A DNA stretch of 64,000 nucleotides from Patescibacteria group bacterium. GTDB taxonomy: Bacteria; Patescibacteriota; UBA1384; JBBRAU01. The notes beneath the pieces were generated by a model. The model was not told where the DNA came from. It ran no database searches and saw only the letters and a list, made by a program, of their open reading frames with translations. How positions within the stretch are numbered: position 1 is the stretch's first letter; each line of letters begins with the position of its first letter. The translations under genes and the position numbers were made by a program. The stretch lies in contig JBBRAU010000001.1 of the NCBI GenBank assembly GCA_038206475.1, forward strand, positions 71,235 to 135,234, in the 5' to 3' direction. Below are positions 1 through 64,000 of the stretch, piece by piece.

Positions 1-786
1 AGCAAACAGGTCGCGGTTATAGAAGAGGGCGAGCGTATCGATGCTCCAGGGTAGTGCGTACAGCTTGTGGTCGCCGGTCAGTGCCGCTTGATCTACTTTG
101 CCGCTCTTGTCGGCCAGCGGCCTGGGCCAGATCAAATCAAAACCAGCCGACGGCGAGTAAGCGCTCAGGAAGTTAGTGACGCTTAAGCTGCTCGGGGCCG
201 GCGTTAGCTTATCCTTTTGACGGGCCAACCAATCGTTCCGGATTTGCAGAATATCCGGCGGATTGCCCTCGGCGATGGCATTGTTTAGATCGACTTCGTA
301 GGTGGCAAAGTCTTTTTTTACATAGTGAATGGTGACGTTGGGATGAGCAGCGTGGTAGGCGTCGGTCAATGTTTGGACAGCATCGGCGTTCTCAAACAAC
401 CCCCACATCGTCAGCTCCATTGTTTGCGGCGTAGTAGTGGTTGGCTTTGAACGACCGACCAGCTTTGGCAGCAGCCAAATGAGCAAACCAATAATGGCTA
501 CGGCAGCAATGACACCCAAAATGAGCGGCAACTTTATTTTACGCTTGGCTATCGCTAAACGATTAGGAGAGACGGATTTCGGCGGCACAACCGAAGCTGG
601 TAACGGCGGTGGAGTTACAAAAGCAGCCGGCGGCGGAGTGGCAGGTGAAGCGGGGGCTTCAAGTTGTGTAGGCGCCGGCGCACCACTCTCAGCATGTGGT
701 TCAGGCGACGCGCCTTTGGCTGGTGGTGGCGCCAGCGGCGTTTCTGGTGGTTCGGCCACGTCCTCTCCTTTTTTAGCAACTGCCAT
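1..786 (-). CDS. ABC transporter substrate-binding protein (solute-binding family 1-like), C-terminus beyond window start; Pro-rich N-terminal extension then one TM helix
   Basis: Manual minus-strand translation gives an uninterrupted frame running off position 1 (..LAIAKRKIKLPLILGVIAAVAIIGLL..TMELTMWGLFENADAVQTLTDAYHAAHPNVTIHYVKKDFATYE..). ATG is at 786 and an alternative GTG at 759 is preceded by AAGGAGAGG. The ORF track omits it because it is open-ended. The plus ORF 437..811 is its antisense. Confidence 0.6.
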   Translation of the reverse strand, partial: MAVAKKGEDVAEPPETPLAPPPAKGASPEPHAESGAPAPTQLEAPASPATPPPAAFVTPPPLPASVVPPKSVSPNRLAIAKRKIKLPLILGVIAAVAIIGLLIWLLPKLVGRSKPTTTTPQTMELTMWGLFENADAVQTLTDAYHAAHPNVTIHYVKKDFATYEVDLNNAIAEGNPPDILQIRNDWLARQKDKLTPAPSSLSVTNFLSAYSPSAGFDLIWPRPLADKSGKVDQAALTGDHKLYALPWSIDTLALFYNRDLFA

Positions 787-895
787 ACGGCAACAGAGCC
801 GCAGCGGTTAAGTGGCAACTATAGTGTAGCGCAGACGAGAGGTGTGGGCTATGCCACGACAGCACATGATGCCGCAGACGCCAGCCCGCGCCGGT

Positions 896-1765
896 TTACT
901 TAAGGACGGTTTTTAGGTAGCGGCTGAAAGCTGCTTCCACGTCAGGATCGCGCAGGGCAAACTCGACATTTGCTTTCAGATAACCCAATTTATTGCCGCA
1001 GTCGTAGTAGGTGCCATTATTAATCCTCCGAGCGTAAACCGCCTCGTGTTGAGCCAGCGCATTAATAGCCTCGGGCAGCCAAATTTCTCCGGCTTTACCA
1101 GGCTTCTGCTGGCGCAGCAGCTCAAAAATAGTCGGCGACAAGACGTAGCCGCCGATGGCCCGTAGTTTCGACGGTTCTTGGCCTAGGCCCGGCTTTTCAA
1201 TGACCGCTTCTACTTTCGTCACCTGATCAGTCACCCGAATGCCTTTAACAAAACCATAGCGCTCTGCATCTTCTGGGCTCTCCTGCGGCAGGACAGAAAT
1301 AATCGAGCCGTGATACTCAGCAAACGAATCAAGTAATTGCTTGATCCAGCCCGGCTCAGCGTAGACAAATTCATCCCCCCAGACGACTAGGAAGGGCTCG
1401 TCACCAACCACCTCAGCCGCCTGCAAGACGGCATGGCCGTTGCCGAGCTGCTCCTTTTGCCGAACGTAGACAAATTTGGCCATATCAGAGATGCGCCGAA
1501 TTTCGTGGTACATCTCCATTTTGCCGGCTTGTTTGAGCCGCTCTTCCAGCTCAAAGTTGTAGTCAAAATGATCTTCGATTGGCCGTTTATTGGAGCCGGT
1601 AATTAAAATAACCTCTTCAATGCCAGCACCAACCGCCTCTTCAACGATGTATTGGATAATTGGCTTGTCGACAATTGGCAGCATCTCTTTGGGCTGCGCT
1701 TTGGTGGCTGGTAAAAAACGCGTACCAAAACCGGCCGCCGGAATAACCATTTTGCGAATCTTCAT
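896..1765 (-). CDS. galU: UTP--glucose-1-phosphate uridylyltransferase
   Basis: N-terminus MKIRKMVIPAAGFGTRFLPATKAQPKEMLPIVDKPIIQY is the canonical GalU nucleotidyltransferase motif; 289 aa. Confidence 0.85.
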   Translation of the reverse strand: MKIRKMVIPAAGFGTRFLPATKAQPKEMLPIVDKPIIQYIVEEAVGAGIEEVILITGSNKRPIEDHFDYNFELEERLKQAGKMEMYHEIRRISDMAKFVYVRQKEQLGNGHAVLQAAEVVGDEPFLVVWGDEFVYAEPGWIKQLLDSFAEYHGSIISVLPQESPEDAERYGFVKGIRVTDQVTKVEAVIEKPGLGQEPSKLRAIGGYVLSPTIFELLRQQKPGKAGEIWLPEAINALAQHEAVYARRINNGTYYDCGNKLGYLKANVEFALRDPDVEAAFSRYLKTVLK

Positions 1766-1807
1766 ATATACTCCTGAGGCGGCAAGTCTGTTTGTTAAAG
1801 CGTCCGC

Positions 1808-2260
1808 CTAAGCGGCTTCCACTTTGACAACTTTGGTGCGCAGCCGCTCAATTTTTGGCAAGGTAACGGTTAAAATGCCGTCTTTCAAGACCGCCTGGGC
1901 CCGCTCTGCGTTAACGGCGACTGGTAGCTGGTAAACACGGGAGAAAGCGCCCCAATAGCATTCTTGGCTAAAATAGTCGCGGTGCGCCTCAGTCATCTCG
2001 TCTTTGCGCTCGCCTTTAATTGTGACTGTCTCGTCGGTAACCGCAATATCTAAATGCTCCGGCTTAACGCCGGCAATCGGTGCTTTAATCACCACATCAT
2101 CAGCGGTTTGGTAAACGTCGATTGCTAATTGGCCTTCCAACGGCTCTTCAGTGGCAGCTGAAGCCAGCCAGTCGGATTCGACTGGTGTCTCCTCATCGTC
2201 AGCTAAAAGTTTGGCTGCTTGAGCAATTTTCTTCAGCGGATTTCTACTCTCGTCGGACAT
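1808..2260 (-). CDS. Hsp20/alpha-crystallin family small heat shock protein
   Basis: The C-terminal GILTVTLPK motif and overall length match the Hsp20 family. The ORF-track start at 2275 is TTG. The likely ATG at 2260 (MSDESRNPL) has AAAGG 5 nt upstream. Confidence 0.7.
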   Translation of the reverse strand: MSDESRNPLKKIAQAAKLLADDEETPVESDWLASAATEEPLEGQLAIDVYQTADDVVIKAPIAGVKPEHLDIAVTDETVTIKGERKDEMTEAHRDYFSQECYWGAFSRVYQLPVAVNAERAQAVLKDGILTVTLPKIERLRTKVVKVEAA

Positions 2261-2385
2261 CAGAACCTTTCTCAACCAGTGCGCTTCTTTTGCACTTGAC
2301 CTATGCTACCAGTGTGGCGAAACTATGCAATAACGTCAACGAACTGGTTAGTCGGGCACCGCGTCTGAGGCTGCGCGATTATCTC

Positions 2386-3018
2386 ATGCCTGAGTCATGT
2401 ATTCTCTGTGGTCGGCTTAGCCAGAGCCTGTGCCACAACTGCCAAGAGCTACTGCTGAGTCGCGTCCGCTTCGGCACTTGTGGCGCGTGCGGCCGTGTCC
2501 TCCGCCGTGAACGCTGCGTAAAGTGCACCATCCGCCTACCTAAAGTGCGCCGCGCCGTGGCGCTTGGACCCTACAAAGAAGAAATCTGGCAGCAGCTGAT
2601 CATTCAGCTTAAATTTCACAACCAACCAAGCTTAGCCGATTGGCTTGGCCGGCTACTTGGCCTCGTCATCCAGCGCGAACTACCAGAGCGACCGAGCTGT
2701 CTCGTGCCCATACCCAGCAGCCGCTCGCGAATCAGAGAGCGCGGCTACAATCAGGCTGTCCTATTGGCTGAAGCGATCAACCGCGAACTGGCTGTGCCGG
2801 TTCATTTTCACCTGGCACGTCAAAGCAACCTGCACCAAGTTGGTCACAGCCGGAAGGAGCGTTTAGCGCAAGCCGATCATTTTTTTCGACTCAAAAGTGA
2901 GGCGTGTCCACGTCCGCTGCTTATAGATGACGTAATCACGACCGGTGCCACGTTACTGGCCGCCGCCAGCACGCTTGACAGGCGCTGCGATGCTGCTGTC
3001 GTGGCGTATGACGTGTAA
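2386..3018 (+). CDS. comFC: ComF-family phosphoribosyltransferase (competence protein ComFC-like)
   Basis: N-terminal Cys cluster (CILCGRL..CHNC..CGAC), a RERGYNQA motif and the C-terminal PRTase signature LLIDDVITTGATL. The start was moved to the in-frame ATG at 2386 because the 2122 start overlaps hsp20. Confidence 0.7.
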   Translation: MPESCILCGRLSQSLCHNCQELLLSRVRFGTCGACGRVLRRERCVKCTIRLPKVRRAVALGPYKEEIWQQLIIQLKFHNQPSLADWLGRLLGLVIQRELPERPSCLVPIPSSRSRIRERGYNQAVLLAEAINRELAVPVHFHLARQSNLHQVGHSRKERLAQADHFFRLKSEACPRPLLIDDVITTGATLLAAASTLDRRCDAAVVAYDV

Positions 3019-3027
3019 TATAAAACC

Positions 3028-3045
3028 GGAGACAAAGCTCCGGAG
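3028..3045. terminator. Hairpin CCGGAG-acaaag-CTCCGG shared by convergent comF and a small minus-strand ORF
   Basis: Perfect 6-bp stem immediately after the comF stop, and 5 nt beyond the stop of the small minus-strand ORF. Confidence 0.4.
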
Positions 3046-3049
3046 AAAA

Positions 3050-3199
3050 TTAGCGAAACGGCCGACCTGTAACTGATACTGGATGAACCGAAGAATGCCG
3101 TTGGTTGTGCAGACGGAAAGCCATGTTTTGCAGTAAAATACCGAATACCACCGCTGCCATAAACCACCAAAAGAGGCACGAACTGCGTGGCTTTTGCAT
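3050..3199 (-). CDS. Hypothetical small membrane protein (~49 aa)
   Basis: GGAGG SD lies 6 nt upstream of ATG (minus strand). The translation MQKPRSSCLFWWFMAAVVFGILLQNMAFRLHNQ... contains one predicted TM helix. It is not in the ORF track because it is under 60 aa. Confidence 0.3.
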   Translation of the reverse strand: MQKPRSSCLFWWFMAAVVFGILLQNMAFRLHNQRHSSVHPVSVTGRPFR

Positions 3200-3253
3200 C
3201 ATAAACCTCCCATTTCTTTCAAGAGCGGGTAATTGTAGAGGAGTTGGTTACAA

Positions 3254-3330
3254 ATGGTACACCCGGCAGGACTTGAACCTGCGACCTTCGGCTCCGCAAG
3301 CCGACGTTCTATCCACTGAACTACGGGTGC
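3254..3330 (-). tRNA. tRNA-Arg, anticodon read as GCG
   Basis: Manual cloverleaf: acceptor GCACCCG, D-arm GTTC/AGTGGATA/GAAC, anticodon stem TCGGC with loop TTGCGGA, T-arm GCAGG/TTCAAGT/CCTGC, then CCA encoded. Confidence 0.8.
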
Positions 3331-3472
3331 AAGCAGCAGTCTCGGAGCGCAGCTCCGGGGCTAGTGCCTATACCTGTTTTTGTCGTTTAGTGGCCAGGAT
3401 ACTATAGGTAATCTTGGTATCTGGGCACCAAGGACTATAAATTAACAGAAAACAATAAAAATAACTAGCCTT

Positions 3473-3563
<91 letters not shown>

Positions 3564-3575
3564 AGATGCGTGTTG

Positions 3576-4439
3576 TTAACGGCGGTCGCCTTTCTTACGA
3601 ATCGTGATTTCGACTGAGCCGCGCTTCTCCCGTTTTATCTCGCTAGGCATAGACAAGCTAGCCGCCTCACCGATTTCGGCCGCCTCGGACGGGGCCGCTA
3701 GCGTCTCTACGCGCGACGGGACTAACTCGCCGCGGCGGAAAAACCAGAGCTGTTGGGCAACGGTAAACAGGTTAGTCGTGATCCAATAGAGCGGCAGTGC
3801 CGGCGGCAAGCTCAAAGCAATCACAAACGAAACTGCCGGCATCGTAAACATCAACTGGCGGTTCATCTCCGCGCCCGGTTGTTTAATAGTTGGCTGGAGC
3901 ATGCGAGTTTGCCAGAACTGAATAAGGGCCGCTGCCAGTGCTAAACCAATAACCGCCAGCATTGCCGCGTTTGGTGGAAAATGAATACGTTCAACGTGGG
4001 TCAAACTCAAGCCAAATAGTGAGCTGCCAACATTGGTTGGATGGGGTGTAAAGCTGTAAATGTCTTTTGCTGGCAACGCAGAGAGGTTAGCCCGAAACAC
4101 ACTATACAGCACAAACAGAAACGGCAGCTGGACTAAAAGCGGCAGGCAGCCGCCAAACGGGTTGACGCCTTCCTTTTTGTAGAGCTTATTCATCTCGGCA
4201 TTTTGACGGGCAGGTTCGCCTTTAAACTCTTCGCGAATGCGGTTCATGACTGGCTGTAGTCGCTGAAGTTTGATTTGGGCAACTAAGCCGCGGTAGGAGA
4301 GCCGAATAAACAGCAGGCGCACTAATAGCGTTAGCAGTACCACTGCGACGGCTAAATTATGACCAGGCGTAACTGCCAGCAGCCACAACATAATGTTTAA
4401 GAGAGGCTGATAAATAAGCAAATGAAATAGGGCGGCCAT
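3576..4439 (-). CDS. yidC: Membrane protein insertase YidC (short form)
   Basis: Polytopic membrane protein in the conserved rnpA-yidD-yidC context. The start was moved to the ATG at 4437-4439, which overlaps the yidD stop as TAATG. The ORF-track start at 4547 would overlap yidD by 109 nt. Confidence 0.75.
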   Translation of the reverse strand: MAALFHLLIYQPLLNIMLWLLAVTPGHNLAVAVVLLTLLVRLLFIRLSYRGLVAQIKLQRLQPVMNRIREEFKGEPARQNAEMNKLYKKEGVNPFGGCLPLLVQLPFLFVLYSVFRANLSALPAKDIYSFTPHPTNVGSSLFGLSLTHVERIHFPPNAAMLAVIGLALAAALIQFWQTRMLQPTIKQPGAEMNRQLMFTMPAVSFVIALSLPPALPLYWITTNLFTVAQQLWFFRRGELVPSRVETLAAPSEAAEIGEAASLSMPSEIKREKRGSVEITIRKKGDRR

Positions 4440-4678
4440 TAGCGACAAACCTTCAACTGCTGCCAACCCAGGCGCAGACCCTGGCTTGGGCCGTGAAGCA
4501 AAATAGCCTGGCGGGTATACTCGCTGCAGGTCGGCTGAAAACGGCAAACGCCCCGCGGGAACAATACCCGGCCAAGTAAACTATGGTCAGGCGACACTGT
4601 CACTTGATACAGCCAAATACAGCTCGAGAGTAAGTATTTAATCATGGAGAAGTTTTGTTTGCCGAAGTAGTTGCTCAA
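4439..4678 (-). CDS. yidD: Membrane protein insertion efficiency factor YidD
   Basis: YQ..VSP...CRFQPTCSEY motif; located between rnpA and yidC. Confidence 0.75.
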   Translation of the reverse strand: MSNYFGKQNFSMIKYLLSSCIWLYQVTVSPDHSLLGRVLFPRGVCRFQPTCSEYTRQAILLHGPSQGLRLGWQQLKVCR

Positions 4679-4985
4679 GCGCAGACGAGAGTGCAGCGTG
4701 GTTATCTTCCGGAAACCGCCGGCGGACCTGAATTAAGATATCCACCCCTGGCTGCAGCTTACCCTGCAGTTCTGCTAAGTCGGCCCGAATCATCCGTTTG
4801 TAGCGGTTGCGGATAACCGCCCGTTTATCAACTTTCTTCCCAACGACGACCGTTCCGCGCCACAAACCACCACGCACACGCGAACGCACAACCAGTAACA
4901 ACTCAGAGCTCTTGAAGCGGCGGCCGTGGCGAAGAATCGCCTCAACCTCGTACCGACGACGAAGACGGTGACTGCTCGGAAGCAT
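4638..4985 (-). CDS. rnpA: Ribonuclease P protein component
   Basis: Basic 115-aa protein with an RLRR motif, in the conserved position downstream of rpmH. Confidence 0.8.
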   Translation of the reverse strand: MLPSSHRLRRRYEVEAILRHGRRFKSSELLLVVRSRVRGGLWRGTVVVGKKVDKRAVIRNRYKRMIRADLAELQGKLQPGVDILIQVRRRFPEDNHAALSSALEQLLRQTKLLHD

Positions 4986-4990
4986 ACGGT

Positions 4991-5128
4991 TTAGCGTGCA
5001 GCGGTACGGGTGAGCTGACTGCGTCCCTTAGCTCGCCGGGCTGACAATACATTACGACCAGCTTTGGTTTGCATACGGGAGCGAAAACCGGAGGTTTTAC
5101 TCATTTTACGGGTAGGGCTTTTTTGCAT
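4991..5128 (-). CDS. rpmH: 50S ribosomal protein L34
   Basis: Manual translation MQKSPTRKMSKTSGFRSRMQTKAGRNVLSARRAKGRSQLTRTAAR matches the L34 signature (GFR.RM.TK.GR.VL..RRAKGR). It is under 60 aa and so absent from the ORF track. Confidence 0.75.
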   Translation of the reverse strand: MQKSPTRKMSKTSGFRSRMQTKAGRNVLSARRAKGRSQLTRTAAR

Positions 5129-5196
5129 TCCGTTCCTTTATCTCTTGTATTGAATAGCTATATGTGACGATACGACAAAATAGCGCTGAATTCAAG

Positions 5197-5205
5197 GTTG
5201 CGGCC
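5197..5205. promoter_or_regulatory. Consensus DnaA box TGTGGATAA upstream of dnaA
   Basis: Exact 9-mer (reverse complement of TTATCCACA) about 55 nt upstream of the dnaA GTG start. Confidence 0.5.
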
Positions 5206-5259
5206 TGTGGATAACTTTGATTATGTGAGTGGAGGAGAAGAACGAAAAAAAGGAAGGCC

Positions 5260-6609
5260 GTGGTGGATATCAACAAGGTTTGGGACGCAGCACTGGTTGA
5301 ACTCAAAGCAAGCATCTCGCAAGCAACCTTCCAAACCTGGTTTTCTGACGCCTATATTGAGGATTACGACAACAAACAGCTGACTATCGCTGTCCGCACC
5401 ATTTTCCATAAAGCGAGGTTTGACCACGACTTTCGCCGGCCACTGCAGGAAATTATCAGCCGCCTCTCAGATAGCGAAGTTGAGAGTGTAGTCGCCACAG
5501 TAGACAGTAAACCAGCACCAGAGAAGGCGGCGGCTGAAGGCGGCTTATTTGCCGCGGCAGCAAAACCAACAATAAAAGCACCTCAAGCCAACCCAACTAT
5601 TAAGCCAAAATATACCTTTGAAACGTTCATCATTGGCAACCACAATCAACTAGCCAACGCCGCCTCAAAAGCCGCTGCCGATAACCCCGGCGAAACATAC
5701 AACCCACTCTTTATCTACGGCGGGCCAGGACTTGGTAAGACACATTTAATGCAAGCAATCGGGAACGCCGTTTGGAAACGGCGGCCTGGGACATCCGTGC
5801 TTTACGTTTCTTGCGAGCAATTTACCAACGACTTTATTCAGTCGGTCTCAAGCGGCCGCATGAAATACTTCAAAGATAACTACCGCACTGTTGATATCCT
5901 CTTAATTGATGATATTCAATTCTTAACCAAGAAACAGGGAACGCAAGAAGAGTTTTTTCACACTTTTAACACGCTTCACCAAGCCAATAAACAAATTGTA
6001 CTCACCTCTGACCGACCACCAAAAGCCTTAAATGGTTTAGAGGATCGTTTGGTTTCTCGATTTGAATGGGGAATAGTGGCCGATATTCAACCACCAGACT
6101 ATGAGACCAGAATGGCAATTTTACTATCAAAATGCCGAGAGAAAAATATCTCCGTCAACCCAGATATTTTAGAGTTTTTAGCCCGCCGAATAGAGGAGAA
6201 TGTACGAGAATTGGAAGGGGCGTTAAATAAGGTTATTGGCCTAACCCTACTGCAACCCAATATCACTATCACTCAAGTTGAGCAAGCAATGCGTGAGATG
6301 GCACCTATCTTTAAACGACAGGCGCCACCAATTCAACACATCTTTACCGCTGTTGCCCGATTTTACAATATTGATGTAAACGACTTGCTTGGCTCTCGGC
6401 GCCAGCGTGAATTAGTTCGACCGCGTCAAGTTGGGATGTATTTAGCGAAACAGTTAACTAGTTTATCATATCCAGCAATTGGTAAAGAAATGCGTGGTAA
6501 AGATCACACCACCGTCATCCATGGTGTTAGAAAAATTGAAGCAGATTTAAAAACTGATCCAACATTATATCAAGAGATTAATGAGGTGAAAGAGAAGTTA
6601 TTCTCTTGA
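5260..6609 (+). CDS. dnaA: Chromosomal replication initiator DnaA
   Basis: AAA+ Walker A GPGLGKTHL, sensor and box motifs, and the C-terminal DNA-binding helix (KDHTTVIHG); 449 aa, GTG start. Confidence 0.95.
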   Translation: MVDINKVWDAALVELKASISQATFQTWFSDAYIEDYDNKQLTIAVRTIFHKARFDHDFRRPLQEIISRLSDSEVESVVATVDSKPAPEKAAAEGGLFAAAAKPTIKAPQANPTIKPKYTFETFIIGNHNQLANAASKAAADNPGETYNPLFIYGGPGLGKTHLMQAIGNAVWKRRPGTSVLYVSCEQFTNDFIQSVSSGRMKYFKDNYRTVDILLIDDIQFLTKKQGTQEEFFHTFNTLHQANKQIVLTSDRPPKALNGLEDRLVSRFEWGIVADIQPPDYETRMAILLSKCREKNISVNPDILEFLARRIEENVRELEGALNKVIGLTLLQPNITITQVEQAMREMAPIFKRQAPPIQHIFTAVARFYNIDVNDLLGSRRQRELVRPRQVGMYLAKQLTSLSYPAIGKEMRGKDHTTVIHGVRKIEADLKTDPTLYQEINEVKEKLFS

Positions 6610-6883
6610 GTTTTCCCCAAGCTGTGTCTTATTAAGTTTTGTTATATATAACCAGTAGTAGTGGTGGTAGTGCTGGGGATAGTGAGGATAAGACGAGTGG
6701 CGGCACCGTGATGAGAATGGGGAAAAGTGCTGGATAAAGCGTGAATAGTGGGGTATAGAGAGAGGAGAAGGTGGGGATAGAATAGTCGGCGCCGAAAAAG
6801 GAATGTTTCTGTCCGGCGTAAGTTAGTAATTATTATCCGCGGTCTATCCACAAGTTGTCCACAGGGGTTGGTAAGGAGAAATA
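6610..6883. promoter_or_regulatory. oriC (dnaA-dnaN intergenic): AT-rich DUE, purine-rich GGATA(G/A) repeats, three phased DnaA boxes
   Basis: TTATCCgCg (6833), cTATCCACA (6844) and TTgTCCACA (6855) lie in direct orientation at 11-bp spacing. AT-rich TTATATATAACC is at ~6640. The G/A-rich stretch 6655-6800 holds several GGATAG and GGATAA units, which are reverse-orientation box cores. Confidence 0.7.
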
Positions 6884-8002
6884 ATGCAGGTTGAGATTGA
6901 ACGGGAGCAGTTGTCGCAAGCCGTGTCGCGGGTGAGCCGTATTATTGCCCTCCGCCCAGCATTGCCGATGCTGGCTAATATTTTACTCACCCAGTCAGAG
7001 CAGTCACTTGAGTTGTTTGCGACTGATTTAGAGTTGGGTATTGTTACAACCATTCCCTTAACAAAAGACACTCCCCATGATACTTCACAGTTAGTTATTC
7101 CGGCTCGCCCATTGTTTGAGTTTTTAGCCACCAACACTGATCAGCGCATCACCCTCACCTCGAACGGTCCAGGTCTGCGTCTGGAGAGCGAACATATGAA
7201 GGCGGAAATTTCTGGTGTTGAGCTTGGTGAATTTCCGACACCGCCAACCGATACACCTAAATATCAAATAACGGTTAAAAAGATTGATTTTATTCAGGCG
7301 CTGCGCCAGGTTGGGATTGCGCCAGCGGCCCAGGATACGCGACCGGTGCTGACGGGGATGTTGGTTGTTGTGAGGGAGGCTATATTGACCTTAGTGGCAA
7401 CGGACAGCTTCCGTTTAGCCGAGAAGCACCTGACCATTACTGCACCAGAATCGGTGCTGCCGAGCATAATTATTCCCGGTCGTACGGCCAGCGAGTTGCT
7501 GCGCCTAGCAGGGACGGACAGCCACGGTGATGTTGAATTTCGCTTTGATGAGCACCAGTGCCAATTTTTGGTTGGTGGAACTCGTCTTGTTTCACGGTTG
7601 ATTGACGGCAGTTTTCCAGCCTACCAGGGGATTATCCCGCAAGCCTTCCAAACCGAGGCACACCTTAAGCGGGCAGAGCTTTTGAGCTTAGTTAAAGCCG
7701 CTAATGTTTTCTCGCGCGAAAGCGGCTCAAGTATCAAAATGAATTTTTCAACAGATGGCTTTATCCAGGTTCGCTCTGGACAGGGTCAGTTTGGCCAAGT
7801 AGAGACCAGGATGGAGGCTGAAGTAACCGGTGAGTCTATTGAGATCGCTTTCAACGCCCGCTTCGTTCTAGACGTTTTAAATGTCTTATCTGGCCAGGAT
7901 ATTGTCTTCCGCCTTAACGGCAAAACCACGCCAGCGCTGGTGACGACGCCGGATGACCCAAACTATCGCTACGTAATGACACCGCTGCGGATTGAAGGCT
8001 AG
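6884..8002 (+). CDS. dnaN: DNA polymerase III beta sliding clamp
   Basis: 372 aa with three-domain clamp architecture, immediately downstream of dnaA and oriC; AAGGAG RBS. Confidence 0.95.
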   Translation: MQVEIEREQLSQAVSRVSRIIALRPALPMLANILLTQSEQSLELFATDLELGIVTTIPLTKDTPHDTSQLVIPARPLFEFLATNTDQRITLTSNGPGLRLESEHMKAEISGVELGEFPTPPTDTPKYQITVKKIDFIQALRQVGIAPAAQDTRPVLTGMLVVVREAILTLVATDSFRLAEKHLTITAPESVLPSIIIPGRTASELLRLAGTDSHGDVEFRFDEHQCQFLVGGTRLVSRLIDGSFPAYQGIIPQAFQTEAHLKRAELLSLVKAANVFSRESGSSIKMNFSTDGFIQVRSGQGQFGQVETRMEAEVTGESIEIAFNARFVLDVLNVLSGQDIVFRLNGKTTPALVTTPDDPNYRYVMTPLRIEG

Positions 8003-9056
8003 GGTGTTGCAGCTGCCAGCGTTGCAGCTGACGAACTTCCGTTCACACACTGACTTGCAGTTGACGCTGGGTGAACAAACGATTTTGCTCGGTCCTAACG
8101 GCGCCGGCAAAACCAACATTTTAGAAGCGATTTATTTTTTAGCCACGACCAGTGGTTTTCGCGGTAAGGGCGACGCCATATTAATCCGTGAGCATGAGAC
8201 GGTAGCCCGGGTAGTTGGCGGTGAGTTTGAGGCAGCACTGGCCAAAGATGGCCGGCGTACGAAGAAAATATTCAAGCTGCGCGGGCTTGAGAAGAAGCTG
8301 AGTGAAGTACCCGGCGAGCTGCCGGTGGTGCTGTTTTCTCCCGAGCTGCTCCAGGTGATTGCTGGCAGTCCAGCCGAGCGACGGCGATTTTTGAACCTAT
8401 TTCTGGCCCAACTTGACCTGCGCTATGCGACGCTGCTTCAGAAGTATCGCCTACGCCTATTGCAGCGCAACGCTCTATTGCAAGCGATTAAGAATGGCGA
8501 GCGTAAAGAGGAGGAGCTGCAGTTTTGGGACACGGAGCTTGCGGCAGTCGGAGGGCAGATCACCTCCGCCCGCCGTCAGTTTTTGGCTAATCTCAGCCGC
8601 GTGCTCGAACAGACCGCTCTACCAATGTTGAACTTACATGAAGTCAGTTTGCGTCTGATTGAGACTGTACCCCACGGGCGTAGTTTAGAGGAAGCACTGA
8701 TGGCGGCGCGCGGTACGGATGTGCGCTACGGCCAAACAACGGTTGGACCGCATCGCGACGACCTCAGTTTTCGCTTTCTCGGCAAAGCCTTAGCAGACTT
8801 TGGCTCGCGGGGGGAGTGGCGGCGGGCGCTGCTAACTGTTCAGTTTGCCGTGCTGTTGCTACTGGAAGAGGCCGGCAAAACCGGTCTGCTGCTGCTTGAT
8901 GATGTCTATTCAGAGCTTGATGCCGAGCACCGGCATCTCTTGTCGGCCATGATTGCCGGTCGGCCGGTTGTTGTCACAACCACCGAACGGGCTAATATCG
9001 GCGGTGAACTGCCAACGTCGGCGACGGTTATTGAGGTGGTGCGCCATGAGCCTTGA
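7992..9056 (+). CDS. recF: DNA replication and repair protein RecF
   Basis: Walker A GPNGAGKTN and ABC signature-like LLLDDVYSELD; overlaps dnaN by 11 nt. Confidence 0.9.
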   Translation: MKARVLQLPALQLTNFRSHTDLQLTLGEQTILLGPNGAGKTNILEAIYFLATTSGFRGKGDAILIREHETVARVVGGEFEAALAKDGRRTKKIFKLRGLEKKLSEVPGELPVVLFSPELLQVIAGSPAERRRFLNLFLAQLDLRYATLLQKYRLRLLQRNALLQAIKNGERKEEELQFWDTELAAVGGQITSARRQFLANLSRVLEQTALPMLNLHEVSLRLIETVPHGRSLEEALMAARGTDVRYGQTTVGPHRDDLSFRFLGKALADFGSRGEWRRALLTVQFAVLLLLEEAGKTGLLLLDDVYSELDAEHRHLLSAMIAGRPVVVTTTERANIGGELPTSATVIEVVRHEP

Positions 9057-9345
9057 GCCACTCGGGAGTGTGCTTAGACGAGCCGGCCAGAGCCGCCGCG
9101 AGCTCTCGGCGGCTCATATTTGCGCATTCGCTGAGGCGATGGGAGATGGCCGTTTTCGCGCTAAGAGCTATAAAAATGGTGTTTTAACGCTTGCTGCGCC
9201 TAGCGCCGCCGCCGCCCATAGTTTGAGTTTAGAGACGACGCATTTACAAACCGAAATTAATACATATTTTGGGGGAAAAGCGGTACGCCAAATTCGCGTT
9301 CGGCCAGAATCAAAAGTCAATAACCAAAGTGAATATGGTCAATAA
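9046..9345 (+). CDS. DUF721-like small protein downstream of recF
   Basis: Conserved position after recF. The ATG at 9046 overlaps the recF stop. 99 aa, basic. Confidence 0.5.
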   Translation: MSLEPLGSVLRRAGQSRRELSAAHICAFAEAMGDGRFRAKSYKNGVLTLAAPSAAAAHSLSLETTHLQTEINTYFGGKAVRQIRVRPESKVNNQSEYGQ

Positions 9346-12300
9346 CTGACTGCGACAAAATGGAGCCGACAGCTGGGTTTTCGGGGTCAAACGGGCCGTC
9401 TTGGTCAAAAGACAGACTCTGTCGCGGCTGCAGGTTAATTGGTAAACCGTACACAAAAACCAAGGCATTGTGGATGGCTGTCTGGGCGGCTGGCCGGAAT
9501 AGCGAGACGTCTTGACTAGCTCTACTAGCTTCAACAATCGCGGCGGTATCAGCACTATCCGGACTTACTAAATTGCCTCGACCTAGAGCGGCAATGGACG
9601 CCAAACTACTATCCGAAAAACTTAATAAATCAATTGAATTGAGTCTGCTGAGCGTCAAACTTGGGTAACTGCCAGCCACAGGTGGATTGGCCCAGGCCGA
9701 CAAGGATGGCAAACCTAGGCCGGCTTTGCCGTCGAGCTGGCTAAAGATGGACTTGTCTAATTTGAAGGTATCAGAGCCGAGTAGGCGTAGCGGGTTGAGC
9801 TGCAGCCTAGCCAAGGTGTTTGACTGGTTGGCCAATATATCGCCTAAATTACCCAAAATAGCCAGCTCGGATAGGCTGTCATATTGCTTTAGTGTGTCGG
9901 TTGTATGCGGATACAGTACGTCCAATTTCTGTAAATATTGAAGCGCGCTCAAGTTATGCAAACTTTGCAGTGCGCTAGCGACCGCGGTTCTTGCGTCGGT
10001 TGGTTCAATGTCTGCATCGGAAATGTCTAGGATCGCACCAGTGCTGTCTAACGTAGCCAGGTGAGAAATATTGAGCCGACCTAGTTGGCGCAGCTCGCCC
10101 AGGTAGCGCAAACTGTCCAGCGCCGCTAAATCATGCGTGACGGGCAGGTCGGAGCCACTCTGGATATTGCCGAGTGCCTCGAGACTGGAGAGTGCCTGGA
10201 GCGAGTCTAAGCTGTTGGTTAGCGCTTTAATAGCTGGCGTATCGGCGGTGGCGCCGACTGGATTCGGTAGGTTGTTCATGCCATCAATTGCTTGCCCCAA
10301 GCCTTTGAGTTGATCAAGCGTGGCAAGTACGCTCAGGACCTTACTGAGATCACCGCCGTTTTGCTGCTCATACTTGGTGACCGCCGCATTAAAATCTTTG
10401 ACGCTACTTACATATTGATCCAGGTCTCGGCTGAAGCTATCGCCCCAGCCGAAGAAGGAGCCAACTAAATCTTTAACCACACCGGCAACAATTGGGCCGG
10501 CGATCGGACCAAAGGTAGTGTTGCAGTAGGCGTCGATGGCGGCATTAGCAAGTGACTCAGCGCTAATATCTCCTGACAACACTTGTTTGATGGCGGCCGC
10601 TTCGGCTGGCGTGAACTGTTGGTCGAGTTGTTTTTCCAAACTATCGATTGCCTGCTGCTTGGCCTTAGCCTCAGCTTCGGCGACCGCTGATTTGATCGGC
10701 TGGGTAATTTGCTCGGCATATTGCTGTCTGACATACCGCGACATTGCTTGTTTGACAGCAGCGGCATCAAAATTGGCATCTTTTATATACTGGTCAACCA
10801 CTTGGTTCAGTTGGCGCAGACCATCGGTTGCTGCTTGGATATCCTGGCCGATCTGGCTCTGACTAATGGCTTGGCTAACCGCTTGTTTGGCCGCCGCTTG
10901 CAGCGCTTGCTTGTTGAGACTGGCTTTTAGGTCGTTGTACTGACTCTTGAGACCGACAATTTGTTGTGTGACTTGAGCGTCAATCGCCGCTTGGGCATTT
11001 TTGACCGCCTGATTAATTAGTACTCGTAGGCTAGTTGAAACGGCGGATCGCAGATCGCTAGCGCTGCGGTTTGTCCGCTGAAGGATAGGTTGCACGGTTC
11101 GGTTGATCTCGTCGTGGACAGCGCTCTGACTAATTATTGCCTCGGACAGGTTGAGGCTGCGCAGCGCCTGAATCACGCTTTCCTCTATTGTTGCTGAGTC
11201 AGCGCTACTCGGCGAGGTGCTGCTAAGGCTAAGCACGGTCGGGTCCACCCGGCTGAGCGCCTGATTCAGCAAGCTCTGCACGTCCCACTGCTTGAGCCGG
11301 TCATTTAGGGTTTGTTGTAGTGCCTGTTTGATAGAGGCCTCGTCGAGCTGTTTAACCGCCAGCGCAACTTGCATTGCCTGATCAATTTGAGCGCTGGTTT
11401 GCGGATCAAGGCTAATTTGCGGCGTGAGCTGGTTAAATTTATCACGTAGTTGCTGCTTGACGGTTTGAATATCGGTTTTAGCCTGCTTGGCTTGATCGAT
11501 AATTTGATTAACCTGCTGAACCGTCTCGGCAGCGCTCTCTTGTTGTTCGGTCCAGCCGCCTTGGCTGTGGCGGTTCTGGGCAGCCTTACTGACCTGCTGA
11601 AGCACGGTATTTAAGTCGATGTCGCCGCCTTGCTGGGCGGTTTGTATAATGATGGTTTCAAAATCGTTCTCGGCTAATGCTGATTCAAGCGGATCTGCGT
11701 TGCTATCGTCGCCTTGGCCGGCTGTATGCACTTTCTCCGCCTTCTCAATAACCGTTTGGCCGGCGGTGACCACTGGTTGCAGTGCTTGGCGTCGTGCCAC
11801 GGAAGTGCGCGATTCACGGACAAGTTTATCGAGTGTGGAAAAGGTGCTGTCCAATGTTAGGAAAAATGCGGACCAGTGCGCGGCTTGCGTTTGGGTAGGC
11901 CAGAAAGCGCTGGTGAAACCTAGTCGAGCTAAGGGATTTGGCTGTCCGGCATGAAGCTGATTGAGCGGCTTGGTGGGGTCATACTGACCGCGCAAGTCAT
12001 GCTGGTGCCGCTCGGCCCTGAGGCTACCGATAAAGCTATTCCAAGCGACACCAACCGGCTGCCATTCAGTTTGGTTGAGCAGGCTGGGGAAGGTGGGTAA
12101 TTTTTTGTAGTTTTGGTTGAATGTTTGGTAGAGGGCGATGGCATTGCTCTGATCAGTGGCTGTTTTGGCCTCGGGTTGCAGTGTTTGGGCTAGGCTTTTT
12201 AGTAACGGGATTGCGGCGGCGTTCAAATCGTCATTGGTGCTTCTGGCCCAACCGAGCTTGGTTGGGATGAGCCGGCCGCTGCCAACCTCGCTAACTGTAC

Positions 12301-13033
12301 CGAGGGCAAATACGTCCACTGCCTGGCCGAGAGTGTGGCTAGAGATAACCGGCACCTTACCCGGATCTTGCTCTCGTGAGAGGAGTGGCTCTTGCACACC
12401 GACCGGGGGGTTGGTGGCGTAGCCGTCGCGAATGGAGGCTTCAACGTGGCCGAACTGACGGCCCAGTTCATCGAGTAGTTGGATGACGCGGGCATCTACC
12501 TCGCAGTCGGCCGGCTTACTCTGGCAGGTTTGTAAATCAGTAATGTCGGTAGCTGGCAGTACGTAGCGGCCAAGCGCACTCTGGCCGCTACCGGTAGCTT
12601 TTGGCGCACTAGCCACGATGTTTTTGAGGGCAGTTTGTGCGCTTTGGCTGCTGGATAGCTTTTGGAAACTGGTGCGCGGCGTAGCCTGGTCGCTGCTGTT
12701 TTGCATTGAGACTGCCACGATAAAGAGCAGCAGAAGAAGAAGCAAGATGCCAACAACCCATACCCAGGGGTTGGCGACCGCAACTGTTTCGAGCAGTTTG
12801 GCGGCCGCCTGTTTGGCGATATTTTTTACTTCCGATTTAACCACTTTTTTCGTGGCGGCCTCTCCTTTTTTCACCAAACGCTGTGCCCCCTCCCGCACCG
12901 CCTCGGTCGGTGACTGATTGCCTGCAGGCGATTCCGTCTGATCTGCCGTTTCGTCTTGATCATCAATATCGTCAACCTCGGGCGGGGTTGTGGGTGGCGG
13001 AGTAGCGATGAGAGATTCTGGGTCACTGGCCAT
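9317..13033 (-). CDS. Giant secreted or surface protein: Pro-rich N-terminus, one TM anchor, long coiled or alpha region, C-terminal leucine-rich-repeat-like region
   Basis: ~1238 aa. The start was moved to the ATG at 13033 (MASDPESL), which has GGAGG 8 nt upstream. TM VWVVGILLLLLLLFIVAV. The C-terminal third has repeated L..L..L..L.N patterns (DLAALDSLRYLGELRQLGRLNISHLATLD..). Confidence 0.55.
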   Translation of the reverse strand: MASDPESLIATPPPTTPPEVDDIDDQDETADQTESPAGNQSPTEAVREGAQRLVKKGEAATKKVVKSEVKNIAKQAAAKLLETVAVANPWVWVVGILLLLLLLFIVAVSMQNSSDQATPRTSFQKLSSSQSAQTALKNIVASAPKATGSGQSALGRYVLPATDITDLQTCQSKPADCEVDARVIQLLDELGRQFGHVEASIRDGYATNPPVGVQEPLLSREQDPGKVPVISSHTLGQAVDVFALGTVSEVGSGRLIPTKLGWARSTNDDLNAAAIPLLKSLAQTLQPEAKTATDQSNAIALYQTFNQNYKKLPTFPSLLNQTEWQPVGVAWNSFIGSLRAERHQHDLRGQYDPTKPLNQLHAGQPNPLARLGFTSAFWPTQTQAAHWSAFFLTLDSTFSTLDKLVRESRTSVARRQALQPVVTAGQTVIEKAEKVHTAGQGDDSNADPLESALAENDFETIIIQTAQQGGDIDLNTVLQQVSKAAQNRHSQGGWTEQQESAAETVQQVNQIIDQAKQAKTDIQTVKQQLRDKFNQLTPQISLDPQTSAQIDQAMQVALAVKQLDEASIKQALQQTLNDRLKQWDVQSLLNQALSRVDPTVLSLSSTSPSSADSATIEESVIQALRSLNLSEAIISQSAVHDEINRTVQPILQRTNRSASDLRSAVSTSLRVLINQAVKNAQAAIDAQVTQQIVGLKSQYNDLKASLNKQALQAAAKQAVSQAISQSQIGQDIQAATDGLRQLNQVVDQYIKDANFDAAAVKQAMSRYVRQQYAEQITQPIKSAVAEAEAKAKQQAIDSLEKQLDQQFTPAEAAAIKQVLSGDISAESLANAAIDAYCNTTFGPIAGPIVAGVVKDLVGSFFGWGDSFSRDLDQYVSSVKDFNAAVTKYEQQNGGDLSKVLSVLATLDQLKGLGQAIDGMNNLPNPVGATADTPAIKALTNSLDSLQALSSLEALGNIQSGSDLPVTHDLAALDSLRYLGELRQLGRLNISHLATLDSTGAILDISDADIEPTDARTAVASALQSLHNLSALQYLQKLDVLYPHTTDTLKQYDSLSELAILGNLGDILANQSNTLARLQLNPLRLLGSDTFKLDKSIFSQLDGKAGLGLPSLSAWANPPVAGSYPSLTLSRLNSIDLLSFSDSSLASIAALGRGNLVSPDSADTAAIVEASRASQDVSLFRPAAQTAIHNALVFVYGLPINLQPRQSLSFDQDGPFDPENPAVGSILSQSVIDHIHFGY

Positions 13034-14195
13034 CTGGGGCCTCCGGGTCAACGCTCCAGAGCGTTTGGCCGCTCTCGAAGTACAAGCTGGTGTTGGCTGA
13101 CGGCCAGAGCAGCTTGTCGGGATGATGAGTCGTTGTGGCGGTATAGAACAGCGGAGTTTGTCGGCCGGCAGTATCAACACGCATTAGTTGGTCTGAGTTG
13201 CCAGTTTTCGGCACCGCCGCAAGCAGGTGGTTTTGGTTGTCAAAGGCAGTTTTAGTCAGTGTTGTGGTGATAGAGTCTCCGATGAGTTGGCCACGGGCTA
13301 CATTAACCAACTGGACTGACCGGCCGCCAATAGACAATGCGGCCAGTAAACCGCTACGTGCCAGTAAGAAGTCGGTTACGGTCGCGCCGGAGCTTAAGCC
13401 GGCCACTTCTTTGGTTAGCAGGTCAACGGCACGAAAACTTTGGTCAGCTACCAAGTACATATGGCCGCCGTCAGGGGCAAAACGCAGCCGGCTGACCGCC
13501 TTAATATCTGGCAGGACAATACTTTTACTAATGTGCTCAAAGGTGCTGTCAAAGAGTTGCAGCTGCAGCGGTTGGCTAGGCAATATTTGGATGGCGGCAG
13601 CCTGCTTGCCGTCGAAAGACCAAATCGGCTGGCTAAGCGAGTCGTCTAGCTTGCGCTCGGTTTGGTGCAATAGATCGCGGCGGTCAAAGCTAAACAAGCT
13701 ATATGCGCCGCTACGGCGGATGAGTGCCAGAAACCCATCGGGACTAAACTGAATATCGTCAGCCGGTGGGTTTAGTGTGCTTAAAATTGTCGTCAATCGG
13801 CTACCGTCCGGTGAACTAAAGAGCGGCGCTTGCACAATATAGCGGCCGCTTGCGGTCAAAAAGCGAATCGTTTGGCTGGTGACGAGCCAGTTGCCGCGGC
13901 TGCCACTGGCAGCCAACGGCTTTGGCTCAGGGATGCGCCGCAGATGCAGGGCAAAGCTGGTTGTCAGTAATGGTTTGATGGTGATGATTTGGCTGGTCGG
14001 CACATAGCCGTCATGGCTAACGGCTAGTTGATATTGACCCGGCCGCAGCCGGCTGCCGCTGGCAACGCTTTTGCCTTCCAGCTGAGCTGAACTGTCCTCT
14101 GGCCAAACTGCCAACGTCAATTTTCCTTGTCTGAGTAGCCAAACACTGCCGGCTAGCAGCGCAAGAATGATCACGACTACGCCAGAGCGTTTCAT
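13023..14195 (-). CDS. Secreted protein with N-terminal anchor and beta-propeller-like repeats (T4SS-cluster associated)
   Basis: N-terminal TM or signal MKRSGVVVIILALLAGSVWLL. Repetitive beta-strand-rich sequence. Overlaps the next gene by 4 nt. Confidence 0.45.
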   Translation of the reverse strand: MKRSGVVVIILALLAGSVWLLRQGKLTLAVWPEDSSAQLEGKSVASGSRLRPGQYQLAVSHDGYVPTSQIITIKPLLTTSFALHLRRIPEPKPLAASGSRGNWLVTSQTIRFLTASGRYIVQAPLFSSPDGSRLTTILSTLNPPADDIQFSPDGFLALIRRSGAYSLFSFDRRDLLHQTERKLDDSLSQPIWSFDGKQAAAIQILPSQPLQLQLFDSTFEHISKSIVLPDIKAVSRLRFAPDGGHMYLVADQSFRAVDLLTKEVAGLSSGATVTDFLLARSGLLAALSIGGRSVQLVNVARGQLIGDSITTTLTKTAFDNQNHLLAAVPKTGNSDQLMRVDTAGRQTPLFYTATTTHHPDKLLWPSANTSLYFESGQTLWSVDPEAPDGQ

Positions 14196-14878
14196 GTTTG
14201 AATCTTCCAGACAATGTGTAACTTGCTTGGGTCAAGGCCGATGCTTTTTACCCAGTTTAGAGCATCTTGCTTGGCATTATCTACGGCCTGGCTCCACTCG
14301 GCATCAGCCATCGGCCGATTGAGCGGCATGGTGATCGTAAAGGTGTAGCTGTCTTGTGCTTCGTCATAATCAACCAAGGTTAGCGGCGGCCCGGGCTCAT
14401 CCGGCGGCAGGTGTTTGAGGAGCGGATGGGCGTCAAGGTAGGCATCTTGGCGCGCCGCATACTGTTCGTCAGAACGACCAAGCAGCGTTATCGCGGCCTC
14501 GTCTTTGCTCGCTGCGTCAGTGGTTGTTGTGAAGTGAAAACGATATGTGCTGCGCAGTCGGCCAACGTGGACGGTGACGGTATATTGTGTACTCGCCTCA
14601 AGCACTGCGCTAGCCCAAAAAAACAGGGTCTTACTATTTGCACCGCTTGTTTTTGGTGCCCAGTCAGCTGTGGGCTGGCTGGTGACAATAACTGAGTTGG
14701 CTGACAGAGCGCGATTAAAAGTGAGTTGAAGCCCCTGGTCTAGCGGAACGTCTACGGCGCCGTCGAGAGGCAGTACGCTGGCCAATCGGGCTTGCCGGTG
14801 AGCGAGGAATAGAAAAATCGCAACTATCGCTAGCGCAATAACTCCGCCAAGAACAAGCCGGCGTTTGTCCATTATCAT
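14192..14878 (-). CDS. Membrane-anchored hypothetical protein (T4SS-cluster associated)
   Basis: N-terminal TM LVLGGVIALAIVAIFLFLA; ATGA overlap with the upstream gene. Confidence 0.45.
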   Translation of the reverse strand: MIMDKRRLVLGGVIALAIVAIFLFLAHRQARLASVLPLDGAVDVPLDQGLQLTFNRALSANSVIVTSQPTADWAPKTSGANSKTLFFWASAVLEASTQYTVTVHVGRLRSTYRFHFTTTTDAASKDEAAITLLGRSDEQYAARQDAYLDAHPLLKHLPPDEPGPPLTLVDYDEAQDSYTFTITMPLNRPMADAEWSQAVDNAKQDALNWVKSIGLDPSKLHIVWKIQT

Positions 14879-16113
14879 TGCTTTACCCTTCCCCAGCCTA
14901 GTGGAGTATCACCACCTCTTTTTCCAAGGCTGTTGCCTTGACGCGGGAAGTTGGCGGTCGTTTTGCTATGGACGTCTGATTGTCTCACTTCAATTTGGTT
15001 GTCAGAAACAGCGGTAATAACAGCCACGTGGCCAAACTTATTGGCCCGCCCATCGTTAATGAAGAGAGTATCTCCTGGCTGAGGAGCACCAGCTCCATTA
15101 TTGATATAGATTTGGTTTTTCTGAAAATACTCAGCCATATTTTGAACACCAAGCAGAGCGGTAATATTTGGCGTCAGAGGATGCCCGGCTTGCTGGTAGG
15201 CCAAAATCGGTAAGTAGGTGCACCACAGACGGCCGGTCTGTTTTGGAGCGCCTGGAGTAATGAGGTCGGGGAATCTTGGATCAAAAGCGATAATGTTGAC
15301 AGTCGTGCCAGGGTTGTCGATGCTTGGGAACGCACGGCGTTGCAGCTCATTGGCGATTCTAATAGCATTAGCCACCACTTGAGCTTGCAGACCGCTACTG
15401 GGGCCGCCTTGACTCTCAAAACCGACACAGGTGCCGGACAATGCTGTGAAGTTGCCGCTGGCGTCATAGACGGCTTGGTTGAGTAATGCGTAGACGGTGT
15501 AGGCGCCATTGCGGCTGTCGGTTTTGCCGAGAAAATTCATGTGTGTGTGGCCGGCGTCAATATTATTCATGACATAAGCCGAGCGGTCGGGGACAGGCGC
15601 GGAACCGGTGCCATTATAGCGCCAGAGCGCTTCTTTAATGAGTTCTGGGTCAGAGCTCAGTTTCTTGCCTCCGACCAGCTTGCCTTTTACTTTGTCGGTT
15701 AAGAAGGTGGCGGCTTTTAAGACGGCTTTTGGGAAATTACTCAGTGCTGGGTCATTTGGGTTCTGCAGATGCAGGTCATGCAGGCCCATTGGCCCTTCGC
15801 CATTGGGCGGGTTCGCTGGGCTCATGCCACTCTCGCGGTAATGCATACCGGCCAGCACCGCCCACGGTACGCCAGTCGCACTTTCGGCTTGCTTGTAAAC
15901 GGCGAGGTTGTGATTGAGGTTAGCCGTTACGTCTTTTTCGAATTCTTTATCAATATTGGCCCCAGCGCACTGCGTGTTGCTGAGCACGTTACCGGAGCTA
16001 TCGCCCGTGAGCGGCGTTGTGTCCGAGCCGCCGAGCAAGATGAGCACCCCGCCAACGGTGGCGACGCTAACTAAAATGATAAGTGCAATGCGGGTCATTA
16101 CGCTCCGTGACAA
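14875..16113 (-). CDS. Cell-wall hydrolase with lytic-transglycosylase-like and C-terminal CHAP domains (VirB1/PrgK/TraG-like)
   Basis: N-terminal TM, an ES-containing SLT-like segment (YRESGMSPANPPNGEGPMGLH) and a C-terminal CHAP-like segment (GDTLFINDGRANKFGHVAVITAV). Confidence 0.6.
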   Translation of the reverse strand: MSRSVMTRIALIILVSVATVGGVLILLGGSDTTPLTGDSSGNVLSNTQCAGANIDKEFEKDVTANLNHNLAVYKQAESATGVPWAVLAGMHYRESGMSPANPPNGEGPMGLHDLHLQNPNDPALSNFPKAVLKAATFLTDKVKGKLVGGKKLSSDPELIKEALWRYNGTGSAPVPDRSAYVMNNIDAGHTHMNFLGKTDSRNGAYTVYALLNQAVYDASGNFTALSGTCVGFESQGGPSSGLQAQVVANAIRIANELQRRAFPSIDNPGTTVNIIAFDPRFPDLITPGAPKQTGRLWCTYLPILAYQQAGHPLTPNITALLGVQNMAEYFQKNQIYINNGAGAPQPGDTLFINDGRANKFGHVAVITAVSDNQIEVRQSDVHSKTTANFPRQGNSLGKRGGDTPLGWGRVKQ

Positions 16114-17327
16114 CCGCGATTGGGCAGGCCAAAGTACAGATCATATTTCGTACAAGAGACGGCCTGGCCGCCATCTTGTAGCTCAAAGTGTAGATGCGAA
16201 CCACAGGGGTGGGCGTAGATGGCCGCTAACTGAGTGCCGCGCGCAACTCTGTAGACGCCGGACGCATTGGCTGGAATTACTCCGGCCGTTGTCACGTGGG
16301 CGTAGTAAGCATGGTAGCGGCCGTCATCTGAGCGAAAATCAATACCTTGGCCTACAATTTGACCTTGGCAGCGGCCGGCACCATGTTGACGTAGCAATCC
16401 AGTGGCTTTAGCGGTACCATCGGCAATCGCATATACTGGCGTACCGGTGCTAACAGGTAAGTCGCCGCCGGACGCGTCGCCTTGGCCACGATTGATATAA
16501 AAACTATGGTCAGTGTGAGTGCGCGGCTGCGGTTCTGATTTACCGAGGGGCGCCGTTAACTTGCCAATGCCGGGTAGTGCCCGCGGCACTGCAGACACAA
16601 GCTGCGGGCAGTCGGTAGTAATCTCGCTGAGTGCATCGCGAACGTTGTTAAGCCATGGCACACAGAGCTTGTTACTGGCTGGGTCGCCACAATATTTCAT
16701 CTCCAAAGAGTTAAGATCGGTGATGCCCTTCTTAAAATAAACGCGGGCTAGGTAAGGGCCGGCGTAGGCGATGCTATCCTCAAAACTGCCAAAAACTTTA
16801 AAGTAGCGATCCTGTAGGTGAATGTTTTGTTCCGTTTTGGGGTTGGCAACCGTAATATTAAACGGATTGTGGGCGTACACCCCGTTGAAGTCCATGATCG
16901 TGCGATTGGGCGGCAAGGCTAGCGAAGTCTCCATGCTGGCGATTGCCACCAAGAGGGCCGGATTATAAGCGTAGCCTTCCTGCGCTTGGGCTTGGTCGGT
17001 AGCGGCAGTGATGAAGTTGACGCCCAGTGTTTTAAGCGGCGACTTGCCGCCGGATTTTTTATCAATCCATTGATTTAAACAAATAGCCGCGGCCGCGCGG
17101 TCGGCCAGTGGTGGGGCCCCTAAATTATCGATCAGGCCGGCATTGGTTTGATTCTCGCCGCCGGCCAAGTTGGCTAAGCGCAAGAAAGCAGATCCAACAC
17201 TAATGACGGCCGCGATCACTAGAGCAATGGAGGCGCCAATCAGGATAATGGAAGCACTGCTAAGCAGGCCGCCGGCTATGATTGAGGCGGCTAGGCCATT
17301 TTTGTTGGGGGAGCTCGGACTGGCCAT
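16098..17327 (-). CDS. M23/LytM family metallopeptidase, membrane anchored
   Basis: C-terminal HxH motif GSHLHFELQD typical of M23; N-terminal TM. Confidence 0.65.
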   Translation of the reverse strand: MASPSSPNKNGLAASIIAGGLLSSASIILIGASIALVIAAVISVGSAFLRLANLAGGENQTNAGLIDNLGAPPLADRAAAAICLNQWIDKKSGGKSPLKTLGVNFITAATDQAQAQEGYAYNPALLVAIASMETSLALPPNRTIMDFNGVYAHNPFNITVANPKTEQNIHLQDRYFKVFGSFEDSIAYAGPYLARVYFKKGITDLNSLEMKYCGDPASNKLCVPWLNNVRDALSEITTDCPQLVSAVPRALPGIGKLTAPLGKSEPQPRTHTDHSFYINRGQGDASGGDLPVSTGTPVYAIADGTAKATGLLRQHGAGRCQGQIVGQGIDFRSDDGRYHAYYAHVTTAGVIPANASGVYRVARGTQLAAIYAHPCGSHLHFELQDGGQAVSCTKYDLYFGLPNRGCHGA

Positions 17328-17345
17328 GGGTGCAATCTCCCTAAA

Positions 17346-19265
17346 TTACGCTTGAGCGATCGGCGGTGGAGGTTGAGGCACAGAAGCGGGATCAGGTGGC
17401 GTAGGAGCGACCGGTGTTGCGTCGGTTACAGCAGGGGGCTCGGTCGCTGCGACTACTGCGGCTGGCTCTGTCGCTGGGGTCTCGATAGGCGGGGCTGCCG
17501 GTGTAGTTGGCTGCAAGAGCAGCCGCGGATCAGAGTTAATCATTTGATCTTCGGTGTATGAGGCAACAATCTTAATGGCCACATGGTTTAAGCCGGCAAA
17601 TAACAGACCCTCACCGACGTCGCTCTCCAGTAGCAGATACTTCTCGCCTTCGGTTAAATTAAACGTCTCGGCCACTTTATCAATTGAGGCCGGCGACTGC
17701 TTTAGCAGCAGCTGTAGCGAGGAGTTGGAGACAACCGCTTTGCCGTATTTTGAGTCTAAGAAATCTTCAACGTCCTGTGAGATGACCGTTAGTGCCAGGT
17801 AGTACTTGCGGGCGCGTTTGGCCAAGCCAAACAGGAAGCGGGCGGTGTCTTCGTGCTGCATCATCCACCACGCCTCATCAATGATTAAGATGCGCGGCCG
17901 CGTTTCATGGCGAATGGTGTTCCAAATGTAGGTTAAGACCAAATACATAGCGACCGGCCGCAGCTCCTCTTCAAGGTCGCGGATGGAGAAGACGGTGAAG
18001 CCCGGATTTAAACTGAAGTTGGTCGGCTTGTTGAACAAGCCGGAAAAGGTGCCGGTAGTGTACTTTTCTAAGCGCGACAAGAGCGAGCCAGAGCCTTGCA
18101 TATTGGCCAGCACGGCGGTGAGGTCAGCCATTGTCGGCGGCGGATTTTGGTGCGTCGCTGGGTCAACGGTAATATCGCGCAGAGCGTATGTTTCAAACAC
18201 GGCACGGTCCAATAGTGCATCTTCCTCTGGTGTTAGTTGGCCGAGCATTAACGACAGTAGGCCGTGTAGGGTGATGACGGCCGAGCGCAACACCTCCTCG
18301 CCTGACTCATCACTCTCAATAGTCAGCGGCAGGTCAAATGGGTTAATGCGCTGTTCAGAGTTTAAGGACAGCGGTAAGTAGCTGCCGCCGACGCCCTCGG
18401 CCAGAGCTTTGTACTCGTTCTCCGGATCAATAATGATGACGTCAACGCCAAACATCAGCGAGCGCAAGGCCTCTAACTTCACCGCATACGATTTGCCTGA
18501 GCCAGATTTAGCCAGCACCACCATATTGGCGTTCTCGAGGGAGAAGCGGTCAAACAGAATGAGCGAGTTATTGTGCCGGTTGATGCCGTACAGCACGCCT
18601 TCGTTTGAGGTTAGGGTAGCCGAGACGAAGGGGAACGAGGTGGACAGCGAGCCGGTGTCGAGGTTGCGCAAAACTTGCAGCTGGTCGTTGGCTAGCGGCA
18701 GGGTGCTATTGAAGCCTTGTTCAGTGCGCAGCAGCGCCGGTTTGGTGTAGATGAGTAGGCCGCCCAAGGTGGACTCGAGCCGGCGCAAATTATCATCCAG
18801 CTCTTTTTGCGATTTAGCGTAGAGCGTGAAGTAAATGCCAACGTGGAATAGGCGCAGCTCACCCTTCTGCAAAACGTCGCGCAACTCTTCAACATCGCCG
18901 AGGGCCGTGTCAAGCTCTGGGTCGCGGGCCAGGCCCTTGTCCTGCTGAATGACGCGGCTGGACTCTAGCCGCCCAACTTGTTTCTTGAGCTGCGTCATGA
19001 CCTTCTCAGACTCTTGCGGGTAAATGTAGATGCTCACGTCAAGCTCAAGGTCTGAGTTAATCAGTGGTGATAGCCAGTTGGTTTGCACGTAACGCGGGTA
19101 AGTGTAGACGTAGAGCGTTTGGCAAAAGTAGCTGCCAAGCTGCAGGGCGTTTGGCGTAATCTGGACCGCTGCCGGCGCAATAATGTCTAAGAGCGACGAG
19201 GCGCCCGACTCAACTGCTGCGCTGTCGATATTCTCCTGCGAGGGTTTGGCTGGCCAGAGCTTCAC
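17346..19265 (-). CDS. virB4: Type IV secretion/conjugation ATPase, VirB4 family (PrgJ/TrsE-like)
   Basis: Walker A LAKSGSGKS, Walker B IIIDEAW, and a Gram-positive VirB4-style N-terminal domain; 639 aa. Confidence 0.85.
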   Translation of the reverse strand: MKLWPAKPSQENIDSAAVESGASSLLDIIAPAAVQITPNALQLGSYFCQTLYVYTYPRYVQTNWLSPLINSDLELDVSIYIYPQESEKVMTQLKKQVGRLESSRVIQQDKGLARDPELDTALGDVEELRDVLQKGELRLFHVGIYFTLYAKSQKELDDNLRRLESTLGGLLIYTKPALLRTEQGFNSTLPLANDQLQVLRNLDTGSLSTSFPFVSATLTSNEGVLYGINRHNNSLILFDRFSLENANMVVLAKSGSGKSYAVKLEALRSLMFGVDVIIIDPENEYKALAEGVGGSYLPLSLNSEQRINPFDLPLTIESDESGEEVLRSAVITLHGLLSLMLGQLTPEEDALLDRAVFETYALRDITVDPATHQNPPPTMADLTAVLANMQGSGSLLSRLEKYTTGTFSGLFNKPTNFSLNPGFTVFSIRDLEEELRPVAMYLVLTYIWNTIRHETRPRILIIDEAWWMMQHEDTARFLFGLAKRARKYYLALTVISQDVEDFLDSKYGKAVVSNSSLQLLLKQSPASIDKVAETFNLTEGEKYLLLESDVGEGLLFAGLNHVAIKIVASYTEDQMINSDPRLLLQPTTPAAPPIETPATEPAAVVAATEPPAVTDATPVAPTPPDPASVPQPPPPIAQA

Positions 19266-19957
19266 GAGGTACCTTCCGGCTGGTTGCGGATAACTGAGGC
19301 CATGAGCTGGCTGGGATCAACCAATTTTTCGGTGCTGGCCGTTTCTAAGTTGTAGCTTTGATAATACAGCTCGATCAGCTCTTTGGTCTCCAGGCCGGCA
19401 GCGCGGATGCCCAGACTGGCCAGGCCATTAGCCACCACGCTGGCCCGCTCGGTTAACTCGGCTCGGCCGGCTTGAAACTGCTCACGGCTGATTGGGATGT
19501 GCTCGGTGCGGCTGCTCTTCAAGCGGGAAAAAAAGCCTTCTGGCTTCAGGCTGTCGGGCTGCCAAGCCAGCACAATAAAGAACTTTTTATCCATAATGTT
19601 GGCCGCTTCAATTAAGCGTTTCACGAACGTGACGTAGTCGGTCATCTGTAGCTGCAGCGGTGCGCTGGCGGTCTGGTTTTGGTGGGCCTCGAGGTCGGTT
19701 AAGTAGGCAGACAGGTCAAGCTGGCGCGACTGGACCAAAATCTGGACTGGGAAAGTCAGTGAGTTGATAAAATTCTGGTACTGGTAAATGAGGGCGTTTT
19801 GCTCCTGTTCACTCTTTAAGGCAAAGTTCAACGAGGACGCAAGCAACACCAGTCGCAGGCCACCGCTTTTGAGTACCACCAAACCATCCTCAATCGTCGA
19901 GAAGTTGAGGAACTGTTGCGCCGCGCTGGTCTTCTTCTGCTTGGCTGAGATGCCCAC
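19262..19957 (-). CDS. Hypothetical T4SS-associated protein; N-terminus resembles the VirB4 N-terminal region
   Basis: 231 aa in an operon between a VirB3-like TM protein and VirB4. Motif IEDGLVVLKSGGLRLVLLASSLNFALKSEQEQ resembles the start of TraC/VirB4 proteins. Confidence 0.4.
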   Translation of the reverse strand: MGISAKQKKTSAAQQFLNFSTIEDGLVVLKSGGLRLVLLASSLNFALKSEQEQNALIYQYQNFINSLTFPVQILVQSRQLDLSAYLTDLEAHQNQTASAPLQLQMTDYVTFVKRLIEAANIMDKKFFIVLAWQPDSLKPEGFFSRLKSSRTEHIPISREQFQAGRAELTERASVVANGLASLGIRAAGLETKELIELYYQSYNLETASTEKLVDPSQLMASVIRNQPEGTS

Positions 19958-20030
19958 TCCTTATTACAAAACCTTCTGCCGAACGACGGCAATTGTGAGT
20001 CTGCCCCTGTCTTTAGTGTAGCGGCTTCGG

Positions 20031-20558
20031 CTACTCGCTACTACTTGGTGGCTCAGGAGTTGCGACGGTTGGCCGGGCCTCGGTGCTGGACAGCACTCGG
20101 CCGGCTAAGGACACACGACCGGCCTCAGTTTGGCCGTTAGCCTCATCGGCGCTCCAGCCGCGGTGGTCAAGCACGGCCGCCAGTTGATCTAAGTCAGATT
20201 GTTTGACGTTTTTACTCGGTGGTAGAGGCGCATTTTTTGGCTTGGCTTGGCCGATAAAGTGTGGATCTCGGCTGTGCTGCCAGATGAACCGTTGGCCGCG
20301 CAGCAGGTAATAAAAGAAGGCGGCAATCATGACGCCAAACGGCTGATCCTGGACTCTCAGGAAAGCGAGAGAGAGGGCTAACAGCGTCGGTACAAAAGCA
20401 ATGGCCAAGAATGTGGCGATGCCAAAGCGGCCGACCACCAGCTGAAAGAGAATATAGTCAAACAGGCCGCCGGTAAACAAGTAGCCAAATTGACGCATGG
20501 TCAGTGGTCCGACCACCTTGTCTTCGAGATCAATTTTATGGGGGGTTTTATATTGCAT
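20031..20558 (-). CDS. Small polytopic membrane protein (VirB3/PrgI-like position)
   Basis: 175 aa with 2-3 TM helices, directly upstream of the VirB4 module. Confidence 0.4.
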   Translation of the reverse strand: MQYKTPHKIDLEDKVVGPLTMRQFGYLFTGGLFDYILFQLVVGRFGIATFLAIAFVPTLLALSLAFLRVQDQPFGVMIAAFFYYLLRGQRFIWQHSRDPHFIGQAKPKNAPLPPSKNVKQSDLDQLAAVLDHRGWSADEANGQTEAGRVSLAGRVLSSTEARPTVATPEPPSSSE

Positions 20559-20567
20559 AGTTTTAGT

Positions 20568-22217
20568 CTAGGCGCTTTTTGCGCCGTCTGGCGAGAACTT
20601 ACCTAGGCCCAGCCAGTCGGTATTTAAGACTTGCACTAACGTGGCGTTAGCTGTGGCGCCGGGCGTGCTACTCACCGGCATGTCGTCGGTTTGGAGGCCG
20701 CCGGTTTCAAATTCGGGATAATAGGCTGTTTCTTCATCGCCGCCCCGTTGGTTCTCTTTAAGCTGAGCGGTGGTTCGGGTGCTTTGACTGAGGCGGTCAA
20801 AGAGCGCAAATTGCTGCCGGCTAATGTTCAACGCCGCGCTTAGGTCCTCGACGTGCTGTTCGCTGCCCAGCAGCGTGGCCAGCTGGCTGTTGATATCCTC
20901 ACCGGGCTGGGCTTGGCTGATAGTGCTGACCAACTGCTCAATTTTAGCGGCCGTATCTGGCCCAAGCGGATTATCTTCGCGGCCCGGTGGTATGCGTAGC
21001 AGTCGGTAGCTGAGCATGTGGGCGCCGCCCAGCTGAGCCCGTTCAAGCTGGCGAGTATGCCAGGCCGTGCCGTATTCCGCCTGAGCGGCCTCCGGCAGCT
21101 TCCAGCCCTGCTCTGTTTGCTCACAGCTGCCGCTATCCCGGCAGAATTGTTCTCGGCTGAGGATAGCTGGCAGTACGTGGTTGGGCACGCGGCTAAAATC
21201 GGAGAAGTTTTCAGCATTGCGTTCACTGTTTAGCTGGCGCGTTAGCGCTTCAAATCGGCCGGCTTGACCGGCCGCTTCGGCCTGGGTCACTGCCTGGCGT
21301 AGTTTATGGAGGTAGTGTGCCTCGGTCCAGAGTGCCGGGTTTTGGCCGAGCGTCTGCCACTCTTCGCCTTCTCGGCCAATGAGGCCTTCTAACTTCAGCC
21401 GGTGCTCAAAGCCGTGCCAGCTCTCGTGGGCCAGGTGGCGGGCCAGGTCAATATTGCGGCTCTTGTCGAATAGGGTTGGCATAGCCAGCATCTTGCCGGA
21501 CTCCGGCACATACAAGGCCGCTGCCTGAAAGGCCTGCTCGCGGTGTACCGTCGTGTCAAGCTTGTAGTACTTATTAAGGTCAACGTTTTGGTCAACGATA
21601 TCGATGCCGCCCGGTATCAAAAAGTGCAGCTGGTCAGCGCTCGTCTGGCCGGTCACCACCAGCTCGGCCAGTCCATCGCGCATTTCGGCTTGTTGCTCTG
21701 GCGTACCGCCGGTAATCTCGATCTGGTCCAGCGTAAGCAACTCCTGCACCAGTTTGGTCGGCTCAATGGTTAAACCGCGATTCTGCCAAAACTCGGCCAA
21801 GTCGTCGCCTTCGCGCTCTAAAAAGGCAGCAATGGCTTGGCTGCGCCAGGCCTCAGTTTGCACTTGGTGCTCCTCTGCGCTAAGTGCATTGAGCGGCGCT
21901 TGCTCCAACTGCCGGCCAATTTCAGCCAGCGATGGCATTAGCTGCTCGTTTACTTTTGACCAGAGGGCGCGGATGTCCATTTTGGGCTGCTTGGCCTGCT
22001 CGGCACTTTGGTCTATGCGCGCCCGAAAGTCGGCCTCGGCCTGCTCGGCGCTATATTCGGGCGGCTGGTCTGTTTCGGCCTCGGGCGCGCTCGGCGTAGC
22101 TTCAACCGCTGGTTCGGCCAGCATGGTCGGGTTGCCGTATTCACCGGTGGTGTACGACTTCATAGCCTGTTTGGTGGTGTATTCCGGTATCTGCCATGCT
22201 CCGGATTCTGGGTTCAT
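20568..22217 (-). CDS. Hypothetical 549-aa protein with an HExxH motif
   Basis: HLAHESWHGFEH contains HESWH. No further family support from the sequence alone. Confidence 0.45.
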   Translation of the reverse strand: MNPESGAWQIPEYTTKQAMKSYTTGEYGNPTMLAEPAVEATPSAPEAETDQPPEYSAEQAEADFRARIDQSAEQAKQPKMDIRALWSKVNEQLMPSLAEIGRQLEQAPLNALSAEEHQVQTEAWRSQAIAAFLEREGDDLAEFWQNRGLTIEPTKLVQELLTLDQIEITGGTPEQQAEMRDGLAELVVTGQTSADQLHFLIPGGIDIVDQNVDLNKYYKLDTTVHREQAFQAAALYVPESGKMLAMPTLFDKSRNIDLARHLAHESWHGFEHRLKLEGLIGREGEEWQTLGQNPALWTEAHYLHKLRQAVTQAEAAGQAGRFEALTRQLNSERNAENFSDFSRVPNHVLPAILSREQFCRDSGSCEQTEQGWKLPEAAQAEYGTAWHTRQLERAQLGGAHMLSYRLLRIPPGREDNPLGPDTAAKIEQLVSTISQAQPGEDINSQLATLLGSEQHVEDLSAALNISRQQFALFDRLSQSTRTTAQLKENQRGGDEETAYYPEFETGGLQTDDMPVSSTPGATANATLVQVLNTDWLGLGKFSPDGAKSA

Positions 22218-25200
22218 TGGGCTGCTCCGCTGTCGCTTGGCGGTGGTACAGCAGCAGGTGGTTCAGGTGCGGCAGGCGATTCAATAGTGGCGGGTGGTGT
22301 AGGCGGCGGCAGGGATGGCGCGACACTCGGCGCAGCCGGTGTAGACAGGCTCGGCTGGGAGGCAAACGGCGTTGCATTCGGTATAGCCGGAGAGGTTGGC
22401 GCCGCGCTTGCTGGTTGAGCCTCTGGCGGCTGGCCGCTTGACTGCACTAAGCGCGTAACTTCTTTAGAGATGGCGGCCGGGCCAACCTTGGGGCCATCGG
22501 CAAAACTTTTTACGTCGCCAAGCAACTGGCTTTTAGTCAGCGGATTGTCACTTAGCCTGCCGGCGATAGTGTCGCCGATTTCAGCGGCGCCACCAGCTTC
22601 TAGTTTGGCCACAAAGCTAGAGCGGCTAAAGTTGGTGCCAGCCTCTTTGTTTATTCTATTGACCAATAGGCCGGCCTTGTAGTTCATGTTCGCCGCGTTG
22701 TCCACGACGTCATTAAATTGACCGAGAGTGTCTTTAAAGCTGGCGTAATCGGCTAAATCTTGGCCTTGCAGCCCGCTTGGCGACTGCGCCATCATCTCGC
22801 CCAAGCTCTTGTTTTGAGTTGCCATCTGTTTGCTGGCGTATTTTTTGTAGAACGGGTGACGGGTGAGAGTCGCGAGCATCTGCTGACCGGTGCGGCCGAC
22901 CATAAAGGCGCGAATCCAGCGCAGTCGCTCAGCTGGGTTGGGGATGTCAAACGCCTGCGCGCCTGGTTTGGCTGTGTTTGGACGCCCGGCTGCCGAGGCT
23001 TGGATGGTTGCTGTTGACGACGGTTGCTGCTTTTGCTGTTCAATGAGATTTGTGAAGTGCCCGGCTAATTCTTCGCGCAGCACTTTAAACTCTTCTGGCA
23101 GATTAGCTACTTGCTCGGCCTCATCTTCATCAACAACGTCTTTAATCTCAGCCTCAGGCTCGGCGGTTGTGTCTGCAGGCTCTGCTTCGGTCTCACTAGA
23201 CCCTGCTTCGTCTTCGCTCGTCTCTGAGGCAGTACTTTCTTCTTGAACAGGTTCAGCAGCTTTGTCGGTCACATCAGGCACAACGGGCATTGGCGCCACG
23301 GTCGGCATCACGGCCGCAGCCTGCGTAAATGATTCTTTCAAATCCTGAATTTGGCGGTCGTACTCGCTGCCGTTGGCCGGATCGCGCTGTTTGTTTTGCT
23401 CCAGCTCAGTAATCTTTTCCAACACGGCGATTTGCTCCGGCGAGTAACCGGCTGCCGCCCCCGTCGTTTCTGACGAATCCGGCTCCGACGTTGTCTGCGC
23501 AGATGATTCTTCTGTTTGAGGAGGTTTTGTAGCTTTGCCGGTCGTGTCAGGCACAACGGTCGTGGGTGAGCTATTTGGATTGTCGCCACCTGCCTGCTGA
23601 AACGCTTCATCGGTGGAGGCGGCGTGGCTAACATGCTGCTTCAAATCTTGAATTTGTTGATCGTATTCGCTGCCTTTAGTTGGATCGTTCAGCTTCTCTT
23701 GTTCTAACTGGGCAATTTGCTCGAGTGCAGCAACATCGTCGGGCGAGAAGCCTTCGCTGGCTGGCGTACCTGTTGCCTCTGACAAATTCGGCTCCGGCGC
23801 TACCTGGACCGGCTGGCCGCTTGAGTTCAAATGAACATTTTCGGCATTGATGGTGATGGTGCCAGCGTTGTTTGTGGGCGCAGATGGGGTCTTGTGGTCA
23901 GCTCCACTGTTGCCATATTTTGGGTTTTCCGGATCGGCCTGGTTTTCGGCAGCTTCTGGATTTTGGGCCTCTTCCGCGGAATCTTTTTTGTCTTGCAGGC
24001 CTTCGGCTTCAGGTTCTGCGGCAGAAAATTGGCCTCCTAAGGCGTTAAACACCTCATCTGTGCGGGTTGAGCCTCCGCCACGGCCTCGTTGTTCTTGCCG
24101 GTAGAGATTGGTTGCTTGACGCATGCCCTCCTGGAATCTTCCAATTTGCCCCCAATCTTTAATGTTATGTTGGCGTGCGTAGGCCTTCTGTTTAATATCC
24201 CCGCTTTCTGACATAACTTCTGAGATTACCGTAGCCATTGGAACTCCGCGGCTAGCACTTTCTCTTTGCACATAGTCTAACAAGTGATCCGCAACACCAA
24301 CTTTTTTCATGTGGGCGACTACGGCATTCGAATCTACCATAGTGCTTACATCATCTTTCATAATTTCTTTTAATGCCGTTGCCTTGACTCGATCTCCCCC
24401 GCCGATAGGTGAGCCATAGAGTTTATTGCGTCCTACTGCTCTATTAAAATCTTTATCGAATAGCTTGCCCGCGTCCTCATTCCCTTTTTTAATGGCATGT
24501 ACGGCTGCATAAGGAGAACCGGCCAAATTAATGGCACGTCCGGTGAAGTATTTTACTCGCCCTGTGAAGCTTCTATCTTCTTTATTTACATCTGCCATAC
24601 GATTTCCGCCGGCCCACTTGGGGATTGCTTGAGTATATTTATTGAAACTACCCTGGATGTTGCCGCCCATAATTGATGGAATCCGGACGGCGTACCACAG
24701 CAAGAAGGCCGCGGCAAAGGCGCCGACTAAATTTACATCAGGCGAAATAGCGTAGCACGATAAATCGGTCGTGGGAGTGCCAGAACCGATGCGGCCTGGC
24801 AGCGAAGCGAGCTCTAAGACAAACATAATGGCCGGGGCCATAAATACCCAACTGGTCAAGTATTTTTGCCACTTACCGCGCCAATCCTTAAACCAAGGGA
24901 ACGCGCCACCAATCAATACGACTGGAGCGGCTACGGTTGTCACATATATCACGGCCGGACGGATAACCAGTTGGATAGCGATGAGTAAGATGAGAACAAA
25001 GGCGACAAGCATAAACAGAAAGCTCAAAATCCCTAGACCGATACTAGCCACATTAGCGTCGGCTAGGGCGAGAGTGTTGGTAAAGCTTTTGCACCCTTCG
25101 GCGTATTTAAATGTTTGAGTAATGCCGAACGAGTTGCCCAGAGCATGACCAAGATCTAAGTGACCGGGTGTAGCTTGAGCAAACATGCTATCCAGGCCGC

Positions 25201-26818
25201 GGGTGAGGACATCGGCGACGTCAACGATAAATCGAATAACAAATAAACTTAGGCTAGCGGTGACTGTGGCCACAATAATATTTGGCAACAGTTTGCGCAC
25301 ACCCCAGTTCTCCAGGTCGATGTGTAGAATATTAGAGAATACAGCAATCAACAGCAGCAAGCCGACAAATCCGGAAGCAATTGAAGTGGTTAGTTTCCAG
25401 CCATCGACTACCCATCGGTTATGCAAATATGAGGCATTGCTGTCGTTAGCCTTCAACACAAAGGCAACGTTTCGCCAGTCGCCTTGGGTAGGATTATTGT
25501 TTGAAGTCGCGGCAAAAAATGCAACCTGGTTAATGCCCCAATTAAGACCATCGCCCATAGATCCGACCAACTCGCAGAACACCCACCGCACAACACCGGC
25601 AATGTACTCGCTATTGAGTGGAGGGAGACTGCAGCCATATTTATCTGCACTCGAGGGGGGGACTGAGCCTCTTTCCGTTTGTTGTGATCCGTTATCAACA
25701 ATGGGAGCTCCGTCAGCCGAGCGGAACACTCGACCCTGGAGAGCACTGCCCTTTGGCACAAGCACTATGTCGAAATTACGATCCTTAGCTGCTAGCTGGG
25801 CGTTAAATGCGTAAGTAGTGGGCTGGGTTAGTGGCTCATGGTTGGGCGCTTGGGCTGAAAAGGAATAAGCCTGAATACCAGTTGGAGTGACAAATAACTT
25901 AACCTGCCCTTTACTGTCAGCCTTAAACGCTCGTTCTTTGGTGAGGCCAACTGTGCCGGTTGGGAAAGATAAAAGGGGTTGGCCTGCATTCACGGCATCT
26001 TGTGTGTTGGCCTTCAGCTCTGGACCACCAGTATTAGCGATCTTTAAAACAACCTCAGCACCGGCGATCGGTTTAGAGTGGTCAGCGGAAACATCTTTAC
26101 GCCCATCGATATCTTTACTAGCCACATTTCCTTGGGCATCTTTTGCGGCCTCGTAAATTTGGAAAACAATAGAAATCTTGCCATCTTCGGCGTGGCTAAT
26201 ATCGGTGCCTGAGATAGTGACAATTTGGCCACCTGGTTGAGGCCAAATTTGTTTTTGGTTGCTTGCTAAACCTGCTGAGGCCAAGTAAATATGCTTACCA
26301 TTTTTGGTGATTTGATGGATATCCACACTGCCCTTGCTGCTGTAGCCGGTAATTTGAAAGGCGACTTTGTCGCTTCCCCAGGTGAAAGAAATACGATAAG
26401 TTTTATCGTTGCTAGCATTGCCAAACCCCGCGATTGCCGGACTGAATCTGGCAACTTCTTGGTAAGGGTCATAAATCCGGTAAATGCTAGATTCCACGTT
26501 TGTTTTGGTGTCTACCATCTGCACAGTGTCACCCACGCCTTTGCCAGAGCTGTCGCGAAAAGTGGTCAGTTGAGAGGCCGAGTTGGCCGAAGTGTCCTCA
26601 AAGAAGCATATGAAGTTGGTAGGGTCAATAAGCGCCAACGTCGGATGGTCTTCAAGTGAGACTATATCGGCACAAGCAGCATGGGTCTTGGGGGCGGTAA
26701 GTACACTAAACGTCGCAAAGGCAACAAAAAAGAGCAATCCGAAAATGGCTTTCATCCAAACACGCGTTCCCACCTTTTGTAGCACGGCTCTAGTGTAGCA
26801 GGACGGTACGGGGACCAA
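22214..26818 (-). CDS. Giant polytopic membrane protein, VirB6/TrbL-like core, with a large extracellular N-domain and a low-complexity acidic/Pro-rich C-terminal tail
   Basis: 1534 aa. Signal or TM at the N-terminus. Cluster of at least 6 TM helices around aa 480-760. The C-terminal tail contains two ~45-aa internal repeats (..LEQIAQLEQEKLNDPTKGSEYDQQIQDLK.. and ..LEKITELEQNKQRDPANGSEYDRQIQDLK..). Confidence 0.55.
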   Translation of the reverse strand: MVPVPSCYTRAVLQKVGTRVWMKAIFGLLFFVAFATFSVLTAPKTHAACADIVSLEDHPTLALIDPTNFICFFEDTSANSASQLTTFRDSSGKGVGDTVQMVDTKTNVESSIYRIYDPYQEVARFSPAIAGFGNASNDKTYRISFTWGSDKVAFQITGYSSKGSVDIHQITKNGKHIYLASAGLASNQKQIWPQPGGQIVTISGTDISHAEDGKISIVFQIYEAAKDAQGNVASKDIDGRKDVSADHSKPIAGAEVVLKIANTGGPELKANTQDAVNAGQPLLSFPTGTVGLTKERAFKADSKGQVKLFVTPTGIQAYSFSAQAPNHEPLTQPTTYAFNAQLAAKDRNFDIVLVPKGSALQGRVFRSADGAPIVDNGSQQTERGSVPPSSADKYGCSLPPLNSEYIAGVVRWVFCELVGSMGDGLNWGINQVAFFAATSNNNPTQGDWRNVAFVLKANDSNASYLHNRWVVDGWKLTTSIASGFVGLLLLIAVFSNILHIDLENWGVRKLLPNIIVATVTASLSLFVIRFIVDVADVLTRGLDSMFAQATPGHLDLGHALGNSFGITQTFKYAEGCKSFTNTLALADANVASIGLGILSFLFMLVAFVLILLIAIQLVIRPAVIYVTTVAAPVVLIGGAFPWFKDWRGKWQKYLTSWVFMAPAIMFVLELASLPGRIGSGTPTTDLSCYAISPDVNLVGAFAAAFLLWYAVRIPSIMGGNIQGSFNKYTQAIPKWAGGNRMADVNKEDRSFTGRVKYFTGRAINLAGSPYAAVHAIKKGNEDAGKLFDKDFNRAVGRNKLYGSPIGGGDRVKATALKEIMKDDVSTMVDSNAVVAHMKKVGVADHLLDYVQRESASRGVPMATVISEVMSESGDIKQKAYARQHNIKDWGQIGRFQEGMRQATNLYRQEQRGRGGGSTRTDEVFNALGGQFSAAEPEAEGLQDKKDSAEEAQNPEAAENQADPENPKYGNSGADHKTPSAPTNNAGTITINAENVHLNSSGQPVQVAPEPNLSEATGTPASEGFSPDDVAALEQIAQLEQEKLNDPTKGSEYDQQIQDLKQHVSHAASTDEAFQQAGGDNPNSSPTTVVPDTTGKATKPPQTEESSAQTTSEPDSSETTGAAAGYSPEQIAVLEKITELEQNKQRDPANGSEYDRQIQDLKESFTQAAAVMPTVAPMPVVPDVTDKAAEPVQEESTASETSEDEAGSSETEAEPADTTAEPEAEIKDVVDEDEAEQVANLPEEFKVLREELAGHFTNLIEQQKQQPSSTATIQASAAGRPNTAKPGAQAFDIPNPAERLRWIRAFMVGRTGQQMLATLTRHPFYKKYASKQMATQNKSLGEMMAQSPSGLQGQDLADYASFKDTLGQFNDVVDNAANMNYKAGLLVNRINKEAGTNFSRSSFVAKLEAGGAAEIGDTIAGRLSDNPLTKSQLLGDVKSFADGPKVGPAAISKEVTRLVQSSGQPPEAQPASAAPTSPAIPNATPFASQPSLSTPAAPSVAPSLPPPTPPATIESPAAPEPPAAVPPPSDSGAAQ

Positions 26819-26821
26819 AAC

Positions 26822-27478
26822 CTACGAGCCGAGGCTTGAGAGCAGGGTTAGGCGTGCCGTCTCGGCGCTCGTTGGGCCAAGTTGGCTGAGCGCTTGCAGG
26901 GCAACCATGTTGTCCGGGTCAAGCCGTAGGACGTCGCGGTAATAACTGGCGGCGGCCGTCGTTTGGTTGGCGTCGGCGTTTATGGCTAGGTGGGCCAGCA
27001 ACAGTAAGTAGGGAATATCTGCGGCATGTTCGGATTGGTGGATAGACAGCATGGCTTGCGCTTGCACCGGGTAGCCCCGCCCGGCCAGCTCGGTCGCCAC
27101 CTTGACCGGATCAGCTGCTCCGCCTACTTGAAGCAAGTCAATTGTCTCAACGGCTTGGACGTTGCCATGCTCGGCCAAAAACTGCCGCCCAGCGCTTAGG
27201 TCGCGGCTTATTTGGGCAGCCAGGTTGAGCCGGTTGGTGGCCGTTTTGTTCCATGGCTCGACGCTGTGCGCCAGCTGATACCAGGTTTCGGCCCGGGCGG
27301 TTTGGACGGCTGCCAGCTCTTGATCGCCCTGGTCAATGGCCCAAGTGAAGCCGCGGCCGGCGAGTGGTAAGTAGAGCAGCAGCAACAACAAGACCAAAAC
27401 AAGCACCGCTAGCGACAGGCCGCTCCCTAGGCGCCGCCGGCGCTTGACTGCCTCGGCGGAAATGATTGGATTAGCCAC
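26822..27478 (-). CDS. Membrane-anchored TPR-like repeat protein
   Basis: N-terminal TM LSLAVLVLVLLLLLLYL followed by helical repeat-like sequence. Confidence 0.45.
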   Translation of the reverse strand: MANPIISAEAVKRRRRLGSGLSLAVLVLVLLLLLLYLPLAGRGFTWAIDQGDQELAAVQTARAETWYQLAHSVEPWNKTATNRLNLAAQISRDLSAGRQFLAEHGNVQAVETIDLLQVGGAADPVKVATELAGRGYPVQAQAMLSIHQSEHAADIPYLLLLAHLAINADANQTTAAASYYRDVLRLDPDNMVALQALSQLGPTSAETARLTLLSSLGS

Positions 27479-27481
27479 AAT

Positions 27482-29653
27482 CTAAGTAGTTGGCCAATCG
27501 GCTACCATAATCAGTTCGGACAGTTGCGGATCCAGCTGGCGCAGATGTTGCCAGAGCGCCTCAGTAACGTACGGCACATACGGGTGCAACAACTTCAGTA
27601 GTTGAGCTAGGCTGTAGCCAAGTGCCTGCTGCGCGGCGGTGTCGCTTCCTTGCAGCGCCGGCTTGAGTTCTTCGAGGAAGCGGTCGCAGAAAGTGTGCCA
27701 GAAATAGTCGTACAAAAATTCACCGGCCTGGCCGATTTTCCACTGATCAAGCAGGCGGTTGGCCTCAGTGGTTGCCTCGGTTACGCTAGTCAGCAGTTGG
27801 TCGGCTACGGCCGACTGTCCGGCTTCCGACGGTTCAGAAAACGACGGGCCAGCGTACGCTTCCAGGCTCGTCAGTACAAAGCGACCGGCGTTCCAGATTT
27901 TGTTCGAGAAGTTGCGAAAACCGCGGATTTTTTCTTCATACATGGCCATGGATTGCCCTGGGCTGTTCCCGACCACAAGCGCCATGCGCAGAGCGTCAGT
28001 GCCGTACTTGGCTGTGATAGTCAGCGGGTCAATGACGTTGAACTTGGATTTGGACATTTTTTTACCTTGGCGGTCGGTAATCATGCCATGCAGGTAGACG
28101 GCTTTGAACGGCACCTCGCCGCGCAGGTAAATACCTAAGTAGATCATGCGGGCCACCCACCAGGTCAAAATATCATGTCCGGTTTCCATAACCGCATGCG
28201 GATAGAAGGTTTCTAGGAACTCGGGTCCAAACTCCTCAAGGACGGCGTAGGGCAGCTGCGACGAGGAGAACCAGGTGTCAAATACGTCTGGGTCAGGCGT
28301 TAGCTCGTGGCTGCCGCACTGGTTGCACCGGGGCGGTGTATCGCCGGCGGTCACTGTCCAGTCATGGCACTGGGCGCACTGCCAAGCGGGGATGGGAATG
28401 CCCCACCAAACCTGGCGCGACAGATTCCAGTCGCGCAGGCCGTCCATCCAGTTGAGAAAGACGGTTTGAAAACGTTCGGGAACTACGGTGATCTTGCCGC
28501 TGGCCACGGCCTCTTTGCCAAGCTCGGCCAAATTCTTGGCCGGGTCGGCGTCACGCACTTTTAAGTACCACTGTGGTATTGGCAGCGGTTCTATGACTGT
28601 GCCGCATTTGTAGCAGGTAGCGACGCTCGAGGTATGCGTGGAGCTGCCAACCAAGAAGCCTTGAGCGGTTAAATCGGCCAATATTTGTTCACGAGCCGGT
28701 TTCACTTTTAGGCCGCGGTAAGCCTCCGGTGCGTTGTCGTTGAGCTTACCGCGCAGGTCAATAACTTGAATGCTCGGCAGATCGTGGCGGCTGGCTACCT
28801 CAAAGTCATGCAGGTCGTGCGCTGGTGTAATTTTTACCGCGCCAGTGCCAAATTTTGGGTCAACCATCTGGTCGGCAATAATCGGGATAGTGCGCTCGGT
28901 CAGCGGCAATTTGACCATTTTGTCGACTATACTGCTGTAGCGGGTATCATCGGGATGAACAGCCACGGCGGTGTCGCCGAACAGGGTTTCCGGTCGTGTT
29001 GTGGCAACGATGATTTCGCCGCTGCCATCTGTCAGCGGGTAGCGGAGTTTCCACAGGAGCCCCTCCGTTTCGGTGTGCTCGACCTCTAAGTCGGAGAAAG
29101 CGGTTTGGTGTTTAGTGCAGTAGTTAACCAGGCGCTCACCACGGTAAATCAGGCCGTCGTCATGCAACCGCTTAAAGCTCGCTTTGACCGCATCAACAAT
29201 TTTCGGGTCCAGCGTGAAGTACAAATGCGACCAATCCAGCGAAAAGCCCATCGATTTAAGCTGGGCGATAATGGTTGATTGGTTGTCTTTGGTGTAGGCC
29301 ATTACGGCGTCATAAAAACCTTGGCGGTCAAAATCGAAGCGGCTTTTACCTTCTTTTTCCAGCTTTTTTTCAAAAACGACTTGGGTTTCAAAACCGGCGT
29401 GATCGGTGCCCGGAATCCAGAAAGCTCGTTTGCCTTGCATGCGCGCCCGCCGAATGAGGATGTCTTGGATGGTGTACATGGCGTTGCCGATATGAATGGC
29501 CTCACTGGCGTTTGGTGGCGGCAGCAGAATGGCAAACGGTTCGCCGTCACCCTGGGGCTGGAAGCCGCCCGAATGCTCCCACTTGGCATAGAGGGGGGCT
29601 TCTTCGGATTCGTGATCCCAGTTTTTAGGGAGAAGTGATTCGAATGGCATCAA
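27482..29653 (-). CDS. valS: Valine--tRNA ligase (short form, 723 aa)
   Basis: Class I HIGH motif PPPNASEAIHIGNAM and KMSKS (GKKMSKSKFNVIDP). The PPPN..H.G. spacing is the ValRS type. Confidence 0.8.
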   Translation of the reverse strand: MMPFESLLPKNWDHESEEAPLYAKWEHSGGFQPQGDGEPFAILLPPPNASEAIHIGNAMYTIQDILIRRARMQGKRAFWIPGTDHAGFETQVVFEKKLEKEGKSRFDFDRQGFYDAVMAYTKDNQSTIIAQLKSMGFSLDWSHLYFTLDPKIVDAVKASFKRLHDDGLIYRGERLVNYCTKHQTAFSDLEVEHTETEGLLWKLRYPLTDGSGEIIVATTRPETLFGDTAVAVHPDDTRYSSIVDKMVKLPLTERTIPIIADQMVDPKFGTGAVKITPAHDLHDFEVASRHDLPSIQVIDLRGKLNDNAPEAYRGLKVKPAREQILADLTAQGFLVGSSTHTSSVATCYKCGTVIEPLPIPQWYLKVRDADPAKNLAELGKEAVASGKITVVPERFQTVFLNWMDGLRDWNLSRQVWWGIPIPAWQCAQCHDWTVTAGDTPPRCNQCGSHELTPDPDVFDTWFSSSQLPYAVLEEFGPEFLETFYPHAVMETGHDILTWWVARMIYLGIYLRGEVPFKAVYLHGMITDRQGKKMSKSKFNVIDPLTITAKYGTDALRMALVVGNSPGQSMAMYEEKIRGFRNFSNKIWNAGRFVLTSLEAYAGPSFSEPSEAGQSAVADQLLTSVTEATTEANRLLDQWKIGQAGEFLYDYFWHTFCDRFLEELKPALQGSDTAAQQALGYSLAQLLKLLHPYVPYVTEALWQHLRQLDPQLSELIMVADWPTT

Positions 29654-30744
29654 ATTCTTTCTTCAATGCTTGTAGATTCAGGTAAAGGTAAACGAGCAGT
29701 GGGGACGGCGAAGCGGGATGCGCTGCCACTGGCCAGCTGAAATAGAGCAGCGACGCCAATCATGGCGGCATTGTCAGTATAAAGCCCTGAGGAGGGGAAA
29801 TACACCGGCAGACCTAATTTTTGGCCCAACGCTGAGGCCTCAGCCTTGAGCAGCTGATTATTCGCGACGCCGCCGACAATAGCCAGGCCGCTGGGACTGG
29901 TTGCTTCAGCTGCTCGGCGCAGTTGAGAAATGAGGCTGCCCGTAACTGCCTGTTGAAAACTGGCGGCCAGATCGGCTCGGTCTTGCTCTGATAGGTCTGG
30001 CAACGCCGCAACTTGCCGGCGCAGCGCTGTTTTTAGGCCCGAGAATGAGAAATCCAGTGACGCTTGGTGCTGCATTGGTGTAGGTAGCGGAAAACGGCTT
30101 GGGTTGCCGTGTTCGGCCAATTTGCTCAGGCTTGGGCCGCCCGGGTAGGCCAAGCCCAAAAACTGCGCCGCCTTATCAAAAGCTTCGCCGGCGGCGTCAT
30201 CACGCGTGCGGCCCAGTAGTTGATACTGGCCTGGGCGTTCGATCAGGTATAGCGAGCTGTGGCCGCCGCTGGCAGTTAAAGCCAATATTGGCCAGCTGGC
30301 TTCCGGCGCATCAGGCAAGAAAGACAGCAAATGGCCTTCATAGTGGTTAATCGGCAAAAGTGGCAGATCGTTGGCAAAGGCGATGGCGTTAGCAAATTCC
30401 GTACCGACGAGTAGTGAGCCAATTAAGCCTGGTCCTTCGGTGACGGCAATGGCATCAATCTTATCCAAATGCTCCTGGCTGGAATTTTGCTGCCAGCCAT
30501 CGAGCGAGCCGTGTTGCCAGACGTAGAGGGTCTGATCAACCACTGGCAGCATGGCTTGCAGTTGCGCCCTGGCGGCAACCTCCGGCACGACGCCGCCGGT
30601 TAGCTGGTGTAGCGGGATCTGTGAAGAAATGATGTTAGATGCAATCTGAATATCTCGAACGCCTCCACTTAAAATGTCGCCGCCGACAATCGCCGCGGCA
30701 GTTTCATCGCAACTTGTCTCGATTGACAGAATATGTTTTTGCAC
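29650..30744 (-). CDS. tsaD: tRNA N6-adenosine threonylcarbamoyltransferase TsaD
   Basis: N-terminal ILSIETSCDETAAAIV motif of the Kae1/TsaD family; 364 aa. Confidence 0.9.
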   Translation of the reverse strand: MQKHILSIETSCDETAAAIVGGDILSGGVRDIQIASNIISSQIPLHQLTGGVVPEVAARAQLQAMLPVVDQTLYVWQHGSLDGWQQNSSQEHLDKIDAIAVTEGPGLIGSLLVGTEFANAIAFANDLPLLPINHYEGHLLSFLPDAPEASWPILALTASGGHSSLYLIERPGQYQLLGRTRDDAAGEAFDKAAQFLGLAYPGGPSLSKLAEHGNPSRFPLPTPMQHQASLDFSFSGLKTALRRQVAALPDLSEQDRADLAASFQQAVTGSLISQLRRAAEATSPSGLAIVGGVANNQLLKAEASALGQKLGLPVYFPSSGLYTDNAAMIGVAALFQLASGSASRFAVPTARLPLPESTSIEERI

Positions 30745-30796
30745 ACATCTGTTGTAGCACAGGCGTGGCAGGTGCGGCCAGGGCTTGTGCGTCCAC

Positions 30797-30851
30797 CGAC
30801 AATTTTGCCACGACGCTTCGCGTCGGCAAATATGCTACTCCGCTTCGCGTC
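30797..30851. promoter_or_regulatory. Tandem direct repeat (two ~24-nt copies of CGCTTCGCGTCGGCAAATATGCTA), each containing the palindrome GACGCttcGCGTC, upstream of the femX-mur operon
   Basis: Copies are 31 bp apart in the tsaD/femX divergent intergenic region. TTGCCA lies 17 nt before AAATAT, a -35/-10-like pair. Confidence 0.45.
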
Positions 30852-30874
30852 GGCAAATATGCTAGGCTTGGGTC

Positions 30875-31813
30875 ATGCAGTCATTTATGCAAACTGAAGC
30901 GTGGGCTGATTTTAAGGTCCGCTTTGGCTGGACCAAGCACCGTGTCGCTGATGTTTGGGTGCTTGAGAGGCCAATTCTGTTCGGCAAGAGCTTGCTCTAT
31001 GCGCCCGAGGTGTGGCTGCCAGAGCAGTTTGACGCAGCCAAAACCATTATCGAGCAGCTGTCGCAGTTTACGGGGGAGCGGCCAGAGGCCATGGCGTTGC
31101 GGCTGGAGGTGCTAAACCGGCATGACCACAGCCCGCTGGGTCTAGCTGAATTCGGTTTTGTGCCGAGTTTTGAGGAGGTGCAACCGCGCTGGCGTCAAGT
31201 AATACCAATCGAGGATGACGCTGAGGGACTACTTAAGCAAATGACCGAGAAGGGCCGCTACAACGTCAAGTTGGCTGCTAGGCGCGGCGTTGAGGTGAAG
31301 GTGCGCGATGAGCAGATGTTTTTAGAAGAAGACACGCACCTGTTTTATAAACTCTACTTAGCGACTGCAACGCGGCAACACTTTTCGCCACGGCCGGAAG
31401 GCTACATTCGCGAGCTGCTGAAGCTGCTGTACCAGCAGAAGTGGGGCGCCCTTATTGTGGCTGAGCGTGACGGTCAGCCACTGTGCGCCCATATCGTTTC
31501 TTGGTACGACGGCCTGGCCTCATACTTATACGGCGCCTCAATTCCTGACGACCAAGGTTCGATGGCGCCCTATCTGGTGCACTTTCAAAGCATGCTTGAA
31601 GCCAAAGAACACGGTTGTCGTGAGTATGACCTATTGGCAATTGGCCCGCCGGATGGTTTATCGCCGCTGTCGAAGAAATACGCCGGCCTGACGCAGTTCA
31701 AACAACGCTTCGGCGGCCGAGCGGTGGCTATCGTTGGTGCCTACGACTTTATTATGCAGCCGTTTTGGTACAAGCTGTATCGTACACTTGAGAAATCGCG
31801 CCGGCGGCTGTGA
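30875..31813 (+). CDS. FemAB/FemX-family peptidoglycan bridge aminoacyltransferase
   Basis: N-terminus MQSFMQTEAWADFKVRFGW and overall GNAT-duplication architecture typical of lipid II aminoacyl-tRNA-dependent transferases; 312 aa. Confidence 0.7.
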   Translation: MQSFMQTEAWADFKVRFGWTKHRVADVWVLERPILFGKSLLYAPEVWLPEQFDAAKTIIEQLSQFTGERPEAMALRLEVLNRHDHSPLGLAEFGFVPSFEEVQPRWRQVIPIEDDAEGLLKQMTEKGRYNVKLAARRGVEVKVRDEQMFLEEDTHLFYKLYLATATRQHFSPRPEGYIRELLKLLYQQKWGALIVAERDGQPLCAHIVSWYDGLASYLYGASIPDDQGSMAPYLVHFQSMLEAKEHGCREYDLLAIGPPDGLSPLSKKYAGLTQFKQRFGGRAVAIVGAYDFIMQPFWYKLYRTLEKSRRRL

Positions 31814-33087
31814 TGGCGCGCCTCAGGTCTCTCATTCCATCGCCGCTACTGCACGTCTATCATGCGCTGCAAGGTTGGTTTTGGGCGGCCGCTTACGGCT
31901 TTCCGGCCCGCGGCGTAACGGTGATTGGCGTCACCGGTACTAACGGTAAAACAACCACCTGCCATTTCATCACGGCCATCTTAAAAGCGGCTGGACATAC
32001 CGTTGGTATGCAAACAACAATTGACGTTGAAATTGCCGGCATGGTAACAAAAAACAACTCAAAAATGACCACCCCGGGCCGCCGACGGTTTAATGCGCTA
32101 CTCCGGCAGATGCGCCAGGCCGGCTGTACCCACTTAGTACTCGAAACCTCAAGCCACGCCATTGACCAGTCGCGGATTGTTGGCATCCCGTACACGGCGG
32201 CGGTGTTAACTAATATTACGCGTGACCACCTGGATTACCATAAAACGATGGATGCATATGCGGCCACCAAACTACGCCTGTGGTCTGAGCAGCAGCTTGA
32301 ATTGTCGGTTATTAATCGGGCGGACCCGCGTTGGGCCACCTTCTATGAGCAGCCAGCCAAGCGTCGTTTGCTCTACGGGTTGGCCGAGGTTAGCTCCGAG
32401 CAAGGTATTGCGGCCGAGGTAATTAAGCTTGGAAAGCCAACCACGTTTTCGGCGGTGTGCGGCGACCAGAAACTGCCAATCACACTCAATCTGCCCGGCC
32501 GATTCAATATTGAAAACGCCATGGCGGCGATTGCCGTGGGTGTTGGCCTCGACGTGCCCTCGTCTGCCATTGCATCTGGTATCGCCTCGGTCACAGCGGT
32601 AGCCGGCCGCATGGAGTTGGTTGAGGCCGGCCAGCCGTTCACGATTATCTTGGACTATGCACATACGCCTGACGCGCTGGAAAAGCTGTACCAAACGGTT
32701 AAACCAGAAACAGACGGCCGACTAATCGCTGTGCTTGGCGCCACCGGCAACCGCGACCGCGGCAAGCGGCCAACGCTCGGCGCGCTGGCCGACCAGTACG
32801 CCGATATTGTCGTTTTAACTGACGAAGACCCATACGACGAAGATCCGGCGGCGATTATTACCGCTGTGCAGGCCGGAGTCAAGCATAAAACAGTGGGTCA
32901 GACCCTGTACACAGCACCCAACCGCGCTGACGGCATTCGGCAGGCGCTGGATTTGGCTCAGCCAGGCGACAGTGTGATTATCTCTGGCAAGGGCGCGGAA
33001 GAGGTGATGGCCGTCGCTGGCGGCAAGCTTGTCCCCTGGTCTGACCGCAAAGTGGTTGAGCGAGCGTTGGCCAAAATAAGCGCTTGA
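31810..33087 (+). CDS. Mur ligase family protein (MurE-like motifs, lacks the usual N-terminal domain)
   Basis: P-loop GVTGTNGKTTT close to the N-terminus and DYAHTPDALEKL in the C-terminal half. ATGA-coupled to femX. 425 aa. Confidence 0.65.
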   Translation: MMARLRSLIPSPLLHVYHALQGWFWAAAYGFPARGVTVIGVTGTNGKTTTCHFITAILKAAGHTVGMQTTIDVEIAGMVTKNNSKMTTPGRRRFNALLRQMRQAGCTHLVLETSSHAIDQSRIVGIPYTAAVLTNITRDHLDYHKTMDAYAATKLRLWSEQQLELSVINRADPRWATFYEQPAKRRLLYGLAEVSSEQGIAAEVIKLGKPTTFSAVCGDQKLPITLNLPGRFNIENAMAAIAVGVGLDVPSSAIASGIASVTAVAGRMELVEAGQPFTIILDYAHTPDALEKLYQTVKPETDGRLIAVLGATGNRDRGKRPTLGALADQYADIVVLTDEDPYDEDPAAIITAVQAGVKHKTVGQTLYTAPNRADGIRQALDLAQPGDSVIISGKGAEEVMAVAGGKLVPWSDRKVVERALAKISA

Positions 33088-33189
33088 CGCTTTGAACTGT
33101 GCGCGCTTCGCGCTACACTCAAAGCAGCAAAAACAACAAAAGCAGGATTCTCACAACCTCGGGTGGTGAGAAGGAGGAAGGGCAAAAGC

Positions 33190-35307
33190 ATGCCGCGCCG
33201 CAAAAAAATCCGCCTACGTTGGTGGCAATCGCAACGCGAAGATGGCTCCGTCGCCACTGACTTTGGTATCGCTCCAGAGACAGCCCGCGAAATGGTCGCC
33301 GCGCTGCTGCTGCTGCTTGGCGTTTTGCTCGTCCTGTCACTCCTGGGCATCGGCGGCAAAGCCGGCACAGCGCTGTCGAGTCTGCTGCACAAAAGCTTCG
33401 GCTTAACGGCCTATTTAGTGCCGGTCGTGGCCTTGTCTCTCGGCTCAGCCTTCTGGACCGAAAAGAAAGAGCAAGCCAAGCCATCGAATGTGCTCGGCCT
33501 CCTTTTGGGGTTAGTGTTCTTGTCGGCTTTCTTTCACGTCTTTATTGCCCCGGACAACATGGCCGAGATAGCGCGGAGTGGTCAAGCCGGCGGCAGCCTT
33601 GGCGCCCTGTTGGCGCGCCCGGCTCGTGAGACATTTGGCGTCATTGGTGCATTCTTCTTATTTATTATACTCGACGTTGTAGCCTGGGCGATTGGCCTAA
33701 ACACCTCAATCAAAACCTTCTTCCAGCCGTTTTTGCCGGAGGGTGACGGAGCGGTCAAGGTTAACCAAGGCAACGCCGTCTCAGTTTTTCAACTGGCCAA
33801 GCGTGGTATCGGCGGTTTGCGCATGCGGGCTGAGCGCTCGCAGGCACCGGTGGTTGAGGTTGATATGGCGCCGCCAATGCGCTCGGTCAAGGGCGCTAAC
33901 TGGGAGTTTCCGCCGGTTGAGCTGCTAGAAGACGGTAATGACCAAGTCAGCTCCGGCAATATCACCAAAAATGCCGAAATCATCCAAAAGACGCTCAAGG
34001 AGTTTGGTGTTGATGTGACGATGGGCGAGGTGAACGTTGGCCCGACCGTCGCTCAGTACACCTTGAAGCCGACTGAGGGTGTTAAGTTGAACCAAATTGT
34101 CGCCCGCCAGAATGACCTGGCGCTGTCGCTGGCGGCTAAGTCGCTGCGTATTGAAGCGCCCATCCCCGGCAAAGCCGCCGTTGGCGTTGAGGTACCAAAC
34201 AAGGTGGCCGCCAAGGTGACACTGAAGGAGATTCTGCAGTCCAAAGACTTCCGCGCCTTAAAGTCGCCGCTCGGCATGGCGATCGGTCGCGATGTGGCCG
34301 GCGCCCCGGTGGCGCTAGACTTGGAGAAAATGCCGCACGTCTTGATTGCCGGCGCCACGGGCTCCGGCAAGAGCGTCTGTATTAATTCGCTCATTTTAAC
34401 CTTTTTGTTCGGCAATACGCCGGCTGATTTGCGCCTGCTGTTGGTTGACCCAAAGCGGGTAGAGCTGACCAACTACAACGGTATTCCGCACCTGTTGACC
34501 CCGGTCATTACGGAGGCCGACAAAACTGTTTCGGCTCTGAAATGGCTGGTGGCCGAGATGGACCGGCGTTATCGCACCTTCTCCGAGCACGGTCGGCGCA
34601 ACATTGTGGCCTACAACGAAAGTCCGCCAGACAGCGCCGCACCGATGCCGCGTATTGTCTGTGTCATTGATGAGTTAGCCGACCTGATGGCTGTTTCCTC
34701 CAAAGAAGTTGAGGCCTCAATCGTGCGGTTGGCCCAAATGGCCCGTGCGACTGGCATTCACTTGATTGTTGCAACCCAGCGGCCGTCGGTTGATGTCATC
34801 ACCGGCTTGATTAAGGCCAATGTGCCGATGCGCTTCGCCTTTGCCGTCGCCTCACAGGTAGACTCACGAACGATTTTGGACCAGTCGGGTGCCGACAAGC
34901 TGCTTGGAAACGGCGATATGCTCATTTTAGGCAACGACGTTACTAAGCCGCGTCGTGTCCAAGGCGCCTACACTTCTGATAAAGAGATTAATAAGGTGAT
35001 CGAGTTTTTGAAAGAACGCTCGGTGGCCCAGTACGACCAGTCAATTACTGAGTTCAAGCCGTCTGGTGGCATGGCTGGCGCTCTCGGCGGCGAGCATTCC
35101 GGCGAAGATGAAATGTACGACCAGGCGATGGAGGTAGTCGTGCAGGCCGGCAAAGCCTCAGCCTCGCTGTTGCAGCGCCGCCTAAAGGTTGGTTACGCCC
35201 GAGCTGCACGGTTGCTCGACCTGCTGGAAGAGGACGGCGTGATCGGCCCCGGCGACGGTGCTAAGCCGCGCGACATCTTAGTCTCCCGCGACCACACCGA
35301 CTACTAG
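33190..35307 (+). CDS. ftsK: DNA translocase FtsK/SpoIIIE
   Basis: N-terminal TM helices, motor domain Walker A GATGSGKSV, Walker B and C-terminal gamma domain. The start was placed at ATG 33190 (GAAGGAGG upstream); the ORF-track start at 33163 is GTG. Confidence 0.9.
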   Translation: MPRRKKIRLRWWQSQREDGSVATDFGIAPETAREMVAALLLLLGVLLVLSLLGIGGKAGTALSSLLHKSFGLTAYLVPVVALSLGSAFWTEKKEQAKPSNVLGLLLGLVFLSAFFHVFIAPDNMAEIARSGQAGGSLGALLARPARETFGVIGAFFLFIILDVVAWAIGLNTSIKTFFQPFLPEGDGAVKVNQGNAVSVFQLAKRGIGGLRMRAERSQAPVVEVDMAPPMRSVKGANWEFPPVELLEDGNDQVSSGNITKNAEIIQKTLKEFGVDVTMGEVNVGPTVAQYTLKPTEGVKLNQIVARQNDLALSLAAKSLRIEAPIPGKAAVGVEVPNKVAAKVTLKEILQSKDFRALKSPLGMAIGRDVAGAPVALDLEKMPHVLIAGATGSGKSVCINSLILTFLFGNTPADLRLLLVDPKRVELTNYNGIPHLLTPVITEADKTVSALKWLVAEMDRRYRTFSEHGRRNIVAYNESPPDSAAPMPRIVCVIDELADLMAVSSKEVEASIVRLAQMARATGIHLIVATQRPSVDVITGLIKANVPMRFAFAVASQVDSRTILDQSGADKLLGNGDMLILGNDVTKPRRVQGAYTSDKEINKVIEFLKERSVAQYDQSITEFKPSGGMAGALGGEHSGEDEMYDQAMEVVVQAGKASASLLQRRLKVGYARAARLLDLLEEDGVIGPGDGAKPRDILVSRDHTDY

Positions 35308-35430
35308 GCATCGGCCTTTAGTCGGTTTTTATTCGTCTTGCGCGGTACATGCGACCGTCGTAGACTACATGATAAGGCAGGACGCGAGTCTTTCAGGGCG
35401 CTTTTTCTCTCGACACTACAATAGCGAGGA

Positions 35431-36141
35431 GTGGCAATAGCAGCAGCCGGTTTTAGACTACGCAACATTAAAACCAGTCTCACTTTAGGTGAGAAGCTGG
35501 CTGCTGCTCGTACCAAGCAGCAGCTTTCGATTGACCAGGTGGAAGAGGCGACGAAGATCCGGGCCAAATACCTGCGGGCGATTGAAGGCGGTCGCTACCA
35601 CGAACTGCCAACCGGCGCCTACCCGCGCGGTTTCGTCTTCACCTATGGCAGTCACCTCGGCCTAGCGGAGAGCGATCTCTGCGTTGATTGGCAGCGCGAA
35701 GCCAAACTTGCGCCCTGCGAAATGCATATTGTGGCCGAGCCGTCTCTGCAGCTCCGCCGCTTTTTTGTGACGCCTCGGTTGCTGGCTACCTCCGGCGCCG
35801 CCCTAAGCGTACTAACGGTGCTCTGCTATGTGCTCATTCAAATTGCCCACTTAACCGGTGGCCCCGACCTGGCGATTGCGGCCCCGGCCAATCGTTCCGT
35901 CGTGACGGTTGACCATGTGGTAGTCAGTGGCCAAACAATTCGCGAGTCGCACGTTGAAATTAACGGCCAGGTGGTGCAAACCGACCAGGACGGCAGTTTT
36001 AGCCAAGGTTTGCAGCTTGACCCAGGCCTGAACACCATTGACGTCATGGCGCGCGGTCAAAATGGCCGCGAAACCAAAAATACGCTCCTGGTTGAGCGCC
36101 AAGCCTCGCTGGGTGTAAACACCGCCTCACTCATCCCGTAA
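35431..36141 (+). CDS. RodZ-like HTH (XRE) membrane protein
   Basis: N-terminal HTH (LGEKLAAARTKQQLSIDQVEEATKIRAKYLRAIE), a central TM and a C-terminal DUF4115-like domain. Confidence 0.5.
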   Translation: MAIAAAGFRLRNIKTSLTLGEKLAAARTKQQLSIDQVEEATKIRAKYLRAIEGGRYHELPTGAYPRGFVFTYGSHLGLAESDLCVDWQREAKLAPCEMHIVAEPSLQLRRFFVTPRLLATSGAALSVLTVLCYVLIQIAHLTGGPDLAIAAPANRSVVTVDHVVVSGQTIRESHVEINGQVVQTDQDGSFSQGLQLDPGLNTIDVMARGQNGRETKNTLLVERQASLGVNTASLIP

Positions 36142-36223
36142 TCGCGGCTTGTGATCTTGTTGGCTGCCACAGCCATTTTTTGTGGCTACGGGTAGGCTGT
36201 TGCCAGCGGCAAATTTGTGTACA

Positions 36224-37342
36224 ATGATGGGGAGAACAAAAGCCGAAACAGCAAAGAAAAGCGAGGTAGCTGTGGTTACACAAGAAGAAGGCAAGCGCGA
36301 GGCACTGGATGTGGCCCTGGCCCACATTGAAAAGCAATTCGGCAAGGGCTCTATTATGCGTCTAACCGAGAATAATGCTCTCCAAATTGCCACAACACCG
36401 ACCGGCTCGCTTGGCTTGGATATTGCTCTTGGCGCCGGTGGCCTTCCCTATGGCCGCGTAATCGAGATTTACGGTCCAGAATCATCTGGTAAAACTACCC
36501 TTGCGCTGTCGGCCATTGCTGAGGCGCAAAAGCATGGCGGCACCTGTGCCTTAATTGACGCTGAGCACGCTTTTGACCCAGACTTTGGCCAAAAAATAGG
36601 CGTTAATTTGGATGAGCTTTTGGTTTCGCAGCCAGATACCGGCGAGCAGGCTTTGGAAATTACCGAAACGCTGGTACGTTCTAACGCCGTCGACATTATT
36701 GTCATCGACTCGGTGGCTGCCTTGGTGCCGCGGGCTGAAATTGAAGGCGAAATGGGTGACGCCATGGTCGGCGTGCAAGCGCGGTTAATGTCGCAAGCGC
36801 TGCGCAAGTTGACCGGCGCTATTTCTAAAGCTAAAACGGTGGTCATTTTTATCAATCAAATCCGGATGAAAATCGGCGTTATGTTTGGCAACCCAGAGAC
36901 GACTTCGGGCGGCAATGCGCTGAAGTTTTATGCCTCGGTGCGTTTGGATATTCGGCGCAAAGAGGCTCTTAAGCAGGGCGACCAAACTATTGGCAACCAC
37001 GTGGCAGTGAAGGTGGTTAAGAATAAGGTGGCGCCGCCGTTTCGGGTGGCTGAGTTTGATATTTTGTGGGGTGAGGGTATCTCACACGAAGGCGAGCTCT
37101 TGGATCTCGGCGCTGAATACGGCGTGGTTAAAAAAAGCGGCAGTTGGTACGAATATGACGAGCAAAAGCTTGGCCAAGGCAAAGAGGGCGCCCGTGGTTA
37201 TCTGAAGGAACATCCACAAATTGCCGAAGCGATTGAAAAGGCTATCCGTATTGCTGCCGGTATTGTCATTGATAAAGAGGCACTTGAAGCCGCCCCTGTT
37301 GCCGCCAAATCCGCGGACGATAGCACTCCGGCTGCTGTCTAG
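36224..37342 (+). CDS. recA: Recombinase RecA
   Basis: Walker [10 protein letters not shown] and the canonical RecA core ([15 protein letters not shown]..). The ORF-track start at 36182 is GTG. ATG 36224 gives a normal N-terminus. Confidence 0.95.
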
Positions 37343-37742
37343 GCGCGCCTACTCGGCCGCTGAGCTGACCGAACGTCTGGCTCGTCGGGAGGTGCCGCCA
37401 GAGCAGATTGCAACAACACTGGCTTGGTTACAAGATAAGCAGCTGTTGTCTGATGAGCAGGTCGCGGCGAGTGTGGTGCGGCTATCGGTGCGTCACGGCC
37501 GCTTTTGGTTGCAGGGCAAACTGCATCAACGAGGCATCGCTAAAGAGACGGCCGAGCAGGCGCTGGCGGCACGTTCAGCAGCCGACGACCAAGAACTGGC
37601 TCTGGCTGAAGCTAGGCGGCAAAGTACAGCGCTTGCTGGACTGCCGCGAGAGCTGCAGCGCCGCCGATTGACCGGCCGGTTGCTTCGGCGTGGTTTTGCC
37701 GCTACAGTAGTACGTGACGTCTGTCGGCAGGTACTTTCCTAG
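37221..37742 (+). CDS. recX: Regulatory protein RecX
   Basis: [33 protein letters not shown] pattern of RecX three-helix repeats. The true start is uncertain because the ATG at 37221 overlaps recA by ~120 nt. Confidence 0.65.
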
Positions 37743-37833
37743 CACTGCATGTGACAGTGGTTGCCGGTGGCAACTTTTTTATTCGTCTCAAAATCAATAT
37801 GATGAATGCTGGTGTTAAGACCAGGAGGAAACT

Positions 37834-38862
37834 ATGCGGACAAAAATTCTTTGCGGCATCGGACCAAGTTCCTCCGACCGCAAAACGATTAAGTGGATGA
37901 TCGAAGCCGGCATGTCGATTGCCCGCTTTAATTTTTCGCACGGTGATCCGGAACAGTACAGAACCTGGACCAAGCTCATCCGTGAAGAGGCCGAGAAATT
38001 GGGTAAAAAAGTACCAATCATGCAGGACCTGCAAGGCCCGCGTATTCGCTTAGGCCAGCTCACAGAAGAGAAACAGATCTTAAAAGACGGTGACAAAGTA
38101 ACGATTGTACTGCACCAAGGCAAGCAGGCTAAGACGTCTGAAATTCCGTTCGGCGAAATGCCGTTTCCGTTTGATCTTCATGAAGGTAGCATCGTCATGC
38201 TTAATGAAGGCAAGGTGACGTTAGAGGTAACGAACGGCCGCCCAGGCGACGAGCGTTTCCCGGCGGCGGTCCGTGTCGGTGGTTGGATCGCCTCACGGAA
38301 GGGTATCAATGTGCCAACCTCAGCGCTGAAGATCTCCGCCCTGACAGCCAAAGATAAAGAAGACCTGATGTTTGGCCAAACGCAAAACTATGAGTTAGTT
38401 GGGCTGTCGTTTGTCCAAAATGCACAGGACGTCATTGACCTGCGGGCCATTGTCGGTAAAAAGGTACGCATTTACGCTAAAATCGAGAGCCGTCAAGCGA
38501 TTGAGAACTTTGACGAGATTATGAAGGTTTCGGACGGCATTATTATTGCCCGCGGCGACTTGGGTGTGGAGCTGCCGATCGAAGATATTCCGATCATTCA
38601 AAAAGAGCTTATTTTGCGCTCGCGCTACAACCATGTGCCGACAATTACGGCCACCCAAATGCTGTCGAACATGATTCAGAACCCGCTGCCCACTCGGGCT
38701 GAGGTGTCCGATATTGCTAATGCCGTATTTGATCGCACCGACTGTCTGTGGCTGTCAGACGAAACGGCGGTGGGCCAGTATCCGGTGCTCTGTGTCCAGA
38801 CGATGGCCAAAATTATTGAGCGGACCGAGCGCTTCCTCTACCAAAACCCTACCCTGTTCTAG
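37834..38862 (+). CDS. pyk: Pyruvate kinase (short form lacking the C-terminal regulatory domain)
   Basis: N-terminus KILCGIGPSS..IARFNFSHGD and the active-site region (MVARGDLGVELPIED equivalent IIARGDLGVELPIED); 342 aa. Confidence 0.85.
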   Translation: MRTKILCGIGPSSSDRKTIKWMIEAGMSIARFNFSHGDPEQYRTWTKLIREEAEKLGKKVPIMQDLQGPRIRLGQLTEEKQILKDGDKVTIVLHQGKQAKTSEIPFGEMPFPFDLHEGSIVMLNEGKVTLEVTNGRPGDERFPAAVRVGGWIASRKGINVPTSALKISALTAKDKEDLMFGQTQNYELVGLSFVQNAQDVIDLRAIVGKKVRIYAKIESRQAIENFDEIMKVSDGIIIARGDLGVELPIEDIPIIQKELILRSRYNHVPTITATQMLSNMIQNPLPTRAEVSDIANAVFDRTDCLWLSDETAVGQYPVLCVQTMAKIIERTERFLYQNPTLF

Positions 38863-38963
38863 TACACTAAAGAAAAGCAAAAGGAGGCTGCGGCACTAGC
38901 TGCGGCAGCTCAATGGGCACCTGATGGAAGTCTTGCTTCCGGCAGGCAGCGGTAGGAGTGGGC

Positions 38964-39821
38964 ATGTCTGATGTAACTGCAGTGGCAACAATGGCGCCTG
39001 GTAATCTGCCAGCACCGCCGCCATCTTTCTCTCCGGCACCGGCAGCGCCGGTGGTTTCGCCGTTGCCTAGTGCCGCCCCGGCGGCTGTTCCGACTGCACT
39101 CGCTATGCCGCCATCGCCACCAGCCATGCCAGAAGCTGCTATACCAGCGCCGTTGTCACCTCTGCCTGCTCCCCCCGCTAGTCCACTGCCGGCTAAGCCA
39201 GCTGATCTCCCATCAACGACAACTTCTGGTGTGACGCCCAGCGATGTGCCAACCACACTCAGCAAGTATGGTGTTGAACTCACTGACCAATTAATGCAGT
39301 CAGCCTTGCGCGCCGAAGCCCCGGAGCTCTGGCAATTCAGTAGCCAAGATAAAACCGGCGCCGTTGAGCTGGGCATCGAAACCCTGGTCAAACAACGCCT
39401 ACAGGCCATCCTCAATCACAAACAGCAGTACCATATCGCCGATGATGTGCTGACGGTCGTCAGTGGCGACGGTAAAGCCTATGTTGTGCCGACGGCGGCA
39501 CTAAAAGCGATGGCTCAGCCCAGTCGGCCAGCCGCCGGAAGCTCGGCTGATGACCTGGCCCGCCAGCTGGTGGCAGAAGCACTGCGGGTGCAAGCGGCGA
39601 ATTTTTCTGCCTCAACATTTGAACAAACACTCCAAGCGGCTGGCTACAGCGCCGCTGATTTTACGGCGCCGATCCTCTTTACCGATGACCAGGGTGTGCC
39701 GCAACCGGACCGTTTGGGCCGTCTCCTGCGCGACCGCATTATTAAGCAGGCAGTGTCAGCGGTGCTATCAGGCGACTCCGTGGCGGCAGTACCGCCGGTG
39801 GGAGCGTCGGCCGCCGCCTAA
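38964..39821 (+). CDS. Hypothetical protein with Pro/Ala-rich N-terminal half
   Basis: AGGAG RBS 5 nt before ATG 38964. Co-directional with the pyk operon. The competing minus ORF 38867..39415 is pure low-complexity sequence. Confidence 0.45.
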   Translation: MSDVTAVATMAPGNLPAPPPSFSPAPAAPVVSPLPSAAPAAVPTALAMPPSPPAMPEAAIPAPLSPLPAPPASPLPAKPADLPSTTTSGVTPSDVPTTLSKYGVELTDQLMQSALRAEAPELWQFSSQDKTGAVELGIETLVKQRLQAILNHKQQYHIADDVLTVVSGDGKAYVVPTAALKAMAQPSRPAAGSSADDLARQLVAEALRVQAANFSASTFEQTLQAAGYSAADFTAPILFTDDQGVPQPDRLGRLLRDRIIKQAVSAVLSGDSVAAVPPVGASAAA

Positions 39822-39824
39822 TGG

Positions 39825-41780
39825 ATGGTCCGTCTAGCCATCTCTTCGCTCGCTGATTTGCCGGTATCAAGTCGCGGCCTCTTTGCTGAGCGTCTGGCGC
39901 AGCTGAAACAGGCAACCCTGCCGGTCGTGGCCGGTTTTGTTGTGTCTGAACCGGCGGCGCTACTACTAAAGCGCGGCAAACAATATTCCCTGTGCGAAGA
40001 TGTTTGGAAGCGTATGACCAAACAAACGGAAACTTGGGTGAGTCGTCAGATGCTGGTGCTTTTGGCTGACCAGACGGTACGTCAGGTGCGGGTGGCAGGC
40101 AGTCAGGCGGAGCTGCGCCAGATACTAACCGAAGTGGCCGAGCAGGTTCTGGCGGCTCACAATCACCTGGAACTCATTGTCCTAACGTTGCCGAGTCAGG
40201 TGAGTTGGTCGGGGACGGTGCGGCAGTCGGGAGACAGTATTGAAGTTACGGCCTACCGCGGTTATCCGGCCTTGGTTGGACCAGCGCCTGCACAAGCCGT
40301 TGTGACACTAGATCCAATCACCCTCGTCGTACGCGAGCAGGCGCTAAAGAAACAGCGCTATGCCTTGGGTATCCGCCACGGCCAAACGACACTGGTTCAC
40401 TTTCGGCCGGACGCAGAGACCGTACCCCACGGCATTCTCATTAGGGCAGCGGCGCTGCAGCGGGCACTCGAAGCTGCCGGTCGTACCGAGCCGGTTAGCT
40501 GGATTGCCGACGCTCGGGGCGAGCTGTCGCTGGTTGGATTACCTGGCGCAGAGACGCACCTGTCGCCGGAGCCGTCTGTAGTGCCACTCTCACCCGGTTT
40601 TGCCGTTGGTCCGGTCCGCCTGATTCGCAGCACCGCTGACTTGGTTCGCATTCTACCCGGTGAAATTGTCATCCTTGATCACTTCAAACGCGGTTTACTC
40701 GAATACCTTGACGCCGTCTCTGGTGTGGTTGTGCAAAGTTTGGCCGGCGGCCAGGCGGTACGCAACGCGATTGAGCAGAAGGGCATCCCGCTCATCTATA
40801 CAAAAGCGCTGCCTCGTCTAAAAACGGGACAACTCATCACGCTTGATGCCATCTCTGGTCAACTGGCACCCGGTAAACTGCGCCGACCGGATGCTGTGCC
40901 CCGTACTGTCCAGCCGAACCCGCCTGGTTTACCGGCCATCGTGGCTGAAGTTGGCTCAGCAGACGCGGCAATTATCGCCAGCCAGGCTGGCGCTGACGGC
41001 GTCATCTTTATGCCGGAGACCCTGCTGCTATCTCAAGGCGCGGCCCTCGGCCGCCACGTTGGTCACAGTCTTGGCCGAGATCGGCTGGCAGCAGCTCTCA
41101 AACCAAAAATTGAACCGACCGCAGCGCTCTGGCCACATACTTCGTTCCGCTACCGCCTGAGCGACTTACTCAGTGATGAGCGGGCCGAGTTGCTGCCAAA
41201 CAGCAGTGCCGAGGCCAACCCGCTGCTCGGTCAACATGGCCTAAGCTACCACCTAGCCGAGTCTGGTTTGGCCCAGACAGAGTTGGTTGTGCTGCGGCAA
41301 CTGCTGGACGAGAAAATGAGCACTATTGAGCTGGTGTTGCCATTTGCCCGCAGCGCCGGCGAAGTTCAGGCATTTTGCGCTTGGCTTGATCAACACCGTT
41401 TCTTGCCGCATACGCTGCCGCGCCACCTGACCGTGGCTACCCCGGCCCTACTGTCGACGTTATCGCAACTAGCCAGCCTGCCGCTGGCGAGTATTGTGTT
41501 TGATTTGGCGACTTTTGCCCGATTGAGTTTTGGCCAATCAGAGCTTGGCGGCACGGCGCCGCTGGAAATGGTGCTAGCAGAGGCACTTGTGCGCTTGGCC
41601 GCCGCAACCGAACGGCTTGACCTGCCCTGGACCCTGCAGGCGCCGATTGAACTGTTAACGCCAGAGTTGCTAACCGAGGCTAAACGTCACCACGTGCATA
41701 GTCTGTTGGTGGCAGCTACCGAGATAGAAGAGACGCGTCAGCTACTCACCTCGCTGCATCACCACACCTCAGCCGCGTAG
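39825..41780 (+). CDS. PEP-utilizing-enzyme-like protein (mobile-domain-like segment without the phosphohistidine)
   Basis: Segment GEIVILDHF..GVVVQSLAGGQAVRNAIEQKGIPLIY..GQLITLDAISGQL resembles the PEP-utilizers mobile domain, but the conserved TSHAA His is replaced (GGQAVRNAI). Confidence 0.35.
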   Translation: MVRLAISSLADLPVSSRGLFAERLAQLKQATLPVVAGFVVSEPAALLLKRGKQYSLCEDVWKRMTKQTETWVSRQMLVLLADQTVRQVRVAGSQAELRQILTEVAEQVLAAHNHLELIVLTLPSQVSWSGTVRQSGDSIEVTAYRGYPALVGPAPAQAVVTLDPITLVVREQALKKQRYALGIRHGQTTLVHFRPDAETVPHGILIRAAALQRALEAAGRTEPVSWIADARGELSLVGLPGAETHLSPEPSVVPLSPGFAVGPVRLIRSTADLVRILPGEIVILDHFKRGLLEYLDAVSGVVVQSLAGGQAVRNAIEQKGIPLIYTKALPRLKTGQLITLDAISGQLAPGKLRRPDAVPRTVQPNPPGLPAIVAEVGSADAAIIASQAGADGVIFMPETLLLSQGAALGRHVGHSLGRDRLAAALKPKIEPTAALWPHTSFRYRLSDLLSDERAELLPNSSAEANPLLGQHGLSYHLAESGLAQTELVVLRQLLDEKMSTIELVLPFARSAGEVQAFCAWLDQHRFLPHTLPRHLTVATPALLSTLSQLASLPLASIVFDLATFARLSFGQSELGGTAPLEMVLAEALVRLAAATERLDLPWTLQAPIELLTPELLTEAKRHHVHSLLVAATEIEETRQLLTSLHHHTSAA

Positions 41781-41839
41781 ACGTTTGGGCCGTTTTTCAG
41801 TATGGTGCGAGTGCGCTGTATAGCGTCGTTGTTGAAATT

Positions 41840-41927
41840 GGAAGGGTGCTGGAGCGGTCGAACAGGCAGACCTGGAAAGTCTGTGTGGCGCAAGTCACCG
41901 TGGGTTCGAATCCCACCCCTTCCGCCA
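41840..41927 (+). tRNA. tRNA-Ser, anticodon GGA (long variable arm)
   Basis: Manual fold: acceptor GGAAGGG/CCCTTCC, anticodon stem CAGAC/GTCTG with loop CTGGAAA, long variable arm, T-arm GTGGG/TTCGAAT/CCCAC, CCA encoded. Confidence 0.85.
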
Positions 41928-42081
41928 ATTGCGTGACCGCCGTTTAGGCGGTTAAGCAATTGGTTGAGAGGTGATGAATGAAAGCCCAGCGAAACTGGGT
42001 TCGGTCGCGCGCCACGTAGTGGCAAGCGGGGGTACCCCTTGAGGCGTAGCCGAAAGAGGGGTCTATTCACCCCTTCCGCCA
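41928..42081 (+). repeat. tRNA-linked element A: 140-nt insert followed by an exact 14-nt copy (CACCCCTTCCGCCA) of the tRNA-Ser 3' end
   Basis: The direct repeat lies at 41914-41927 and 42068-42081. The element starts with a hairpin that includes the tRNA CCA (CCAATTGCGTGACCGCC/GGCGGTTAAGCAATTGG). It shares blocks GGTTCGGTCG, CGGGGGTACCC, GCGTAGCC and AGGGGTCT with element B. Confidence 0.5.
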
Positions 42082-42150
42082 CATCTCAAAAGAAAATGAC
42101 TCAGCTGGGTCATTGTATTGTGATACGCTAAGACTAAATAAAGGAGGCAG

Positions 42151-42786
42151 ATGGCAACCCATCCGGAACCAAAAATACTGGTGGCATTCTACAGTTTTAC
42201 CGGTCATACGGCCGAGCTGGCGCATGCCGTGGCCAAAGGAGCGGGCAAAGTAACTAGCCAGGTAACGATCCGCCGCATTCCGGAGCTCATCCCTGAAGAT
42301 GCCATTCCGCTGCAGATTCGGAAAATTGAACACGTCTACGCTGATATTCCGCTAGCCACTTCTGACGACCTGGTCAACTGCGACGGCCTGCTGCTCGGTG
42401 GTCCAACGCACTTCTCCGGTCTGGCGGCACAGGTGAAGCAGTACCTCGACCAATTTGGGCCGATTTGGCAGGAGGGCAAATTGGTTGACAAAGTAGCCGG
42501 TGTTTTCACCTCAATGGGCTCTCTACACGGCGGTGAGGAGACGACGCTGCTGATGACTATCACAACCCTAATTGGTATGGGTTTGATTCCGGTCGGCATC
42601 CCGTATCCAATCAAAGGGGCTAGCGAAGATTTTGATGCGGGCTCGCCGTTTGGCGCCATTCACTACGCTGGCCACGACGGCAGCCGAAGCCTACAGGCCT
42701 CTGACCGTCTAACGGCTGAGCTGCTTGGTGAGCGGGTGGCTAAGGTGGCAGCTGCCATGCTCTGCTGTAAAACAAGCGGCCACTAA
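42151..42786 (+). CDS. Flavodoxin-like NAD(P)H:quinone oxidoreductase (WrbA family)
   Basis: N-terminus KILVAFYSFTGHTAELA (flavodoxin-like FMN site); 211 aa; AAAGGAGG RBS. Confidence 0.65.
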   Translation: MATHPEPKILVAFYSFTGHTAELAHAVAKGAGKVTSQVTIRRIPELIPEDAIPLQIRKIEHVYADIPLATSDDLVNCDGLLLGGPTHFSGLAAQVKQYLDQFGPIWQEGKLVDKVAGVFTSMGSLHGGEETTLLMTITTLIGMGLIPVGIPYPIKGASEDFDAGSPFGAIHYAGHDGSRSLQASDRLTAELLGERVAKVAAAMLCCKTSGH

Positions 42787-42841
42787 ACATTGCTTCTGGC
42801 CGAAAAAAAGAGAGCCTCGTGGCTCCCTTTTTTATTCAGAA

Positions 42842-44605
42842 TCACCAACCGCCTCCGCCACCGCCACCGCCGCCAGATCCGGCACCGCCAGAGCTGGTGC
42901 CGGCACTGCTGAACGAGCTCATGGCCGAGCTGAAGTTACTTGCAAATGTGCTTGAATCGAAGCCACCACTGCCGACGTACCACACCGGCGGCGTGAAAGT
43001 AGCTCCCATTTGATCCAACTTCTTCAGCCACTCTTTGGTCAGGCCAAACACCATCGCCCAAGGTAAAAAGCGGTCCAGTTCTCCCTCTTTTTCTAGCCAC
43101 TGTTGGCGATAGCGCTCGGCGACATGCATAAACATGTAAAAGCCCATAACTTGCCGGTACATTGCTAATCCTTTTTCGGTCAGCTCAGAACCGCGGCGGA
43201 ACAAGCGGGTAAATAACAGCAGGATTCCACTAGCGAGCAGGCCGAGTCCCCAAAAGATAGACAGGGCAAACAGGCCGTTTTGCATCAGGGCAATGAAGAG
43301 GCCGCCAATTAATGCCAAGACGACGCCAAAGACGACGTGTTTAATGTTGTTCCAGCTGTAGGTGTTTTCATTAGTCACAAAGCCTTGTTGCTTCAACCAT
43401 TGCCAACCGGCCTCAGAGGGCAGTCTTTGTAGTTGGGCAGCCCGAATGGTGTCTTTGTGCAGATCGTCAAGCGATTGTTCCTTGCCGTTTTGGTCAAACA
43501 GAACACTGGTGATGACTTCGGCTAGTGGCCGACCGCTGGCAGCTGGGCGTTTTTTGAGATGCAGCAGGTAATTTTTATGCCAGAACAGGCCCTTCTTTTC
43601 CTCGATCGTCAGCTCTCCGCGATGCGCCATGTCAATCAAGGTCGCCGGAATAGGCTGGCCATACAGTTCACCTTCGCGGAAGGCATCGGCCAAACCTGGT
43701 TCCAGTGTCGGCGGTTCGTACAGCGGGATAATGGCGCGGGCGTTCTTCCGAGCACTCATGGTCATGCGCTGCCAAATCAGCCAAGCCAGTGTCAGCAGCG
43801 GTAGCAGGCAGGGCAGGACGATCTGCAGCCAGAGTGCCCGCCTGACCGGAGACACTGCCTGGATGGTGCCGCTTGGCAGGAGGCCGCCAGCCGTTAGCTC
43901 CTGGCCGGGCTGCAGGTTTTGGGCCGACGCGGTCATGACGGCGCCGTGAGCTTCGGTTTGGCAGCTTGTTTGAGTGTCGCTAGGCGCGTAGCACAGTGGC
44001 GAGGTCCAGATGCCAGACGCGGTGATGGTCGCTTTGGCGTGTTCGATTGGCACTGTCCAACGGCGGCCGGTGACATTCCACAAAAATTGTTGGCCGTTGC
44101 TTGTTTCAGCCTGAACGGCGGCGGCCTGGTAGTGAATGGTGTAGGTGACGGCGCCGGTATCCACATGCCCGGCGTCACCAATTTTGAGGGTCAATCCGCT
44201 CTCTGCAATAGCCGTGGTGTACGGCGCGGCCACACTGGCCGAGTCGCCTTCGTGCTGCCAGCTAACGTCCCGCAACTTGATGCCTGAGGCGCGGGAACCG
44301 TACAGGTACGATGAATAGGTCAGCGGCAGCGTGCGGTAAATGCCGTGATGCGGATTTTGACCAAAGTCGGCGGTAATTTTTTCCAGAATTTCCGACTGGC
44401 CGTTTTGGCCAATATCTACAGTCGCGACAAAGTTTTTGATAATAAAACCGCTCGAGAGCGAATTCGAGTTTTGATCGTTGACTACTGTGCTGACGGTGTT
44501 ACCGTCGCCAGTGATTTGGACCTGAGTGCTGTCGGCCGCCTGAACCGCCGCGGCAAAGCCAAGCACTGTACAAATGACACCGATAATAAAAAGAGTGTGT
44601 TTCAT
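42842..44605 (-). CDS. DUF2207-like membrane protein with Gly-rich C-terminal tail
   Basis: Signal peptide MKHTLFIIGVICTVLGFAAAVQA (start moved to ATG 44605), large extracellular domain, TM segments, C-terminal SGGAGSGGGGGGGGGW tail. Confidence 0.55.
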   Translation of the reverse strand: MKHTLFIIGVICTVLGFAAAVQAADSTQVQITGDGNTVSTVVNDQNSNSLSSGFIIKNFVATVDIGQNGQSEILEKITADFGQNPHHGIYRTLPLTYSSYLYGSRASGIKLRDVSWQHEGDSASVAAPYTTAIAESGLTLKIGDAGHVDTGAVTYTIHYQAAAVQAETSNGQQFLWNVTGRRWTVPIEHAKATITASGIWTSPLCYAPSDTQTSCQTEAHGAVMTASAQNLQPGQELTAGGLLPSGTIQAVSPVRRALWLQIVLPCLLPLLTLAWLIWQRMTMSARKNARAIIPLYEPPTLEPGLADAFREGELYGQPIPATLIDMAHRGELTIEEKKGLFWHKNYLLHLKKRPAASGRPLAEVITSVLFDQNGKEQSLDDLHKDTIRAAQLQRLPSEAGWQWLKQQGFVTNENTYSWNNIKHVVFGVVLALIGGLFIALMQNGLFALSIFWGLGLLASGILLLFTRLFRRGSELTEKGLAMYRQVMGFYMFMHVAERYRQQWLEKEGELDRFLPWAMVFGLTKEWLKKLDQMGATFTPPVWYVGSGGFDSSTFASNFSSAMSSFSSAGTSSGGAGSGGGGGGGGGW

Positions 44606-44687
44606 GGCCCCAGCATAGAGCTTTTCTGTCTGTAGGCATACGCCCACTCGCGAAATATAGCGATTTATGGTAATTGTAGAGAAGCGA

Positions 44688-44775
44688 GCGCCTGTAGCTC
44701 AGTGGGATAACGACCCGTTGCGCAGCAACGGAACGTTTTCCACTTCGCGCTGCTGGAATTCAAGCTAGTCTCGGA
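44688..44775 (+). pseudogene. Degenerate partial duplicate of tRNA-Arg (first ~20 nt identical to the downstream tRNA 5' end)
   Basis: GAGCGCCTGTAGCTCAGTGG is identical at 44686-44705 and 44798-44817. The upstream copy then diverges and cannot form a D-stem or T-arm. Confidence 0.35.
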
Positions 44776-44799
44776 GCTAAAGCTCCAAGCCCATCTTGA

Positions 44800-44875
44800 G
44801 CGCCTGTAGCTCAGTGGATAGAGCGCTGCCCTCCGAAGGCAGAGGCCACAGGTTCAAGTCCTGTCAGGCGTACCA
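44800..44875 (+). tRNA. tRNA-Arg, anticodon CCG
   Basis: Manual fold: GCGCCTG acceptor, D-arm GCTC/AGTGGATA/GAGC, anticodon stem CTGCC with loop CTCCGAA, T-arm CACAGG/TTCAAGT/CCTGT, CCA encoded. Confidence 0.85.
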
Positions 44876-44921
44876 ACCTAATTCGTTTGGAAAATAAATT
44901 GCGAACTGGGGCAATAACTTT

Positions 44922-46514
44922 GTGAGTACTCATCACCTAAGCAAAAACATGACCAAAGAGCAGGAGCGCACAGAGTTGCACCGTGCTATTTGGCAGATTG
45001 CGAACGATCTGCGCGGAGCAGTGGATGGCTGGGATTTCAAACAGTATGTACTTGGAACGCTTTTTTATCGATTCATTAGCGAGAACTTGACGAACTACAT
45101 CAATGCCGATGAACGTCGCACTGGCAAACAAAATTTTGATTATACAGCGCTTGCCGACGAAGAAGCCGAGTTTGGTCGAGCCGATACGGTGAAAGAAAAA
45201 GGCTTCTATATCTTGCCAAGCGAGCTTTTTGTAAACGTATGCATAAATGCCCGCAGCAACGCCAACCTCAACGAAACGCTTTCTGTTATTTTTCGTAACA
45301 TTGAAAACTCCGCCAAAGGTGCAAGCAGTGAGGATGACCTTCGGGGCCTTTTTGATGACTTAGACGTGAACTCAAGTCGACTCGGAAACACGGTAGAAAC
45401 GAGAAATCGCAAGCTCGCCAAGTTGTTAGAAGCGATCGGCGAGCTTCGCCTCGGTGATTACGCGGATAATACTATTGATGCTTTTGGTGATGCATATGAG
45501 TTCTTGATGACCATGTACGCCTCGACGGCTGGCAAATCCGGAGGCGAATTTTTTACGCCACAGGAGGTCAGCGAGCTCCTCGCTGAAATTACCACTGTCG
45601 GCAAAAAGGAAGTAAACAAAGTTTACGACCCAGCCTGTGGGTCTGGCTCACTGCTCCTCAAATTCGCGAAGGTGTTGGGGCGAGAGAATGTGCGCCAAGG
45701 TTTCTTCGGTCAGGAAATCAATCTTACCACCTATAATCTCTGCCGTATCAACATGTTTCTGCATGATGTGAACTACAACCATTTTGATATTGCTCACGGT
45801 GATACACTTACCGATCCGAAACATTGGGACGACGAGCCGTTTGATGCCATCGTCTCTAATCCGCCTTATTCCATCCACTGGGAAGGTGATGCGGATCCCT
45901 TACTTATCAATGATCCGCGTTTTTCACCGGCCGGAGTGCTGGCACCAAAGAGCAAGGCTGACCTGGCATTTACTATGCACATGCTTTCGTGGCTTTCGAC
46001 CAGCGGCACAGCGGCCATCGTTGAGTTTCCTGGCGTTCTCTATCGCGGTGGTGCGGAGCAAAAAATCCGTAAGTACTTGATAGAGAATAATTACATCGAA
46101 GTCGTCATTCAACTTCCGCCCGATCTCTTTTTCGGCACCACCATTGCCACCTGCGTTATTGTGCTCAAGAAGAGCAAAAAGGACAACAAAACGCTCTTTA
46201 TTGATGCCTCGGCCGAATTTGTACGCAACGGCAATAAAAACAAACTATCACAAGCAAACCGCGCTAAGATTTTAGACGCGTTTACCGCACGCAATGATGC
46301 CGATTACTTTGCCAAATTAGTCGACAATAAAACGATTGCCGAGAATGAGTACAATATTGCCGTATCAAGCTATGTTGTGGCAGAAGACACCCGCGAGGTG
46401 GTGGATATTGCGGTGCTCAATACTGAGATCGCCCGCATTGTTGTGAGGCAGAATGAGCTCCGTACGGCGATTGATAAAATCGTCGTCGATATTGAGGGAA
46501 CAAAAGAACCATGA
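44922..46514 (+). CDS. hsdM: Type I restriction-modification system methyltransferase subunit
   Basis: HsdM N-terminal domain, SAM-binding DPACGSGSLL, catalytic NPPY (VSNPPYSIHW); 530 aa. Confidence 0.9.
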   Translation: MSTHHLSKNMTKEQERTELHRAIWQIANDLRGAVDGWDFKQYVLGTLFYRFISENLTNYINADERRTGKQNFDYTALADEEAEFGRADTVKEKGFYILPSELFVNVCINARSNANLNETLSVIFRNIENSAKGASSEDDLRGLFDDLDVNSSRLGNTVETRNRKLAKLLEAIGELRLGDYADNTIDAFGDAYEFLMTMYASTAGKSGGEFFTPQEVSELLAEITTVGKKEVNKVYDPACGSGSLLLKFAKVLGRENVRQGFFGQEINLTTYNLCRINMFLHDVNYNHFDIAHGDTLTDPKHWDDEPFDAIVSNPPYSIHWEGDADPLLINDPRFSPAGVLAPKSKADLAFTMHMLSWLSTSGTAAIVEFPGVLYRGGAEQKIRKYLIENNYIEVVIQLPPDLFFGTTIATCVIVLKKSKKDNKTLFIDASAEFVRNGNKNKLSQANRAKILDAFTARNDADYFAKLVDNKTIAENEYNIAVSSYVVAEDTREVVDIAVLNTEIARIVVRQNELRTAIDKIVVDIEGTKEP

Positions 46515-47530
46515 AACAGGACGCTCAGAACAATGACATCATCATTTATGAAGGCGAGAACGGCCAGCCGAAAATTGAGGTGCGTGTTGAGGGTGAAACC
46601 GTATGGCTTACTATTGACCAAATGGCCACGTTATTTAACAAAGGACGCTCAACGGTAAATGAGCATATCATCAACATCTATCACGAAAAAGAGCTAGTCG
46701 AGGCTGATTCTGTGAGAAAAATCGGTAATTCCGATTTTTCTACCAAACCCACAAACTACTATAATCTCGACGTTGTCATTTCTGTTGGTTACCGCGTAAG
46801 TTCTGTCCAGGGTACGCGCTTTCGCCAGTGGGCAACCGCACGCCTGCGAGAGTACATCGTCAAAGGCTTCACCATGGACGATGAGCGTCTCAAGAGTTCA
46901 GGTGGCGGAACGTACTGGAAAGAGCTTTTAGAACGCATTCGCGATATTCGGAGCAGCGAGAAGGCCCTTTATCGTCAGGTGTTGGATTTGTATGCGACAA
47001 GTCTAGACTACAACTCAAAAAGCAAAGAAACAGGAGAGTTCTTTAAAACGGTGCAGAACAAACTTCACTACGCCACGAACCAGCAAACTGCCACCGAGCT
47101 TATCCATGCGCGGGCTGATGCTAACAAAGACTTCATGGGACTCACCACCTTTGCCGGAACTATACCTAAGCGATCAGAGGTTTCCATAGCCAAGAATTAT
47201 CTGACCGAAGACGAGCTCTTTCGCCTGAACCGCTTGGTGTCTGCTTTTTTCGACCTTGCTGAAATCAAAGCGCAAGACCATATGCCGATGCATATGAAAG
47301 ACTGGATGGCGGAGCTCGACAAATTTGCTGGGATGTATGGTAAGGGCGTACTGAAAAATGCGGGTGTCGTGAGACATGACGCTGCCATGAAGAAAGCCGA
47401 CCGGGAGTACCGAAAATATCAGGCCAAAACCCTTTCACCCGTTGAAGAAGCATATTTGGCCACGATCAAGGCTTTGCAGAAAAAGGTGGAGAAAAAAGTG
47501 AAAGAGAGCAAGCCAAAGAGTAAAAAGTAA
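46511..47530 (+). CDS. RhuM-family protein embedded in the Type I R-M operon
   Basis: N-terminus DIIIYEGENGQPKIEVRVEGETVWLTIDQMATLFNKGRSTVNEHI resembles the RhuM N-terminal region. Position between hsdM and hsdS, with ATGA overlap to hsdM. Confidence 0.55.
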   Translation: MKQDAQNNDIIIYEGENGQPKIEVRVEGETVWLTIDQMATLFNKGRSTVNEHIINIYHEKELVEADSVRKIGNSDFSTKPTNYYNLDVVISVGYRVSSVQGTRFRQWATARLREYIVKGFTMDDERLKSSGGGTYWKELLERIRDIRSSEKALYRQVLDLYATSLDYNSKSKETGEFFKTVQNKLHYATNQQTATELIHARADANKDFMGLTTFAGTIPKRSEVSIAKNYLTEDELFRLNRLVSAFFDLAEIKAQDHMPMHMKDWMAELDKFAGMYGKGVLKNAGVVRHDAAMKKADREYRKYQAKTLSPVEEAYLATIKALQKKVEKKVKESKPKSKK

Positions 47531-47532
47531 TT

Positions 47533-48672
47533 ATGGCAAAAAATCAAAGCAAAATTGAGAAGCTGATTGCCGAGTACTGTCCCAACGAGGTGGAGTTTAA
47601 AAAGCTCGGAGAGGTCTGTGAAATTACTGATAATAAAAGGAGACCCGTAGCATCGAGTTTACGTGTAGCAGGCAAAATACCATACTATGGTGCAAACAAC
47701 ATACAAGACTATGTTGAAGGTTTCACACATGAAGGTGATTTTGTATTAATTGCTGAGGATGGATCCGCAAACTTAGAAAATTATTCAATCCAGTTTGCGA
47801 CCGGAAAGTTCTGGGCAAATAACCATGTTCATGTTGTTAGAGGATACGATAAATTAAATAATAGGTTTTTATTTCATTATTTAAGAAGCATGAAGTTTAT
47901 TCCATTCTTAACAGGTGGAACTCGTGCAAAGCTTACCAAAAGCAAGATGCTAGAAATAATAATCCCTATTCCGCCGCTTGCGGTGCAGGAGGAGATTGTC
48001 AACATTCTTAATAGCTTTACAGAGCTAGAAGCAGAGCTAGAAGCAGAGCTAGAAGCTAGAAAGATGCAGTACGAGCATTACCGCTCGGCACTTCTGACAT
48101 TTAACGAGGGGGGGGTACGGAGGCCGAGGCTTGATGAAGTATGCCAATCGATTCTCGCAGGCGGAGATTTGCCAGAAAATTATTCGAAGGGTCAAAATAT
48201 GCCAACCCAAGAACTTCCATTCCCCATATATTCAAACGGTTCCGATGATAAAGCGTTGTATGGCTATTCTGATAGCTACAGTATCGGTAGCGAGGCCGTA
48301 ACTATTTCGGCGCGTGGGACCATCGGCTACCACACGGTACGCAAAGCGAAATTCACACCGATTGTTCGTCTCATTACCCTTATTCCCAACACTGAAATTA
48401 TTTCACCAAGGTTTTTAAGCTACGCTCTCGATGTTACTGAAATTGGCCATAGCGGCGGTAGTATTCCACAGTTGACTGTCCCAAATGTCAAAAAAATTCA
48501 AATCCCTGTTCCTGAAATCGCCGAGCAAGAGCGTATCGTGTCTATTTTGGATAAGTTTAATGCACTCGTGAATGACATTTCCGTTGGCCTGCCGGCAGAG
48601 CTTGCTGCGCGTCGGTCGCAATACGAATATTATCGAGGTAAGCTCCTGACATTTAATGAAATGACAGTATGA
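47533..48672 (+). CDS. hsdS: Type I restriction-modification specificity subunit
   Basis: Two target-recognition domains separated and followed by conserved helical repeats (..QYEHYRSALLTFNEG and ..QYEYYRGKLLTFNE). The central region contains an ELEA x3 repeat. Confidence 0.85.
   Translation: MAKNQSKIEKLIAEYCPNEVEFKKLGEVCEITDNKRRPVASSLRVAGKIPYYGANNIQDYVEGFTHEGDFVLIAEDGSANLENYSIQFATGKFWANNHVHVVRGYDKLNNRFLFHYLRSMKFIPFLTGGTRAKLTKSKMLEIIIPIPPLAVQEEIVNILNSFTELEAELEAELEARKMQYEHYRSALLTFNEGGVRRPRLDEVCQSILAGGDLPENYSKGQNMPTQELPFPIYSNGSDDKALYGYSDSYSIGSEAVTISARGTIGYHTVRKAKFTPIVRLITLIPNTEIISPRFLSYALDVTEIGHSGGSIPQLTVPNVKKIQIPVPEIAEQERIVSILDKFNALVNDISVGLPAELAARRSQYEYYRGKLLTFNEMTV
48023..48058 (+). repeat. 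12-bp tandem repeat GAGCTAGAAGCA x3 (encodes ELEA x3) in the hsdS central spacer region
   Basis: Exact tandem copies seen directly in the sequence, inside the central conserved region between TRD1 and TRD2. Confidence 0.85.
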
Positions 48673-49334
48673 ACCAAATTATTTACATCCTCACTAATGA
48701 GTCAATGCCTGAATATATAAAAATCGGGTTTACTCATGGCGAGGTGAACGAAAGAATTAAGCAACTTGACAGAACGGGCGTGCCACTTCCTTTTGAAATT
48801 TACTACGCAGCTACTGTGGAGAATGCAGAGAATGAGGAGAAATGGCTACACTCTATTTTTGCTGACCGTAGAGCGCGCGATAGTCGTGAATTTTTCAGGA
48901 TGAGTCCGGAACACGCAACTCTTGCACTTAAGCGGGTTGAAATTACCGAGGAAAAAATAGAGAACATCCTAACTAAAGAGCAGGAAAAAGAAGTAGACAA
49001 GGCAAAAGAAAGAAGGGCGCGATTTCAGTTTGCTCAGTATGGAATTCCTGTCGGTTCTAAACTGACATTCACTAGAGACGAAGGTATCGTCGCTGAAGTT
49101 GTGGAGAACGATAAAATAAAAATTGGTGACAGCGTAAGCAGCCTATCCACCTGCGCGATGGAGCTGTTGGGGTATCAGAGACGGCCGCAGGGAACCTTAT
49201 ACTTCAAGTTCAAGGACGAGATATTAGATGACAGGCGAAAGAGAATGGATGAGGTGGAACCAACGCCAAAGGGCGTAGAAGCTGCTGGTGATGAGTGGAT
49301 GTCACAACAGGCAGAAATAGAACAAGGAAAATAA
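48669..49334 (+). CDS. T5orf172/GIY-YIG-like domain protein embedded between hsdS and hsdR
   Basis: N-terminus IIYILTNESMPEYIKIGFTHGEVNERIKQLDRTGVPLPFEIYYA fits the T5orf172 (GIY-YIG-like) pattern; 221 aa; ATGA overlap with hsdS. Confidence 0.5.
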   Translation: MNQIIYILTNESMPEYIKIGFTHGEVNERIKQLDRTGVPLPFEIYYAATVENAENEEKWLHSIFADRRARDSREFFRMSPEHATLALKRVEITEEKIENILTKEQEKEVDKAKERRARFQFAQYGIPVGSKLTFTRDEGIVAEVVENDKIKIGDSVSSLSTCAMELLGYQRRPQGTLYFKFKDEILDDRRKRMDEVEPTPKGVEAAGDEWMSQQAEIEQGK

Positions 49335-49335
49335 T

Positions 49336-52300
49336 ATGTCCACTAACAATAAATACCATCTTGTTTCTGAAAATACGCAAAGCACCGTTGTGGCCGAATT
49401 TGCACCAGACGGCGTTCGTGTGGCGCACTATCAAAGCGAAGCAGAACTAGAAAAAGCGCTTATTCAGCAGCTTGAAACACAGGCATATGAATACGTGGCC
49501 ATTGCTACTGAAGCCGACTTGGTGGCGAACCTGAGAAAACAGCTAGAGAAACTGAACAATTTTACGTTTGGCGATAGCGAATGGGAACATTTCTTTACTG
49601 GCGAACTTGCCAACCCGAATCAGAGTATTGAAGAAAAGACAGCGACTATTCAAGAGGACTACATTAAAAACCTTACGCGCGATGACGGCACAATCAAAAA
49701 TGTGTACTTGTTAAAAAAAGACAACATTCATAATAATAGCTTGCAGGTTACCAATCAGTACGCCACAGAAGACGGTATGCGGGCTAATCGCTACGATGTG
49801 ACAGTGCTTGTGAATGGTCTGCCAATGGTGCACATCGAGCTAAAACGGCGCGGTATAGCCATTCAAGAGGCCTTCAATCAGATTAATCGCTATCAGCGCG
49901 AAAGTTTTTGGGCGGCCAGTGGGCTATTCGAATATGTGCAGTTGTTTATTATTTCCAATGGTACTCACACCAAATACTACAGCAACACCACGCGTAAAGA
50001 ACACATTAAAGATGCAAGCGAAGGCGCGGCGAAACAAGGCAAGCGCTCAAGCAACAGTTTTGAATTTACAAACTGGTGGGCCGACGCCACTAACCGGCCA
50101 ATTTCCGATCTAATGGATTTTGCCCAGACCTTTTTTGCCAAACACACGCTTCTTAATATCCTCACTCGTTACTGCGTATTTACGACCGATCGACAGCTTC
50201 TGGTGATGCGCCCATATCAAATTGTGGCAACCGAACGAATACTGAACCGCATTGAGGTGAGTACAAATTATAAGCAGCTCGGCACCATAGAAGCCGGTGG
50301 GTATGTATGGCACACCACTGGGTCAGGGAAAACTCTGACAAGCTTCAAAACAGCCCTACAGGTGAGCAAACTGGCGTATGTAGACAAAGTGGTGTTTGTG
50401 GTTGACCGCAAAGATTTAGACTACCAAACTATGCGCGAATACGACAAGTTCGAGAAAGGCGCAGCCAACAGCAACACCTCGACGGCGGTATTAAAACGAC
50501 AGTTGGAAAATCCGCAAGCCCGAATCATTATCACAACCATTCAAAAGCTCGATCATTTCGTAAGCCGCAACGCCGGACACCGTATTTTTGACGGTCACGT
50601 CGTACTTATTTTTGACGAATGCCATCGCTCACAGTTTGGTGATATGCACGCCGCAATCACAAAGGCCTTCAAGAATTACCACATTTTCGGTTTTACGGGC
50701 ACGCCAATTTTTGCGGTCAACGCGTCCTCTGGAGGCCGTCCAGATTTCAAAACGACCGAGCAGGCCTTTGGCGATAAATTGCACACGTACACCATTGTAG
50801 ACGCGATTGCCGACAAAAATGTTCTACCGTTTAAGGTGGATTATGTTTCTACGGTTCGTGAAGCCGAGGATATTGAAGATAAAAAAGTAAGCGATATTGA
50901 TCGCGAGGCAGTGCTCGCTTCTCCAGAGCGTCTGGCGAATATTGTCGGTTATATTCGTGAGCATTTTGATCAAAAAACGAAGCGCAATAGCTTCTACAAA
51001 CTGAAAGACCGGCGGTTGGCCGGCTTTAATTCTCTCTTTGCCGTTTCGTCAATTGATGTCGCTAAGAAGTACTATGTTGAGTTCAAGCGTCAGCTCGCCG
51101 ACGCGCCAAGTGATAAGCGTCTCAAAATAGCGACCATATTCAGCTTTGGTGTCAATGACGATGATGCCGACGGTATGCTAGATGAAAACTCAGATGACAC
51201 GAGCGGGCTAGACGCAAGTTCACGGGACTTTTTGGAACATGCTATCGCTGACTATAATGCGATTTTTGGGACTTCGTACGACACGTCGTCCGACAAATTT
51301 TCCAATTATTACAAAGATGTGAGCTTGCGCGTTAAAGGCCGCGAGATTGATATTTTGATCGTCGTCAACATGTTTTTAACTGGCTTTGATGCAACAACGC
51401 TTAACACACTCTGGGTTGATAAAAACTTGCGACTTCACGGCCTATTGCAAGCTTTCTCGCGGACAAACCGTATTCTCAACAGCGTAAAGACTTTTGGCCA
51501 TATCGTGTGCTTCCGCAATTTAGAAAAGGCAACGAATGAATCAATTGCGCTTTTTGGTGATAAAGAAGCCAGAGGCGTTGTATTGCTAAAATCATATGCT
51601 GAATACTACGGGGGTTACGTGCACGGTGATAAGGCGGTGCTTGGCTATGCAAATCTCGTCGCTGAGCTGCTTGAGAAGTATCCTATTGGGCAGGCTATTA
51701 TTGGCGAACAAAGTCAAAAGCATTTTATCAGACTATATGGCGCAATTTTGCGTGTGCGGAACATTTTGACGACATTTGATGAATTTGTGGGCAACGAAAT
51801 TTTGACCGCGCGTGATGTGCAAGACTACCACAGCATGTACATTGACCTCTATAACGAATTTAGCAAAGGCGTGGAAGACGACAAAGAGAACATTATCGAT
51901 GACGTCGTATTTGAGATGGAACTGATCAAACAGATTGAAATAAATATTGACTACATTTTGGGGCTCATCAAACACTATCATGAAGATCATACTCAAAACC
52001 GTGAGCTTTTGGCGGATATCAACAAAGCAATCGACTCAAGTATTGAACTGCGAAACAAAAAGGATCTTATTAATCAATTTATTTTATCGCTCGACATACA
52101 CTCAGTGGTTGATGATGATTGGCAGAAGTTTGTCAACCAGAAAAAGACGGAAGAACTTGAGCAAATTATTGAGACCGAAGGGCTGGATCGCGATGCCACC
52201 TATACGTTTGTGCGAAACGCCTTCCGCGACGGAGGCGTAATGGTGACCGGCACAGACATCTCTCGTGTTCTGCCTCCGGTATCTCGCTTTTTAGCAACCG

Positions 52301-52395
52301 GCGAGCGTTCTGAGAAACGCAATAGCGTGCTCAATAAATTAACGAGTTTCTTTGAGCGATTCTTCGATATCTCCGGCGGTTCATTCACGGACTAG
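49336..52395 (+). CDS. hsdR: Type I restriction endonuclease R subunit
   Basis: N-terminal nuclease domain, DEAD-box helicase motifs (TGSGKTLT, DECHRSQ), 1019 aa. Confidence 0.9.
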   Translation: MSTNNKYHLVSENTQSTVVAEFAPDGVRVAHYQSEAELEKALIQQLETQAYEYVAIATEADLVANLRKQLEKLNNFTFGDSEWEHFFTGELANPNQSIEEKTATIQEDYIKNLTRDDGTIKNVYLLKKDNIHNNSLQVTNQYATEDGMRANRYDVTVLVNGLPMVHIELKRRGIAIQEAFNQINRYQRESFWAASGLFEYVQLFIISNGTHTKYYSNTTRKEHIKDASEGAAKQGKRSSNSFEFTNWWADATNRPISDLMDFAQTFFAKHTLLNILTRYCVFTTDRQLLVMRPYQIVATERILNRIEVSTNYKQLGTIEAGGYVWHTTGSGKTLTSFKTALQVSKLAYVDKVVFVVDRKDLDYQTMREYDKFEKGAANSNTSTAVLKRQLENPQARIIITTIQKLDHFVSRNAGHRIFDGHVVLIFDECHRSQFGDMHAAITKAFKNYHIFGFTGTPIFAVNASSGGRPDFKTTEQAFGDKLHTYTIVDAIADKNVLPFKVDYVSTVREAEDIEDKKVSDIDREAVLASPERLANIVGYIREHFDQKTKRNSFYKLKDRRLAGFNSLFAVSSIDVAKKYYVEFKRQLADAPSDKRLKIATIFSFGVNDDDADGMLDENSDDTSGLDASSRDFLEHAIADYNAIFGTSYDTSSDKFSNYYKDVSLRVKGREIDILIVVNMFLTGFDATTLNTLWVDKNLRLHGLLQAFSRTNRILNSVKTFGHIVCFRNLEKATNESIALFGDKEARGVVLLKSYAEYYGGYVHGDKAVLGYANLVAELLEKYPIGQAIIGEQSQKHFIRLYGAILRVRNILTTFDEFVGNEILTARDVQDYHSMYIDLYNEFSKGVEDDKENIIDDVVFEMELIKQIEINIDYILGLIKHYHEDHTQNRELLADINKAIDSSIELRNKKDLINQFILSLDIHSVVDDDWQKFVNQKKTEELEQIIETEGLDRDATYTFVRNAFRDGGVMVTGTDISRVLPPVSRFLATGERSEKRNSVLNKLTSFFERFFDISGGSFTD

Positions 52396-52505
52396 CCAAA
52401 GTCACCATACGTAAATGGCAAGAGTAGGGTTTGGGCATCTTGGAAAAATAGCTACTCTAAAGCGCGTTTTTTGACACTCTGCTCGCGCCTTGCTTGAGTG
52501 AAGTT

Positions 52506-55451
52506 ATGCCAGACGACCTCGTTCAACAAGTAAAGCAACGCCTTGACATCCTTGACTTGGTCCAAGGCTATGTTCAGTTGAAAAAAACCGGCATTAACTG
52601 GAAGGGCCTCTGCCCGTTCCACCAAGAGAAAACGCCGTCGTTTACCGTCAACCAAGAACGTCAGAGCTGGCACTGTTTTGGCTGCTTCCCGAAGGGTTCT
52701 CATGTAAAAACTCCAAGAGGTTTTTGCGATATTGACCAACTTCGAGCAGGAGACGTTGTTATCTCGGGGAAAGGGCAGGAAAAGTCCGTACTCACGACGC
52801 ATCGTCATATGTATAAGGGCGAGCTCGTCCGTATTTCTTTATGCAAGCTTGGTGGCGAAGTGGCGCTAACCGGGGATCATAAAGTATTCGCTTTACGCGG
52901 AGCGCCTTACACCAAAATCTATAAAAACTTCAGCCGACGCTTGAAGCGCTACCAACAACTGCCAGCGGACCAATATCGACAAAAGCTCGACCGCTACTTC
53001 CCTGTCGAAAAAGTGGAGGCACACGAGTTAACGATTGGCGATTTGTTATTATATCCAATCTCCTACAGGACCGAACCAATCTCTTCGCTAGTCCCTTGTG
53101 ACCATTTAACAAAAACATTCCGTCTTGGGCCGAAACCGAGTGATTTACCAAAAGAGCTCCCGATTACTGACAGTCTACTGAAATTACTCGGATACTATAT
53201 TGCTGAGGGTAGTAACCATCGTGCCTACATTCGATTTAGCCTCGGTGGCCATGAGCTGAAACTCGCTAAAGAGATTCAAGTCTTGCTCAAAGAAGTGTTT
53301 GGCCTGGTCTCTAGCATCCACGTTCGCCAAGGAGGCAAGCCCGGGATAGAGGTTACGTGCTGTCACGCTGCGCTAGCCGATATTTTTGGCAACTTGTGTG
53401 GCAAAGGGGCGGCCAATAAACACATCCCTTTTGAGCTTCGGCACTTGCCAGTAGGCCAACAGCAGGTGCTGCTTAACGCCATCTGGACGGGTGACGGTAC
53501 TGCTCGTGCTAAACATCGGTCACTTAAAATTGAACGCTCAATCGGCAGTATTTCGCAGACACTGGCCGAGCAAATAGTTGATATCTTGCTGCGCAGGCAT
53601 ATCTTTCCCTCGCTTCAGGTTATCCAAGCACATACGAGCGGCGATGGCGTCAAACACAGAATGGCCTACACTGTTGTTTGGGGAGAGGCTGGTGAGGATA
53701 AATACAATAGTGTCTACCAAGCGGCGGGCGGTACTCATTATTGGGTGTTGCCAGTTGTCCATATAGCAAAAGAACCCTTCTGCGACGAGGTGTTCAACCT
53801 GACGATTGAGGATGACCATTCGTATGTCGCGCGCAATTTCGCGGTTGCCAACTGCGGCGAGGGCGGGGACATTTTTACCTTTGTCGAAAAGATTGAACAC
53901 GTTGAATTTAAAGAGGCGCTGGAGCTGCTGGCTGGCCGGGTTGGGCTGGAGGTCAAACCGCAAACGCCGGTTGAGCGTCAGCAGAAGGGCGAAAAGGCGA
54001 AACTTGAGGAGCTATACCAGCTGGCCAGCCGCTTCTACCACGCGTTGCTCATTAACCATCCGCTTGGCCAAGCTGCCCGCGATTACCTCGCCAAGCGGGG
54101 TGTTTCAGCTGAGTCGGTCAAAGCGTGGCAATTGGGTGTGGCGCCCGACCACTGGGACGCCCTGCTCTCGGCACTGCAAAAGCGCGGTTTCACGGCCGAT
54201 GAGTTGGTCAAGGCCGGATTGGCCGTCAAAAATGAGCGCGGCAACATTTATGACCGCTTTCGGAACCGCTTGTTGTTCCCGATTATCACCGCCAGCGGCC
54301 AACCGGTCGCTTTCTCTGGCCGGGTGATAACGGCTGATCAAGAACCCAAATACTTAAACTCGCCTGAGAGCCTGCTCTATCGCAAGAGCAGTGTTGTGAT
54401 GGGACTGAATTTAGCCAAAGAGGCAATTCGGAAGGCCGGCCAAGTAATGGTGGTCGAAGGCAATTTAGATGTCCTTATTTGCCAGCAGTTTGGCCTGACC
54501 AACACCGTCGCTACCGGCGGCACGGCGCTAACGTCTGACCACCTGCGCTTACTGGCTCGCTACGCCCCAGTCGTTATTTTTGCCTTTGATGCGGACGCCG
54601 CCGGCCAGAAAGCGGCTGAAAAGGCGGCGCTGTTGGCGCTAGAGGTGGGCCTGGAGCCACGCTTCATTGCCTTGCCGGCCGGAGATGACCCAGACTCGCT
54701 GCTACGCCGGGATGAAGCCGCCTTCCGCCAGGCTATGGCTGCCGCTCTGCCGGCCGTGCCGTACTTTTTAGAACGGGCGCTCAATGAGTATGGCCAGGCT
54801 ACCGCACAAGCCAAAAAGCAGGTGGCGGCAGCGGTGGTGCCGTTGCTCCGCCGCATACACGATCCAGTCGAGCAGGCGGATTCATTGCAGCAGGTGGCCG
54901 ACCGACTGCATGTGCCACGAGAGGCCATAGAGAGTGCTGTTTCAGCTGAGACGAAGGCAAAAACGACCGTTCCGGTGGTAGCGGCGACCGCCCGCCGCGG
55001 TCCGCTCGAGCCAAGCCAGCGCTTGTTTGGCCTGCTGCTGCTCTCGGAACGGCCACTGCCACCGCTTGACCCACTGCTACAGGATAGTCCAGACAAAACG
55101 CTGCAGTTTTTGCAGGCTCGGCAGGCAGAGGGGATTGGCGACAAGATGAGTTGGGCGACGTGGCAGGCCAAGCAACCGCAGCCAATCCAGGCGCGTTTGG
55201 CCTCACTGCTGACCGTGGCGGCCGAAGCCTACGGTGAGTTGCCACAGGAGCAGTTCGAGGCTGAAATTACGCTGCTTTTGGCGGCGCTGCGTTCCCGGGT
55301 TCTTGAGCACCAGCAATCGGACCGCCAGGCCGAAATTCGGCTGGCCGAGCAGGCGGGCGACAAGGCGCGCGTACGCTCACTGCTGCAAGAGATGATGGAT
55401 GATTTGGTCATGCCCCCACCGGCCAGCGCGGATCCTCGTCAAAAAACATAA
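52506..55451 (+). CDS. dnaG: DNA primase DnaG interrupted by an intein
   Basis: Zinc ribbon CPFHQEKTPSF..WHCFG. The extein resumes CGEGGDIFTFV. TOPRIM (VVEGNLDVL) and a C-terminal helicase-binding domain are present. Start taken at ATG 52506 (MPDDLVQQVK); the ORF-track 52494 is TTG. Confidence 0.85.
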   Translation: MPDDLVQQVKQRLDILDLVQGYVQLKKTGINWKGLCPFHQEKTPSFTVNQERQSWHCFGCFPKGSHVKTPRGFCDIDQLRAGDVVISGKGQEKSVLTTHRHMYKGELVRISLCKLGGEVALTGDHKVFALRGAPYTKIYKNFSRRLKRYQQLPADQYRQKLDRYFPVEKVEAHELTIGDLLLYPISYRTEPISSLVPCDHLTKTFRLGPKPSDLPKELPITDSLLKLLGYYIAEGSNHRAYIRFSLGGHELKLAKEIQVLLKEVFGLVSSIHVRQGGKPGIEVTCCHAALADIFGNLCGKGAANKHIPFELRHLPVGQQQVLLNAIWTGDGTARAKHRSLKIERSIGSISQTLAEQIVDILLRRHIFPSLQVIQAHTSGDGVKHRMAYTVVWGEAGEDKYNSVYQAAGGTHYWVLPVVHIAKEPFCDEVFNLTIEDDHSYVARNFAVANCGEGGDIFTFVEKIEHVEFKEALELLAGRVGLEVKPQTPVERQQKGEKAKLEELYQLASRFYHALLINHPLGQAARDYLAKRGVSAESVKAWQLGVAPDHWDALLSALQKRGFTADELVKAGLAVKNERGNIYDRFRNRLLFPIITASGQPVAFSGRVITADQEPKYLNSPESLLYRKSSVVMGLNLAKEAIRKAGQVMVVEGNLDVLICQQFGLTNTVATGGTALTSDHLRLLARYAPVVIFAFDADAAGQKAAEKAALLALEVGLEPRFIALPAGDDPDSLLRRDEAAFRQAMAAALPAVPYFLERALNEYGQATAQAKKQVAAAVVPLLRRIHDPVEQADSLQQVADRLHVPREAIESAVSAETKAKTTVPVVAATARRGPLEPSQRLFGLLLLSERPLPPLDPLLQDSPDKTLQFLQARQAEGIGDKMSWATWQAKQPQPIQARLASLLTVAAEAYGELPQEQFEAEITLLLAALRSRVLEHQQSDRQAEIRLAEQAGDKARVRSLLQEMMDDLVMPPPASADPRQKT
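52683..53852 (+). mobile_element. Intein (390 aa) with LAGLIDADG homing endonuclease inserted in the DnaG zinc-binding motif
   Basis: Begins with Cys right after HCFG (CFPKGSHVKT..) and has a block-B-like TGDH. Two LAGLIDADG-like motifs are LLGYYIAEGS and LLNAIWTGDG. It ends ..DDHSYVARNFAVAN followed by extein Cys. Removing it restores HCFGCGEGGD. Confidence 0.7.
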
Positions 55452-55521
55452 TTTGTGGTAGTATGAAATTGAATAGCAATAGGCGCTCAACAACTAGGCG
55501 CCGGCACCTCTGTGTCGGCAA

Positions 55522-56673
55522 TTGCGAGGCTACGTGACCAAAAAAGTCATTCGTATACAAAAAGAGGATCGGCCAGACTTTCCGGATGGGGTTTTAGAGT
55601 TAGTGGACAAAGGCCGTGGCAGCGGTTTTGTGACGCTGCAGGAGTTGCAGCAAGCCTGGCCTGAGCCAGAATCTGACCTAAATCTTTTGGACGATATTTT
55701 CAACTATCTGTTTGAAAAAGGGGTTGAGGTGCGCGACACGGCGGTTGATGAAGTGGGGTTATTGAGAAGCCAGGCAAAGAATGAAAATATCTCGCGCCTG
55801 TCATTGAAAGATCAGCTCAAAGAGCAAAGTGACGATTTGCGCGATATCTCGGACGACTCAGTGCGTATGTACTTGCGTGAAATCGGCCGCATTCCGCTTC
55901 TTACCGCCGAGGATGAAATTCGATTGGCCAAGCGTATTGCCAAAGGCGACAAAGTGGCCAAGCGGAAGCTGGCCGAAGCTAATTTGCGCTTGGTTGTCTC
56001 CATCGCTAAAAAATACATTGGCCGCGGGTTGGGCCTCTTGGACTTGGTGCAAGAGGGCAACACCGGCCTGCTGCGCGCGGTTGAGAAGTTTGACTACCGA
56101 AAGGGCTACAAATTCTCTACCTATGCCACCTGGTGGGTGCGCCAGGCCATCACGCGGGCTATTGCCGACCAAGCCCGCACCATTCGCATTCCGGTACACA
56201 TGATTGAAACGATCAACAAGCTCATTCGCACCCAGCGTCAGCTGGTGCAAGACCTTGGCCGCGAGCCGCTGCCCGAGGAGATTGCCGCCGAGATGGGCGT
56301 GGATGTTGACAAGGTAGAGCACATCTTAAAAATCTCGCAAGAGACGGTTTCGCTGGAGGCGCCGGTGGGTGAGGAGGAGGACTCCAAGCTGGCTGACTTT
56401 ATTCAAGATACCGAGAGTCTGTCGCCTGAGGAGTCGGCCATCTATCAGCTGCTCAAGGACCATGTTGCCGAGTCGCTGCAGAACCTGTCACCGCGTGAGC
56501 AAAAAATTCTGCGTATGCGCTTTGGCCTGGACGACGGCAAAAGCCACACACTTGAGGAAGTTGGCCAAGAGTTTGGCGTCACGCGTGAGCGCATTCGCCA
56601 AATTGAAGCCAAGGCGCTGCAGAAGTTGAAAAAGCACGAAACGGCCAAAAACCTCAAAGACTACCTGGACTAA
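55522..56673 (+). CDS. rpoD: RNA polymerase primary sigma factor (sigma-70)
   Basis: Regions 2-4 conserved ([54 protein letters not shown]). TTG or GTG start is uncertain. Confidence 0.9.
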
Positions 56674-56689
56674 CCTAGCGGTAGGAAAA

Positions 56690-56715
56690 ATCGAGCCGGA
56701 GGGCTCGATTTTTTG
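56690..56715 (+). terminator. Intrinsic terminator after rpoD
   Basis: ATCGAGCC-ggag-GGCTCGAT followed by TTTTTT. Confidence 0.5.
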
Positions 56716-56744
56716 TGCCTGTTATGCTAATTTGGGCATATTGT

Positions 56745-56819
56745 TCCTGGGTAGCTCAATGGCAGAGCGGCTGGCTGTTAACCAGCGGGTTGTCGGTTCG
56801 AGTCCGACCCCAGGAGCCA
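56745..56819 (+). tRNA. tRNA-Asn, anticodon GTT
   Basis: Manual fold: acceptor TCCTGGG/CCCAGGA, anticodon stem GCTGG with loop CTGTTAA, T-arm GTCGG/TTCGAGT/CCGAC, CCA encoded. Confidence 0.85.
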
Positions 56820-56955
56820 AAACAATGCAGGCGTAGCCTGTTTTTGTTTTGGCTCCTGGGGGACAGGAGTTGAACTGCCGCATGGCGGTTCGGTCGTGAG
56901 CGGAGTGAACGGGGGTACCCTGCGTAGCCAGGGGTCTGTCCGACCCCAGGAGCCA
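56820..56955 (+). repeat. tRNA-linked element B: ~118-nt insert followed by an exact 18-nt copy (GTCCGACCCCAGGAGCCA) of the tRNA-Asn 3' end
   Basis: The direct repeat lies at 56802-56819 and 56938-56955. An 18-nt perfect inverted copy of the tRNA 3' end plus trailer (56808-56825 vs 56844-56861) forms a long hairpin. It shares conserved blocks with element A. Confidence 0.5.
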
Positions 56956-57021
56956 ATACCGAGATTTAGAAGATTAAGCATCGCGGCCCTTGACGCAATG
57001 CTGATTGTAGTATTTTATGGA

Positions 57022-58743
57022 TTATCCGAAGGTGAAGGCAAAAGCCTCAATGCTTGGACTTTCGAAGATAAGGGTAAGGACGTGCCAGTCTCCCGCAGTC
57101 TTCAAATGAATTAGGTGGTACAGTCGATCTTCGGAAATCTGGAAGTTGCCATTTTTGACGTCGGCTCCGCCCGAAGCACCCGCTGCCTTGCCATCAAGCA
57201 GTACCCGCACGGTGGCGGAAACGCCGTTTTGCGGCTTCATAACCAAATAAACGTCTTTACCGGTAAAATGGAATGAGAGCGAATCTCCGGATGCGCTGGA
57301 AGTAATAGAGTCGGTTCCGCTTTGCCAGTTTCCAGAAAGGCCCCATTCGTTATTGCCAAGTTTCAGCGGATTAGTTTCCGATGAGTACCTATCCCGGCGC
57401 GCCAAACCCAAATAGGTTTCTGGAGACTGCTGTTCATGGGGAGTGGTATCGGACAGCTTTGGTGCCATGGAGGGCAGGGCGGAAACCTTGGCCTCTTTCA
57501 GAAGTGAGCGGATGTTGGCCTCAGTTTCGTCATAATTTCCCTCGCCGAAATGGGTAGCCCGCACCTGCCCCTTGGCGTCAATCAGGTACTCGGCCGGCCA
57601 ATACTGGTTGTCGTAGGCTTTCCACGTAGCAAAGTCATTGTCCTGGGCTACCGGATAGTGAATTGCGTACTGCTTGATGGCCGCTGCAAGGTTTTTGCTC
57701 TCCTTTTCGAAGGCGAACTCTGGTGAGTGTACACCCACCACCACAAAGCCCTGATCTTTGTAGGTATCGTACCAGTTGGTTATGTGTGGAAGGGTTCTAA
57801 TGCAGTTAATGCAGGAATAGGTCCAGAAATCGACCAATACTACCTTGCCTCTCAGACTTTCTACAGTGAGTGGCTTACTATTCAGCCAGCCGGTGATGCC
57901 GGAGAATTCGGGAGCTTTCCCCAGCACTGGCAGGCCTGAGGAGGCTCCGTTGATGATTTGTGAAGTGCTGGGCATGGCATTGTCGTCATTACTTTTTAAT
58001 TTTTTCAACTGACCTTTCACCAAATCGCCTTGCTCCAACTGCTGGGTTAAGCCGGAGCTAATGCTGCTTGGCAGCTTGGCCAATAAACTCGTTTGTAGCG
58101 TTCGGTCAAGGCCGAAGAGCATTGCAATTGCCGTGAACACCATGATGGCTCCAAACACCATTTGTACTTTTGGTATTGACTTATTGACTGAGCGCATGCG
58201 GCGCAATAAGCCTTGGCCGCCGTAGGTAAGAATCAAAAGCGGAATGCTAACGCCCAGCGCGTAGGCCTCGGTAATTAAAACTGAAGCAAGGGTTACAGTG
58301 CTGGAAGCGGCCAAGGATATAACTGAGGCGACAATAGGCCCAACGCAAGGCGTCCACACTAAGCCAAGGCTGACGCCAATAACGAATCCGCCTAAAAAAT
58401 CGCTGCGCTTGGAATCTATTTTCACCTGAGGAATACGGCTGCTCACCCAAGCTTCAAACGCCGCAAGCAATTTGGGCACGAGAAGCATGACGCCAAAAAC
58501 CAGAATTACGATGATGGCGAATAAGCGAAGGCCATCAGGGCTTATCCCCAGATGCCGTGTTAGCCAGCTAAGAGAAAGGGTAAAAAAGGTAAAGCTCAAG
58601 ACCAGCCCGGTTACAATACCAAGAGGCCGTTGTTTGCCGCCGCTAATCCCGGCTGAAAGCACTATCGGTAGGACCGGCAGGATGCAAGGGGCGAATATGG
58701 TGGCAATTCCGGCCAGGAACGCGAAAAGGATAAGTAAGGGCAT
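57022..58743 (-). CDS. Thiol:disulfide interchange protein: DsbD/CcdA-like transmembrane domain fused to a thioredoxin-like (TlpA/ResA) domain
   Basis: N-terminal polytopic region with conserved Cys pair (FAPCILPVLP). Periplasmic redoxin domain with WTYSCINC (CxxC). 573 aa. Confidence 0.65.
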   Translation of the reverse strand: MPLLILFAFLAGIATIFAPCILPVLPIVLSAGISGGKQRPLGIVTGLVLSFTFFTLSLSWLTRHLGISPDGLRLFAIIVILVFGVMLLVPKLLAAFEAWVSSRIPQVKIDSKRSDFLGGFVIGVSLGLVWTPCVGPIVASVISLAASSTVTLASVLITEAYALGVSIPLLILTYGGQGLLRRMRSVNKSIPKVQMVFGAIMVFTAIAMLFGLDRTLQTSLLAKLPSSISSGLTQQLEQGDLVKGQLKKLKSNDDNAMPSTSQIINGASSGLPVLGKAPEFSGITGWLNSKPLTVESLRGKVVLVDFWTYSCINCIRTLPHITNWYDTYKDQGFVVVGVHSPEFAFEKESKNLAAAIKQYAIHYPVAQDNDFATWKAYDNQYWPAEYLIDAKGQVRATHFGEGNYDETEANIRSLLKEAKVSALPSMAPKLSDTTPHEQQSPETYLGLARRDRYSSETNPLKLGNNEWGLSGNWQSGTDSITSSASGDSLSFHFTGKDVYLVMKPQNGVSATVRVLLDGKAAGASGGADVKNGNFQISEDRLYHLIHLKTAGDWHVLTLIFESPSIEAFAFTFG

Positions 58744-58866
58744 GGATTAAAAGGTCAGAACGTCGTCATAGGTGGAAAGCACCTCTTGTTTCAGGGTCTT
58801 TCCTTGAGCATCTATTCGTACAAAAGCGGTCTGGTGGGTAATAGCGTACTTTTTCTTCAAATCCTT

Positions 58867-59283
58867 TTATTGGTCGTAGTCCACCTTGACAATAACCGTG
58901 TTAGCACCAAGTTTTGAGAGATCATCGGTATTTTCCAGCTTTTTCTGGATGGCCTGGCAGTCAGGGCACCAGGAAGCATCGAAGAAGTAGACAACGTCTT
59001 TACCGTGGTCTTTGACTAAGGCTTGGACGTTCGCTTCCGAAGTATAAGAAATGAAAACAGCCCCAGTATCCTTTTTTATAGCCATAGTCTCTTGCTCTTT
59101 TTCTTTCATCATTATTACTTCATCAGCAGTGGCGGTTGGTGCGATTTCCTTTTGCATCGGTTTTTCTGACTTCATCATGATATCGGTAGCATTTCTATTG
59201 AAAAGACTGGATTGGTTTGCATAGACTGTACCTGCCACAATTACTACGAGAGCTACAACTGTTGGAACGAAGTATTTGTTCAT
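58867..59283 (-). CDS. Secreted thioredoxin-family protein
   Basis: Signal or TM MNKYFVPTVVALVVIVAG and the CxxC motif FFDASWCPDCQ. Confidence 0.6.
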   Translation of the reverse strand: MNKYFVPTVVALVVIVAGTVYANQSSLFNRNATDIMMKSEKPMQKEIAPTATADEVIMMKEKEQETMAIKKDTGAVFISYTSEANVQALVKDHGKDVVYFFDASWCPDCQAIQKKLENTDDLSKLGANTVIVKVDYDQ

Positions 59284-59294
59284 GTTCTCCTTGG

Positions 59295-59651
59295 TTACTT
59301 ATATCGATGGTACAAAAAGGCGAACAATCGGCCTGTTGCAGCCAAGCCTAGCACCGTCCAAAAGGCCATAGCCAGCTCGGAGTGGGGATAAAATATTGTT
59401 GCTGCCAGCAGACCGGCAATGACTATGTAGAGAGCAGCACTATCAGACTCAAGCTGCAGCAGATGCTCGCGCTCGTCCTTCTCACCGGCACTCACTACTT
59501 TCGTCAGAACGACCAGCAGCAAAATGAGAGCTGCTGAGACGACTGATGTTGGTCCCATGCCGAAATGTGGGGCGAACAGACGCTCTAATAAATAGATAAG
59601 CACACCGAATATGATGAGGCCGGCTAATTTTAAAGGGGCATTCGCTTTCAT
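59295..59651 (-). CDS. Small membrane protein (3-4 TM), partner of the upstream XRE regulator
   Basis: 118 aa, hydrophobic. ATGA overlap with the XRE gene at 59648-59651. Confidence 0.45.
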   Translation of the reverse strand: MKANAPLKLAGLIIFGVLIYLLERLFAPHFGMGPTSVVSAALILLLVVLTKVVSAGEKDEREHLLQLESDSAALYIVIAGLLAATIFYPHSELAMAFWTVLGLAATGRLFAFLYHRYK

Positions 59652-59851
59652 TTTTGTTCCTTTAATTGAAAGATATCTTCTACCCGTACCTTAAAAAAAG
59701 CAGCAAGCCGTAAGGCCAGGACCACCGAAGATTGATACTTGTTTTGCTCGATGGCGATCACTGTCTGGCGGATCACGCCAATTTCCTCAGCCAATCCTTG
59801 CTGAGTAAGGCCAAGCTCGGCCCGCAGTACTTTGAGTCGGTTGGTTAACAT
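59648..59851 (-). CDS. XRE-family HTH transcriptional regulator (68 aa)
   Basis: LKVLRAELGLTQQGLAEEIGVIRQTVIAIEQNKYQSS is a Cro/C1-type HTH. Start placed at ATG 59851 (MLTNRLK). Confidence 0.65.
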   Translation of the reverse strand: MLTNRLKVLRAELGLTQQGLAEEIGVIRQTVIAIEQNKYQSSVVLALRLAAFFKVRVEDIFQLKEQK

Positions 59852-60144
59852 AACTTGAATGTATGGTATACAATACATTTTGTCAAAAGTGACGTACATA
59901 TTCATGCTGGCCGGATCGAATATTAAGATATATCCCCATGATCATAAGCCCGCTGCGGGCCTTAGTTGCCATTTTGGTAGTGAGACACAGGGATGCTTGA
60001 GGTTGGGTATAGTGCTCGGCCTCTTTTTGTTCTGCCGAGTTATAACAATTTGGTATCTCAGGAGCCACGTCTAACCCAGTTTGGGTTGGGTTATTACCAA
60101 GTGTAAAAATATCGCCTTAGGCGATATTTTGTTATGGTCAGTTT

Positions 60145-60744
60145 GTGTCAGAAGGATTAGGGTTTTCCCTGGGAGAATTTGAACCACAGGTACCAGTGGA
60201 GAATTTTCTCAAACCAGAACGGCGTATATCAGTAGAAATTTCTAACCAGGCATTCGAGCATTTTCCCGAAATATCGCCTGAAGAGCTTGAATCCAAGCAG
60301 GAGCGCTATTTCCTGCTGCTTGGTAATTCAGGCATCGAAGGCAGTGTCAAAATTAACGGCGTGATGCAGCTTGAAGACACAACCGGTTTTTACCAGGAAG
60401 GCAGGGAGTCTGTTGCCGGAGTAAATATCTCAGCACTAAAATCTATAGCGGATGGGGTAAGGACGCTTGGTCCAGAATATACATCTTGGCACTTTGTTGG
60501 TGAAATGCACACCCATCCGGTGATTCAGGAAGAACTTGATGTAAATCAACGCTCACACCACCCCTCAGAGGAAGATATACAGGCATGGATTGCCTGCTAT
60601 GAACGTGGAGAATTGACTGGCGATACGCCCTTCATTTTTGCGATTGCCGGAGCTCAAGAAAATGGCAGTACTGGGTATGCGTATTATCGAGTAGTTAAGG
60701 AGAGCGATCGATTGGTGGTCGTATCTGTAGCGGAGCATGACTGA
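60145..60744 (+). CDS. JAB/MPN (JAMM-like) domain protein
   Basis: GEMHTHPV...SHHPSEEDI gives HxH ... S..D spacing resembling the JAMM metalloprotease motif. GTG start. 199 aa. Confidence 0.45.
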   Translation: MSEGLGFSLGEFEPQVPVENFLKPERRISVEISNQAFEHFPEISPEELESKQERYFLLLGNSGIEGSVKINGVMQLEDTTGFYQEGRESVAGVNISALKSIADGVRTLGPEYTSWHFVGEMHTHPVIQEELDVNQRSHHPSEEDIQAWIACYERGELTGDTPFIFAIAGAQENGSTGYAYYRVVKESDRLVVVSVAEHD

Positions 60745-60882
60745 TCAGTTATAACTTCCTGCCATCTCAGGAGCCAAGGTATTGATGTAATCAGTAAAAA
60801 ATTGTATTAGCATAAACAACTCAGGCTTTCGAGCCTGTTTTATATATTGCTTTGTAACTTGACCGAACGCATTTGGGAGAAC

Positions 60883-61071
60883 ACGATGGAGAACTTGCCT
60901 AGGCGCAACATCGGAGTGACTGGCTTCATGACCCCTCAGGAGATTGATGCCGTTCAGAAGACTTTTTCAATGCTGAATCATGAACACCGAGTACTGAACA
61001 AGGGCGGAGTCTATCCGCGCTTCATGATCGGTATTCTAGTTAGCGCCAAGACGGCAGTTAAACAAAAATAG
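60883..61071 (+). CDS. Hypothetical small protein (~62 aa)
   Basis: GGGAG SD 6 nt before ATG 60883. Followed by a clean intrinsic terminator (61064-61090: AAATAGCC-gtcaat-GGCTATTT + TTT). Confidence 0.35.
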   Translation, partial: TMENLPRRNIGVTGFMTPQEIDAVQKTFSMLNHEHRVLNKGGVYPRFMIGILVSAKTAVKQK

Positions 61072-61269
61072 CCGTCAATGGCTATTTTTGTTAGGGCCAA
61101 ATCATACCCGCAGCACATTGCGCCATATTCTTCAGGGGTAGGTATCACCGATAAATTAGCTTGAACATGGTTGTTAATGTGCGGTATTCCTCGATACGCT
61201 ACCCACTTTCAATACTTTATGGTTGACAATCACGTACGAATAGTCCATATTCACACGCAAGCTGTTGTC

Positions 61270-61308
61270 CTCGTCCCTTCGAGCGTGTTTCACGCTCGAA
61301 GGGACGAG
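61270..61308 (+). promoter_or_regulatory. Perfect 18-bp inverted repeat with 3-nt loop in the leader of the 61365 gene
   Basis: CTCGTCCCTTCGAGCGTG-ttt-CACGCTCGAAGGGACGAG. No U-tract follows. It sits between a TTGACA-containing region and the AAGGAG RBS of the next gene. Confidence 0.5.
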
Positions 61309-61364
61309 AGTGAACAATCTGACGCGCTCACAGGCGCCTATATCAACAAGGAGATGATTTTATC

Positions 61365-62282
61365 ATGAAGTCTGTAACCCCAGAGCAAGCGAGACAAGTG
61401 CTCGACTTCCTCCGAGACGGCATTCTGCCGACCCTGCAATACGCAGGGTACGACACTGTACAAGCGGCTATCTCCCGTTCCGAACGGGTGCACAAACTGC
61501 AACAGGCCGTCCGGCCTCTCATTACCGAGTTTCTCAATCCCAACCCTTACAAGGACGAAAAGAAGAATCCAAACCATGAGTTCAATTACACCACCGAGCA
61601 TCTTCCCCGTGTCGAAGAGCAGGCGGTCAAGCAACTGGCGGGCCTCGGCCTCACCGCTCAACCCATCCTCGTTCCCTTGACCGGCAAACAGGAACAGGGA
61701 GCCGACGGTATGATGGCGCTGCCGTATCTCGCCGACCTCGGTCGCAAGATGGGCATCGACAACCCGACCCGCTCCGGCTATGCCGAAGTGACGAACCGGG
61801 TGCTCACCGCCCTCAACAATTCTCACCGGTTCTACAAATACCGTAAGGCAAAGGTCGACAGTGACCATCTCCGTCTCAACGACGAAGTGGCGAGCTTGAT
61901 CGAGAAGCTGGAGAGCGAATCGACCATACCGGCCCAACCAGGCATCATTCGCTTCCATCTCTTGCCCATCAGCACCGGCGCGGTCTACGCGGGCTACTCG
62001 CCGAGAAACGCCCGTACTGATGCCTTACTCTCCGGCAACCTCCCCCTCGGCTCAGCCCACACCGGCTGCATTCTCCTGTCCTGGACGCGGCGGCTGGAAA
62101 AGTGGGAGCAGCGCCTCATCGACTGTTCTGCCGACGAGTGTCGCTTGGAGAATGGCGAGTGGCTTGGCTGCTTGTACTTCCACTTCGGTGGAGACAAGTT
62201 ACGCCTCGATGTCTGCGACGCTGGCAATGCCCTTGCCAGCACCGGATCGCCCGTGGCCTATCTCGACGCTAGGCCATCGTAG
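61365..62282 (+). CDS. Hypothetical protein (305 aa), no recognisable family
   Basis: AAGGAG RBS. Ends with an intrinsic terminator at 62306-62345 (GAGAGACAACC-aaaacatc-GGTTGTCTCTC + TTTTGTTTTG). Confidence 0.45.
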   Translation: MKSVTPEQARQVLDFLRDGILPTLQYAGYDTVQAAISRSERVHKLQQAVRPLITEFLNPNPYKDEKKNPNHEFNYTTEHLPRVEEQAVKQLAGLGLTAQPILVPLTGKQEQGADGMMALPYLADLGRKMGIDNPTRSGYAEVTNRVLTALNNSHRFYKYRKAKVDSDHLRLNDEVASLIEKLESESTIPAQPGIIRFHLLPISTGAVYAGYSPRNARTDALLSGNLPLGSAHTGCILLSWTRRLEKWEQRLIDCSADECRLENGEWLGCLYFHFGGDKLRLDVCDAGNALASTGSPVAYLDARPS

Positions 62283-62595
62283 CGTGCCATTCGCTCCTTT
62301 CACCTGAGAGACAACCAAAACATCGGTTGTCTCTCTTTTGTTTTGTTTAAAAACCAATACCCTCCGCAGTAACTCAAGAGATTGGTTTTTCAGTTAATCC
62401 TTAAAAAGACCGGCGCTTTAGCCAAACTAATGCCGAGGTACAAAATAGAAATTGCCGAGTTTGAGCTACCTGTGCAGTGCGGCGAAGAGGAGGGGGCTGT
62501 CCGCCGAGGCGTAATTGGACTCTTGAGGAGCGAGAGCTAGAGCCGCGAAGATTTCGCCGTTCCTGAGAGAAAGCAGGTATTGCTCAGCTGACCTT

Positions 62596-63066
62596 TCACC
62601 CGTCGTCCGAGACATTATGCGCTATGGCGGCGCGAATTAGTTCTTTTAAAGCTTTTTCGTCAATTTGGTCGTCCTGGTGAAAATCGATGGCGCGTCGCGT
62701 GCTGCCTTCCAGGCTTGAGTTGAAAAGACCGGAAGGGTCCTTTAGTGCGGCGCCCTTGGCGAAGGTTAGCTTGACAACATCTTTGTATACCTCGCCGGTG
62801 CAGATCATGCCTGCATGCAACCAAACCGGTACGCCAAGTGGGCTGCTGGGCTTGACCCACTTACATGCTTCAGCCACCTCGGGGTCAGCCTGCTTGATGA
62901 GAGTACGGATATGTGCGAGCATCTCACCACGCCAATCGACGAGCTCTTTGATGCGTGTGTCAATCATGCGAGATGGAGAATCTTCGGCTGTATCTTGAGT
63001 AGTTTGTGTAGAGTTATTCACCTTAGTATCGTAACGGCATACCTCACTTTGAAGCAATGGTTTCAT
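62596..63066 (-). CDS. DUF1801 (YdhG-like) domain protein
   Basis: Pattern WRGEMLAHIRTLI..ADPEV.E..KW..P..G......YKD.VKL.F.KGA.L.D resembles the YdhG/DUF1801 family. The start may be the internal Met (MIDTRIKEL). Confidence 0.45.
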   Translation of the reverse strand: MKPLLQSEVCRYDTKVNNSTQTTQDTAEDSPSRMIDTRIKELVDWRGEMLAHIRTLIKQADPEVAEACKWVKPSSPLGVPVWLHAGMICTGEVYKDVVKLTFAKGAALKDPSGLFNSSLEGSTRRAIDFHQDDQIDEKALKELIRAAIAHNVSDDG

Positions 63067-63124
63067 GGCCTTGAGGCAGGCGAGAGACGTGAGAAAAACT
63101 ACTGTCCTGCGTGTGTCTGGCCGC

Positions 63125-63439
63125 CTAGTGCGGCCGAGATTTTCTACTGAGCACCCAGCTTACCGATGGACTTATCGGCTTATCGGTGCGATGCGGGCAA
63201 CCAATCCAACAGCACGGCCGGCGTTTGCCTTCCAACAACTTTGTCCGCACGCGCTCAATATGTTCTCTACGCGTTTCTTCCTTTTTGACGAACTCAACCC
63301 AACAAATCCACTCGTTGCGCGCGAGAGGTGTAAGACCTTGCCAGATATCGCGCAACGATGCAGAAGATATGAGAGTTTTTTTTAAATCGGCTGGCACACT
63401 GTGTACCACACCACCAGCAAGTTCGTCTTTAATTGTCAT
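63125..63439 (-). CDS. YdeI/OmpD-associated-like small protein
   Basis: 104 aa; a W..L.P..R.EWI.W motif and basic C-terminus fit this small family. Confidence 0.4.
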   Translation of the reverse strand: MTIKDELAGGVVHSVPADLKKTLISSASLRDIWQGLTPLARNEWICWVEFVKKEETRREHIERVRTKLLEGKRRPCCWIGCPHRTDKPISPSVSWVLSRKSRPH

Positions 63440-63534
63440 AGCTGCATTTTTAATCAGTTGTGGTATTTATGCAACAGAGTGTATGGTTGTAAACGTTTAA
63501 TCATGTAAAGCATGAGTATGAAGATAGGAGTCTA

Positions 63535-63846
63535 GTGCACAATAACCAACTGATGGGACGGGGCACCTTGCATGGACTTGGCGTGATGGCATACTGCGCG
63601 GCTGTGTCGCAGGTCATTAGCCACAGCGACCAATTGTTTGGCCACATGGACACGGTATTGACCGGTGCCGCCTTTTTGATGCTGCTGACACTGTCGGCTG
63701 CCACTGTCGGAGCGCTCATTTTTGGCAAGCCGGCGCTTTTGTACGCCGAAGGTAAAAAGCAGCAAGCGATTATGCTTGTCGGTTACACCTTGGGCACGCT
63801 TGCTATACTGACTATTCTGCTGATGGTGGTGGTTGCTGCACGGTAG
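63535..63846 (+). CDS. Small membrane protein
   Basis: Two to three predicted TM helices (AAFLMLLTLSAATVGALIFG, LGTLAILTILLMVVVAA). Confidence 0.35.
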   Translation: MHNNQLMGRGTLHGLGVMAYCAAVSQVISHSDQLFGHMDTVLTGAAFLMLLTLSAATVGALIFGKPALLYAEGKKQQAIMLVGYTLGTLAILTILLMVVVAAR

Positions 63847-64000
63847 CGATCTGAGACATTTAGCATAAAAAAGCCAGTTTTTGCCTAAGCGCCGACAAGG
63901 CCGAGTAGGTGGTAAAATTGTAATGGCGCGTTCCTTTTGAGCGGAAGGTCAAATGACGCCTTTGTATTTCATCCCAGATTGGCCACAGACGCACTTTAGT

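Follow-up and report, generated by a model that had tools for sequence, protein, structure and literature searches.

Within the window analysed here (the whole stretch of DNA, 64,000 nucleotides), five co-directional genes were found on the + strand in the order hsdM-rhuM-hsdS-T5orf172-hsdR (44949-52395). The methyltransferase subunit gene hsdM (44949-46514; TIGR00497, E=1e-226; Pfam N6_Mtase and HsdM_N) is followed by a rhuM-family gene (46511-47530; 339 aa; PF13310, E=9.4e-101; PADLOC PDC-S05, E=2.5e-141), by hsdS for a specificity subunit with two target-recognition domains (47533-48672; 379 aa; Methylase_S in two stretches, E=6e-54), by the gene of a putative nuclease, hereafter T5orf172-RAMA (48669-49334; 221 aa; PF10544, E=3.8e-15; PADLOC PDC-S57, E=1.7e-62), and by hsdR for the restriction/translocase subunit (49336-52395; 1019 aa; TIGR00348, E=2e-169), in which Pfam recognizes HSDR_N, SWI2_SNF2, T1R_D3-like and an EcoR124-type C-terminus (EcoR124_C, E=3e-64). 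By these profile matches the identities of hsdM, hsdS and hsdR are unambiguous, and the gene complement of an EcoR124-type Type I system, that is HsdM, a two-TRD HsdS and an HsdR of nuclease, SF2 motor and C-terminal domain, is present in one locus. The hsdM ORF spans 44922-46514 with GTG 44922 as an alternative start; ATG 44949 is the likely start, giving 521 aa, the same length as the NCBI cluster representative. The hsdM product is 82-87% identical in amino acid sequence to that of three related loci (L003, L016 and L048), and the DNA-level alignment of hsdS with the related operons is limited to the central conserved region, as expected from its variable recognition domains.

The first-pass annotation of this DNA had described ATGA overlaps at two junctions of a co-directional five-gene cluster, and both are present in the sequence, at 46511-46514 between hsdM and rhuM and at 48669-48672 between hsdS and the T5orf172-RAMA gene, while the remaining gaps are 2 nt (rhuM-hsdS) and 1 nt (T5orf172-hsdR). 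Since scans for internal promoters and terminators gave the same level for the operon as for shuffled sequence, the operon structure is read from gene spacing alone. The GC content of the operon is 0.455, against 0.539 in the rest of the window and 0.55-0.56 in the flanking genes, and this low-GC island is placed between dnaG and its left border, a tRNA-Arg(CCG) gene (44800-44875, + strand; ARAGORN; Rfam tRNA, 73 bits), 73 nt 3' of which hsdM starts. The Type I R-M operon is taken to be a horizontally acquired one. The Rfam scan gave nothing beyond this tRNA, no integrase was found in the neighbourhood of the island, and the att-site search found no repeat on its dnaG side. A 20-nt copy of the tRNA-Arg 5' end lies upstream, at 44686-44705, as the sole tRNA-related repeat.

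Both passenger genes are intact and under strong purifying selection. In comparison with homologues, pN was 0.09-0.14 (0.13-0.14 for rhuM) and pS 0.70-0.89, a level at which synonymous sites are saturated, and the values fall in the same range as those of hsdM and hsdR.

The RhuM-family passenger

The Pfam search bore out both domain calls made in the first-pass annotation, and for the rhuM product the Virulence_RhuM match reached 336.8 bits against a cut-off of 33.7, covering profile positions 17-248 of 252. The PDC-S05 match is full-length (468.7 bits; residues 5-329 on a 330-position profile). A winged-helix DNA-binding domain is predicted at about residues 30-95 (46598-46795, + strand), with a resemblance of the N-terminus to MerR, Xis and Par-type DNA-binding domains, and the all-alpha RhuM domain proper extends over residues 77-307 (46739-47431, + strand). 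About 230 conserved residues lie outside the DNA-binding domain, and the invariance of many polar positions among them suggests an enzyme or a toxin. This gives mechanistic work a predicted two-part outline, with a winged helix for DNA binding and a conserved domain of putative catalytic function.

The AF2 models of both passengers are of low confidence (mean pLDDT 63-64), and the putative catalytic region of RhuM, residues 109-152, is practically absent from its model. The PDB sequence search with RhuM gave chance-level matches only, with no solved structure detectable, and PHROGs held no family for it. Fic/DOC toxins have been proposed as RhuM relatives from gene position and domain fusions; a Fic fold together with the motif HxFx(D/E)GNGRxxR was not found in this protein.

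The T5orf172-RAMA passenger

[quoted passage not shown] Across 21 homologues R29 and E74 never vary, Y6 and Y16 are kept in 90% or more, and these four residues presumably stand at the GIY...YIG...R...E positions, as placed by alignment to I-TevI. The catalytic Arg and Glu are kept in Odn of ICP1, a characterised active T5orf172 nuclease (PMC8263062), and by analogy with I-TevI and Odn, R29 and E74 would be the catalytic positions. The copy in the window has residues off the consensus, for instance N79S, Y82H and H120Q, at 14 positions that the family otherwise conserves. PHROGs returned only unnamed or endonuclease families for the T5orf172 domain.

The segment of the gene 3' of this domain (48975-49253, + strand) was examined by several routes. 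Pfam RAMA (PF18755) gave no match at E<=10 for the whole protein, for its isolated C-terminal 101 aa or for five relatives; fold search with the low-confidence model (pLDDT 63-64) placed in the C-terminal domain a RAMA fold of the kind that PMC9963953 describes from two structures, CcrM and MPND. By phmmer it matched residues 269-365 of the protein P0309 (E=1e-16), overlapping the Pfam RAMA match of P0309 at 292-361, and another protein, P0291, scored 41.3 bits for Pfam RAMA, above the cut-off. As direct detection with the Pfam model failed, the RAMA assignment rests on the fold and this transitive match. PDB sequence searches with the whole protein and with the isolated C-terminal domain gave chance-level matches only, the profile search of homologues did not widen the listed set, and the full-text literature search found no paper naming PDC-S57.

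The fusion partners were T5orf172 in 79 of 108 cases, and also Mrr_cat, TIR and HARE-HTH; the same partners, RAMA-T5orf172 fusions included, were described by Iyer et al. (PMC4738411), and a possible role of GIY-YIG-RAMA fusions as Type IV readers of 6mA has been put forward (PMC11037411). The protein here shares with the PDC-S57 and GIY-YIG-RAMA fusions (Iyer et al. 2016; Helbrecht et al. 2024) both the T5orf172 plus RAMA architecture and the association with N6-adenine methyltransferase systems, but its subfamily differs in that the Pfam RAMA model does not detect it. A reading of 6mA is in question for RAMA domains at large: for the RAMA of MPND a preference for 6mA was not confirmed, and the RAMA of CcrM touches the backbone only (PMC9963953). 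A 6mA-dependent nuclease beside N6-adenine methyltransferases would run a risk of self-cleavage, which counts against such a dependence.

Genomic neighbourhoods of the passengers

Homologues of both genes are often in hsd loci, and the outcome that the first-pass annotation had named as refuting its proposal, homologues never associated with such loci, did not occur on comparison of neighbourhoods. For RhuM, 22 of 80 metagenome loci have hsd genes (11 with rhuM embedded, 11 with rhuM adjacent), and 58 have no hsd gene within 6 kb; among close relatives, about 65-72% are without a nearby hsd gene. The order hsdM-rhuM-hsdS was found again in about 15 metagenome loci. Close homologues also stand alone behind an XRE-type HTH gene (L044-47), lie in prophage-like contigs or form tandem arrays of three paralogues inside 8 kb (L039-43), and they were found on 22 viral contigs, of which only 2 carry hsd-like genes. 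The nearest relatives come from uncultured Patescibacteria, environmental metagenomes and phage contigs.

The close family of the T5orf172-RAMA gene adjoins an R-M or methyltransferase module in 26 of 33 loci (79%): 11 lie beside an EcoRI-like methylase and/or GmrSD_N-HNH, 10 beside Type I genes, 4 beside D12/N6_N4 methyltransferase sets (an AlwI-type system among them), and the remaining 1 is a methyltransferase fusion. Where operonic, its junctions are 10 nt or shorter, and amino acid identity remains at 64-85% while the neighbours change from Type I genes to an EcoRI-like methylase with DUF262/HNH, an AlwI-type system or other methyltransferases. This linkage is greater than expected for a merely co-located module, and a real dependence on methyltransferases could be behind it. 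The possibility that the protein is the restriction endonuclease cognate to the neighbouring methylase was rejected, because it is found, unchanged in kind, with methylases that belong to different specificity classes, and because the neighbouring systems have nucleases of their own (HsdR, DUF262-HNH, AlwI).

In 12 of the 33 loci the T5orf172-RAMA ATG follows the end of an XRE HTH gene by 3-5 nt (HTH_3 confirmed by Pfam for L016), whereas in the 64-kb window no such gene lies directly upstream of the nuclease gene. The HTH family is the same one that precedes standalone RhuM, which suggests that both modules, when free-living, consist of an HTH gene and an effector. The DNA similarity of the T5orf172-RAMA gene to L003 begins and ends within 1 nt of the ORF ends, and the cargo varies on one hsd lineage: the gene is upstream of hsdM in L003 and L016, L048 carries RhuM and an OLD-like ATPase, and the window carries RhuM and T5orf172-RAMA.

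Interpretation of the locus

On balance we consider it probable that the locus is an acquired EcoR124-type operon which has taken up two autonomous single-gene defence modules as exact ORF cassettes. Both passengers would use the transcription of the operon, and the ATGA overlaps probably provide translational coupling. RhuM, with its winged-helix DNA-binding domain and conserved all-alpha domain, would act alone after infection, and the T5orf172-RAMA protein, whose RAMA domain is of a type that binds the DNA backbone, would be a DNA nuclease effector that complements R-M. In the most likely version the latter would attack DNA beyond the reach of Type I restriction, such as phage DNA that is modified or heavily methylated at adenine, in a Type IV manner; this likeness is drawn by analogy from the combination of a nuclease with a putative reader domain and from the suggestion in the literature.

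A more ambitious reading, tentative and on the whole unlikely, is that T5orf172-RAMA is a dedicated and widely transferred companion of adenine-methylating R-M systems generally, and not just co-located cargo. It is based on the finding that the gene lies within 10 nt of genes from at least four unrelated R-M architectures, that it matches HsdM and HsdR in conservation and that it is often under an XRE regulator resembling C proteins. In a concrete version the RAMA domain may sense the state or density of adenine methylation of DNA; if this is true, the protein's targets for destruction would be phage genomes that hypermethylate themselves and so evade R-M, and sparsely methylated host DNA would be spared.

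The first-pass annotation had proposed for both proteins an R-M-coupled defense function, citing PrrC and RloC as genes inserted in the same way. Their status as defence candidates is upheld by the matches to the PADLOC candidate families PDC-S05 and PDC-S57, but coupling in the sense of PrrC, in which one or both passengers would be held inactive on the Hsd complex and freed, as toxin or nuclease, once the Type I enzyme is inactivated by an anti-restriction protein of a phage, appears rather doubtful. Such a guard would fit the probable tight translational coupling to hsdM and hsdS, the R-M linkage of T5orf172-RAMA and the recurrent hsdM-rhuM-hsdS order, which extends with the same 4-nt overlap to a distant plasmid (48% identity); PrrC is likewise embedded in a Type IC locus (PMC12707154), and in the proposal of Anantharaman et al. 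(PMC3710099) RhuM is a toxin that works with R-M and PrrC-like proteins. Against it, about two thirds of the close RhuM relatives stand alone, lie in prophage-like contigs or form tandem arrays, and one PDC-S05 gene expressed alone in a heterologous host, E. coli, lowered the plating efficiency of T7, T5 and T4 10- to 1000-fold (bioRxiv 10.1101/2024.09.26.614923). The RhuM of the window has its full-length profile match in common with that family, in which defence activity was reported for this one other representative. Because the strain used in that assay, E. coli B, has a Type I system of its own, the assay falls short of proving that the representative is completely independent of Type I enzymes. 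The conservation of T5orf172-RAMA beside unrelated R-M types argues against an interface co-evolved with Hsd and thus against a specific physical partnership, and the ABC-ATPase/HEPN architecture of PrrC and RloC is in neither passenger. The passengers are best read as autonomous modules riding the hsd transcript and not as PrrC-like partners.

It is improbable that the T5orf172-RAMA gene is a selfish hitch-hiker, either homing-endonuclease-like or mobilising R-M genes, which brings no defence benefit to the host. A T5orf172 domain is a typical sign of a phage homing-endonuclease gene of the free-standing kind (PMC8263062), the gene has moved as an exact ORF between positions in otherwise collinear hsd operons, and in 7 loci a large serine recombinase is encoded a few kb away at most, usually upstream and divergent. 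However, its purifying selection at the hsdM/hsdR level contrasts with the cycle of decay that homing genes go through, its many insertion contexts have no common flanking target sequence, the XRE regulator in 12 loci is as for a toxic host effector, and only 2 distant relatives were found among 2.9 million viral contigs.

Decidedly improbable also is a role of the passengers as regulators of the R-M operon, RhuM by its winged helix and T5orf172 as a domesticated, nuclease-dead DNA binder, that would tune restriction versus modification after transfer. Both genes lie within the presumed transcription unit, the RhuM N-terminus resembles known DNA-binding domains, and CapR, a protein with T5orf172 from the PLE satellite of V. 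cholerae, has reportedly been domesticated as a repressor. On the other hand, the Arg and Glu at the catalytic positions are invariant in the T5orf172 family, RhuM is conserved far beyond its DNA-binding domain, both families also occur far from any R-M system or with their own XRE regulator, and the related hsd operons of L003 and L016 are structurally functional without either gene in these positions of the operon.

That RhuM is a virulence factor unrelated to phage defence is hardly credible, even though the family was named from the Salmonella pathogenicity island SPI-3 (cited in PMC3710099) and appears among the virulence genes in several genome papers, for its nearest relatives are environmental or phage-borne, the family is enriched beside Type I R-M genes (PMC9881135), the PDC-S05 representative blocked phages and the locus shows no secretion signal or effector context; the data speak against the historical label as misleading.

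Relation to known systems

The idea of embedded passengers is not new: PADLOC arrived at its PDC families through "guilt-by-embedding", from genes located inside Type I R-M, BREX and DISARM loci (10.1101/2024.01.29.577857). As both families are already catalogued as anti-phage candidates inside Type I operons, the locus is a new example of a known pattern and not a new kind of system. It is a further well-preserved case of a Type I operon that carries immune genes beside its own, and its five genes make a compact construct on which layered defence can be tested. PDC-S57 can now be described as a T5orf172-RAMA putative nuclease whose relatives are tied to R-M or methyltransferase modules of several unrelated kinds, and since RAMA is predicted to read 6mA but is unconfirmed for MPND, this small bacterial protein is tractable for asking what RAMA senses.

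PrrC of the EcoprrI Type IC locus and RloC are likewise extra genes among hsd genes, in an EcoR124-type locus and as a second defence layer, but PrrC differs as an anticodon nuclease of ABC-ATPase/HEPN architecture whose activity the Hsd complex gates. It was found almost exclusively embedded (10.1101/2024.01.29.577857), an occurrence seen neither for RhuM (58 of 80 loci without hsd) nor for T5orf172-RAMA (Type I in 10 of 33 loci, other R-M in 16). Independent systems inside Type I operons have precedents in the GmrSD-like RloF and in TgvAB, whose two genes likewise interrupt a five-gene Type I cluster and which acts independently of HsdR on modified phages that escape Type I restriction (PMC11411939). 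TgvAB is the best functional analogy for the T5orf172-RAMA passenger, with the difference that it is one two-protein system of DUF262/DUF1524 type, whereas here two unrelated single-gene modules occupy two different junctions. A cleavage module of GIY-YIG/T5orf172 type guided by a separate DNA-reading domain is shared with ICP1 Odn and with the wH-GIY-YIG Type IV enzymes Ahi29725I and Apa233I, which cut Dam-methylated DNA and sometimes adjoin EcoRI-like methylases (PMC11037411); the reader here is RAMA, instead of the winged helix or RepA_N of those proteins.

Two loci come close in gene order. The plasmid pCNAC48 of Aliarcobacter cryaerophilus, an example of the annotated RefSeq plasmids with RhuM relatives in hsd loci, shares the hsdM/rhuM 4-nt overlap, followed by hsdS, extra cargo and hsdR, but differs in the low identity of its RhuM (48%) and in its other cargo, a KAP NTPase and an ATP-binding protein. 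In CP081899.1, already listed in PMC9881135 and compared here by description only, a RhuM CDS and a GIY-YIG CDS lie between the Type I core genes.

Organization of the hsd operon

The operon consists of five tightly packed ORFs, all on the plus strand: hsdM (44922-46514 or, from a second possible start, 44949-46514), rhuM (46511-47530), hsdS (47533-48672), the T5orf172 gene (48669-49334) and hsdR (49336-52395). Pfam gave Virulence_RhuM at 336.8 bits (E=9e-101) and T5orf172 at 56.7 bits (E=4e-15) for the two passengers, and the assignments of all five genes were upheld by Pfam, NCBIfam and PADLOC, the Hsd subunits being canonical and of the EcoR124 type by their domain models. The junction sequences show ATGA overlaps at 46511 (hsdM/rhuM) and 48669 (hsdS/T5orf172), and gaps of 2 nt between rhuM and hsdS and of 1 nt between T5orf172 and hsdR, in good agreement with the first-pass annotation, which had described both overlaps, the co-directional order and the identity of both passengers. 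Since promoter and terminator scans gave chance-level signal, a single transcription unit may be inferred from the gene spacing only.

With a GC content of 45.5%, the operon falls below both the genes that flank it (55-56%) and the remainder of the window (53.9%). It is bordered by tRNA-Arg(CCG), whose end is 73 nt from the hsdM start, and by a dnaG gene with an apparent intein. The low GC and this position mark the operon as a small horizontally acquired island; a repeat search and a neighbourhood scan found no att repeat or integrase at its ends. The 5′ end of tRNA-Arg(CCG) is duplicated over 20 identical nt at 44686-44705 (the counterpart being 44798-44817), 112 nt upstream of the intact tRNA, and this copy may have been left behind by a past rearrangement or integration event at tRNA-Arg; no repeat matching this copy was found at the far end of the island. 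Directly 3′ of the operon, the dnaG primase gene (52494-55451) carries, between zinc ribbon and catalytic core, an apparent intein with a LAGLIDADG homing-endonuclease domain (LAGLIDADG_3, E=1.6e-9; weak Pfam matches to Hint_2 and Intein_splicing).

Embedded genes as candidates for defence

The systematic use of embedding to find defence genes is already in the literature: Payne et al. turned 'guilt-by-embedding' into a formal method and derived from it 145 PDC families, whose genes lie within Type I R-M, BREX and DISARM loci (10.1101/2024.01.29.577857). Over their full lengths, the rhuM passenger matched PADLOC family PDC-S05 (E=2.5e-141) and the T5orf172 passenger PDC-S57 (E=1.7e-62). One PDC-S05 gene, when placed in E. 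coli B, lowered plating about 1000-fold for T7 and T5 and about 10-fold for T4 (10.1101/2024.09.26.614923). PDC-S57 was named in no paper found by full-text literature search. RhuM-like genes in R-M operons were described in 2013, when RhuM was also proposed to be a toxin in multilayer defence (PMC3710099); RhuM is statistically enriched beside invertible Type I hsdS genes, and the study showing this also lists a Type I locus in which RhuM and GIY-YIG CDSs lie between the core genes (PMC9881135).

Distribution of RhuM

The homologue search for RhuM gave more than 8000 matches, of which the best (66-80% identity) came largely from Patescibacteria and other uncultured lineages. Among 80 metagenome loci, 22 were hsd-linked (11 embedded and 11 adjacent) and 58 carried no hsd gene inside 6 kb; where the flanks covered 3 kb or more on each side, the linked fraction was 11/31 (35%). 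The commonest embedded order was hsdM-rhuM-hsdS with a few-nucleotide gap, and the Aliarcobacter plasmid pCNAC48 is annotated with the same order and a 4-nt overlap (RhuM 48% identical). Viral-contig relatives had hsd-like genes nearby in only 2 of 22 cases. In four other loci (L044-L047), RhuM stands alone behind an XRE-type HTH gene. With contexts thus mixed between embedded, adjacent and standalone, RhuM is strongly enriched in Type I loci yet not dependent on them.

Many polar residues of RhuM are invariant across homologues of 39-100% identity, which fits a putative enzymatic effector. Confidence in the AF2 model is low (mean pLDDT 64); outside the predicted N-terminal winged helix it is helical without convincing structural match, and no Fic/DOC structure was found among the matches listed.

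Two further arrangements were noted. On Patescibacteria-like contigs (L039-L043; also L060 and L144), three diverged RhuM paralogues, 76%, 40% and 39% identical to the window protein, lie inside about 8 kb (637-1656, 3067-4089 and 7951-8985 of L039); they alternate with genes for an MFS transporter, polysaccharide deacetylase, MliC and NUDIX proteins, and no R-M gene is visible on these contigs. At L048 (5317-15002; also L049), an apparently decaying operon of the window's hsd lineage (hsdM 82%, hsdR 74-81% identity), in which hsdM is broken into two ORFs and an IS1595-family transposase interrupts hsdR, carries three embedded cargo genes: RhuM, which follows hsdM, an OLD-like AAA_15/TOPRIM ATPase and a 195-aa ORF.

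Architecture of the T5orf172 passenger

The N-terminal half of this passenger is the T5orf172 nuclease domain, whose catalytic-position Arg and Glu do not vary in the homologue alignment; in Odn of phage ICP1, a domain of this type is an active nuclease steered by a separate DNA-binding domain (PMC8263062). The C-terminal half has no Pfam assignment. An independent Foldseek search with this half returned CcrM alone, CcrM and MPND being described as RAMA structures (PMC9963953), and full-library phmmer with the 101-aa domain gave 482 representative clusters. Among 108 relatives domain-scanned, 79 carried T5orf172, others carried Mrr_cat, TIR or HARE-HTH, and four reached the Pfam RAMA model; in one relative, P0309, the region matching our domain (269-365) coincides with the RAMA match (292-361). 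The CcrM fold match and this overlap identify the passenger as a T5orf172-RAMA fusion, an architecture mentioned earlier (PMC4738411; PMC11037411).

The family (about 197-221 aa) is strikingly well conserved, with identities of 64-85% among members from Saccharibacteria, Nomurabacteria, Magasanikbacteria, WWE3, Gammaproteobacteria, Acidimicrobiales, Bdellovibrionales, Flavobacteriaceae and Omnitrophota. As synonymous sites are saturated and pN is low (0.09-0.12, equal to that of hsdM and hsdR), recent transfer does not account for this conservation.

Linkage of T5orf172-RAMA to R-M systems

Of 33 close-family loci taken from species-representative genomes, 26 have an R-M module or a DNA methyltransferase module one to three genes away, the junctions to the adjoining R-M gene being 10 nt or less where operonic; the remaining seven were mostly contig ends or unresolved. 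The neighbours were an EcoRI-like methylase and/or GmrSD_N-HNH protein (11/26), Type I systems with at least two HsdR types (10/26), D12/N6_N4 methylase sets including an AlwI-type system (4/26) and a methylase fusion (1/26). In 12 loci (L004-L007, L010-L013, L016, L018, L020, L025), a small gene of one XRE-type HTH family stops 3-5 nt short of the T5orf172-RAMA start codon, and standalone RhuM is preceded by a 34%-identical relative; the family looks like a shared regulator for the free-living forms of both passenger types; no HTH gene of this type is present in the window. Distant relatives on plasmids (32-37% identity) follow the same R-M/HTH pattern: on a Prevotella plasmid, HTH is followed by GIY-YIG and a WYL protein, with a methyltransferase further along, and on a Sphingomonas plasmid the GIY-YIG gene adjoins an N6-methylase and a BsuBI/PstI endonuclease. 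In related operons that share the window's hsd lineage (DNA identity 74-76%), the T5 gene is located upstream of hsdM, not between hsdS and hsdR, and by DNA alignment its similarity block in related hsd operons stops within 1 nt of the ORF ends.

Probable capture of defence modules by the Type I operon

One hsd backbone carries differing cargo by genome, both cargo genes occur also as free 'HTH plus effector' units, RhuM acted alone in at least one reported test (10.1101/2024.09.26.614923), and the T5-RAMA sequence is kept while the adjoining R-M class changes. Together these findings favour the reading, which we consider probable, that the Type I operon has captured two autonomous defence modules and drives their expression, which would provide layered immunity. 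The R-M-coupled defence function proposed in the first-pass annotation stands as far as candidate defence status is concerned, supported by the PDC matches, but the coupling is weakened by the 58 RhuM loci without hsd and by T5-RAMA lying beside several R-M classes. Type I operons are already known to harbour independent systems, for example PrrC and TgvAB. A PrrC-like guard is less well supported than autonomous modules and appears unlikely. Also less well supported, a selfish homing-type element is improbable, and operon regulation by the passengers slightly more so; a true virulence role for RhuM is highly improbable.

As autonomous modules, rhuM and T5-RAMA would ride on the expression of the Type I operon and add defence layers, T5-RAMA being a putative DNA nuclease effector that would complement R-M, most plausibly by acting on DNA evading R-M. 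A general 6mA-dependent nuclease would conflict with its methylase neighbours, and 6mA as the signal read by RAMA is questionable: a preference for 6mA could not be confirmed in MPND, and the RAMA domain of CcrM contacts the backbone only (PMC9963953). What novelty is left concerns the uncharacterised T5orf172-RAMA family, with its unusually strict, class-independent R-M linkage; the rest follows the known pattern.

Other arrangements of T5orf172-RAMA and its relatives

T5orf172-RAMA is also part of compact multi-defence strings. At L033 (3-4988) the order is T5, Ymh (HEPN), EcoRI-like methylase, GmrSD_N-HNH, reverse transcriptase. At L031 (6039-10594), D12 methylase, AIPR and N6_N4 methylase precede T5orf172-RAMA, and at L022 (8016-14553) AbiEii is followed by T5 and a 970-aa N6_N4 and C5 methylase fusion. 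In seven loci (L002-L004, L007, L011, L013, L030), a large serine recombinase gene lies a few kb away, usually upstream and divergent, which hints that a block of T5-RAMA plus R-M travels on an integrative element in those genomes; no recombinase was found near the window's operon. The RAMA-like domain is also fused to TIR (P0309) and Mrr_cat (P0351), and is present in two to five tandem copies in some proteins of 300-983 aa (P0290, P0293, P0295, P0304), where one T5orf172 domain often precedes the repeats; such multi-RAMA nucleases might read spaced features on DNA.

Follow-up and report, generated by a model that had tools for sequence, protein, structure and literature searches.

The hsdS gene of the restriction-modification (R-M) operon studied here contains a 12-bp repeat in tandem, and the question was raised whether this repeat serves as a switch of the enzyme or belongs to its normal architecture. 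The analysis covered a contiguous stretch of 64 kb, referred to below as the window. A previous sequence-only reading of this DNA had noticed three ELEA units in the central spacer of HsdS, and had proposed them as a candidate switch of specificity or phase variation.

Repeat tract in hsdS

Tandem Repeats Finder (TRF) detected one perfect array in the gene:

48020-48056, plus strand: exact 37-bp tract of period 12, with the ELEA x3 codons at 48022-48057 (TRF 100% matches, score 74; chance expectation 6e-11)

The tract comprises 3.1 copies. In the reading frame of the ORF 47533-48672, the peptide ELEAELEAELEA forms residues 164-175 of HsdS and is encoded by GAG CTA GAA GCA in the first two units and by GAG CTA GAA GCT in the third. 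The repeat itself was recovered as described earlier, but the coordinates given for it then (48023-48058) were one base late. Its description as an exact array of three units applies in the register CAGAGCTAGAAG x3 plus C; in frame, the third unit is GAGCTAGAAGCT, with T instead of A as its last base, which is a synonymous difference. The flanks of the tract (upstream ...GTCAACATTCTTAATAGCTTTACA, downstream AGAAAGATGCAGTACGAGCATTACCG) are specific for this allele.

Within the whole 64-kb window, this was the sole tandem repeat with a TRF score of at least 50 and the sole exact period-12 tract with at least 12 matched bases. The expected number of such period-12 tracts in 64 kb of random sequence with the same composition was about 6e-11. 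Given the peptide ELEAELEAELEA and the gene's own codon usage, the observed codon identity had a probability of about 3e-5, and leucine was encoded by CTA in all three repeat codons as against 1 of 31 leucine codons elsewhere in hsdS. Chance origin of the tract is excluded. A period-7 repeat reported by TRF at 48023-48061 (77% matches) was rejected as a separate element and represents a sub-periodicity of the same tract.

Operon structure and assignment to type IC

The tract-bearing gene lies in an operon of the order hsdM-rhuM-hsdS-T5orf172-hsdR:

44922-46514, plus strand: hsdM, predicted type IC methyltransferase subunit (Pfam N6_Mtase, 2e-113, and HsdM_N; GTG start as in the ORF list)
46511-47530, plus strand: rhuM-family gene between hsdM and hsdS (Pfam Virulence_RhuM, 9e-101; PADLOC PDC-S05, 2.5e-141)
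47533-48672, plus strand: hsdS, intact, 379 amino acids, TRD1-D1-TRD2-D2 (Pfam Methylase_S in two stretches, 6e-54; PADLOC Specificity_I, 6e-96)
48669-49334, plus strand: T5orf172/MUG113-domain gene between hsdS and hsdR (Pfam T5orf172, 3.8e-15, and MUG113, 6e-14; PADLOC PDC-S57, 1.7e-62)
49336-52395, plus strand: hsdR, predicted type IC restriction/translocase subunit (Pfam EcoR124_C, 2.8e-64, T1R_D3-like, SWI2_SNF2 and HSDR_N)

HsdM matched the PDB chain of EcoR124 HsdM (7bst_D) over residues 9-527 with E=1.5e-188 but the M subunit of EcoKI with only 1.8e-13; it is near M.EcoR124I and remote from the M subunits of types IA and IB. HsdR matched EcoR124I HsdR (2w00/4bec) with E=1.6e-254, including the family-specific C-terminal domain EcoR124_C. 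The match of HsdS to EcoR124 HsdS (chain 7bst_A) had E=1e-28. Its domains follow the order TRD1-D1-TRD2-D2, and D1 and D2 are alike, both ending in R[KR]xQYE[HY]YR...LLTF, and similar to those of EcoR124 HsdS. The ELEA x3 stretch at residues 164-175 supplies a tetra-amino-acid repeat; tandem repeats of this kind (TAEL, LEAT, SEAL, TSEL) are characteristic of type IC HsdS (PMC10030836). Because HsdM and HsdR are close homologues of the EcoR124I subunits, the operon is assigned by homology to the type IC R-M systems of the EcoR124I family, and the intact ORFs suggest that the system would be active. Classically, such a family is defined by complementation between subunits or by cross-reacting antibodies.

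Likeness to EcoR124I/II, encoded by the E. coli plasmid R124, extends to the family, the position of the repeat helix and the unit of 12 bp or four amino acids; unlike EcoR124, the window operon has two embedded accessory genes, rhuM and T5orf172. The rhuM gene overlaps hsdM by 4 nt, and both accessory genes are joined to their operon neighbours by 4-nt overlaps or 1-2-nt gaps. PDC-S05 (rhuM) and PDC-S57 (T5orf172) are candidate defence families of PADLOC. In the loci of the closest relatives, L002 and L004, a DUF6119 gene occupies the slot between hsdM and hsdS, and no gene is present between hsdS and hsdR. The positions of rhuM, T5orf172 and DUF6119 suggest slots with interchangeable cargo and recall the EcoprrI locus, whose operon has the anticodon nuclease gene prrC embedded in it.

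The GC content of the R-M operon (44922-52395) was 0.43-0.48 as against 0.529 for the whole window, as would fit an island that was acquired by horizontal transfer and inserted between dnaG and a gene for a DUF2207 membrane protein. The primase gene dnaG follows directly downstream of hsdR (52494-55451, plus strand) and is also present on the Logan contig L001. DnaG gave Pfam matches to Zn_ribbon_DnaG (two stretches), Hint_2 (64-107), LAGLIDADG_3 (230-298) and Intein_splicing (95-451), and an intein with a LAGLIDADG homing-endonuclease domain appears to be inserted in its zinc-ribbon region.

Domains of HsdS and reassortment of TRDs

HsdS was divided as follows:

47578-47952, plus strand: TRD1, about residues 16-140, AT-rich (GC 0.368 and GC3 0.338 for residues 1-145; at least 50% identity in 88 of 120 homologues)
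47968-48108, plus strand: D1, central conserved helix, about residues 146-192 (invariant columns P145-L187 in alignment A1; ungapped to EcoR124 D1)
48109-48537, plus strand: TRD2, about residues 193-335 (GC 0.466; at least 50% identity in 36 of 120 homologues)
48538-48669, plus strand: D2, C-terminal conserved helix, residues 336-379, presumed coiled-coil partner of D1 (ungapped to EcoR124 D2; invariant columns in A1)

The sequence-only reading had pointed to the AT-richness of TRD1 relative to TRD2 and had taken it as a sign of TRD shuffling. Both points were borne out. The N-terminus with TRD1 (GC 0.368, GC3 0.338) lies about 10 points of GC below TRD2 (GC 0.466, GC3 0.434); the values for the other operon genes were 0.44-0.48, with 0.476 for hsdM and 0.452 for hsdR. 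Homologues were taken as the 120 best in the protein collection. At a threshold of at least 50% identity, 73 of them shared only TRD1 with the window protein, 21 only TRD2, and 15 both, so that the two domains are shared independently. The protein P0003, for instance, was 88% identical in TRD1 and 25% in TRD2. D1 is the junction at which the TRDs are reassorted. TRD shuffling at the window hsdS is supported by these comparisons and would be normal for a type I system.

TRD1 of the window is unrelated to TRD1 of EcoR124, and the alignment to the PDB chain begins no earlier than residue 134. It shares about 70% identity with the N-terminal TRD in a group of E. coli HsdS proteins of 405 amino acids (P0004, P0007-P0009), the D2 segments of which are identical to EcoR124 D2 over the stretch compared. 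If any of these four proteins has a known target, the 5' half-site of the window enzyme could be guessed.

Register of D1 and predicted spacer length

The window protein aligned to 7bst_A without gaps from where TRD1 ends through D1, with EAEL-EAEL over TAEL-TAEL, and the ELEA tract is located exactly at the site of the EcoR124 TAEL repeat. The earlier placement of the repeat in the central conserved region is confirmed by this alignment, in a type IC system. D1 of the window reads ...ILNSFT-ELEAELEAELEA-RKMQYEHYR. The sequence of 7bst_A contains two complete TAEL units, though it was labelled 'EcoR124II specificity protein' by its depositors, and the overall lengths of D1 and D2 in the window are those of this two-TAEL chain, as in EcoR124I. 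Where EcoR124 has about two units of TAEL, the window has 3.1 units of ELEA/EAEL; the periodic DNA extends into both diverged flanks, hence 3.1 units at two-TAEL length.

The relation between unit number and spacer is documented for several enzymes. Two TAEL units are found in EcoR124I (GAA N6 RTCG) and three in EcoR124II (N7), the change occurring via unequal crossing-over, and one unit shifts the TRDs apart by about 0.34 nm and turns them through 36 degrees (PMC3874165). In NgoAV, the number of LEAT units varies from 0 to 3 among strains of Neisseria gonorrhoeae, and PacBio methylomes gave GAC N6 TGC where a single unit was present and GAC N7 TGC where there were two (PMC6789123). Two and three repeats lead to spacers of 6 and 7 bp, respectively (PMC10030836). 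The previous statement that gain or loss of a four-residue unit alters the non-specific spacer, as between EcoR124I and EcoR124II, agrees with these reports, in which the spacer gains or loses 1 bp per unit (PMC3874165, PMC6789123, PMC10030836).

Since D1 of the window has the length of the two-TAEL form, "ELEA x3" corresponds to the N6 state. Its equation with the three-repeat state of EcoR124II was rejected, the alignment being ungapped at two-TAEL length, which is the commoner of the two main length classes. The window enzyme is predicted to recognize an EcoR124I-like bipartite site with a gap of about N6 and methylated adenines 7 bp apart; the prediction is drawn from homology in helix length, and the geometry of the TRDs would also shape the gap.

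Other type IC enzymes provide close parallels. NgoAV carries a nearly identical tetrapeptide in central HsdS (LEAT versus LEAE in the window). It also bears a poly-G tract whose frameshifts truncate HsdS, whereas the window hsdS ORF is intact with no homopolymer or frameshift tract evident. EcoDXXI and EcoprrI follow the same principle of the D1 repeat but have three TAEL units, an N7 spacer and a D1 of the 16-residue class (PMC3874165); D1 of the window is one unit shorter, and the gene embedded beside hsdR encodes a T5orf172 domain and not PrrC.

Taken with the homology to EcoR124I, the tract is very probably the tetra-amino-acid tandem repeat typical of D1 in type IC HsdS, which sets the spacer length; this role is established for the family and is extended to the window protein by homology. 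D1 would form an antiparallel coiled coil with the C-terminal helix D2 that keeps the two TRDs apart, and the length of the D1 helix would determine the count of unspecified base pairs between the half-sites. Because the three units are identical in their DNA, 12 bp can be gained or lost in frame, presumably by replication slippage or unequal crossing-over. The resulting enzyme would differ only in its gap, lengthened or shortened by 1 bp, and such changes would take place between strains or over evolutionary time and not as high-frequency on/off switching. The role in spacer length is textbook knowledge, its principle having been known since the late 1980s, and the window tract is an ordinary example, a hallmark of the family and not an oddity.

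Variation at this locus

Public collections were searched for the window alleles. Exact-product look-ups gave no match for HsdS and the T5orf172 protein, and one short Logan contig each for HsdR and RhuM, both from SRR19962014. The best HsdS relative was P0001 with 78% identity. No variant of the window's hsdS allele was found in the public collections searched. The proposed phase-variation switch was not supported: besides the lack of such a variant there, the tract has only three units, and a change by whole units (12 bp, inside the ORF) keeps the frame, so that expression is not switched on and off. With 3.1 copies of a 12-bp unit, the tract is also not a long tract of short units. It is an in-frame rheostat of specificity and not an on/off phase switch.

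Two contigs of SRR19962014 were 100% identical to parts of the window, L005 to 44826-48049 and L001 to 49142-56600. The former ends inside the tract and the latter starts inside the T5orf172 gene; nothing identical to 48050-49141 was found in public contigs. No repeat in the window accounts for the other three contig ends (44826, 49142 and 56600). Assembly across the tract was simulated with de Bruijn graphs of k=31, which we take to be the value used for Logan contigs. A three-unit tract alone caused no break, and four or more units, whether pure or in admixture, ended the left contig exactly at 48049. A two-unit admixture was rejected as the cause of the L005 end, the simulated break being at 48044, and so was a point variant at 48019, with which the contig would break first at 48018.

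Versions with three and with four or more units might therefore coexist in the sampled population, so that a clonal population would methylate and restrict two sets of targets, a diversification of specificity resembling phase variation. The L005 end is that simulated for four or more units, the odds for a random contig end at exactly 48049 are about 1 in 2,700, and SRR19962014 yielded no complete hsdS of this allele. However, the diagnostic 31-mer (G plus the 30-mer 48020-48049) occurred in 111 metagenome contigs with unrelated hsdS genes, and a second organism could cause the same branch of the graph; a scan of metagenomes with this 31-mer for a four-unit version of the window allele returned only these unrelated genes. 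Neither of the right-hand contig products predicted by two graph models (start at 48028 or 48022) was on record, and a protein search with the C-terminal 216 residues of HsdS gave no identical fragment (best 84%). The change would moreover be in frame, with no on/off phase, and slippage should be much rarer in three 12-bp units than in the classical contingency tracts of simple sequence, which also counts against a switch. The L005 end is suggestive only, of a longer allele on the same flanks or, equally simply, of a second organism in the sample, and switching within the population is considered unlikely.

Census of D1 repeats in the family

The census comprised 64 D1 regions, with loci taken from a single genome of each species and from close relatives, spanning Patescibacteria, Clostridia, Bacteroidota, Cyanobacteria, Actinomycetota and others. 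D1 length was measured as the number of residues separating the FT anchor from the RK anchor. Two rows of length '16' in this census were discounted, representing D2 of three-TRD proteins, as were the values '5' and '19' in the set of 120 proteins, which had been mis-anchored by the regular expression. D1 had 12 residues in 37 cases, 16 in 27 genuine cases (about 40% of the census) and 8 in one, with no intermediate lengths; in the protein set the lengths were again 8, 12 or 16, with a mode of 12. Variation in repeat number among relatives, which had been named as a check on the proposed switch, was found at the level of the family, where tracts of the window's codon version have 2-10 units, while the closest relatives (P0001, P0003, L006, L037, L041) all have three.

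The unit varies by lineage (ELTA/TAEL, ELEA, ELQA, ELKA, ELSA, ELGK), and the DNA tract was near-exact in most census genes, its length being 37-38 bp where D1 has 12 residues and about 50 bp where it has 16. The same codons were used across the units of one gene but different ones between genes (GAG CTG GAA GCA in L006, GAA CTC GAA GCT in L043, GAA TTA GAA GCA in L027). Of the codon pairs for the same amino acid, 12% differed when both came from one gene and 53% when they came from different genes; inside the repeat 21% of pairs differed, as against 61% expected from usage outside the repeat in the same gene. Arrays homogeneous within genes and divergent between them must therefore have been homogenized, which implies recurrent gain and loss of units on evolutionary time scales.

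Several alleles differ by single units. P0058 (574 amino acids) and P0083 (570 amino acids) are identical in 570 of 570 aligned residues, one AELQ unit being the sole difference, and P0095 differs from P0108 by one ELEK indel and 4 substitutions. Two units were counted in P0082-84, three in P0040 and P0058-60, and four in P0054, P0071 and P0078. These ten proteins are 'extended' HsdS of about 570 amino acids with three TRDs. Two in-frame repeats vary independently in this group, the D1 unit (2, 3 or 4) and (ER)n after the second TRD (0-3 extra ER), and the sequences are otherwise identical or nearly so.

In metagenomes, the codon version of the window, flanked by LNSFT...RKKQYEHYR, was found with 4 units in many contigs, with 5 in 6 tracts, with 6 in 2, and with about 10; L051 has a tract with 2 units. 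L180 and L181 share the 18 nt directly upstream of the window tract (ATTCTTAATAGCTTTACA), yet have four units. An intact HsdS ORF of 459 amino acids with LNSFT-ELEA x10-RKKQYEHYR is present in L086 (3900-4010), and L107 (13828-13938) has about 10 copies of the ELEA codon unit in a gene that runs off the contig end. A D1 of about 10 units lies far outside the 8/12/16 classes and is either a real expanded allele or an assembly artefact.

These data also bear on the possibility that the tract is a static structural element, kept by selection on the peptide with a copy number effectively fixed in the lineage and no ongoing turnover. The identity of its units in DNA would then stem from a past duplication, or from D1 having been conserved as the place where TRDs are exchanged by recombination. 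No D1 length is commoner in the family than 12 residues, which all closest relatives have; D1 DNA is conserved across phyla (the tract 30-mer is shared by the window, L037 and L041), and D1 is the junction for TRD reassortment. Homogeneity within genes together with divergence between genes is, however, hard to obtain without repeated turnover of units, near-identical alleles one unit apart exist, and the same tract was seen with 2 (L051), 3, 4, 5, 6 and 10 units; a static element is thus regarded as quite improbable. An assembly artefact, in which a longer true tract was collapsed or a shorter one expanded, is very improbable: short-k assembly with identical flanks (L005) does break at the tract, but 37 bp without a repeated 31-mer is far below read length and trivially assembled, the ORF is intact, and the D1 length falls in the modal class.

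Implications for type I specificity

With the tract read as the spacer-setting repeat of a type IC HsdS, one unit more or fewer would convert the predicted N6-type gap to N7 or N5. Phase-variable type I hsdS and hsdM genes with simple sequence repeats (SSR) resemble the window in having a repeat tract, in hsdS, that possibly alters methyltransferase specificity. In those loci, units of 1-5 bp are present in many copies and turn the reading frame on and off, whereas the window has three 12-bp copies that always remain in frame. The TAEL tract is referred to by Atack et al. 2019 (PMC7383803), who flag in-frame tracts beside this coiled coil as an open question and leave them outside their survey of phase variation.

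A more far-reaching version appears doubtful, with some chance of being correct: D1 of the window would be length-polymorphic in the SRR19962014 population (three versus four or more units on the same flanks), and type IC D1 arrays would in general be continuously homogenized, expanded and contracted as a widespread in-frame variation of specificity across phyla, the codon version of the window having been seen with 2 to 10 units. If true, a form of in-frame specificity phase variation has been explicitly left unexamined by systematic SSR surveys. The census suggests that D1 arrays in many phyla are seemingly kept identical in DNA by ongoing turnover, with up to 10 units, and this turnover bears on the speed at which type I specificities may diversify without exchange of TRDs.

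What the first reader, a model, noticed from the sequence alone, without database searches (positions are those of the whole stretch)
52683..53852. DnaG primase carries a 390-aa intein with LAGLIDADG homing endonuclease; the penultimate His is replaced (ends AN)
The intein splits the primase zinc-binding motif between HCFG and CGEGGD. It has an N-terminal Cys, a block-B-like TGDH, two LAGLIDADG-like motifs, and a C-terminal ...NFAVAN followed by Cys. Its GC content is visibly lower than that of the dnaG extein, consistent with invasion. The Ala at the penultimate position (normally His) may slow or alter C-terminal cleavage.
Basis: partly seen in the sequence, partly recalled or inferred. Interest (0 to 1): 0.55.

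Follow-up and report, generated by a model that had tools for sequence, protein, structure and literature searches.

The report
Self-splicing intein inside primase zinc finger
The DNA primase gene is interrupted by a real, intact self-splicing protein element (an intein with a homing endonuclease) that belongs to a family common in ultra-small "CPR" bacteria, and its odd-looking Ala-Asn ending is the normal state for that family, not a defect.

Summary
The dnaG ORF (52494/52506..55451, +) carries an in-frame 390-codon insert at 52683..53852. It begins with Cys, ends Ala-Asn, and is followed by Cys. It sits between Gly63 and Cys64 of the CHC2 zinc ribbon, so the +1 nucleophile is the fourth zinc ligand.

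It is a canonical class 1 intein with a nested LAGLIDADG endonuclease:
- AlphaFold2 model: pLDDT 90.
- Foldseek matches over the full length to TliVMA, PI-SceI, PI-PkoII and PI-PfuI (E down to 4.5e-21).

It is not a one-off. In species-representative genomes, 75 loci carry an intact homologue (36-52% identity, 382-396 aa) at exactly this DnaG site. Most are Patescibacteria/CPR, with some Omnitrophota and Armatimonadota.

Across 76 members:
- Cys1, the block B Thr and His, the terminal Asn and Cys+1 are invariant.
- The penultimate residue is never His (Gly 37, Ala 23, Ser 15, Asn 1).
- A block F His is kept in 75 of 76.
- Both endonuclease acidic residues are kept in 75 of 76 or more.

The "AN" ending is therefore a family trait. 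It has a well-studied precedent in the Ssp DnaE intein, and nothing here suggests impaired splicing. The GC argument for invasion is weak. The closest DnaG relatives are intein-free.

Verdict: an ordinary new member of a known kind, at an insertion site I could not find described in the searched papers. Zinc- or redox-conditional splicing is an untested possibility.

The parts
52494..55451 (+). dnaG precursor ORF (985 codons from TTG 52494; the gene call starts at ATG 52506 and gives 981 aa; stop codon at 55449-55451)
   Evidence: ORF list. TIGR01391 dnaG E 1e-122; Pfam Zn_ribbon_DnaG, DNAG_N, Toprim and DnaB_bind. P0019 is an identical 981-aa protein in public data.
52494..52682 (+). N-extein: the first part of the CHC2 zinc ribbon, carrying ligands Cys40 (52611-52613), His43 (52620-52622) and Cys61 (52674-52676). 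It ends at Gly63 (the -1 residue).
   Evidence: Gap-free alignment to the 1D0Q DnaG zinc-binding domain with identical numbering; codons checked. The assignment of zinc ligands in 1D0Q comes from established knowledge (Pan & Wigley 2000).
52683..53852 (+). Intein, 390 aa, class 1, with a nested LAGLIDADG endonuclease
   Evidence: Translation. AF2 model pLDDT 90.2, pTM 0.90. Foldseek full-length matches to the TliVMA, PI-SceI, PhoVMA, PI-PkoII and PI-PfuI inteins. 75 homologues at the same site.
52683..52685 (+). Cys1, the nucleophile for the N-S acyl shift (block A)
   Evidence: Cys in 76 of 76 family members.
52869..52880 (+). Block B T-G-D-H (Thr63 and His66 of the intein)
   Evidence: Thr and His are invariant in 76 of 76; codons checked.
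52899..53147 (+). Variable helical/beta insert (intein residues about 73-155) between the N-terminal Hint half and the endonuclease. Possibly a DNA-recognition region, as in PI-SceI.
   Evidence: AF2 secondary structure. It is the least conserved segment of the family. The role is inferred only.
53148..53612 (+). LAGLIDADG homing endonuclease domain (intein residues about 156-310). Motif 1 LKLLGYYIAEGS is at 53178-53213 (Glu175); motif 2 LLNAIWTGDGT is at 53469-53501 (Asp271).
   Evidence: Pfam LAGLIDADG_3 E 2.6e-10. PI-PkoII alignment. I-DmoI fold matches. Glu175 kept in 75 of 76 and Asp271 in 76 of 76. It is the most conserved part of the family.
53787..53831 (+). Block F EVFNLTIEDDHSYVA. 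F:4 is Asn372 (non-canonical; usually Asp). The block F His is His379.
   Evidence: Family counts: F:4 is Asn in 69 and Asp in 7; the block F His is present in 75 of 76. The usual F:4 residues are given in PMC4031507.
53832..53852 (+). Block G RNFAVAN: penultimate Ala389 and terminal Asn390 (succinimide formation)
   Evidence: Asn in 76 of 76. Penultimate residue Gly 37, Ala 23, Ser 15, Asn 1, His 0.
53853..53855 (+). Cys+1. It is both the transesterification nucleophile and Cys64, the fourth zinc ligand of the mature DnaG zinc ribbon.
   Evidence: Cys in all 75 related loci; numbering from the alignment to 1D0Q.
53853..55448 (+). C-extein: the rest of the zinc-binding domain, the primase core (DNAG_N), Toprim, and the DnaB-binding C-terminal region
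   Evidence: Pfam and NCBIfam hits.

Best explanation
Residues encoded by 52683-53852 form a functional class 1 intein with an embedded LAGLIDADG homing endonuclease. It sits in the chromosomal dnaG of a bacterium whose DnaG is closest to Patescibacteria/CPR homologues.

Inferred mechanism:
1. The 981/985-aa precursor is translated.
2. Cys1 performs an N-S acyl shift, assisted by block B Thr63 and His66.
3. Cys+1 attacks the thioester.
4. Asn390 cyclises to release the intein. With no penultimate His, this step is presumably assisted by the block F His379, as proposed for other inteins that lack the penultimate His.
5. An S-N shift then seals Gly63 to Cys64.

Only this last step brings the third and fourth zinc ligands (Cys61, Cys64) back to their native CxxC spacing, so it yields an active primase zinc ribbon. 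The free intein is probably a site-specific endonuclease that cuts intein-less dnaG alleles at the highly conserved HCFG|CGxGGD coding sequence and spreads by homing.

Shown here: the anatomy, the fold, the family, the conservation pattern and the empty sites. Inferred: splicing competence, the role of His379, and endonuclease activity.
For: Anatomy and boundaries.

Fold: AF2 pLDDT 90.2, with full-length Foldseek matches to HEN-containing inteins at E 4.5e-21 to 8.8e-11.

Sequence: LAGLIDADG_3 above the Pfam cut-off and PI-PkoII at E 1e-8.

Same-site family:
- 17 protein clusters.
- 75 species-representative genomes. All copies are intact, in a single frame, 382-396 aa long.
- About 25 clusters at 50% identity in 1.84 billion representative proteins.

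Selection on splicing residues: Cys1, Thr, His, Asn and Cys+1 are invariant in 76 of 76, and the block F His is present in 75 of 76. This is expected only if splicing is required, which fits an essential gene.

Selection on the endonuclease:
- Both acidic residues are kept.
- The HEN domain is the most conserved segment (50 of 155 positions at 90% or more, against 11 of 72 and 11 of 45 for the two Hint halves).

Mobility:
- 119 of 120 best DnaG homologues are intein-free.
- Inteins are more alike than their host primase cores (48% against 41%). Some pairs reach 62-73% intein identity with 34-46% extein identity. The correlation with host divergence is only moderate (Spearman 0.37).

Precedent for splicing without a penultimate His: the Ssp DnaE intein ends AAN; the relevant papers are cited.
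Against: - No experiment: neither splicing nor endonuclease activity has been shown for any member of this family.
- Two canonical assisting residues are absent together. The penultimate His is missing, and F:4 is Asn rather than Asp. I know of no characterised intein with that combination, so the catalytic details are conjecture.
- Pfam and NCBIfam Hint/intein splicing models score below their curated cut-offs. The Hint assignment therefore rests on the predicted structure and on motif positions.
- The window does not show whether the genome has a second, uninterrupted dnaG.
Confidence: 0.85

Rival explanations
1. Conditional (zinc- or redox-gated) splicing. Cys+1 and Cys-3 are zinc ligands of the host domain, and Cys1 lies between them. 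The precursor could bind Zn2+ or form a disulfide at the splice junction. Primase maturation, and hence lagging-strand priming, would then be throttled by zinc or redox status. On this view the intein is retained partly as a regulator.
For: - The insertion point is exactly between zinc ligands 3 and 4.
- The site and the Cys-rich junction CFG|C...N|C are invariant across 75 genomes.
- Zinc reversibly inhibits splicing of the mycobacterial DnaB intein in vivo (PMC7360933) and of the Ssp DnaE intein (papers cited in PMC4031507).
- The inteins are more conserved than the host primase core.
Against: - Nothing has been tested directly.
- Inteins generally sit in conserved ligand-binding motifs simply because those make good homing targets.
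- The strong conservation of the endonuclease domain is what ordinary homing predicts and needs no regulatory role.
- The sporadic distribution, with the closest relatives intein-free, argues against an indispensable function.
Confidence: 0.15
2. A decaying or splicing-impaired intein. Loss of the penultimate His, together with Asn at F:4, cripples Asn cyclisation. The gene would then yield little mature primase or be on its way to becoming a pseudogene. This is the direction the first reader suggested.
For: - The penultimate His normally assists Asn cyclisation, and F:4 is normally Asp (PMC4031507).
- Some inteins lacking this His splice better when it is restored (PMC5050341 discussion).
Against: - 0 of 76 family members have the His, yet all are intact ORFs with invariant nucleophiles.
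- The ORF has no stop or frameshift.
- The Ssp DnaE intein splices naturally with a penultimate Ala.
- A phage intein with a penultimate Gly spliced more slowly after the G-to-H change.
- dnaG is essential.
Confidence: 0.05
3. Not an intein, but a lineage-specific DnaG insertion domain without a Hint fold.
For: The Hint/intein splicing profile HMMs score below their curated thresholds.
Against: - The predicted structure matches whole HEN-inteins (TliVMA, PI-SceI, PI-PkoII, PI-PfuI), with alignments of about 430-600 columns.
- Cys1, TxxH and Asn|Cys sit at exactly the expected positions and are invariant.
- Removing the insert restores a gap-free zinc-ribbon alignment to 1D0Q.
- Almost all DnaG homologues lack the insert.
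Confidence: 0.01

Closest known systems
Archaeal and yeast LAGLIDADG-containing class 1 inteins with solved structures (TliVMA and PhoVMA inteins 7QSU/7QSS/7QST, PI-SceI 1VDE, PI-PkoII 2CW7, PI-PfuI 1DQ3)
   Same: - The overall two-part architecture: a Hint splicing domain split by a LAGLIDADG endonuclease.
- Cys1, block B TxxH, terminal Asn, and two LAGLIDADG motifs each with an acidic residue.
- Best fold matches and the best sequence match in the PDB (PI-PkoII).
   Different: - Only 14-17% sequence identity.
- Different host proteins (V-ATPase, DNA polymerase, RNR).
- This family replaces the penultimate His with Gly, Ala or Ser, and the F:4 Asp with Asn.
Ssp/Npu DnaE split inteins (for example 1ZD7, 1ZDE)
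   Same: - Class 1, Cys1/Cys+1 chemistry in a replication protein.
- No penultimate His: Ssp ends ...AIAAN|CFN.
- A 'DH' His in block F seven residues after F:4 (IFDIGLPQDHNF against VFNLTIEDDHSY).
- Known zinc sensitivity (titles cited).
   Different: - The DnaE inteins are naturally split, have no endonuclease, and keep Asp at F:4.
- There is no detectable close homology. The resemblance is in the catalytic solution, not in family membership.
DnaG / TOPRIM-primase inteins already catalogued (14 DnaG inteins in Actinobacteria and Proteobacteria, Novikova et al. 2016, PMC4760082; TOPRIM primase inteins of mycobacteriophages, PMC5050341)
   Same: The host protein family is the same (COG0358 DNA primase), so DnaG is already known as an intein host.
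   Different: - The reported taxa do not include Patescibacteria or Omnitrophota.
- The phage examples are drawn in the TOPRIM domain, not the zinc ribbon.
- I could not read the supplementary insertion-site tables. Whether the G63|C64 zinc-ribbon site has been listed before is therefore not established.
SufB inteins of Bipolaricaulota/Armatimonadota (L080, L081, L083-L085)
   Same: - The nearest non-DnaG relatives found in the genome scan: 29-31% identity over the full length.
- The same LAGLIDADG motif 1, and Asn at F:4 (VFNLDVEG).
   Different: - The host is SufB (HYIEG|C...HN|CTAP).
- They keep the canonical penultimate His and lack the block F His (EGPSSY).

Membership tests
Class 1 intein | N-terminal nucleophile (Cys/Ser) at position 1 | tested here: met
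   Cys1 at 52683-52685; 76 of 76 in the family.
Class 1 intein | Block B Thr-x-x-His | tested here: met
   TGDH at intein residues 63-66. Thr and His are invariant in 76 of 76.
Class 1 intein | C-terminal Asn followed by Cys/Ser/Thr at +1 | tested here: met
   ...VAN|C. Asn and Cys+1 are invariant in the family.
Class 1 intein | Penultimate His (G:6). This is typical but not obligatory. | tested here: not met
   Ala389 here; 0 of 76 family members have His. Exceptions that still splice are known: Ssp DnaE ends AAN, and see Chen et al. 2000 as cited. This does not bar membership.
Class 1 intein | Block F with Asp at F:4 and a His. This is typical but not obligatory. | tested here: inconclusive
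   The His is present (His379; 75 of 76). F:4 is Asn rather than Asp (Asn 69, Asp 7). The usual residues are Asp, then Cys, then Trp (PMC4031507).
Class 1 intein | Hint (Hedgehog/intein) fold with adjacent N- and C-termini | tested here: met
   AF2 model pLDDT 90. Foldseek matches include the Hint halves of TliVMA, PI-SceI and PI-PkoII, and a BIL domain, 2LWY. This is a prediction, not an experimental structure. The Pfam Hint models score below their cut-offs.
Class 1 intein | In-frame insertion in a conserved host protein, with removal restoring the host sequence; intein-free alleles exist | tested here: met
   The spliced product aligns without gaps to 1D0Q. 119 of 120 best DnaG hits are intein-free.
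Class 1 intein | Autocatalytic protein splicing | not testable with these tools
   This needs expression and SDS-PAGE or mass spectrometry. Here it is only inferred from conservation.
Class 3 intein (considered and rejected) | No position-1 nucleophile, plus the Trp-Cys-Thr triplet (B:12, F:4, G:5) | tested here: not met
   Cys1 is present, F:4 is Asn, and G:5 is Val.
LAGLIDADG homing endonuclease (single-chain, two-motif) | Two LAGLIDADG helices, each ending in a catalytic Asp/Glu | tested here: met
   LKLLGYYIAEG (Glu175) and LLNAIWTGDG (Asp271). Pfam PF14528 E 2.6e-10, above the cut-off. Conserved in 75 of 76 and 76 of 76. Fold matches to I-DmoI.
LAGLIDADG homing endonuclease (single-chain, two-motif) | Site-specific cleavage of the intein-less allele | not testable with these tools
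   This needs an in vitro cleavage assay on the empty dnaG site.

The most novel reading that the evidence does not exclude
The intein is a zinc/redox-responsive switch on primase. Its +1 nucleophile is the fourth zinc ligand, and Cys-3 is the third ligand. The precursor junction (Cys-3, Cys1, Cys+1) could chelate Zn2+ or form a disulfide and stall splicing. In these CPR bacteria, primase maturation and therefore replication would then be coupled to metal or redox state. That would explain why the family is more conserved than its host primase core and is always full-length. A side possibility: the CFGGCSEGGD zinc-ribbon variant in the two closest intein-free relatives is a homing-immune allele.
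Probability: 0.12. Interest if true: 0.6.

Novelty: new member of a known kind. Interest (0 to 1): 0.3.

Why it matters
For annotation, the gene should be called as an intein-containing dnaG. Public records for homologues label it 'hypothetical protein', 'CHC2 zinc finger domain-containing protein' or 'LAGLIDADG family homing endonuclease'.

Biologically, it adds a well-populated intein allele to the set of replisome inteins:
- at least 75 species-level genomes;
- at the zinc ribbon of DnaG;
- mostly in Patescibacteria, a group for which I found no paper on inteins in the searched library.

The family is also a natural data set of 76 diverged inteins that all lack the penultimate His and mostly have Asn at F:4. 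That could be useful for understanding alternative ways of catalysing Asn cyclisation, and as a source of new splicing or endonuclease tools. The zinc-ligand +1 Cys makes it a reasonable candidate for conditional splicing studies.

None of this overturns current understanding.

Tried and rejected
- Intein search against 5.8 billion proteins. It did not list the window's own protein, P0019. That protein appeared only in the extein search and the representatives search.
- Genome scan with the 12-sequence intein alignment A3. It failed for lack of a sufficiently conserved stretch. It worked after reducing the alignment to 5 complete inteins (A4).
- Supplementary tables of Novikova et al. 2016 are not held, so I could not compare the insertion sites of the 14 DnaG inteins they list.
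- Literature searches for inteins in CPR/Patescibacteria returned nothing relevant.
The host is called Patescibacteria-like only from the names carried by other DnaG homologues.
- The IMG/VR scan found only one weak hit at 25% identity, so the sampled viral contigs give no support for a phage vector.
- The GC-based invasion argument was examined and downgraded.
- Class 3 intein, BIL domain and 'non-Hint insertion domain' were all considered and rejected on motifs and fold.
- I did not model the whole precursor. The tools return no coordinates, so zinc-site geometry could not be measured.
Full report
**1. Checking the observation**

The window holds one uninterrupted ORF at 52494..55451 on the + strand (985 codons from TTG). 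The public gene call, P0019 (981 aa), starts at ATG 52506.

Translation of 52683..53852 gives exactly 390 residues, CFPKGSHVKTPRG...DDHSYVARNFAVAN. They are preceded by ...NQERQSWHCFG and followed by CGEGGDIFTF. Deleting them leaves a 595-aa protein that:
- scores E 1e-122 against TIGR01391 (dnaG);
- has the full Zn_ribbon_DnaG / DNAG_N / Toprim / DnaB_bind domain order.

Its first 97 residues align without a gap, and with identical numbering, to the crystal structure of the B. stearothermophilus DnaG zinc-binding domain, 1D0Q (E 2e-29). In that numbering the CHC2 ligands are Cys40, His43, Cys61 and Cys64 (ligand identity from established knowledge of 1D0Q). The insert therefore lies between Gly63 and Cys64. 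It separates zinc ligands 3 and 4, and the residue after the insert (Cys+1) is itself ligand 4.

A Logan assembly contig from run SRR19962014 is base-for-base identical over 7459 bp spanning the whole gene, so the structure is not an assembly artefact.

**2. What the insert is**

By sequence:
- The insert matches Pfam LAGLIDADG_3 above its curated cut-off (E 2.6e-10).
- It matches the Hint and intein splicing models only below their cut-offs.
- The best solved relative is the intein endonuclease PI-PkoII (E 1e-8).

By structure:
- An AlphaFold2 model built on 17 homologues is confident (mean pLDDT 90.2, pTM 0.90).
- Foldseek against the PDB returns, over essentially its full length, the HEN-containing inteins TliVMA (E 4.5e-21), PI-SceI, PhoVMA, PI-PkoII and PI-PfuI. 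Free-standing I-DmoI-type LAGLIDADG enzymes then match the middle domain.

- Cys1;
- block B TGDH (residues 63-66);
- LKLLGYYIAEGS (166-177, acidic Glu175);
- LLNAIWTGDGT (263-273, acidic Asp271);
- block F EVFNLTIEDDHSYVA;
- block G RNFAVAN, then Cys+1.

It has a position-1 nucleophile and no Trp-Cys-Thr triplet, so it is a class 1 intein.

**3. It belongs to a sizeable family at the same site**

| Search | Result |
|---|---|
| 5.8 billion proteins, intein as query | 17 clusters at 39-52% identity, every one inside a CHC2 DnaG N-terminus. Those named by their sources are Patescibacteria-type lineages (Colwell- and Magasanikbacteria, Minisyncoccia) or Omnitrophota. |
| One genome per GTDB species, intein-only alignment | 106 confirmed loci, of which the best 80 were returned |
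| 1.84 billion 50%-identity representatives | About 25 clusters with the intein at residues ~58-61 to ~445-453 of ~930-1020-aa proteins |
| IMG/VR viral contigs | One weak hit (25% identity) |

I re-derived the junctions of the 80 returned loci with tblastn:
- 75 carry the element at the identical position, [H/K/Y]CFG | C...N | C(G/x)xGGD.
- Each of these is a single in-frame block of 382-396 codons with no stop.
- They are 36.5-52% identical to the window's intein.

Going by record titles, the hosts are mainly CPR lineages: Levy-, Davies-, Woese-, Collier-, Shapiro-, Chisholm-, Magasanik-, Moran-, Harrison-, Colwell-, Nealson- and Berkelbacteria, plus many 'Saccharibacteria' or 'Patescibacteria group' MAGs. 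A few are Omnitrophota, and one is an Armatimonadetes MAG (CSP1-3). Some automated labels, such as 'uncultured Gammaproteobacteria', may not be reliable.

The other five loci are SufB inteins (29-31% identity) in Bipolaricaulota and Armatimonadota.

**4. The penultimate residue**

Counts across the 76 same-site inteins:

| Position | Residues found |
|---|---|
| Cys1 | 76/76 |
| Block B Thr | 76/76 |
| Block B His | 76/76 |
| Terminal Asn | 76/76 |
| Cys+1 | 76/76 (all 75 loci plus the window) |
| Penultimate (G:6) | Gly 37, Ala 23, Ser 15, Asn 1, His 0 |
| Block F His (His379 here) | 75/76 |
| F:4 | Asn 69, Asp 7 |

So "AN" is not a lesion of this allele. It is how the whole family is built, in an essential gene, with every nucleophile under absolute conservation. 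That pattern is what selection for splicing predicts.

There are precedents:
- The naturally splicing Ssp DnaE intein ends ...GAIAAN|CFN and has the same 'DH' in block F (verified against PDB chains 1ZD7/1ZDE).
[quoted passage not shown] 2005.
- Kelley et al. 2016 (PMC5050341) found that changing a native penultimate Gly to His slowed splicing of a phage intein. They also note that a block F His can take over the role.

The real kinetic effect cannot be determined without an experiment.

What is mildly unusual is the combination of no penultimate His with Asn at F:4. The usual F:4 residues are Asp, then Cys, then Trp.

**5. The endonuclease and mobility**

Evidence on the endonuclease:
- Both LAGLIDADG acidic residues are conserved (Glu175 in 75/76, Asp271 in 76/76).
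- The endonuclease domain is the best-conserved part of the family. 50 of 155 positions are at least 90% conserved, against 11 of 72 and 11 of 45 in the two Hint halves.
- No mini-intein was seen among the 75 genomes. One metagenomic protein, P0010, has lost the second motif.

Evidence on occupancy:
- Of the 120 best DnaG homologues of the spliced protein, only the window's own protein carries the intein (lengths 516-716 aa).
- The two closest relatives (57-58% identity; groundwater metagenomes) are intein-free.

Evidence on transfer:
- Pairwise, inteins are more similar than the first 340 residues of their C-exteins (48% against 41%; intein identity is higher in 88% of pairs).
- The correlation between the two is only moderate (Pearson 0.57, Spearman 0.37).
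- Some pairs are 62-73% identical in the intein but only 34-46% in the extein.

This is the picture expected of an active homing element with a mix of vertical descent, loss and lateral transfer. It does not prove activity.

**6. The GC argument**

- Intein GC is 0.493, the C-extein 0.600, and the 189-bp N-extein 0.492. GC3 values are 0.51, 0.67 and 0.60 respectively.
- 22.6% of all 1170-bp windows in the 64 kb are at or below the intein's GC.
- The region immediately upstream is a low-GC type I restriction-modification island.
- In 59 of 68 family members the intein has lower GC than its C-extein (mean -5.7 points). The family median intein GC is 0.34.

The window's intein, at 0.49, has moved most of the way towards its 0.53-0.60 host, and its nearest known relative is only 52% identical. 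The lower GC is therefore real relative to the C-extein. It is better read as a family-wide compositional property plus incomplete amelioration than as evidence of recent invasion.

**7. Mechanism**

The best-supported account (confidence about 0.85) is standard class 1 splicing:
1. Cys1 N-S acyl shift, assisted by Thr63 and His66.
2. Transesterification to Cys+1.
3. Asn390 cyclisation, presumably assisted by His379 in place of the missing penultimate His.
4. S-N shift joining Gly63 to Cys64.

Splicing restores the CxxC half of the zinc ribbon, so mature primase function should depend on it. The excised 44-kDa protein is probably a site-specific endonuclease for the empty HCFG|CGxGGD coding sequence.

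Shown here: anatomy, predicted fold, family, conservation and empty sites. Inferred: catalysis, the role of His379, and endonuclease activity.

**8. Rivals**

- A crippled intein is unlikely (0.05), given section 4.
- A non-intein domain is excluded (0.01).
- The most interesting open alternative is conditional splicing. The junction carries Cys-3 (ligand 3), Cys1 and Cys+1 (ligand 4). Zinc reversibly inhibits the mycobacterial DnaB intein in vivo (PMC7360933) and the Ssp DnaE intein (titles cited). I rate this at about 0.12-0.15. Insertion in a conserved ligand motif is what homing alone predicts, and the closest relatives do without the intein.

**9. Comparison with what is known, and novelty**

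DnaG is already a listed intein host. Novikova et al. 2016 count 14 DnaG inteins in Actinobacteria and Proteobacteria, and mycobacteriophage TOPRIM primases carry inteins.

I found no paper in the searchable library on inteins in CPR/Patescibacteria. No NCBIfam 'intein-containing DnaG' model hit the protein. I could not read the earlier insertion-site tables.

The element is thus a new member of a known kind. It represents an apparently uncatalogued but conventional allele family at the DnaG zinc ribbon. Interest is modest (0.3). The finding is correct and tidy, and its one supposedly odd feature turns out to be normal for its family.

Noticed in passing
window 44800-52395: A type I restriction-modification cluster sits directly between tRNA-Arg(ccg) (44800-44875) and dnaG. 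It comprises hsdM, a RhuM-family gene, hsdS, a T5orf172/MUG113 gene and hsdR. GC in sliding windows over the part profiled (50000-52395, i.e. hsdR) is about 0.38-0.49, against a window mean of 0.53. It looks like a tRNA-adjacent genomic island, and it confounds any GC comparison around the dnaG 5' end.
   Followed up: partly
L002 6001-7758 and L005 241-2079 (the closest intein-free dnaG relatives): Both have the zinc ribbon CFGGCSEGGD (CxxxC), with an extra GGC codon exactly at the intein insertion point, where the window has CFG|CGEGGD. Only 4 of the 119 intein-free top DnaG hits have CxxxC spacing. This could be a homing-immune allele or be unrelated; it was not tested.
   Followed up: partly
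L081 and L085 (also L080, L083; L084 has one intein): The SufB genes of Bipolaricaulota and Armatimonadota MAGs carry two inteins each. The first (HYIEG|C...HN|CTAP) is the nearest non-DnaG relative of the DnaG intein found by the scan (29-31% identity). It keeps the canonical penultimate His but lacks the block F His.
   Followed up: partly
P0010 (metagenomic DnaG fragment, alignment A3 columns ~255-285): This family member has a roughly 31-residue deletion that removes the second LAGLIDADG motif. It is the only sign of endonuclease decay seen in the family.
   Followed up: no
75 DnaG-intein loci L006-L079, L082: The endonuclease domain is more conserved than the splicing domain. The inteins as a whole are more similar to each other (mean 48%) than the host primase cores are (41%). 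That is unexpectedly strong constraint for a selfish element.
   Followed up: partly
P0154 (3308 aa), P0163 (2602 aa), P0208 (3297 aa): Very long proteins match the intein in up to 8 separate stretches, which suggests multi-intein hosts. They were not examined.
   Followed up: no
window 57022-58743 (-): A DsbD-like transmembrane domain is fused to AhpC/TSA-redoxin and thioredoxin-like domains. It lies just downstream of rpoD and tRNA-Asn. It is unrelated to the finding.
   Followed up: no

What the first reader, a model, noticed from the sequence alone, without database searches (positions are those of the whole stretch)
56745..56955. Element B can fold so that the tRNA-Asn acceptor end is sequestered in an 18-bp hairpin
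This is the tRNA-Asn side of the element pair described above. It is listed separately because of one structural feature. The last 12 nt of tRNA-Asn plus 6 trailer nt (CCCCAGGAGCCAAAACAA) are perfectly complementary to 56844-56861. The 18-nt loop between them itself holds the small hairpin CAGGC-gtag-CCTG. This fold would compete with acceptor-stem formation in a readthrough transcript, or it would act as a strong structure directly at the tRNA 3' processing site. Either way it is a candidate maturation control element.
Basis: seen in the sequence. Interest (0 to 1): 0.55.

Follow-up and report, generated by a model that had tools for sequence, protein, structure and literature searches.

The report
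Insertion scar behind a tRNA gene
The 18-bp hairpin that could hide the end of tRNA-Asn is real, but it looks like one face of a small insertion (terminator, inverted copy and direct copy of the tRNA end) found only in this Patescibacteria genome, so it is more probably a footprint of DNA insertion at a tRNA gene than a control device for tRNA maturation.

Summary
56808-56825 and 56844-56861 are a perfect 18-bp inverted repeat enclosing a small hairpin. (1) The small hairpin plus T-run is a textbook bidirectional terminator, and its U-tract is the start of the complementary arm, so the acceptor end is sequestered only in read-through RNA. (2) The last 18(-22) nt of tRNA-Asn recur as a direct repeat at 56938-59, so the arm can pair either way. 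(3) A 51-67-nt GC-rich module directly before that repeat is shared (48 of 51 aligned bases) with "Element A" behind tRNA-Ser(GGA). There the module again abuts a copy of the local tRNA end, but the hairpin covers only GCCA. Five orthologous tRNA-Asn loci in relatives lack the element. One of them carries real recombinase islands bounded by the same kind of repeat. No Rfam family matches, no recombinase gene lies in the window, and I found no other copy in the collections I could scan. Best reading (about 0.45): a miniature or remnant site-specific insertion into the T-loop-to-CCA part of tRNA genes, which supplies the terminator. A role in tRNA maturation is unproven and not conserved. Interest is modest.

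The parts
56745..56819 (+). tRNA-Asn(GTT) gene with encoded CCA
   Evidence: ARAGORN; Rfam RF00005, 69.1 bits
56802..56823 (+). Direct repeat copy 1 (GTCCGACCCCAGGAGCCAAAAC): tRNA positions 59-76 plus 4 trailer nt
   Evidence: the repeat finder family D1
56808..56825 (+). Left arm of the 18-bp perfect inverted repeat (last 12 nt of the tRNA plus 6 trailer nt)
   Evidence: the repeat finder I1
56827..56851 (.). Bidirectional intrinsic-terminator-like site: hairpin GCAGGC-GTA-GCCTGT, then TTTTTGTTTT (A-tract upstream for the minus strand)
   Evidence: scan_promoters_terminators, both strands
56844..56861 (+). Right arm a' (TTGTTTTGGCTCCTGGGG). It is complementary to the tRNA end and, at 16 nt and 94%, to the downstream copy. 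Its first 8 nt are the terminator U-tract
   Evidence: the repeat finder I1 and I2; duplex energy -31.9 kcal/mol against -12.9+-3.3 for shuffles, 0 of 2000 as good
56862..56886 (+). Locus-specific linker. GACAG (56862-66) pairs with CTGTC (56936-40). 5' strand and loop (56870-56883) of a hairpin UUGAACUGCC/GGCGGUUCGG whose 3' strand (56884-56893) runs into the shared module
   Evidence: MFE fold of 56849-56955, z = -4.0; no significant similarity to element A here
56887..56937 (+). Shared GC-rich module GGTTCGGTCG...CGGGGGTACCC...GCGTAGCC...AGGGGTCT (51 nt), homologous to 41998-42064
   Evidence: 48 matches, 3 mismatches, 16 gap columns; score 67 against 13.7+-5.3 for shuffles; motif hits; no Rfam hit
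56938..56959 (+). Direct repeat copy 2 (GTCCGACCCCAGGAGCCAATAC): displaced copy of the tRNA-Asn 3' end
   Evidence: the repeat finder D1, 95%
41840..41927 (+). tRNA-Ser(GGA), host of the sister element A
   Evidence: ARAGORN and Rfam
41924..41964 (+). Element A two-tier hairpin: GCCAATTGC/GCAATTGGT (9 bp, includes the discriminator and CCA) around ACCGCC-GTTTA-GGCGGT. No T-tract follows
   Evidence: MFE fold; sequence; no plus-strand terminator call
41998..42064 (+). Element A copy of the shared module (67 nt)
42068..42081 (+). Displaced copy of the tRNA-Ser 3' end (CACCCCTTCCGCCA, 14 of 14)
   Evidence: sequence

Best explanation
The hairpin belongs to a roughly 140-nt non-coding insertion. 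The insertion lies between two direct copies of the last 18(-22) nt of tRNA-Asn, running from the T-loop to the CCA. I read it as the footprint of a site-specific, integrase-type insertion into the 3' part of the tRNA gene, of the kind that regenerates the tRNA end and displaces the original fragment downstream. The inserted DNA is either a remnant or a miniature, non-autonomous element. Its tRNA-proximal end supplies a bidirectional intrinsic terminator for tRNA-Asn and the convergent dsbD-like gene. Its distal end is a 51-67-nt GC-rich module that always abuts the displaced tRNA fragment; a related copy did the same at tRNA-Ser(GGA). The inverted copy of the tRNA end (a') makes the 18-bp helix. 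It may be a stem partner of the displaced copy, or the product of a replication template switch around the terminator hairpin. Shown: the repeats, the terminator-like site, the shared module, absence from the orthologous loci examined, and use of the same site by real islands in a relative. Inferred: the recombination mechanism, and that acceptor sequestration is incidental, arising only in read-through RNA.
For: A direct repeat of the tRNA 3' end starts at position 59 in the T-loop and runs past the CCA. Such a regenerated target plus displaced fragment is how island ends are mapped at tRNA genes (PMC4383910 abstract; Ms6 attP core/attB in the T-loop, PMC1762012 abstract; tRNA fragments arising from integration, PMC9897764 abstract). 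The same architecture occurs at tRNA-Ser, with a homologous module touching the displaced fragment. In relative L012 the same rpoD/tRNA-Asn/dsbD-like locus holds a 7.7-kb island with a large serine recombinase, plus two further copies of the tRNA-Asn end. L007 and L008 show tRNA-Asn followed directly by a plain terminator, with no element. The inner hairpin plus T-tract is terminator-like on both strands. The module is not in Rfam. Its transcriptional context differs between the two copies: one is upstream of a co-oriented gene, the other is in a convergent 3' region. Three of five tRNA genes in the window carry a terminal-fragment duplicate 110-155 nt away.
Against: No integrase, transposase or reverse transcriptase lies inside the 136-154 nt or anywhere in the 64-kb window. 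Two independent deletions would not be expected to leave such similar architectures. The two copies target different tRNAs while sharing one arm. The tRNA-proximal parts are not homologous. An 18-bp inverted copy of the core is not a standard att feature. No donor element, empty-site allele or further copy was found. Predicted helices conserved between the copies use G-U pairs on the tRNA strand, which hints at RNA-level constraint.
Confidence: 0.45

Rival explanations
1. One reading: a cis-acting RNA element in the tRNA-Asn trailer that controls maturation. The 18-bp helix competes with the acceptor stem, or blocks 3' processing, in read-through precursors. The downstream copy acts as an anti-sequestering partner, giving a two-state switch.
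For: The 18-bp helix beats the cloverleaf by about 10 kcal/mol once 56861 is transcribed. a' can alternatively pair with the downstream copy (I2; -31.9 kcal/mol). The whole region folds better than shuffles (z = -7.3). Hairpins engaging the CCA occur behind both tRNAs. The P1-type helix is kept with different sequences and with G-U pairs on this strand.
Against: A canonical terminator precedes and overlaps a'. Element A does not touch the acceptor stem, and its a':a complementarity is not above chance. The element is absent from all five orthologous loci. The minus strand folds about as well. Only two copies exist, so covariation cannot be tested.
Confidence: 0.15
2. A purely local replication error: template switching at the terminator quasi-palindrome created a direct-inverted-direct triplication of the tRNA 3' end, with no mobile element involved.
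For: The a / a' / a order centres on a hairpin. The 18 of 18 perfection of a' contrasts with the diverged module. Template switching is documented to create perfect stems in one step (PMC8794818).
Against: It cannot explain why a homologous 51-67-nt module sits in the same place at a different tRNA 15 kb away. Similarity of the element interior to the cognate tRNA beyond the perfect arms is not significant.
Confidence: 0.12
3. A new kind of small mobile or structured element that carries, or re-copies at each insertion, an 18-nt image of the 3' end of its target tRNA (positions 59-76, the same stretch that defines retroviral primer-binding sites) plus its complement, and uses that pairing for targeting.
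For: The repeat begins exactly after position 58 in B, and approximately there in A. a' begins TGG(C), complementary to (G)CCA, in both copies. The module is always fused to the cognate tRNA end. No family matches.
Against: Only 12 nt of a' match the tRNA itself; the remainder matches the gene's trailer, so the template was DNA or precursor, not mature tRNA. A's a' is not significant. No reverse transcriptase or recombinase is nearby. There are only two copies, in one genome.
Confidence: 0.1
4. An assembly artefact: a chimeric palindromic join at a tRNA gene.
For: Inverted and direct short repeats around hairpins are typical chimera signatures. Logan contig L002 starts inside tRNA-Ser.
Against: A second assembler (Logan contig L001) gives the identical 3-copy arrangement across the whole of element B with flanking genes on both sides. 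Element A's module is also reproduced (L002).
Confidence: 0.03

Closest known systems
Integration sites of genomic islands and prophages in tRNA genes (regenerated tRNA end plus displaced fragment; T-loop sublocation)
   Same: A direct repeat of the tRNA 3' segment, starting in the T-loop and running to or past the CCA, bounds foreign DNA. The tRNA stays intact. The same tRNA-Asn site holds real islands in a relative (L012).
   Different: The bounded DNA is only 136-154 nt. It carries no recombinase or cargo, contains an inverted copy of the repeat, and shares just one arm between two different tRNA targets.
Rho-independent bidirectional terminators behind tRNA genes
   Same: A GC hairpin (GCAGGC-GTA-GCCTGT) flanked by an A-tract and a T-tract, between convergent transcription units, directly after the CCA.
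   Different: The stem can be extended by 11 more base pairs into the acceptor strand of the tRNA. Element A's equivalent hairpin has no T-tract.
Cis-mobilizable, non-autonomous integrative elements (CIMEs; from my own knowledge)
   Same: att-flanked DNA without its own recombination genes, which would depend on an integrase supplied in trans.
   Different: Known examples are kilobases long. Nothing here shows mobility, and no partner integrase was found.
Template-switch (quasi-palindrome) mutations that create perfect hairpins (PMC8794818)
   Same: A perfect 18-bp stem next to a pre-existing hairpin could arise in one replication event without selection.
   Different: This does not account for the downstream direct copy or the shared module.
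tRNA trailer-derived RNAs (3'ETS sponges) and T-box antiterminators that pair with NCCA (from my own knowledge)
   Same: Sequence directly 3' of a tRNA with potential RNA function. UGGC/UGGU is complementary to GCCA.
   Different: There is no Rfam T-box hit. Pairing extends far beyond 4 nt. No regulated gene is common to both copies, and there is no expression evidence.

Membership tests
tRNA-gene integration site (attL/attR of an integrated element) | A direct repeat of a tRNA segment bounds the inserted DNA, and the tRNA gene is regenerated | tested here: met
   22-nt repeat (1 mismatch) at 56802-23 and 56938-59; 14-nt exact repeat at 41914-27 and 42068-81; both tRNAs score as intact
tRNA-gene integration site (attL/attR of an integrated element) | The repeat starts at a known sublocation (anticodon loop, T-loop or 3' end) | tested here: met
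   In B the repeat begins at G59 of the T-loop. In A exact identity begins at C63, with degenerate identity from A59 (sequence)
tRNA-gene integration site (attL/attR of an integrated element) | A recombinase gene lies within the bounded segment | tested here: not met
   The segments are 136 and 154 nt. The two ORFs overlapping element B that were scanned (56778-56981 minus, 56896-57114 plus) have no Pfam hit. There is no integrase, transposase or RT anywhere in the window
tRNA-gene integration site (attL/attR of an integrated element) | An empty site exists in related genomes, or the same site is occupied by other elements | tested here: met
   L007 and L008 have tRNA-Asn followed by a plain terminator. 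L012 has a serine-recombinase island and three copies of the tRNA end
tRNA-gene integration site (attL/attR of an integrated element) | A free (attP-bearing) form, or excision, can be demonstrated | tested here: inconclusive
   No match in viral, plasmid or phage collections. Raw reads could not be examined
Intrinsic terminator | A GC-rich hairpin immediately followed by a U-tract | tested here: met
   56827-56841 plus TTTTTGTTTT on the plus strand, and a mirror site on the minus strand. Not met for element A
tRNA-like structure / acceptor minihelix | Acceptor helix with a single-stranded NCCA 3' end, plus a T-arm | tested here: not met
   In the fold of 56849-56955 the GCCA is fully paired with UGGC. 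The Rfam tRNA model finds no second hit at E<=10. ARAGORN finds none
T-box leader | Stem I/specifier plus an antiterminator bulge UGGN pairing with NCCA, upstream of an aminoacyl-tRNA-related gene | tested here: not met
   No RF00230 hit even at E<=10. The downstream genes are an FMN reductase and a convergent dsbD-like gene
Retroelement primer-binding site | About 18 nt complementary to the 3' end of the mature tRNA, next to a reverse transcriptase element | tested here: not met
   Only 12 nt match the tRNA; 6 match the gene's trailer. No RT domain in the window
REP/BIME-type dispersed palindromes | Many dispersed intergenic copies in the genome | tested here: not met
   Two copies in 64 kb by nhmmer. 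GCGTAGCC is only marginally above expectation (6 hits against 2.5 expected; 5 of 100 shuffles reach 6), and the hits outside the elements fall within long ORFs.
Any Rfam 15 family | Covariance-model match | tested here: not met
   The only gathering-level hits are the five tRNAs. The E<=10 scans give only spurious miRNA-hairpin hits over the 18-bp stem

The most novel reading that the evidence does not exclude
The 51-67-nt GC-rich module fused to an 18-nt image of the 3' end of the adjacent tRNA is a so far undescribed miniature element of Patescibacteria. It could be an 'att-only' non-autonomous integrative element, or a structured RNA/DNA that uses tRNA-end complementarity for targeting. It inserts behind tRNA genes, brings a terminator, and can trap the acceptor end of read-through precursors.
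Probability: 0.2. Interest if true: 0.65.

Novelty: new variant of a known kind. Interest (0 to 1): 0.3.

Why it matters
If the insertion reading is right, the hairpin is an evolutionary by-product. It should not be annotated as a regulatory RNA. It also adds to the picture that tRNA genes of these small-genome bacteria are heavily worked over by mobile DNA: introns, homing-endonuclease genes, islands and small scars. If the minority reading is right, it would be a very small mobile or regulatory element whose specificity is written as a copy of the tRNA end. That could be tested with existing reads and a genome-wide search.

Tried and rejected
- **Rfam:** the gathering-threshold scan and the permissive scans gave only tRNAs and spurious miRNA-like hits on the long stem.
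- **Exact-pattern scans for the module:** these covered GTDB genomes, JGI metagenomes and IMG/VR. Every hit inspected was coding or otherwise unrelated DNA with no adjacent tRNA gene.
- **blastn against phages and plasmids:** nothing.
- **Viral scans for the tRNA ends:** the Asn 18-mer gave 0 hits. The Ser 15-mer gave more than 120 loci, none with the module.
- **Orthologue route for element A:** the upstream protein is an orphan and the FMN reductase has no relative above 51% identity, so no orthologous tRNA-Ser locus was obtained.
- **Extending beyond the window:** I got only short Logan contigs without tRNAs.
- **Module as a decayed group I intron of tRNA-Asn (as in L007):** similarity is not above shuffles.
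- **Element interior as a decayed direct or inverted copy of the cognate tRNA beyond the perfect arms (T-loop insertion / full triplication):** suggestive by eye but not significant.
- **An a':a closing stem in element A:** not above chance.
- **GTA/GTAG mini-hairpins as a genome-wide REP-like repeat:** not supported.
- **A covariance model from two sequences:** I judged it uninformative and did not build it.

Full report
**Setting.** The window comes from a Patescibacteria (CPR) genome. Its RpoD is 100% identical to a protein on a 208-kb NCBI contig, and the named relatives are Patescibacteria/Berkelbacteria. Locally, dnaG (with a LAGLIDADG intein) and rpoD are followed by tRNA-Asn(GTT) at 56745-56819. 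The finding comes next, and then a convergent dsbD-like gene ending at 57022.

- 56808-56825 (the last 12 nt of the tRNA plus AAACAA) and 56844-56861 are 18 of 18 complementary, with 18 nt between them.
- That loop contains CAGGC-GTA-GCCTG.
- Only one other perfect 18-bp inverted repeat within 120 nt exists in the 64 kb.
- The tRNA-end 12-mer occurs three times against 0.28 expected.
- A Logan assembly of run SRR19962014 contains the identical arrangement, so an assembly artefact is unlikely.

1. The inner hairpin followed by TTTTTGTTTT scores as an intrinsic terminator on both strands. The complementary arm begins inside that T-tract. Folding of growing transcripts shows the cloverleaf intact up to 56851/56856. 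Only when 56861 is included does the 18-bp helix win, by about 10 kcal/mol over a cloverleaf-enforced fold. Sequestration therefore requires read-through of a good terminator.
2. The last 18 nt of the tRNA (positions 59-76, starting in the T-loop) plus 4 trailer nt recur at 56938-56959 with one mismatch. The arm a' pairs with this copy too (16 nt, 94%). The duplex energy is -31.9 kcal/mol against -12.9+-3.3 for shuffles. The local order is direct, inverted, direct.
3. "Element A" lies behind tRNA-Ser(GGA) (41840-41927). It has a two-tier hairpin starting at G73-CCA (9 bp, GCCAAUUGC/GCAAUUGGU), then about 35 nt, then a module, then a 14 of 14 copy of the tRNA-Ser end at 42068-42081.

**How elements A and B compare.**
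- Homology is confined to the 51-67 nt directly before the displaced tRNA fragment: GGTTCGGTCG...CGGGGGTACCC...GCGTAGCC...AGGGGTCT. This gives 48 matches, 3 mismatches and 16 gap columns, with a score of 67 against 13.7+-5.3 for shuffles.
- The tRNA-proximal halves are not similar (12.5 against 11.7+-5.8).
- In A the hairpin leaves the acceptor stem untouched.
- In A, complementarity between the putative a' and the tRNA end is no better than chance.

**Is it a known RNA?** No Rfam family matches at gathering thresholds, or at E<=10.
- It is not tRNA-like: in the predicted fold the GCCA is fully paired.
- It is not a T-box.
- It is not related to the group I intron present in the tRNA-Asn of close relatives.
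- Both strands fold about equally well. The extended P1-type helix uses G-U pairs only on the tRNA strand, a weak hint of RNA-level constraint. With two sequences covariation cannot be tested.
- The module has 59-65% GC against 53% for the window.

**Distribution.**
- nhmmer finds only these two copies in the window and in all 145 loci fetched.
- Exact-motif scans of GTDB representative genomes, JGI metagenomes and IMG/VR returned only unrelated hits: coding DNA or sequence with no adjacent tRNA gene.
- blastn against phage and plasmid collections found nothing.
- These scans require exact motifs, so diverged relatives would be missed.

**Orthologous loci.** I examined five tRNA-Asn loci from relatives whose RpoD is 75-88% identical.
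- L007 and L008 carry a group I intron at position 35/36, as recently described for this phylum (PMC13011429). A simple terminator follows directly after the CCA.
- L009-L011 have unrelated downstream sequence.
- L021 has a decayed 5' half-copy of the tRNA plus an ORF with a GIY-YIG-like motif (by eye), upstream of the intact gene.
- L012 has a 7.7-kb island directly behind tRNA-Asn. The island carries a large serine recombinase, followed by two more copies of the tRNA-Asn 3' end and then the dsbD-like gene.
- So the element is not conserved, and this tRNA end is a demonstrated insertion hot spot.
- Within the window, three of five tRNA genes carry a terminal-fragment duplicate 110-155 nt away: Ser 3', Asn 3' and Arg(CCG) 5'.

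**Interpretation.** A tRNA 3' segment repeated from the T-loop to the CCA, with foreign DNA in between and the gene left intact, is the standard signature of site-specific integration (PMC4383910; PMC1762012; PMC9897764). I therefore read element B, and element A, as a miniature or remnant insertion of that type. Its proximal end provides the terminator. Its distal, conserved module is the arm next to the displaced fragment. The perfect inverted copy may be an original stem partner of the displaced fragment, or it may have been created or homogenised by a template switch around the terminator hairpin (PMC8794818).

This reading has real weaknesses:
- There is no recombinase in the 64 kb.
- The two copies have strikingly similar architecture.
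- They target different tRNAs.
- No donor or empty-site allele was found.

I put it at about 0.45. A purely local template-switch triplication fails to explain the shared module (about 0.12). A truly new tRNA-end-guided mini-element gets about 0.1-0.2.

**Verdict.** The feature is real. This is most likely a new small variant of a known phenomenon, insertion footprints at tRNA genes. Interest is modest unless a genome-wide survey shows that the module is a recurrent, tRNA-end-coupled element.

Noticed in passing
window 44688-44705 and 44800-44875: The first 18 nt of tRNA-Arg(CCG) are duplicated exactly 112 nt upstream of the gene. A terminator-like hairpin follows the copy (CCGTTGC-GCA-GCAACGG plus TTTT). 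This mirrors the 3' duplicates at tRNA-Ser and tRNA-Asn.
   Followed up: partly
window 44922-52395: Directly downstream of tRNA-Arg(CCG) lies a type I restriction-modification cluster (HsdM, HsdS, HsdR) interrupted by RhuM-family and T5orf172 genes. It looks like an island, but no 3' repeat of the tRNA marks its far end.
   Followed up: partly
window 52494-55451: DnaG primase is 985 aa, against about 570-610 aa in relatives, because of an intein with a LAGLIDADG domain.
   Followed up: no
L007 4326-4537; L008 about 4338-4846: tRNA-Asn of close relatives carries a group I intron at anticodon-loop position 35/36, so ARAGORN misses the gene. The L008 intron is about 500 nt. This matches the recently published Patescibacteria intron site (PMC13011429). 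The window's tRNA-Asn is intronless.
   Followed up: partly
L021 4037-4451: Upstream of an intact tRNA-Asn sits a decayed 5' half-copy of the same tRNA, interrupted by two GC hairpins. An ORF with a GIY-YIG-like motif (judged by eye, not scanned) follows. This is another kind of mobile-DNA footprint at this gene.
   Followed up: no
L012 11658-20280: The same locus in a relative holds a 7.7-kb element (large serine recombinase, Phage_rep_O-like gene) starting inside the tRNA-Asn 3' end. An 830-bp segment with a HicA-like gene follows, each bounded by a copy of GACCC(G/A)GGGAGCCA.
   Followed up: partly
window 61270-61308: The only other perfect 18-bp hairpin in the window (3-nt loop). It lies about 55 nt upstream of the ORF starting at 61365. 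Function unknown.
   Followed up: no
window 39825-41780: A 651-aa ORF just upstream of tRNA-Ser has no Pfam domain. It has no homologue other than itself in the 5.8-billion-protein search.
   Followed up: partly
window 3576-9056 and 16098-26818: The window contains the yidC-dnaA-dnaN-recF region, presumably the replication origin. It also contains a cluster with type IV secretion-like domains (TraG P-loop, PrgI, TrbL/VirB6) next to M23 and CHAP peptidase genes.
   Followed up: no
window 56829-56838, 56922-56929, 42043-42051, 42011-42023: Small GC stems closed by a GTA triloop (GGC-GTA-GCC, CAC-GTA-GTG) recur four times inside the two elements. The 9-mer GGCGTAGCC is identical in B's terminator hairpin and in A's module.
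   Followed up: partly
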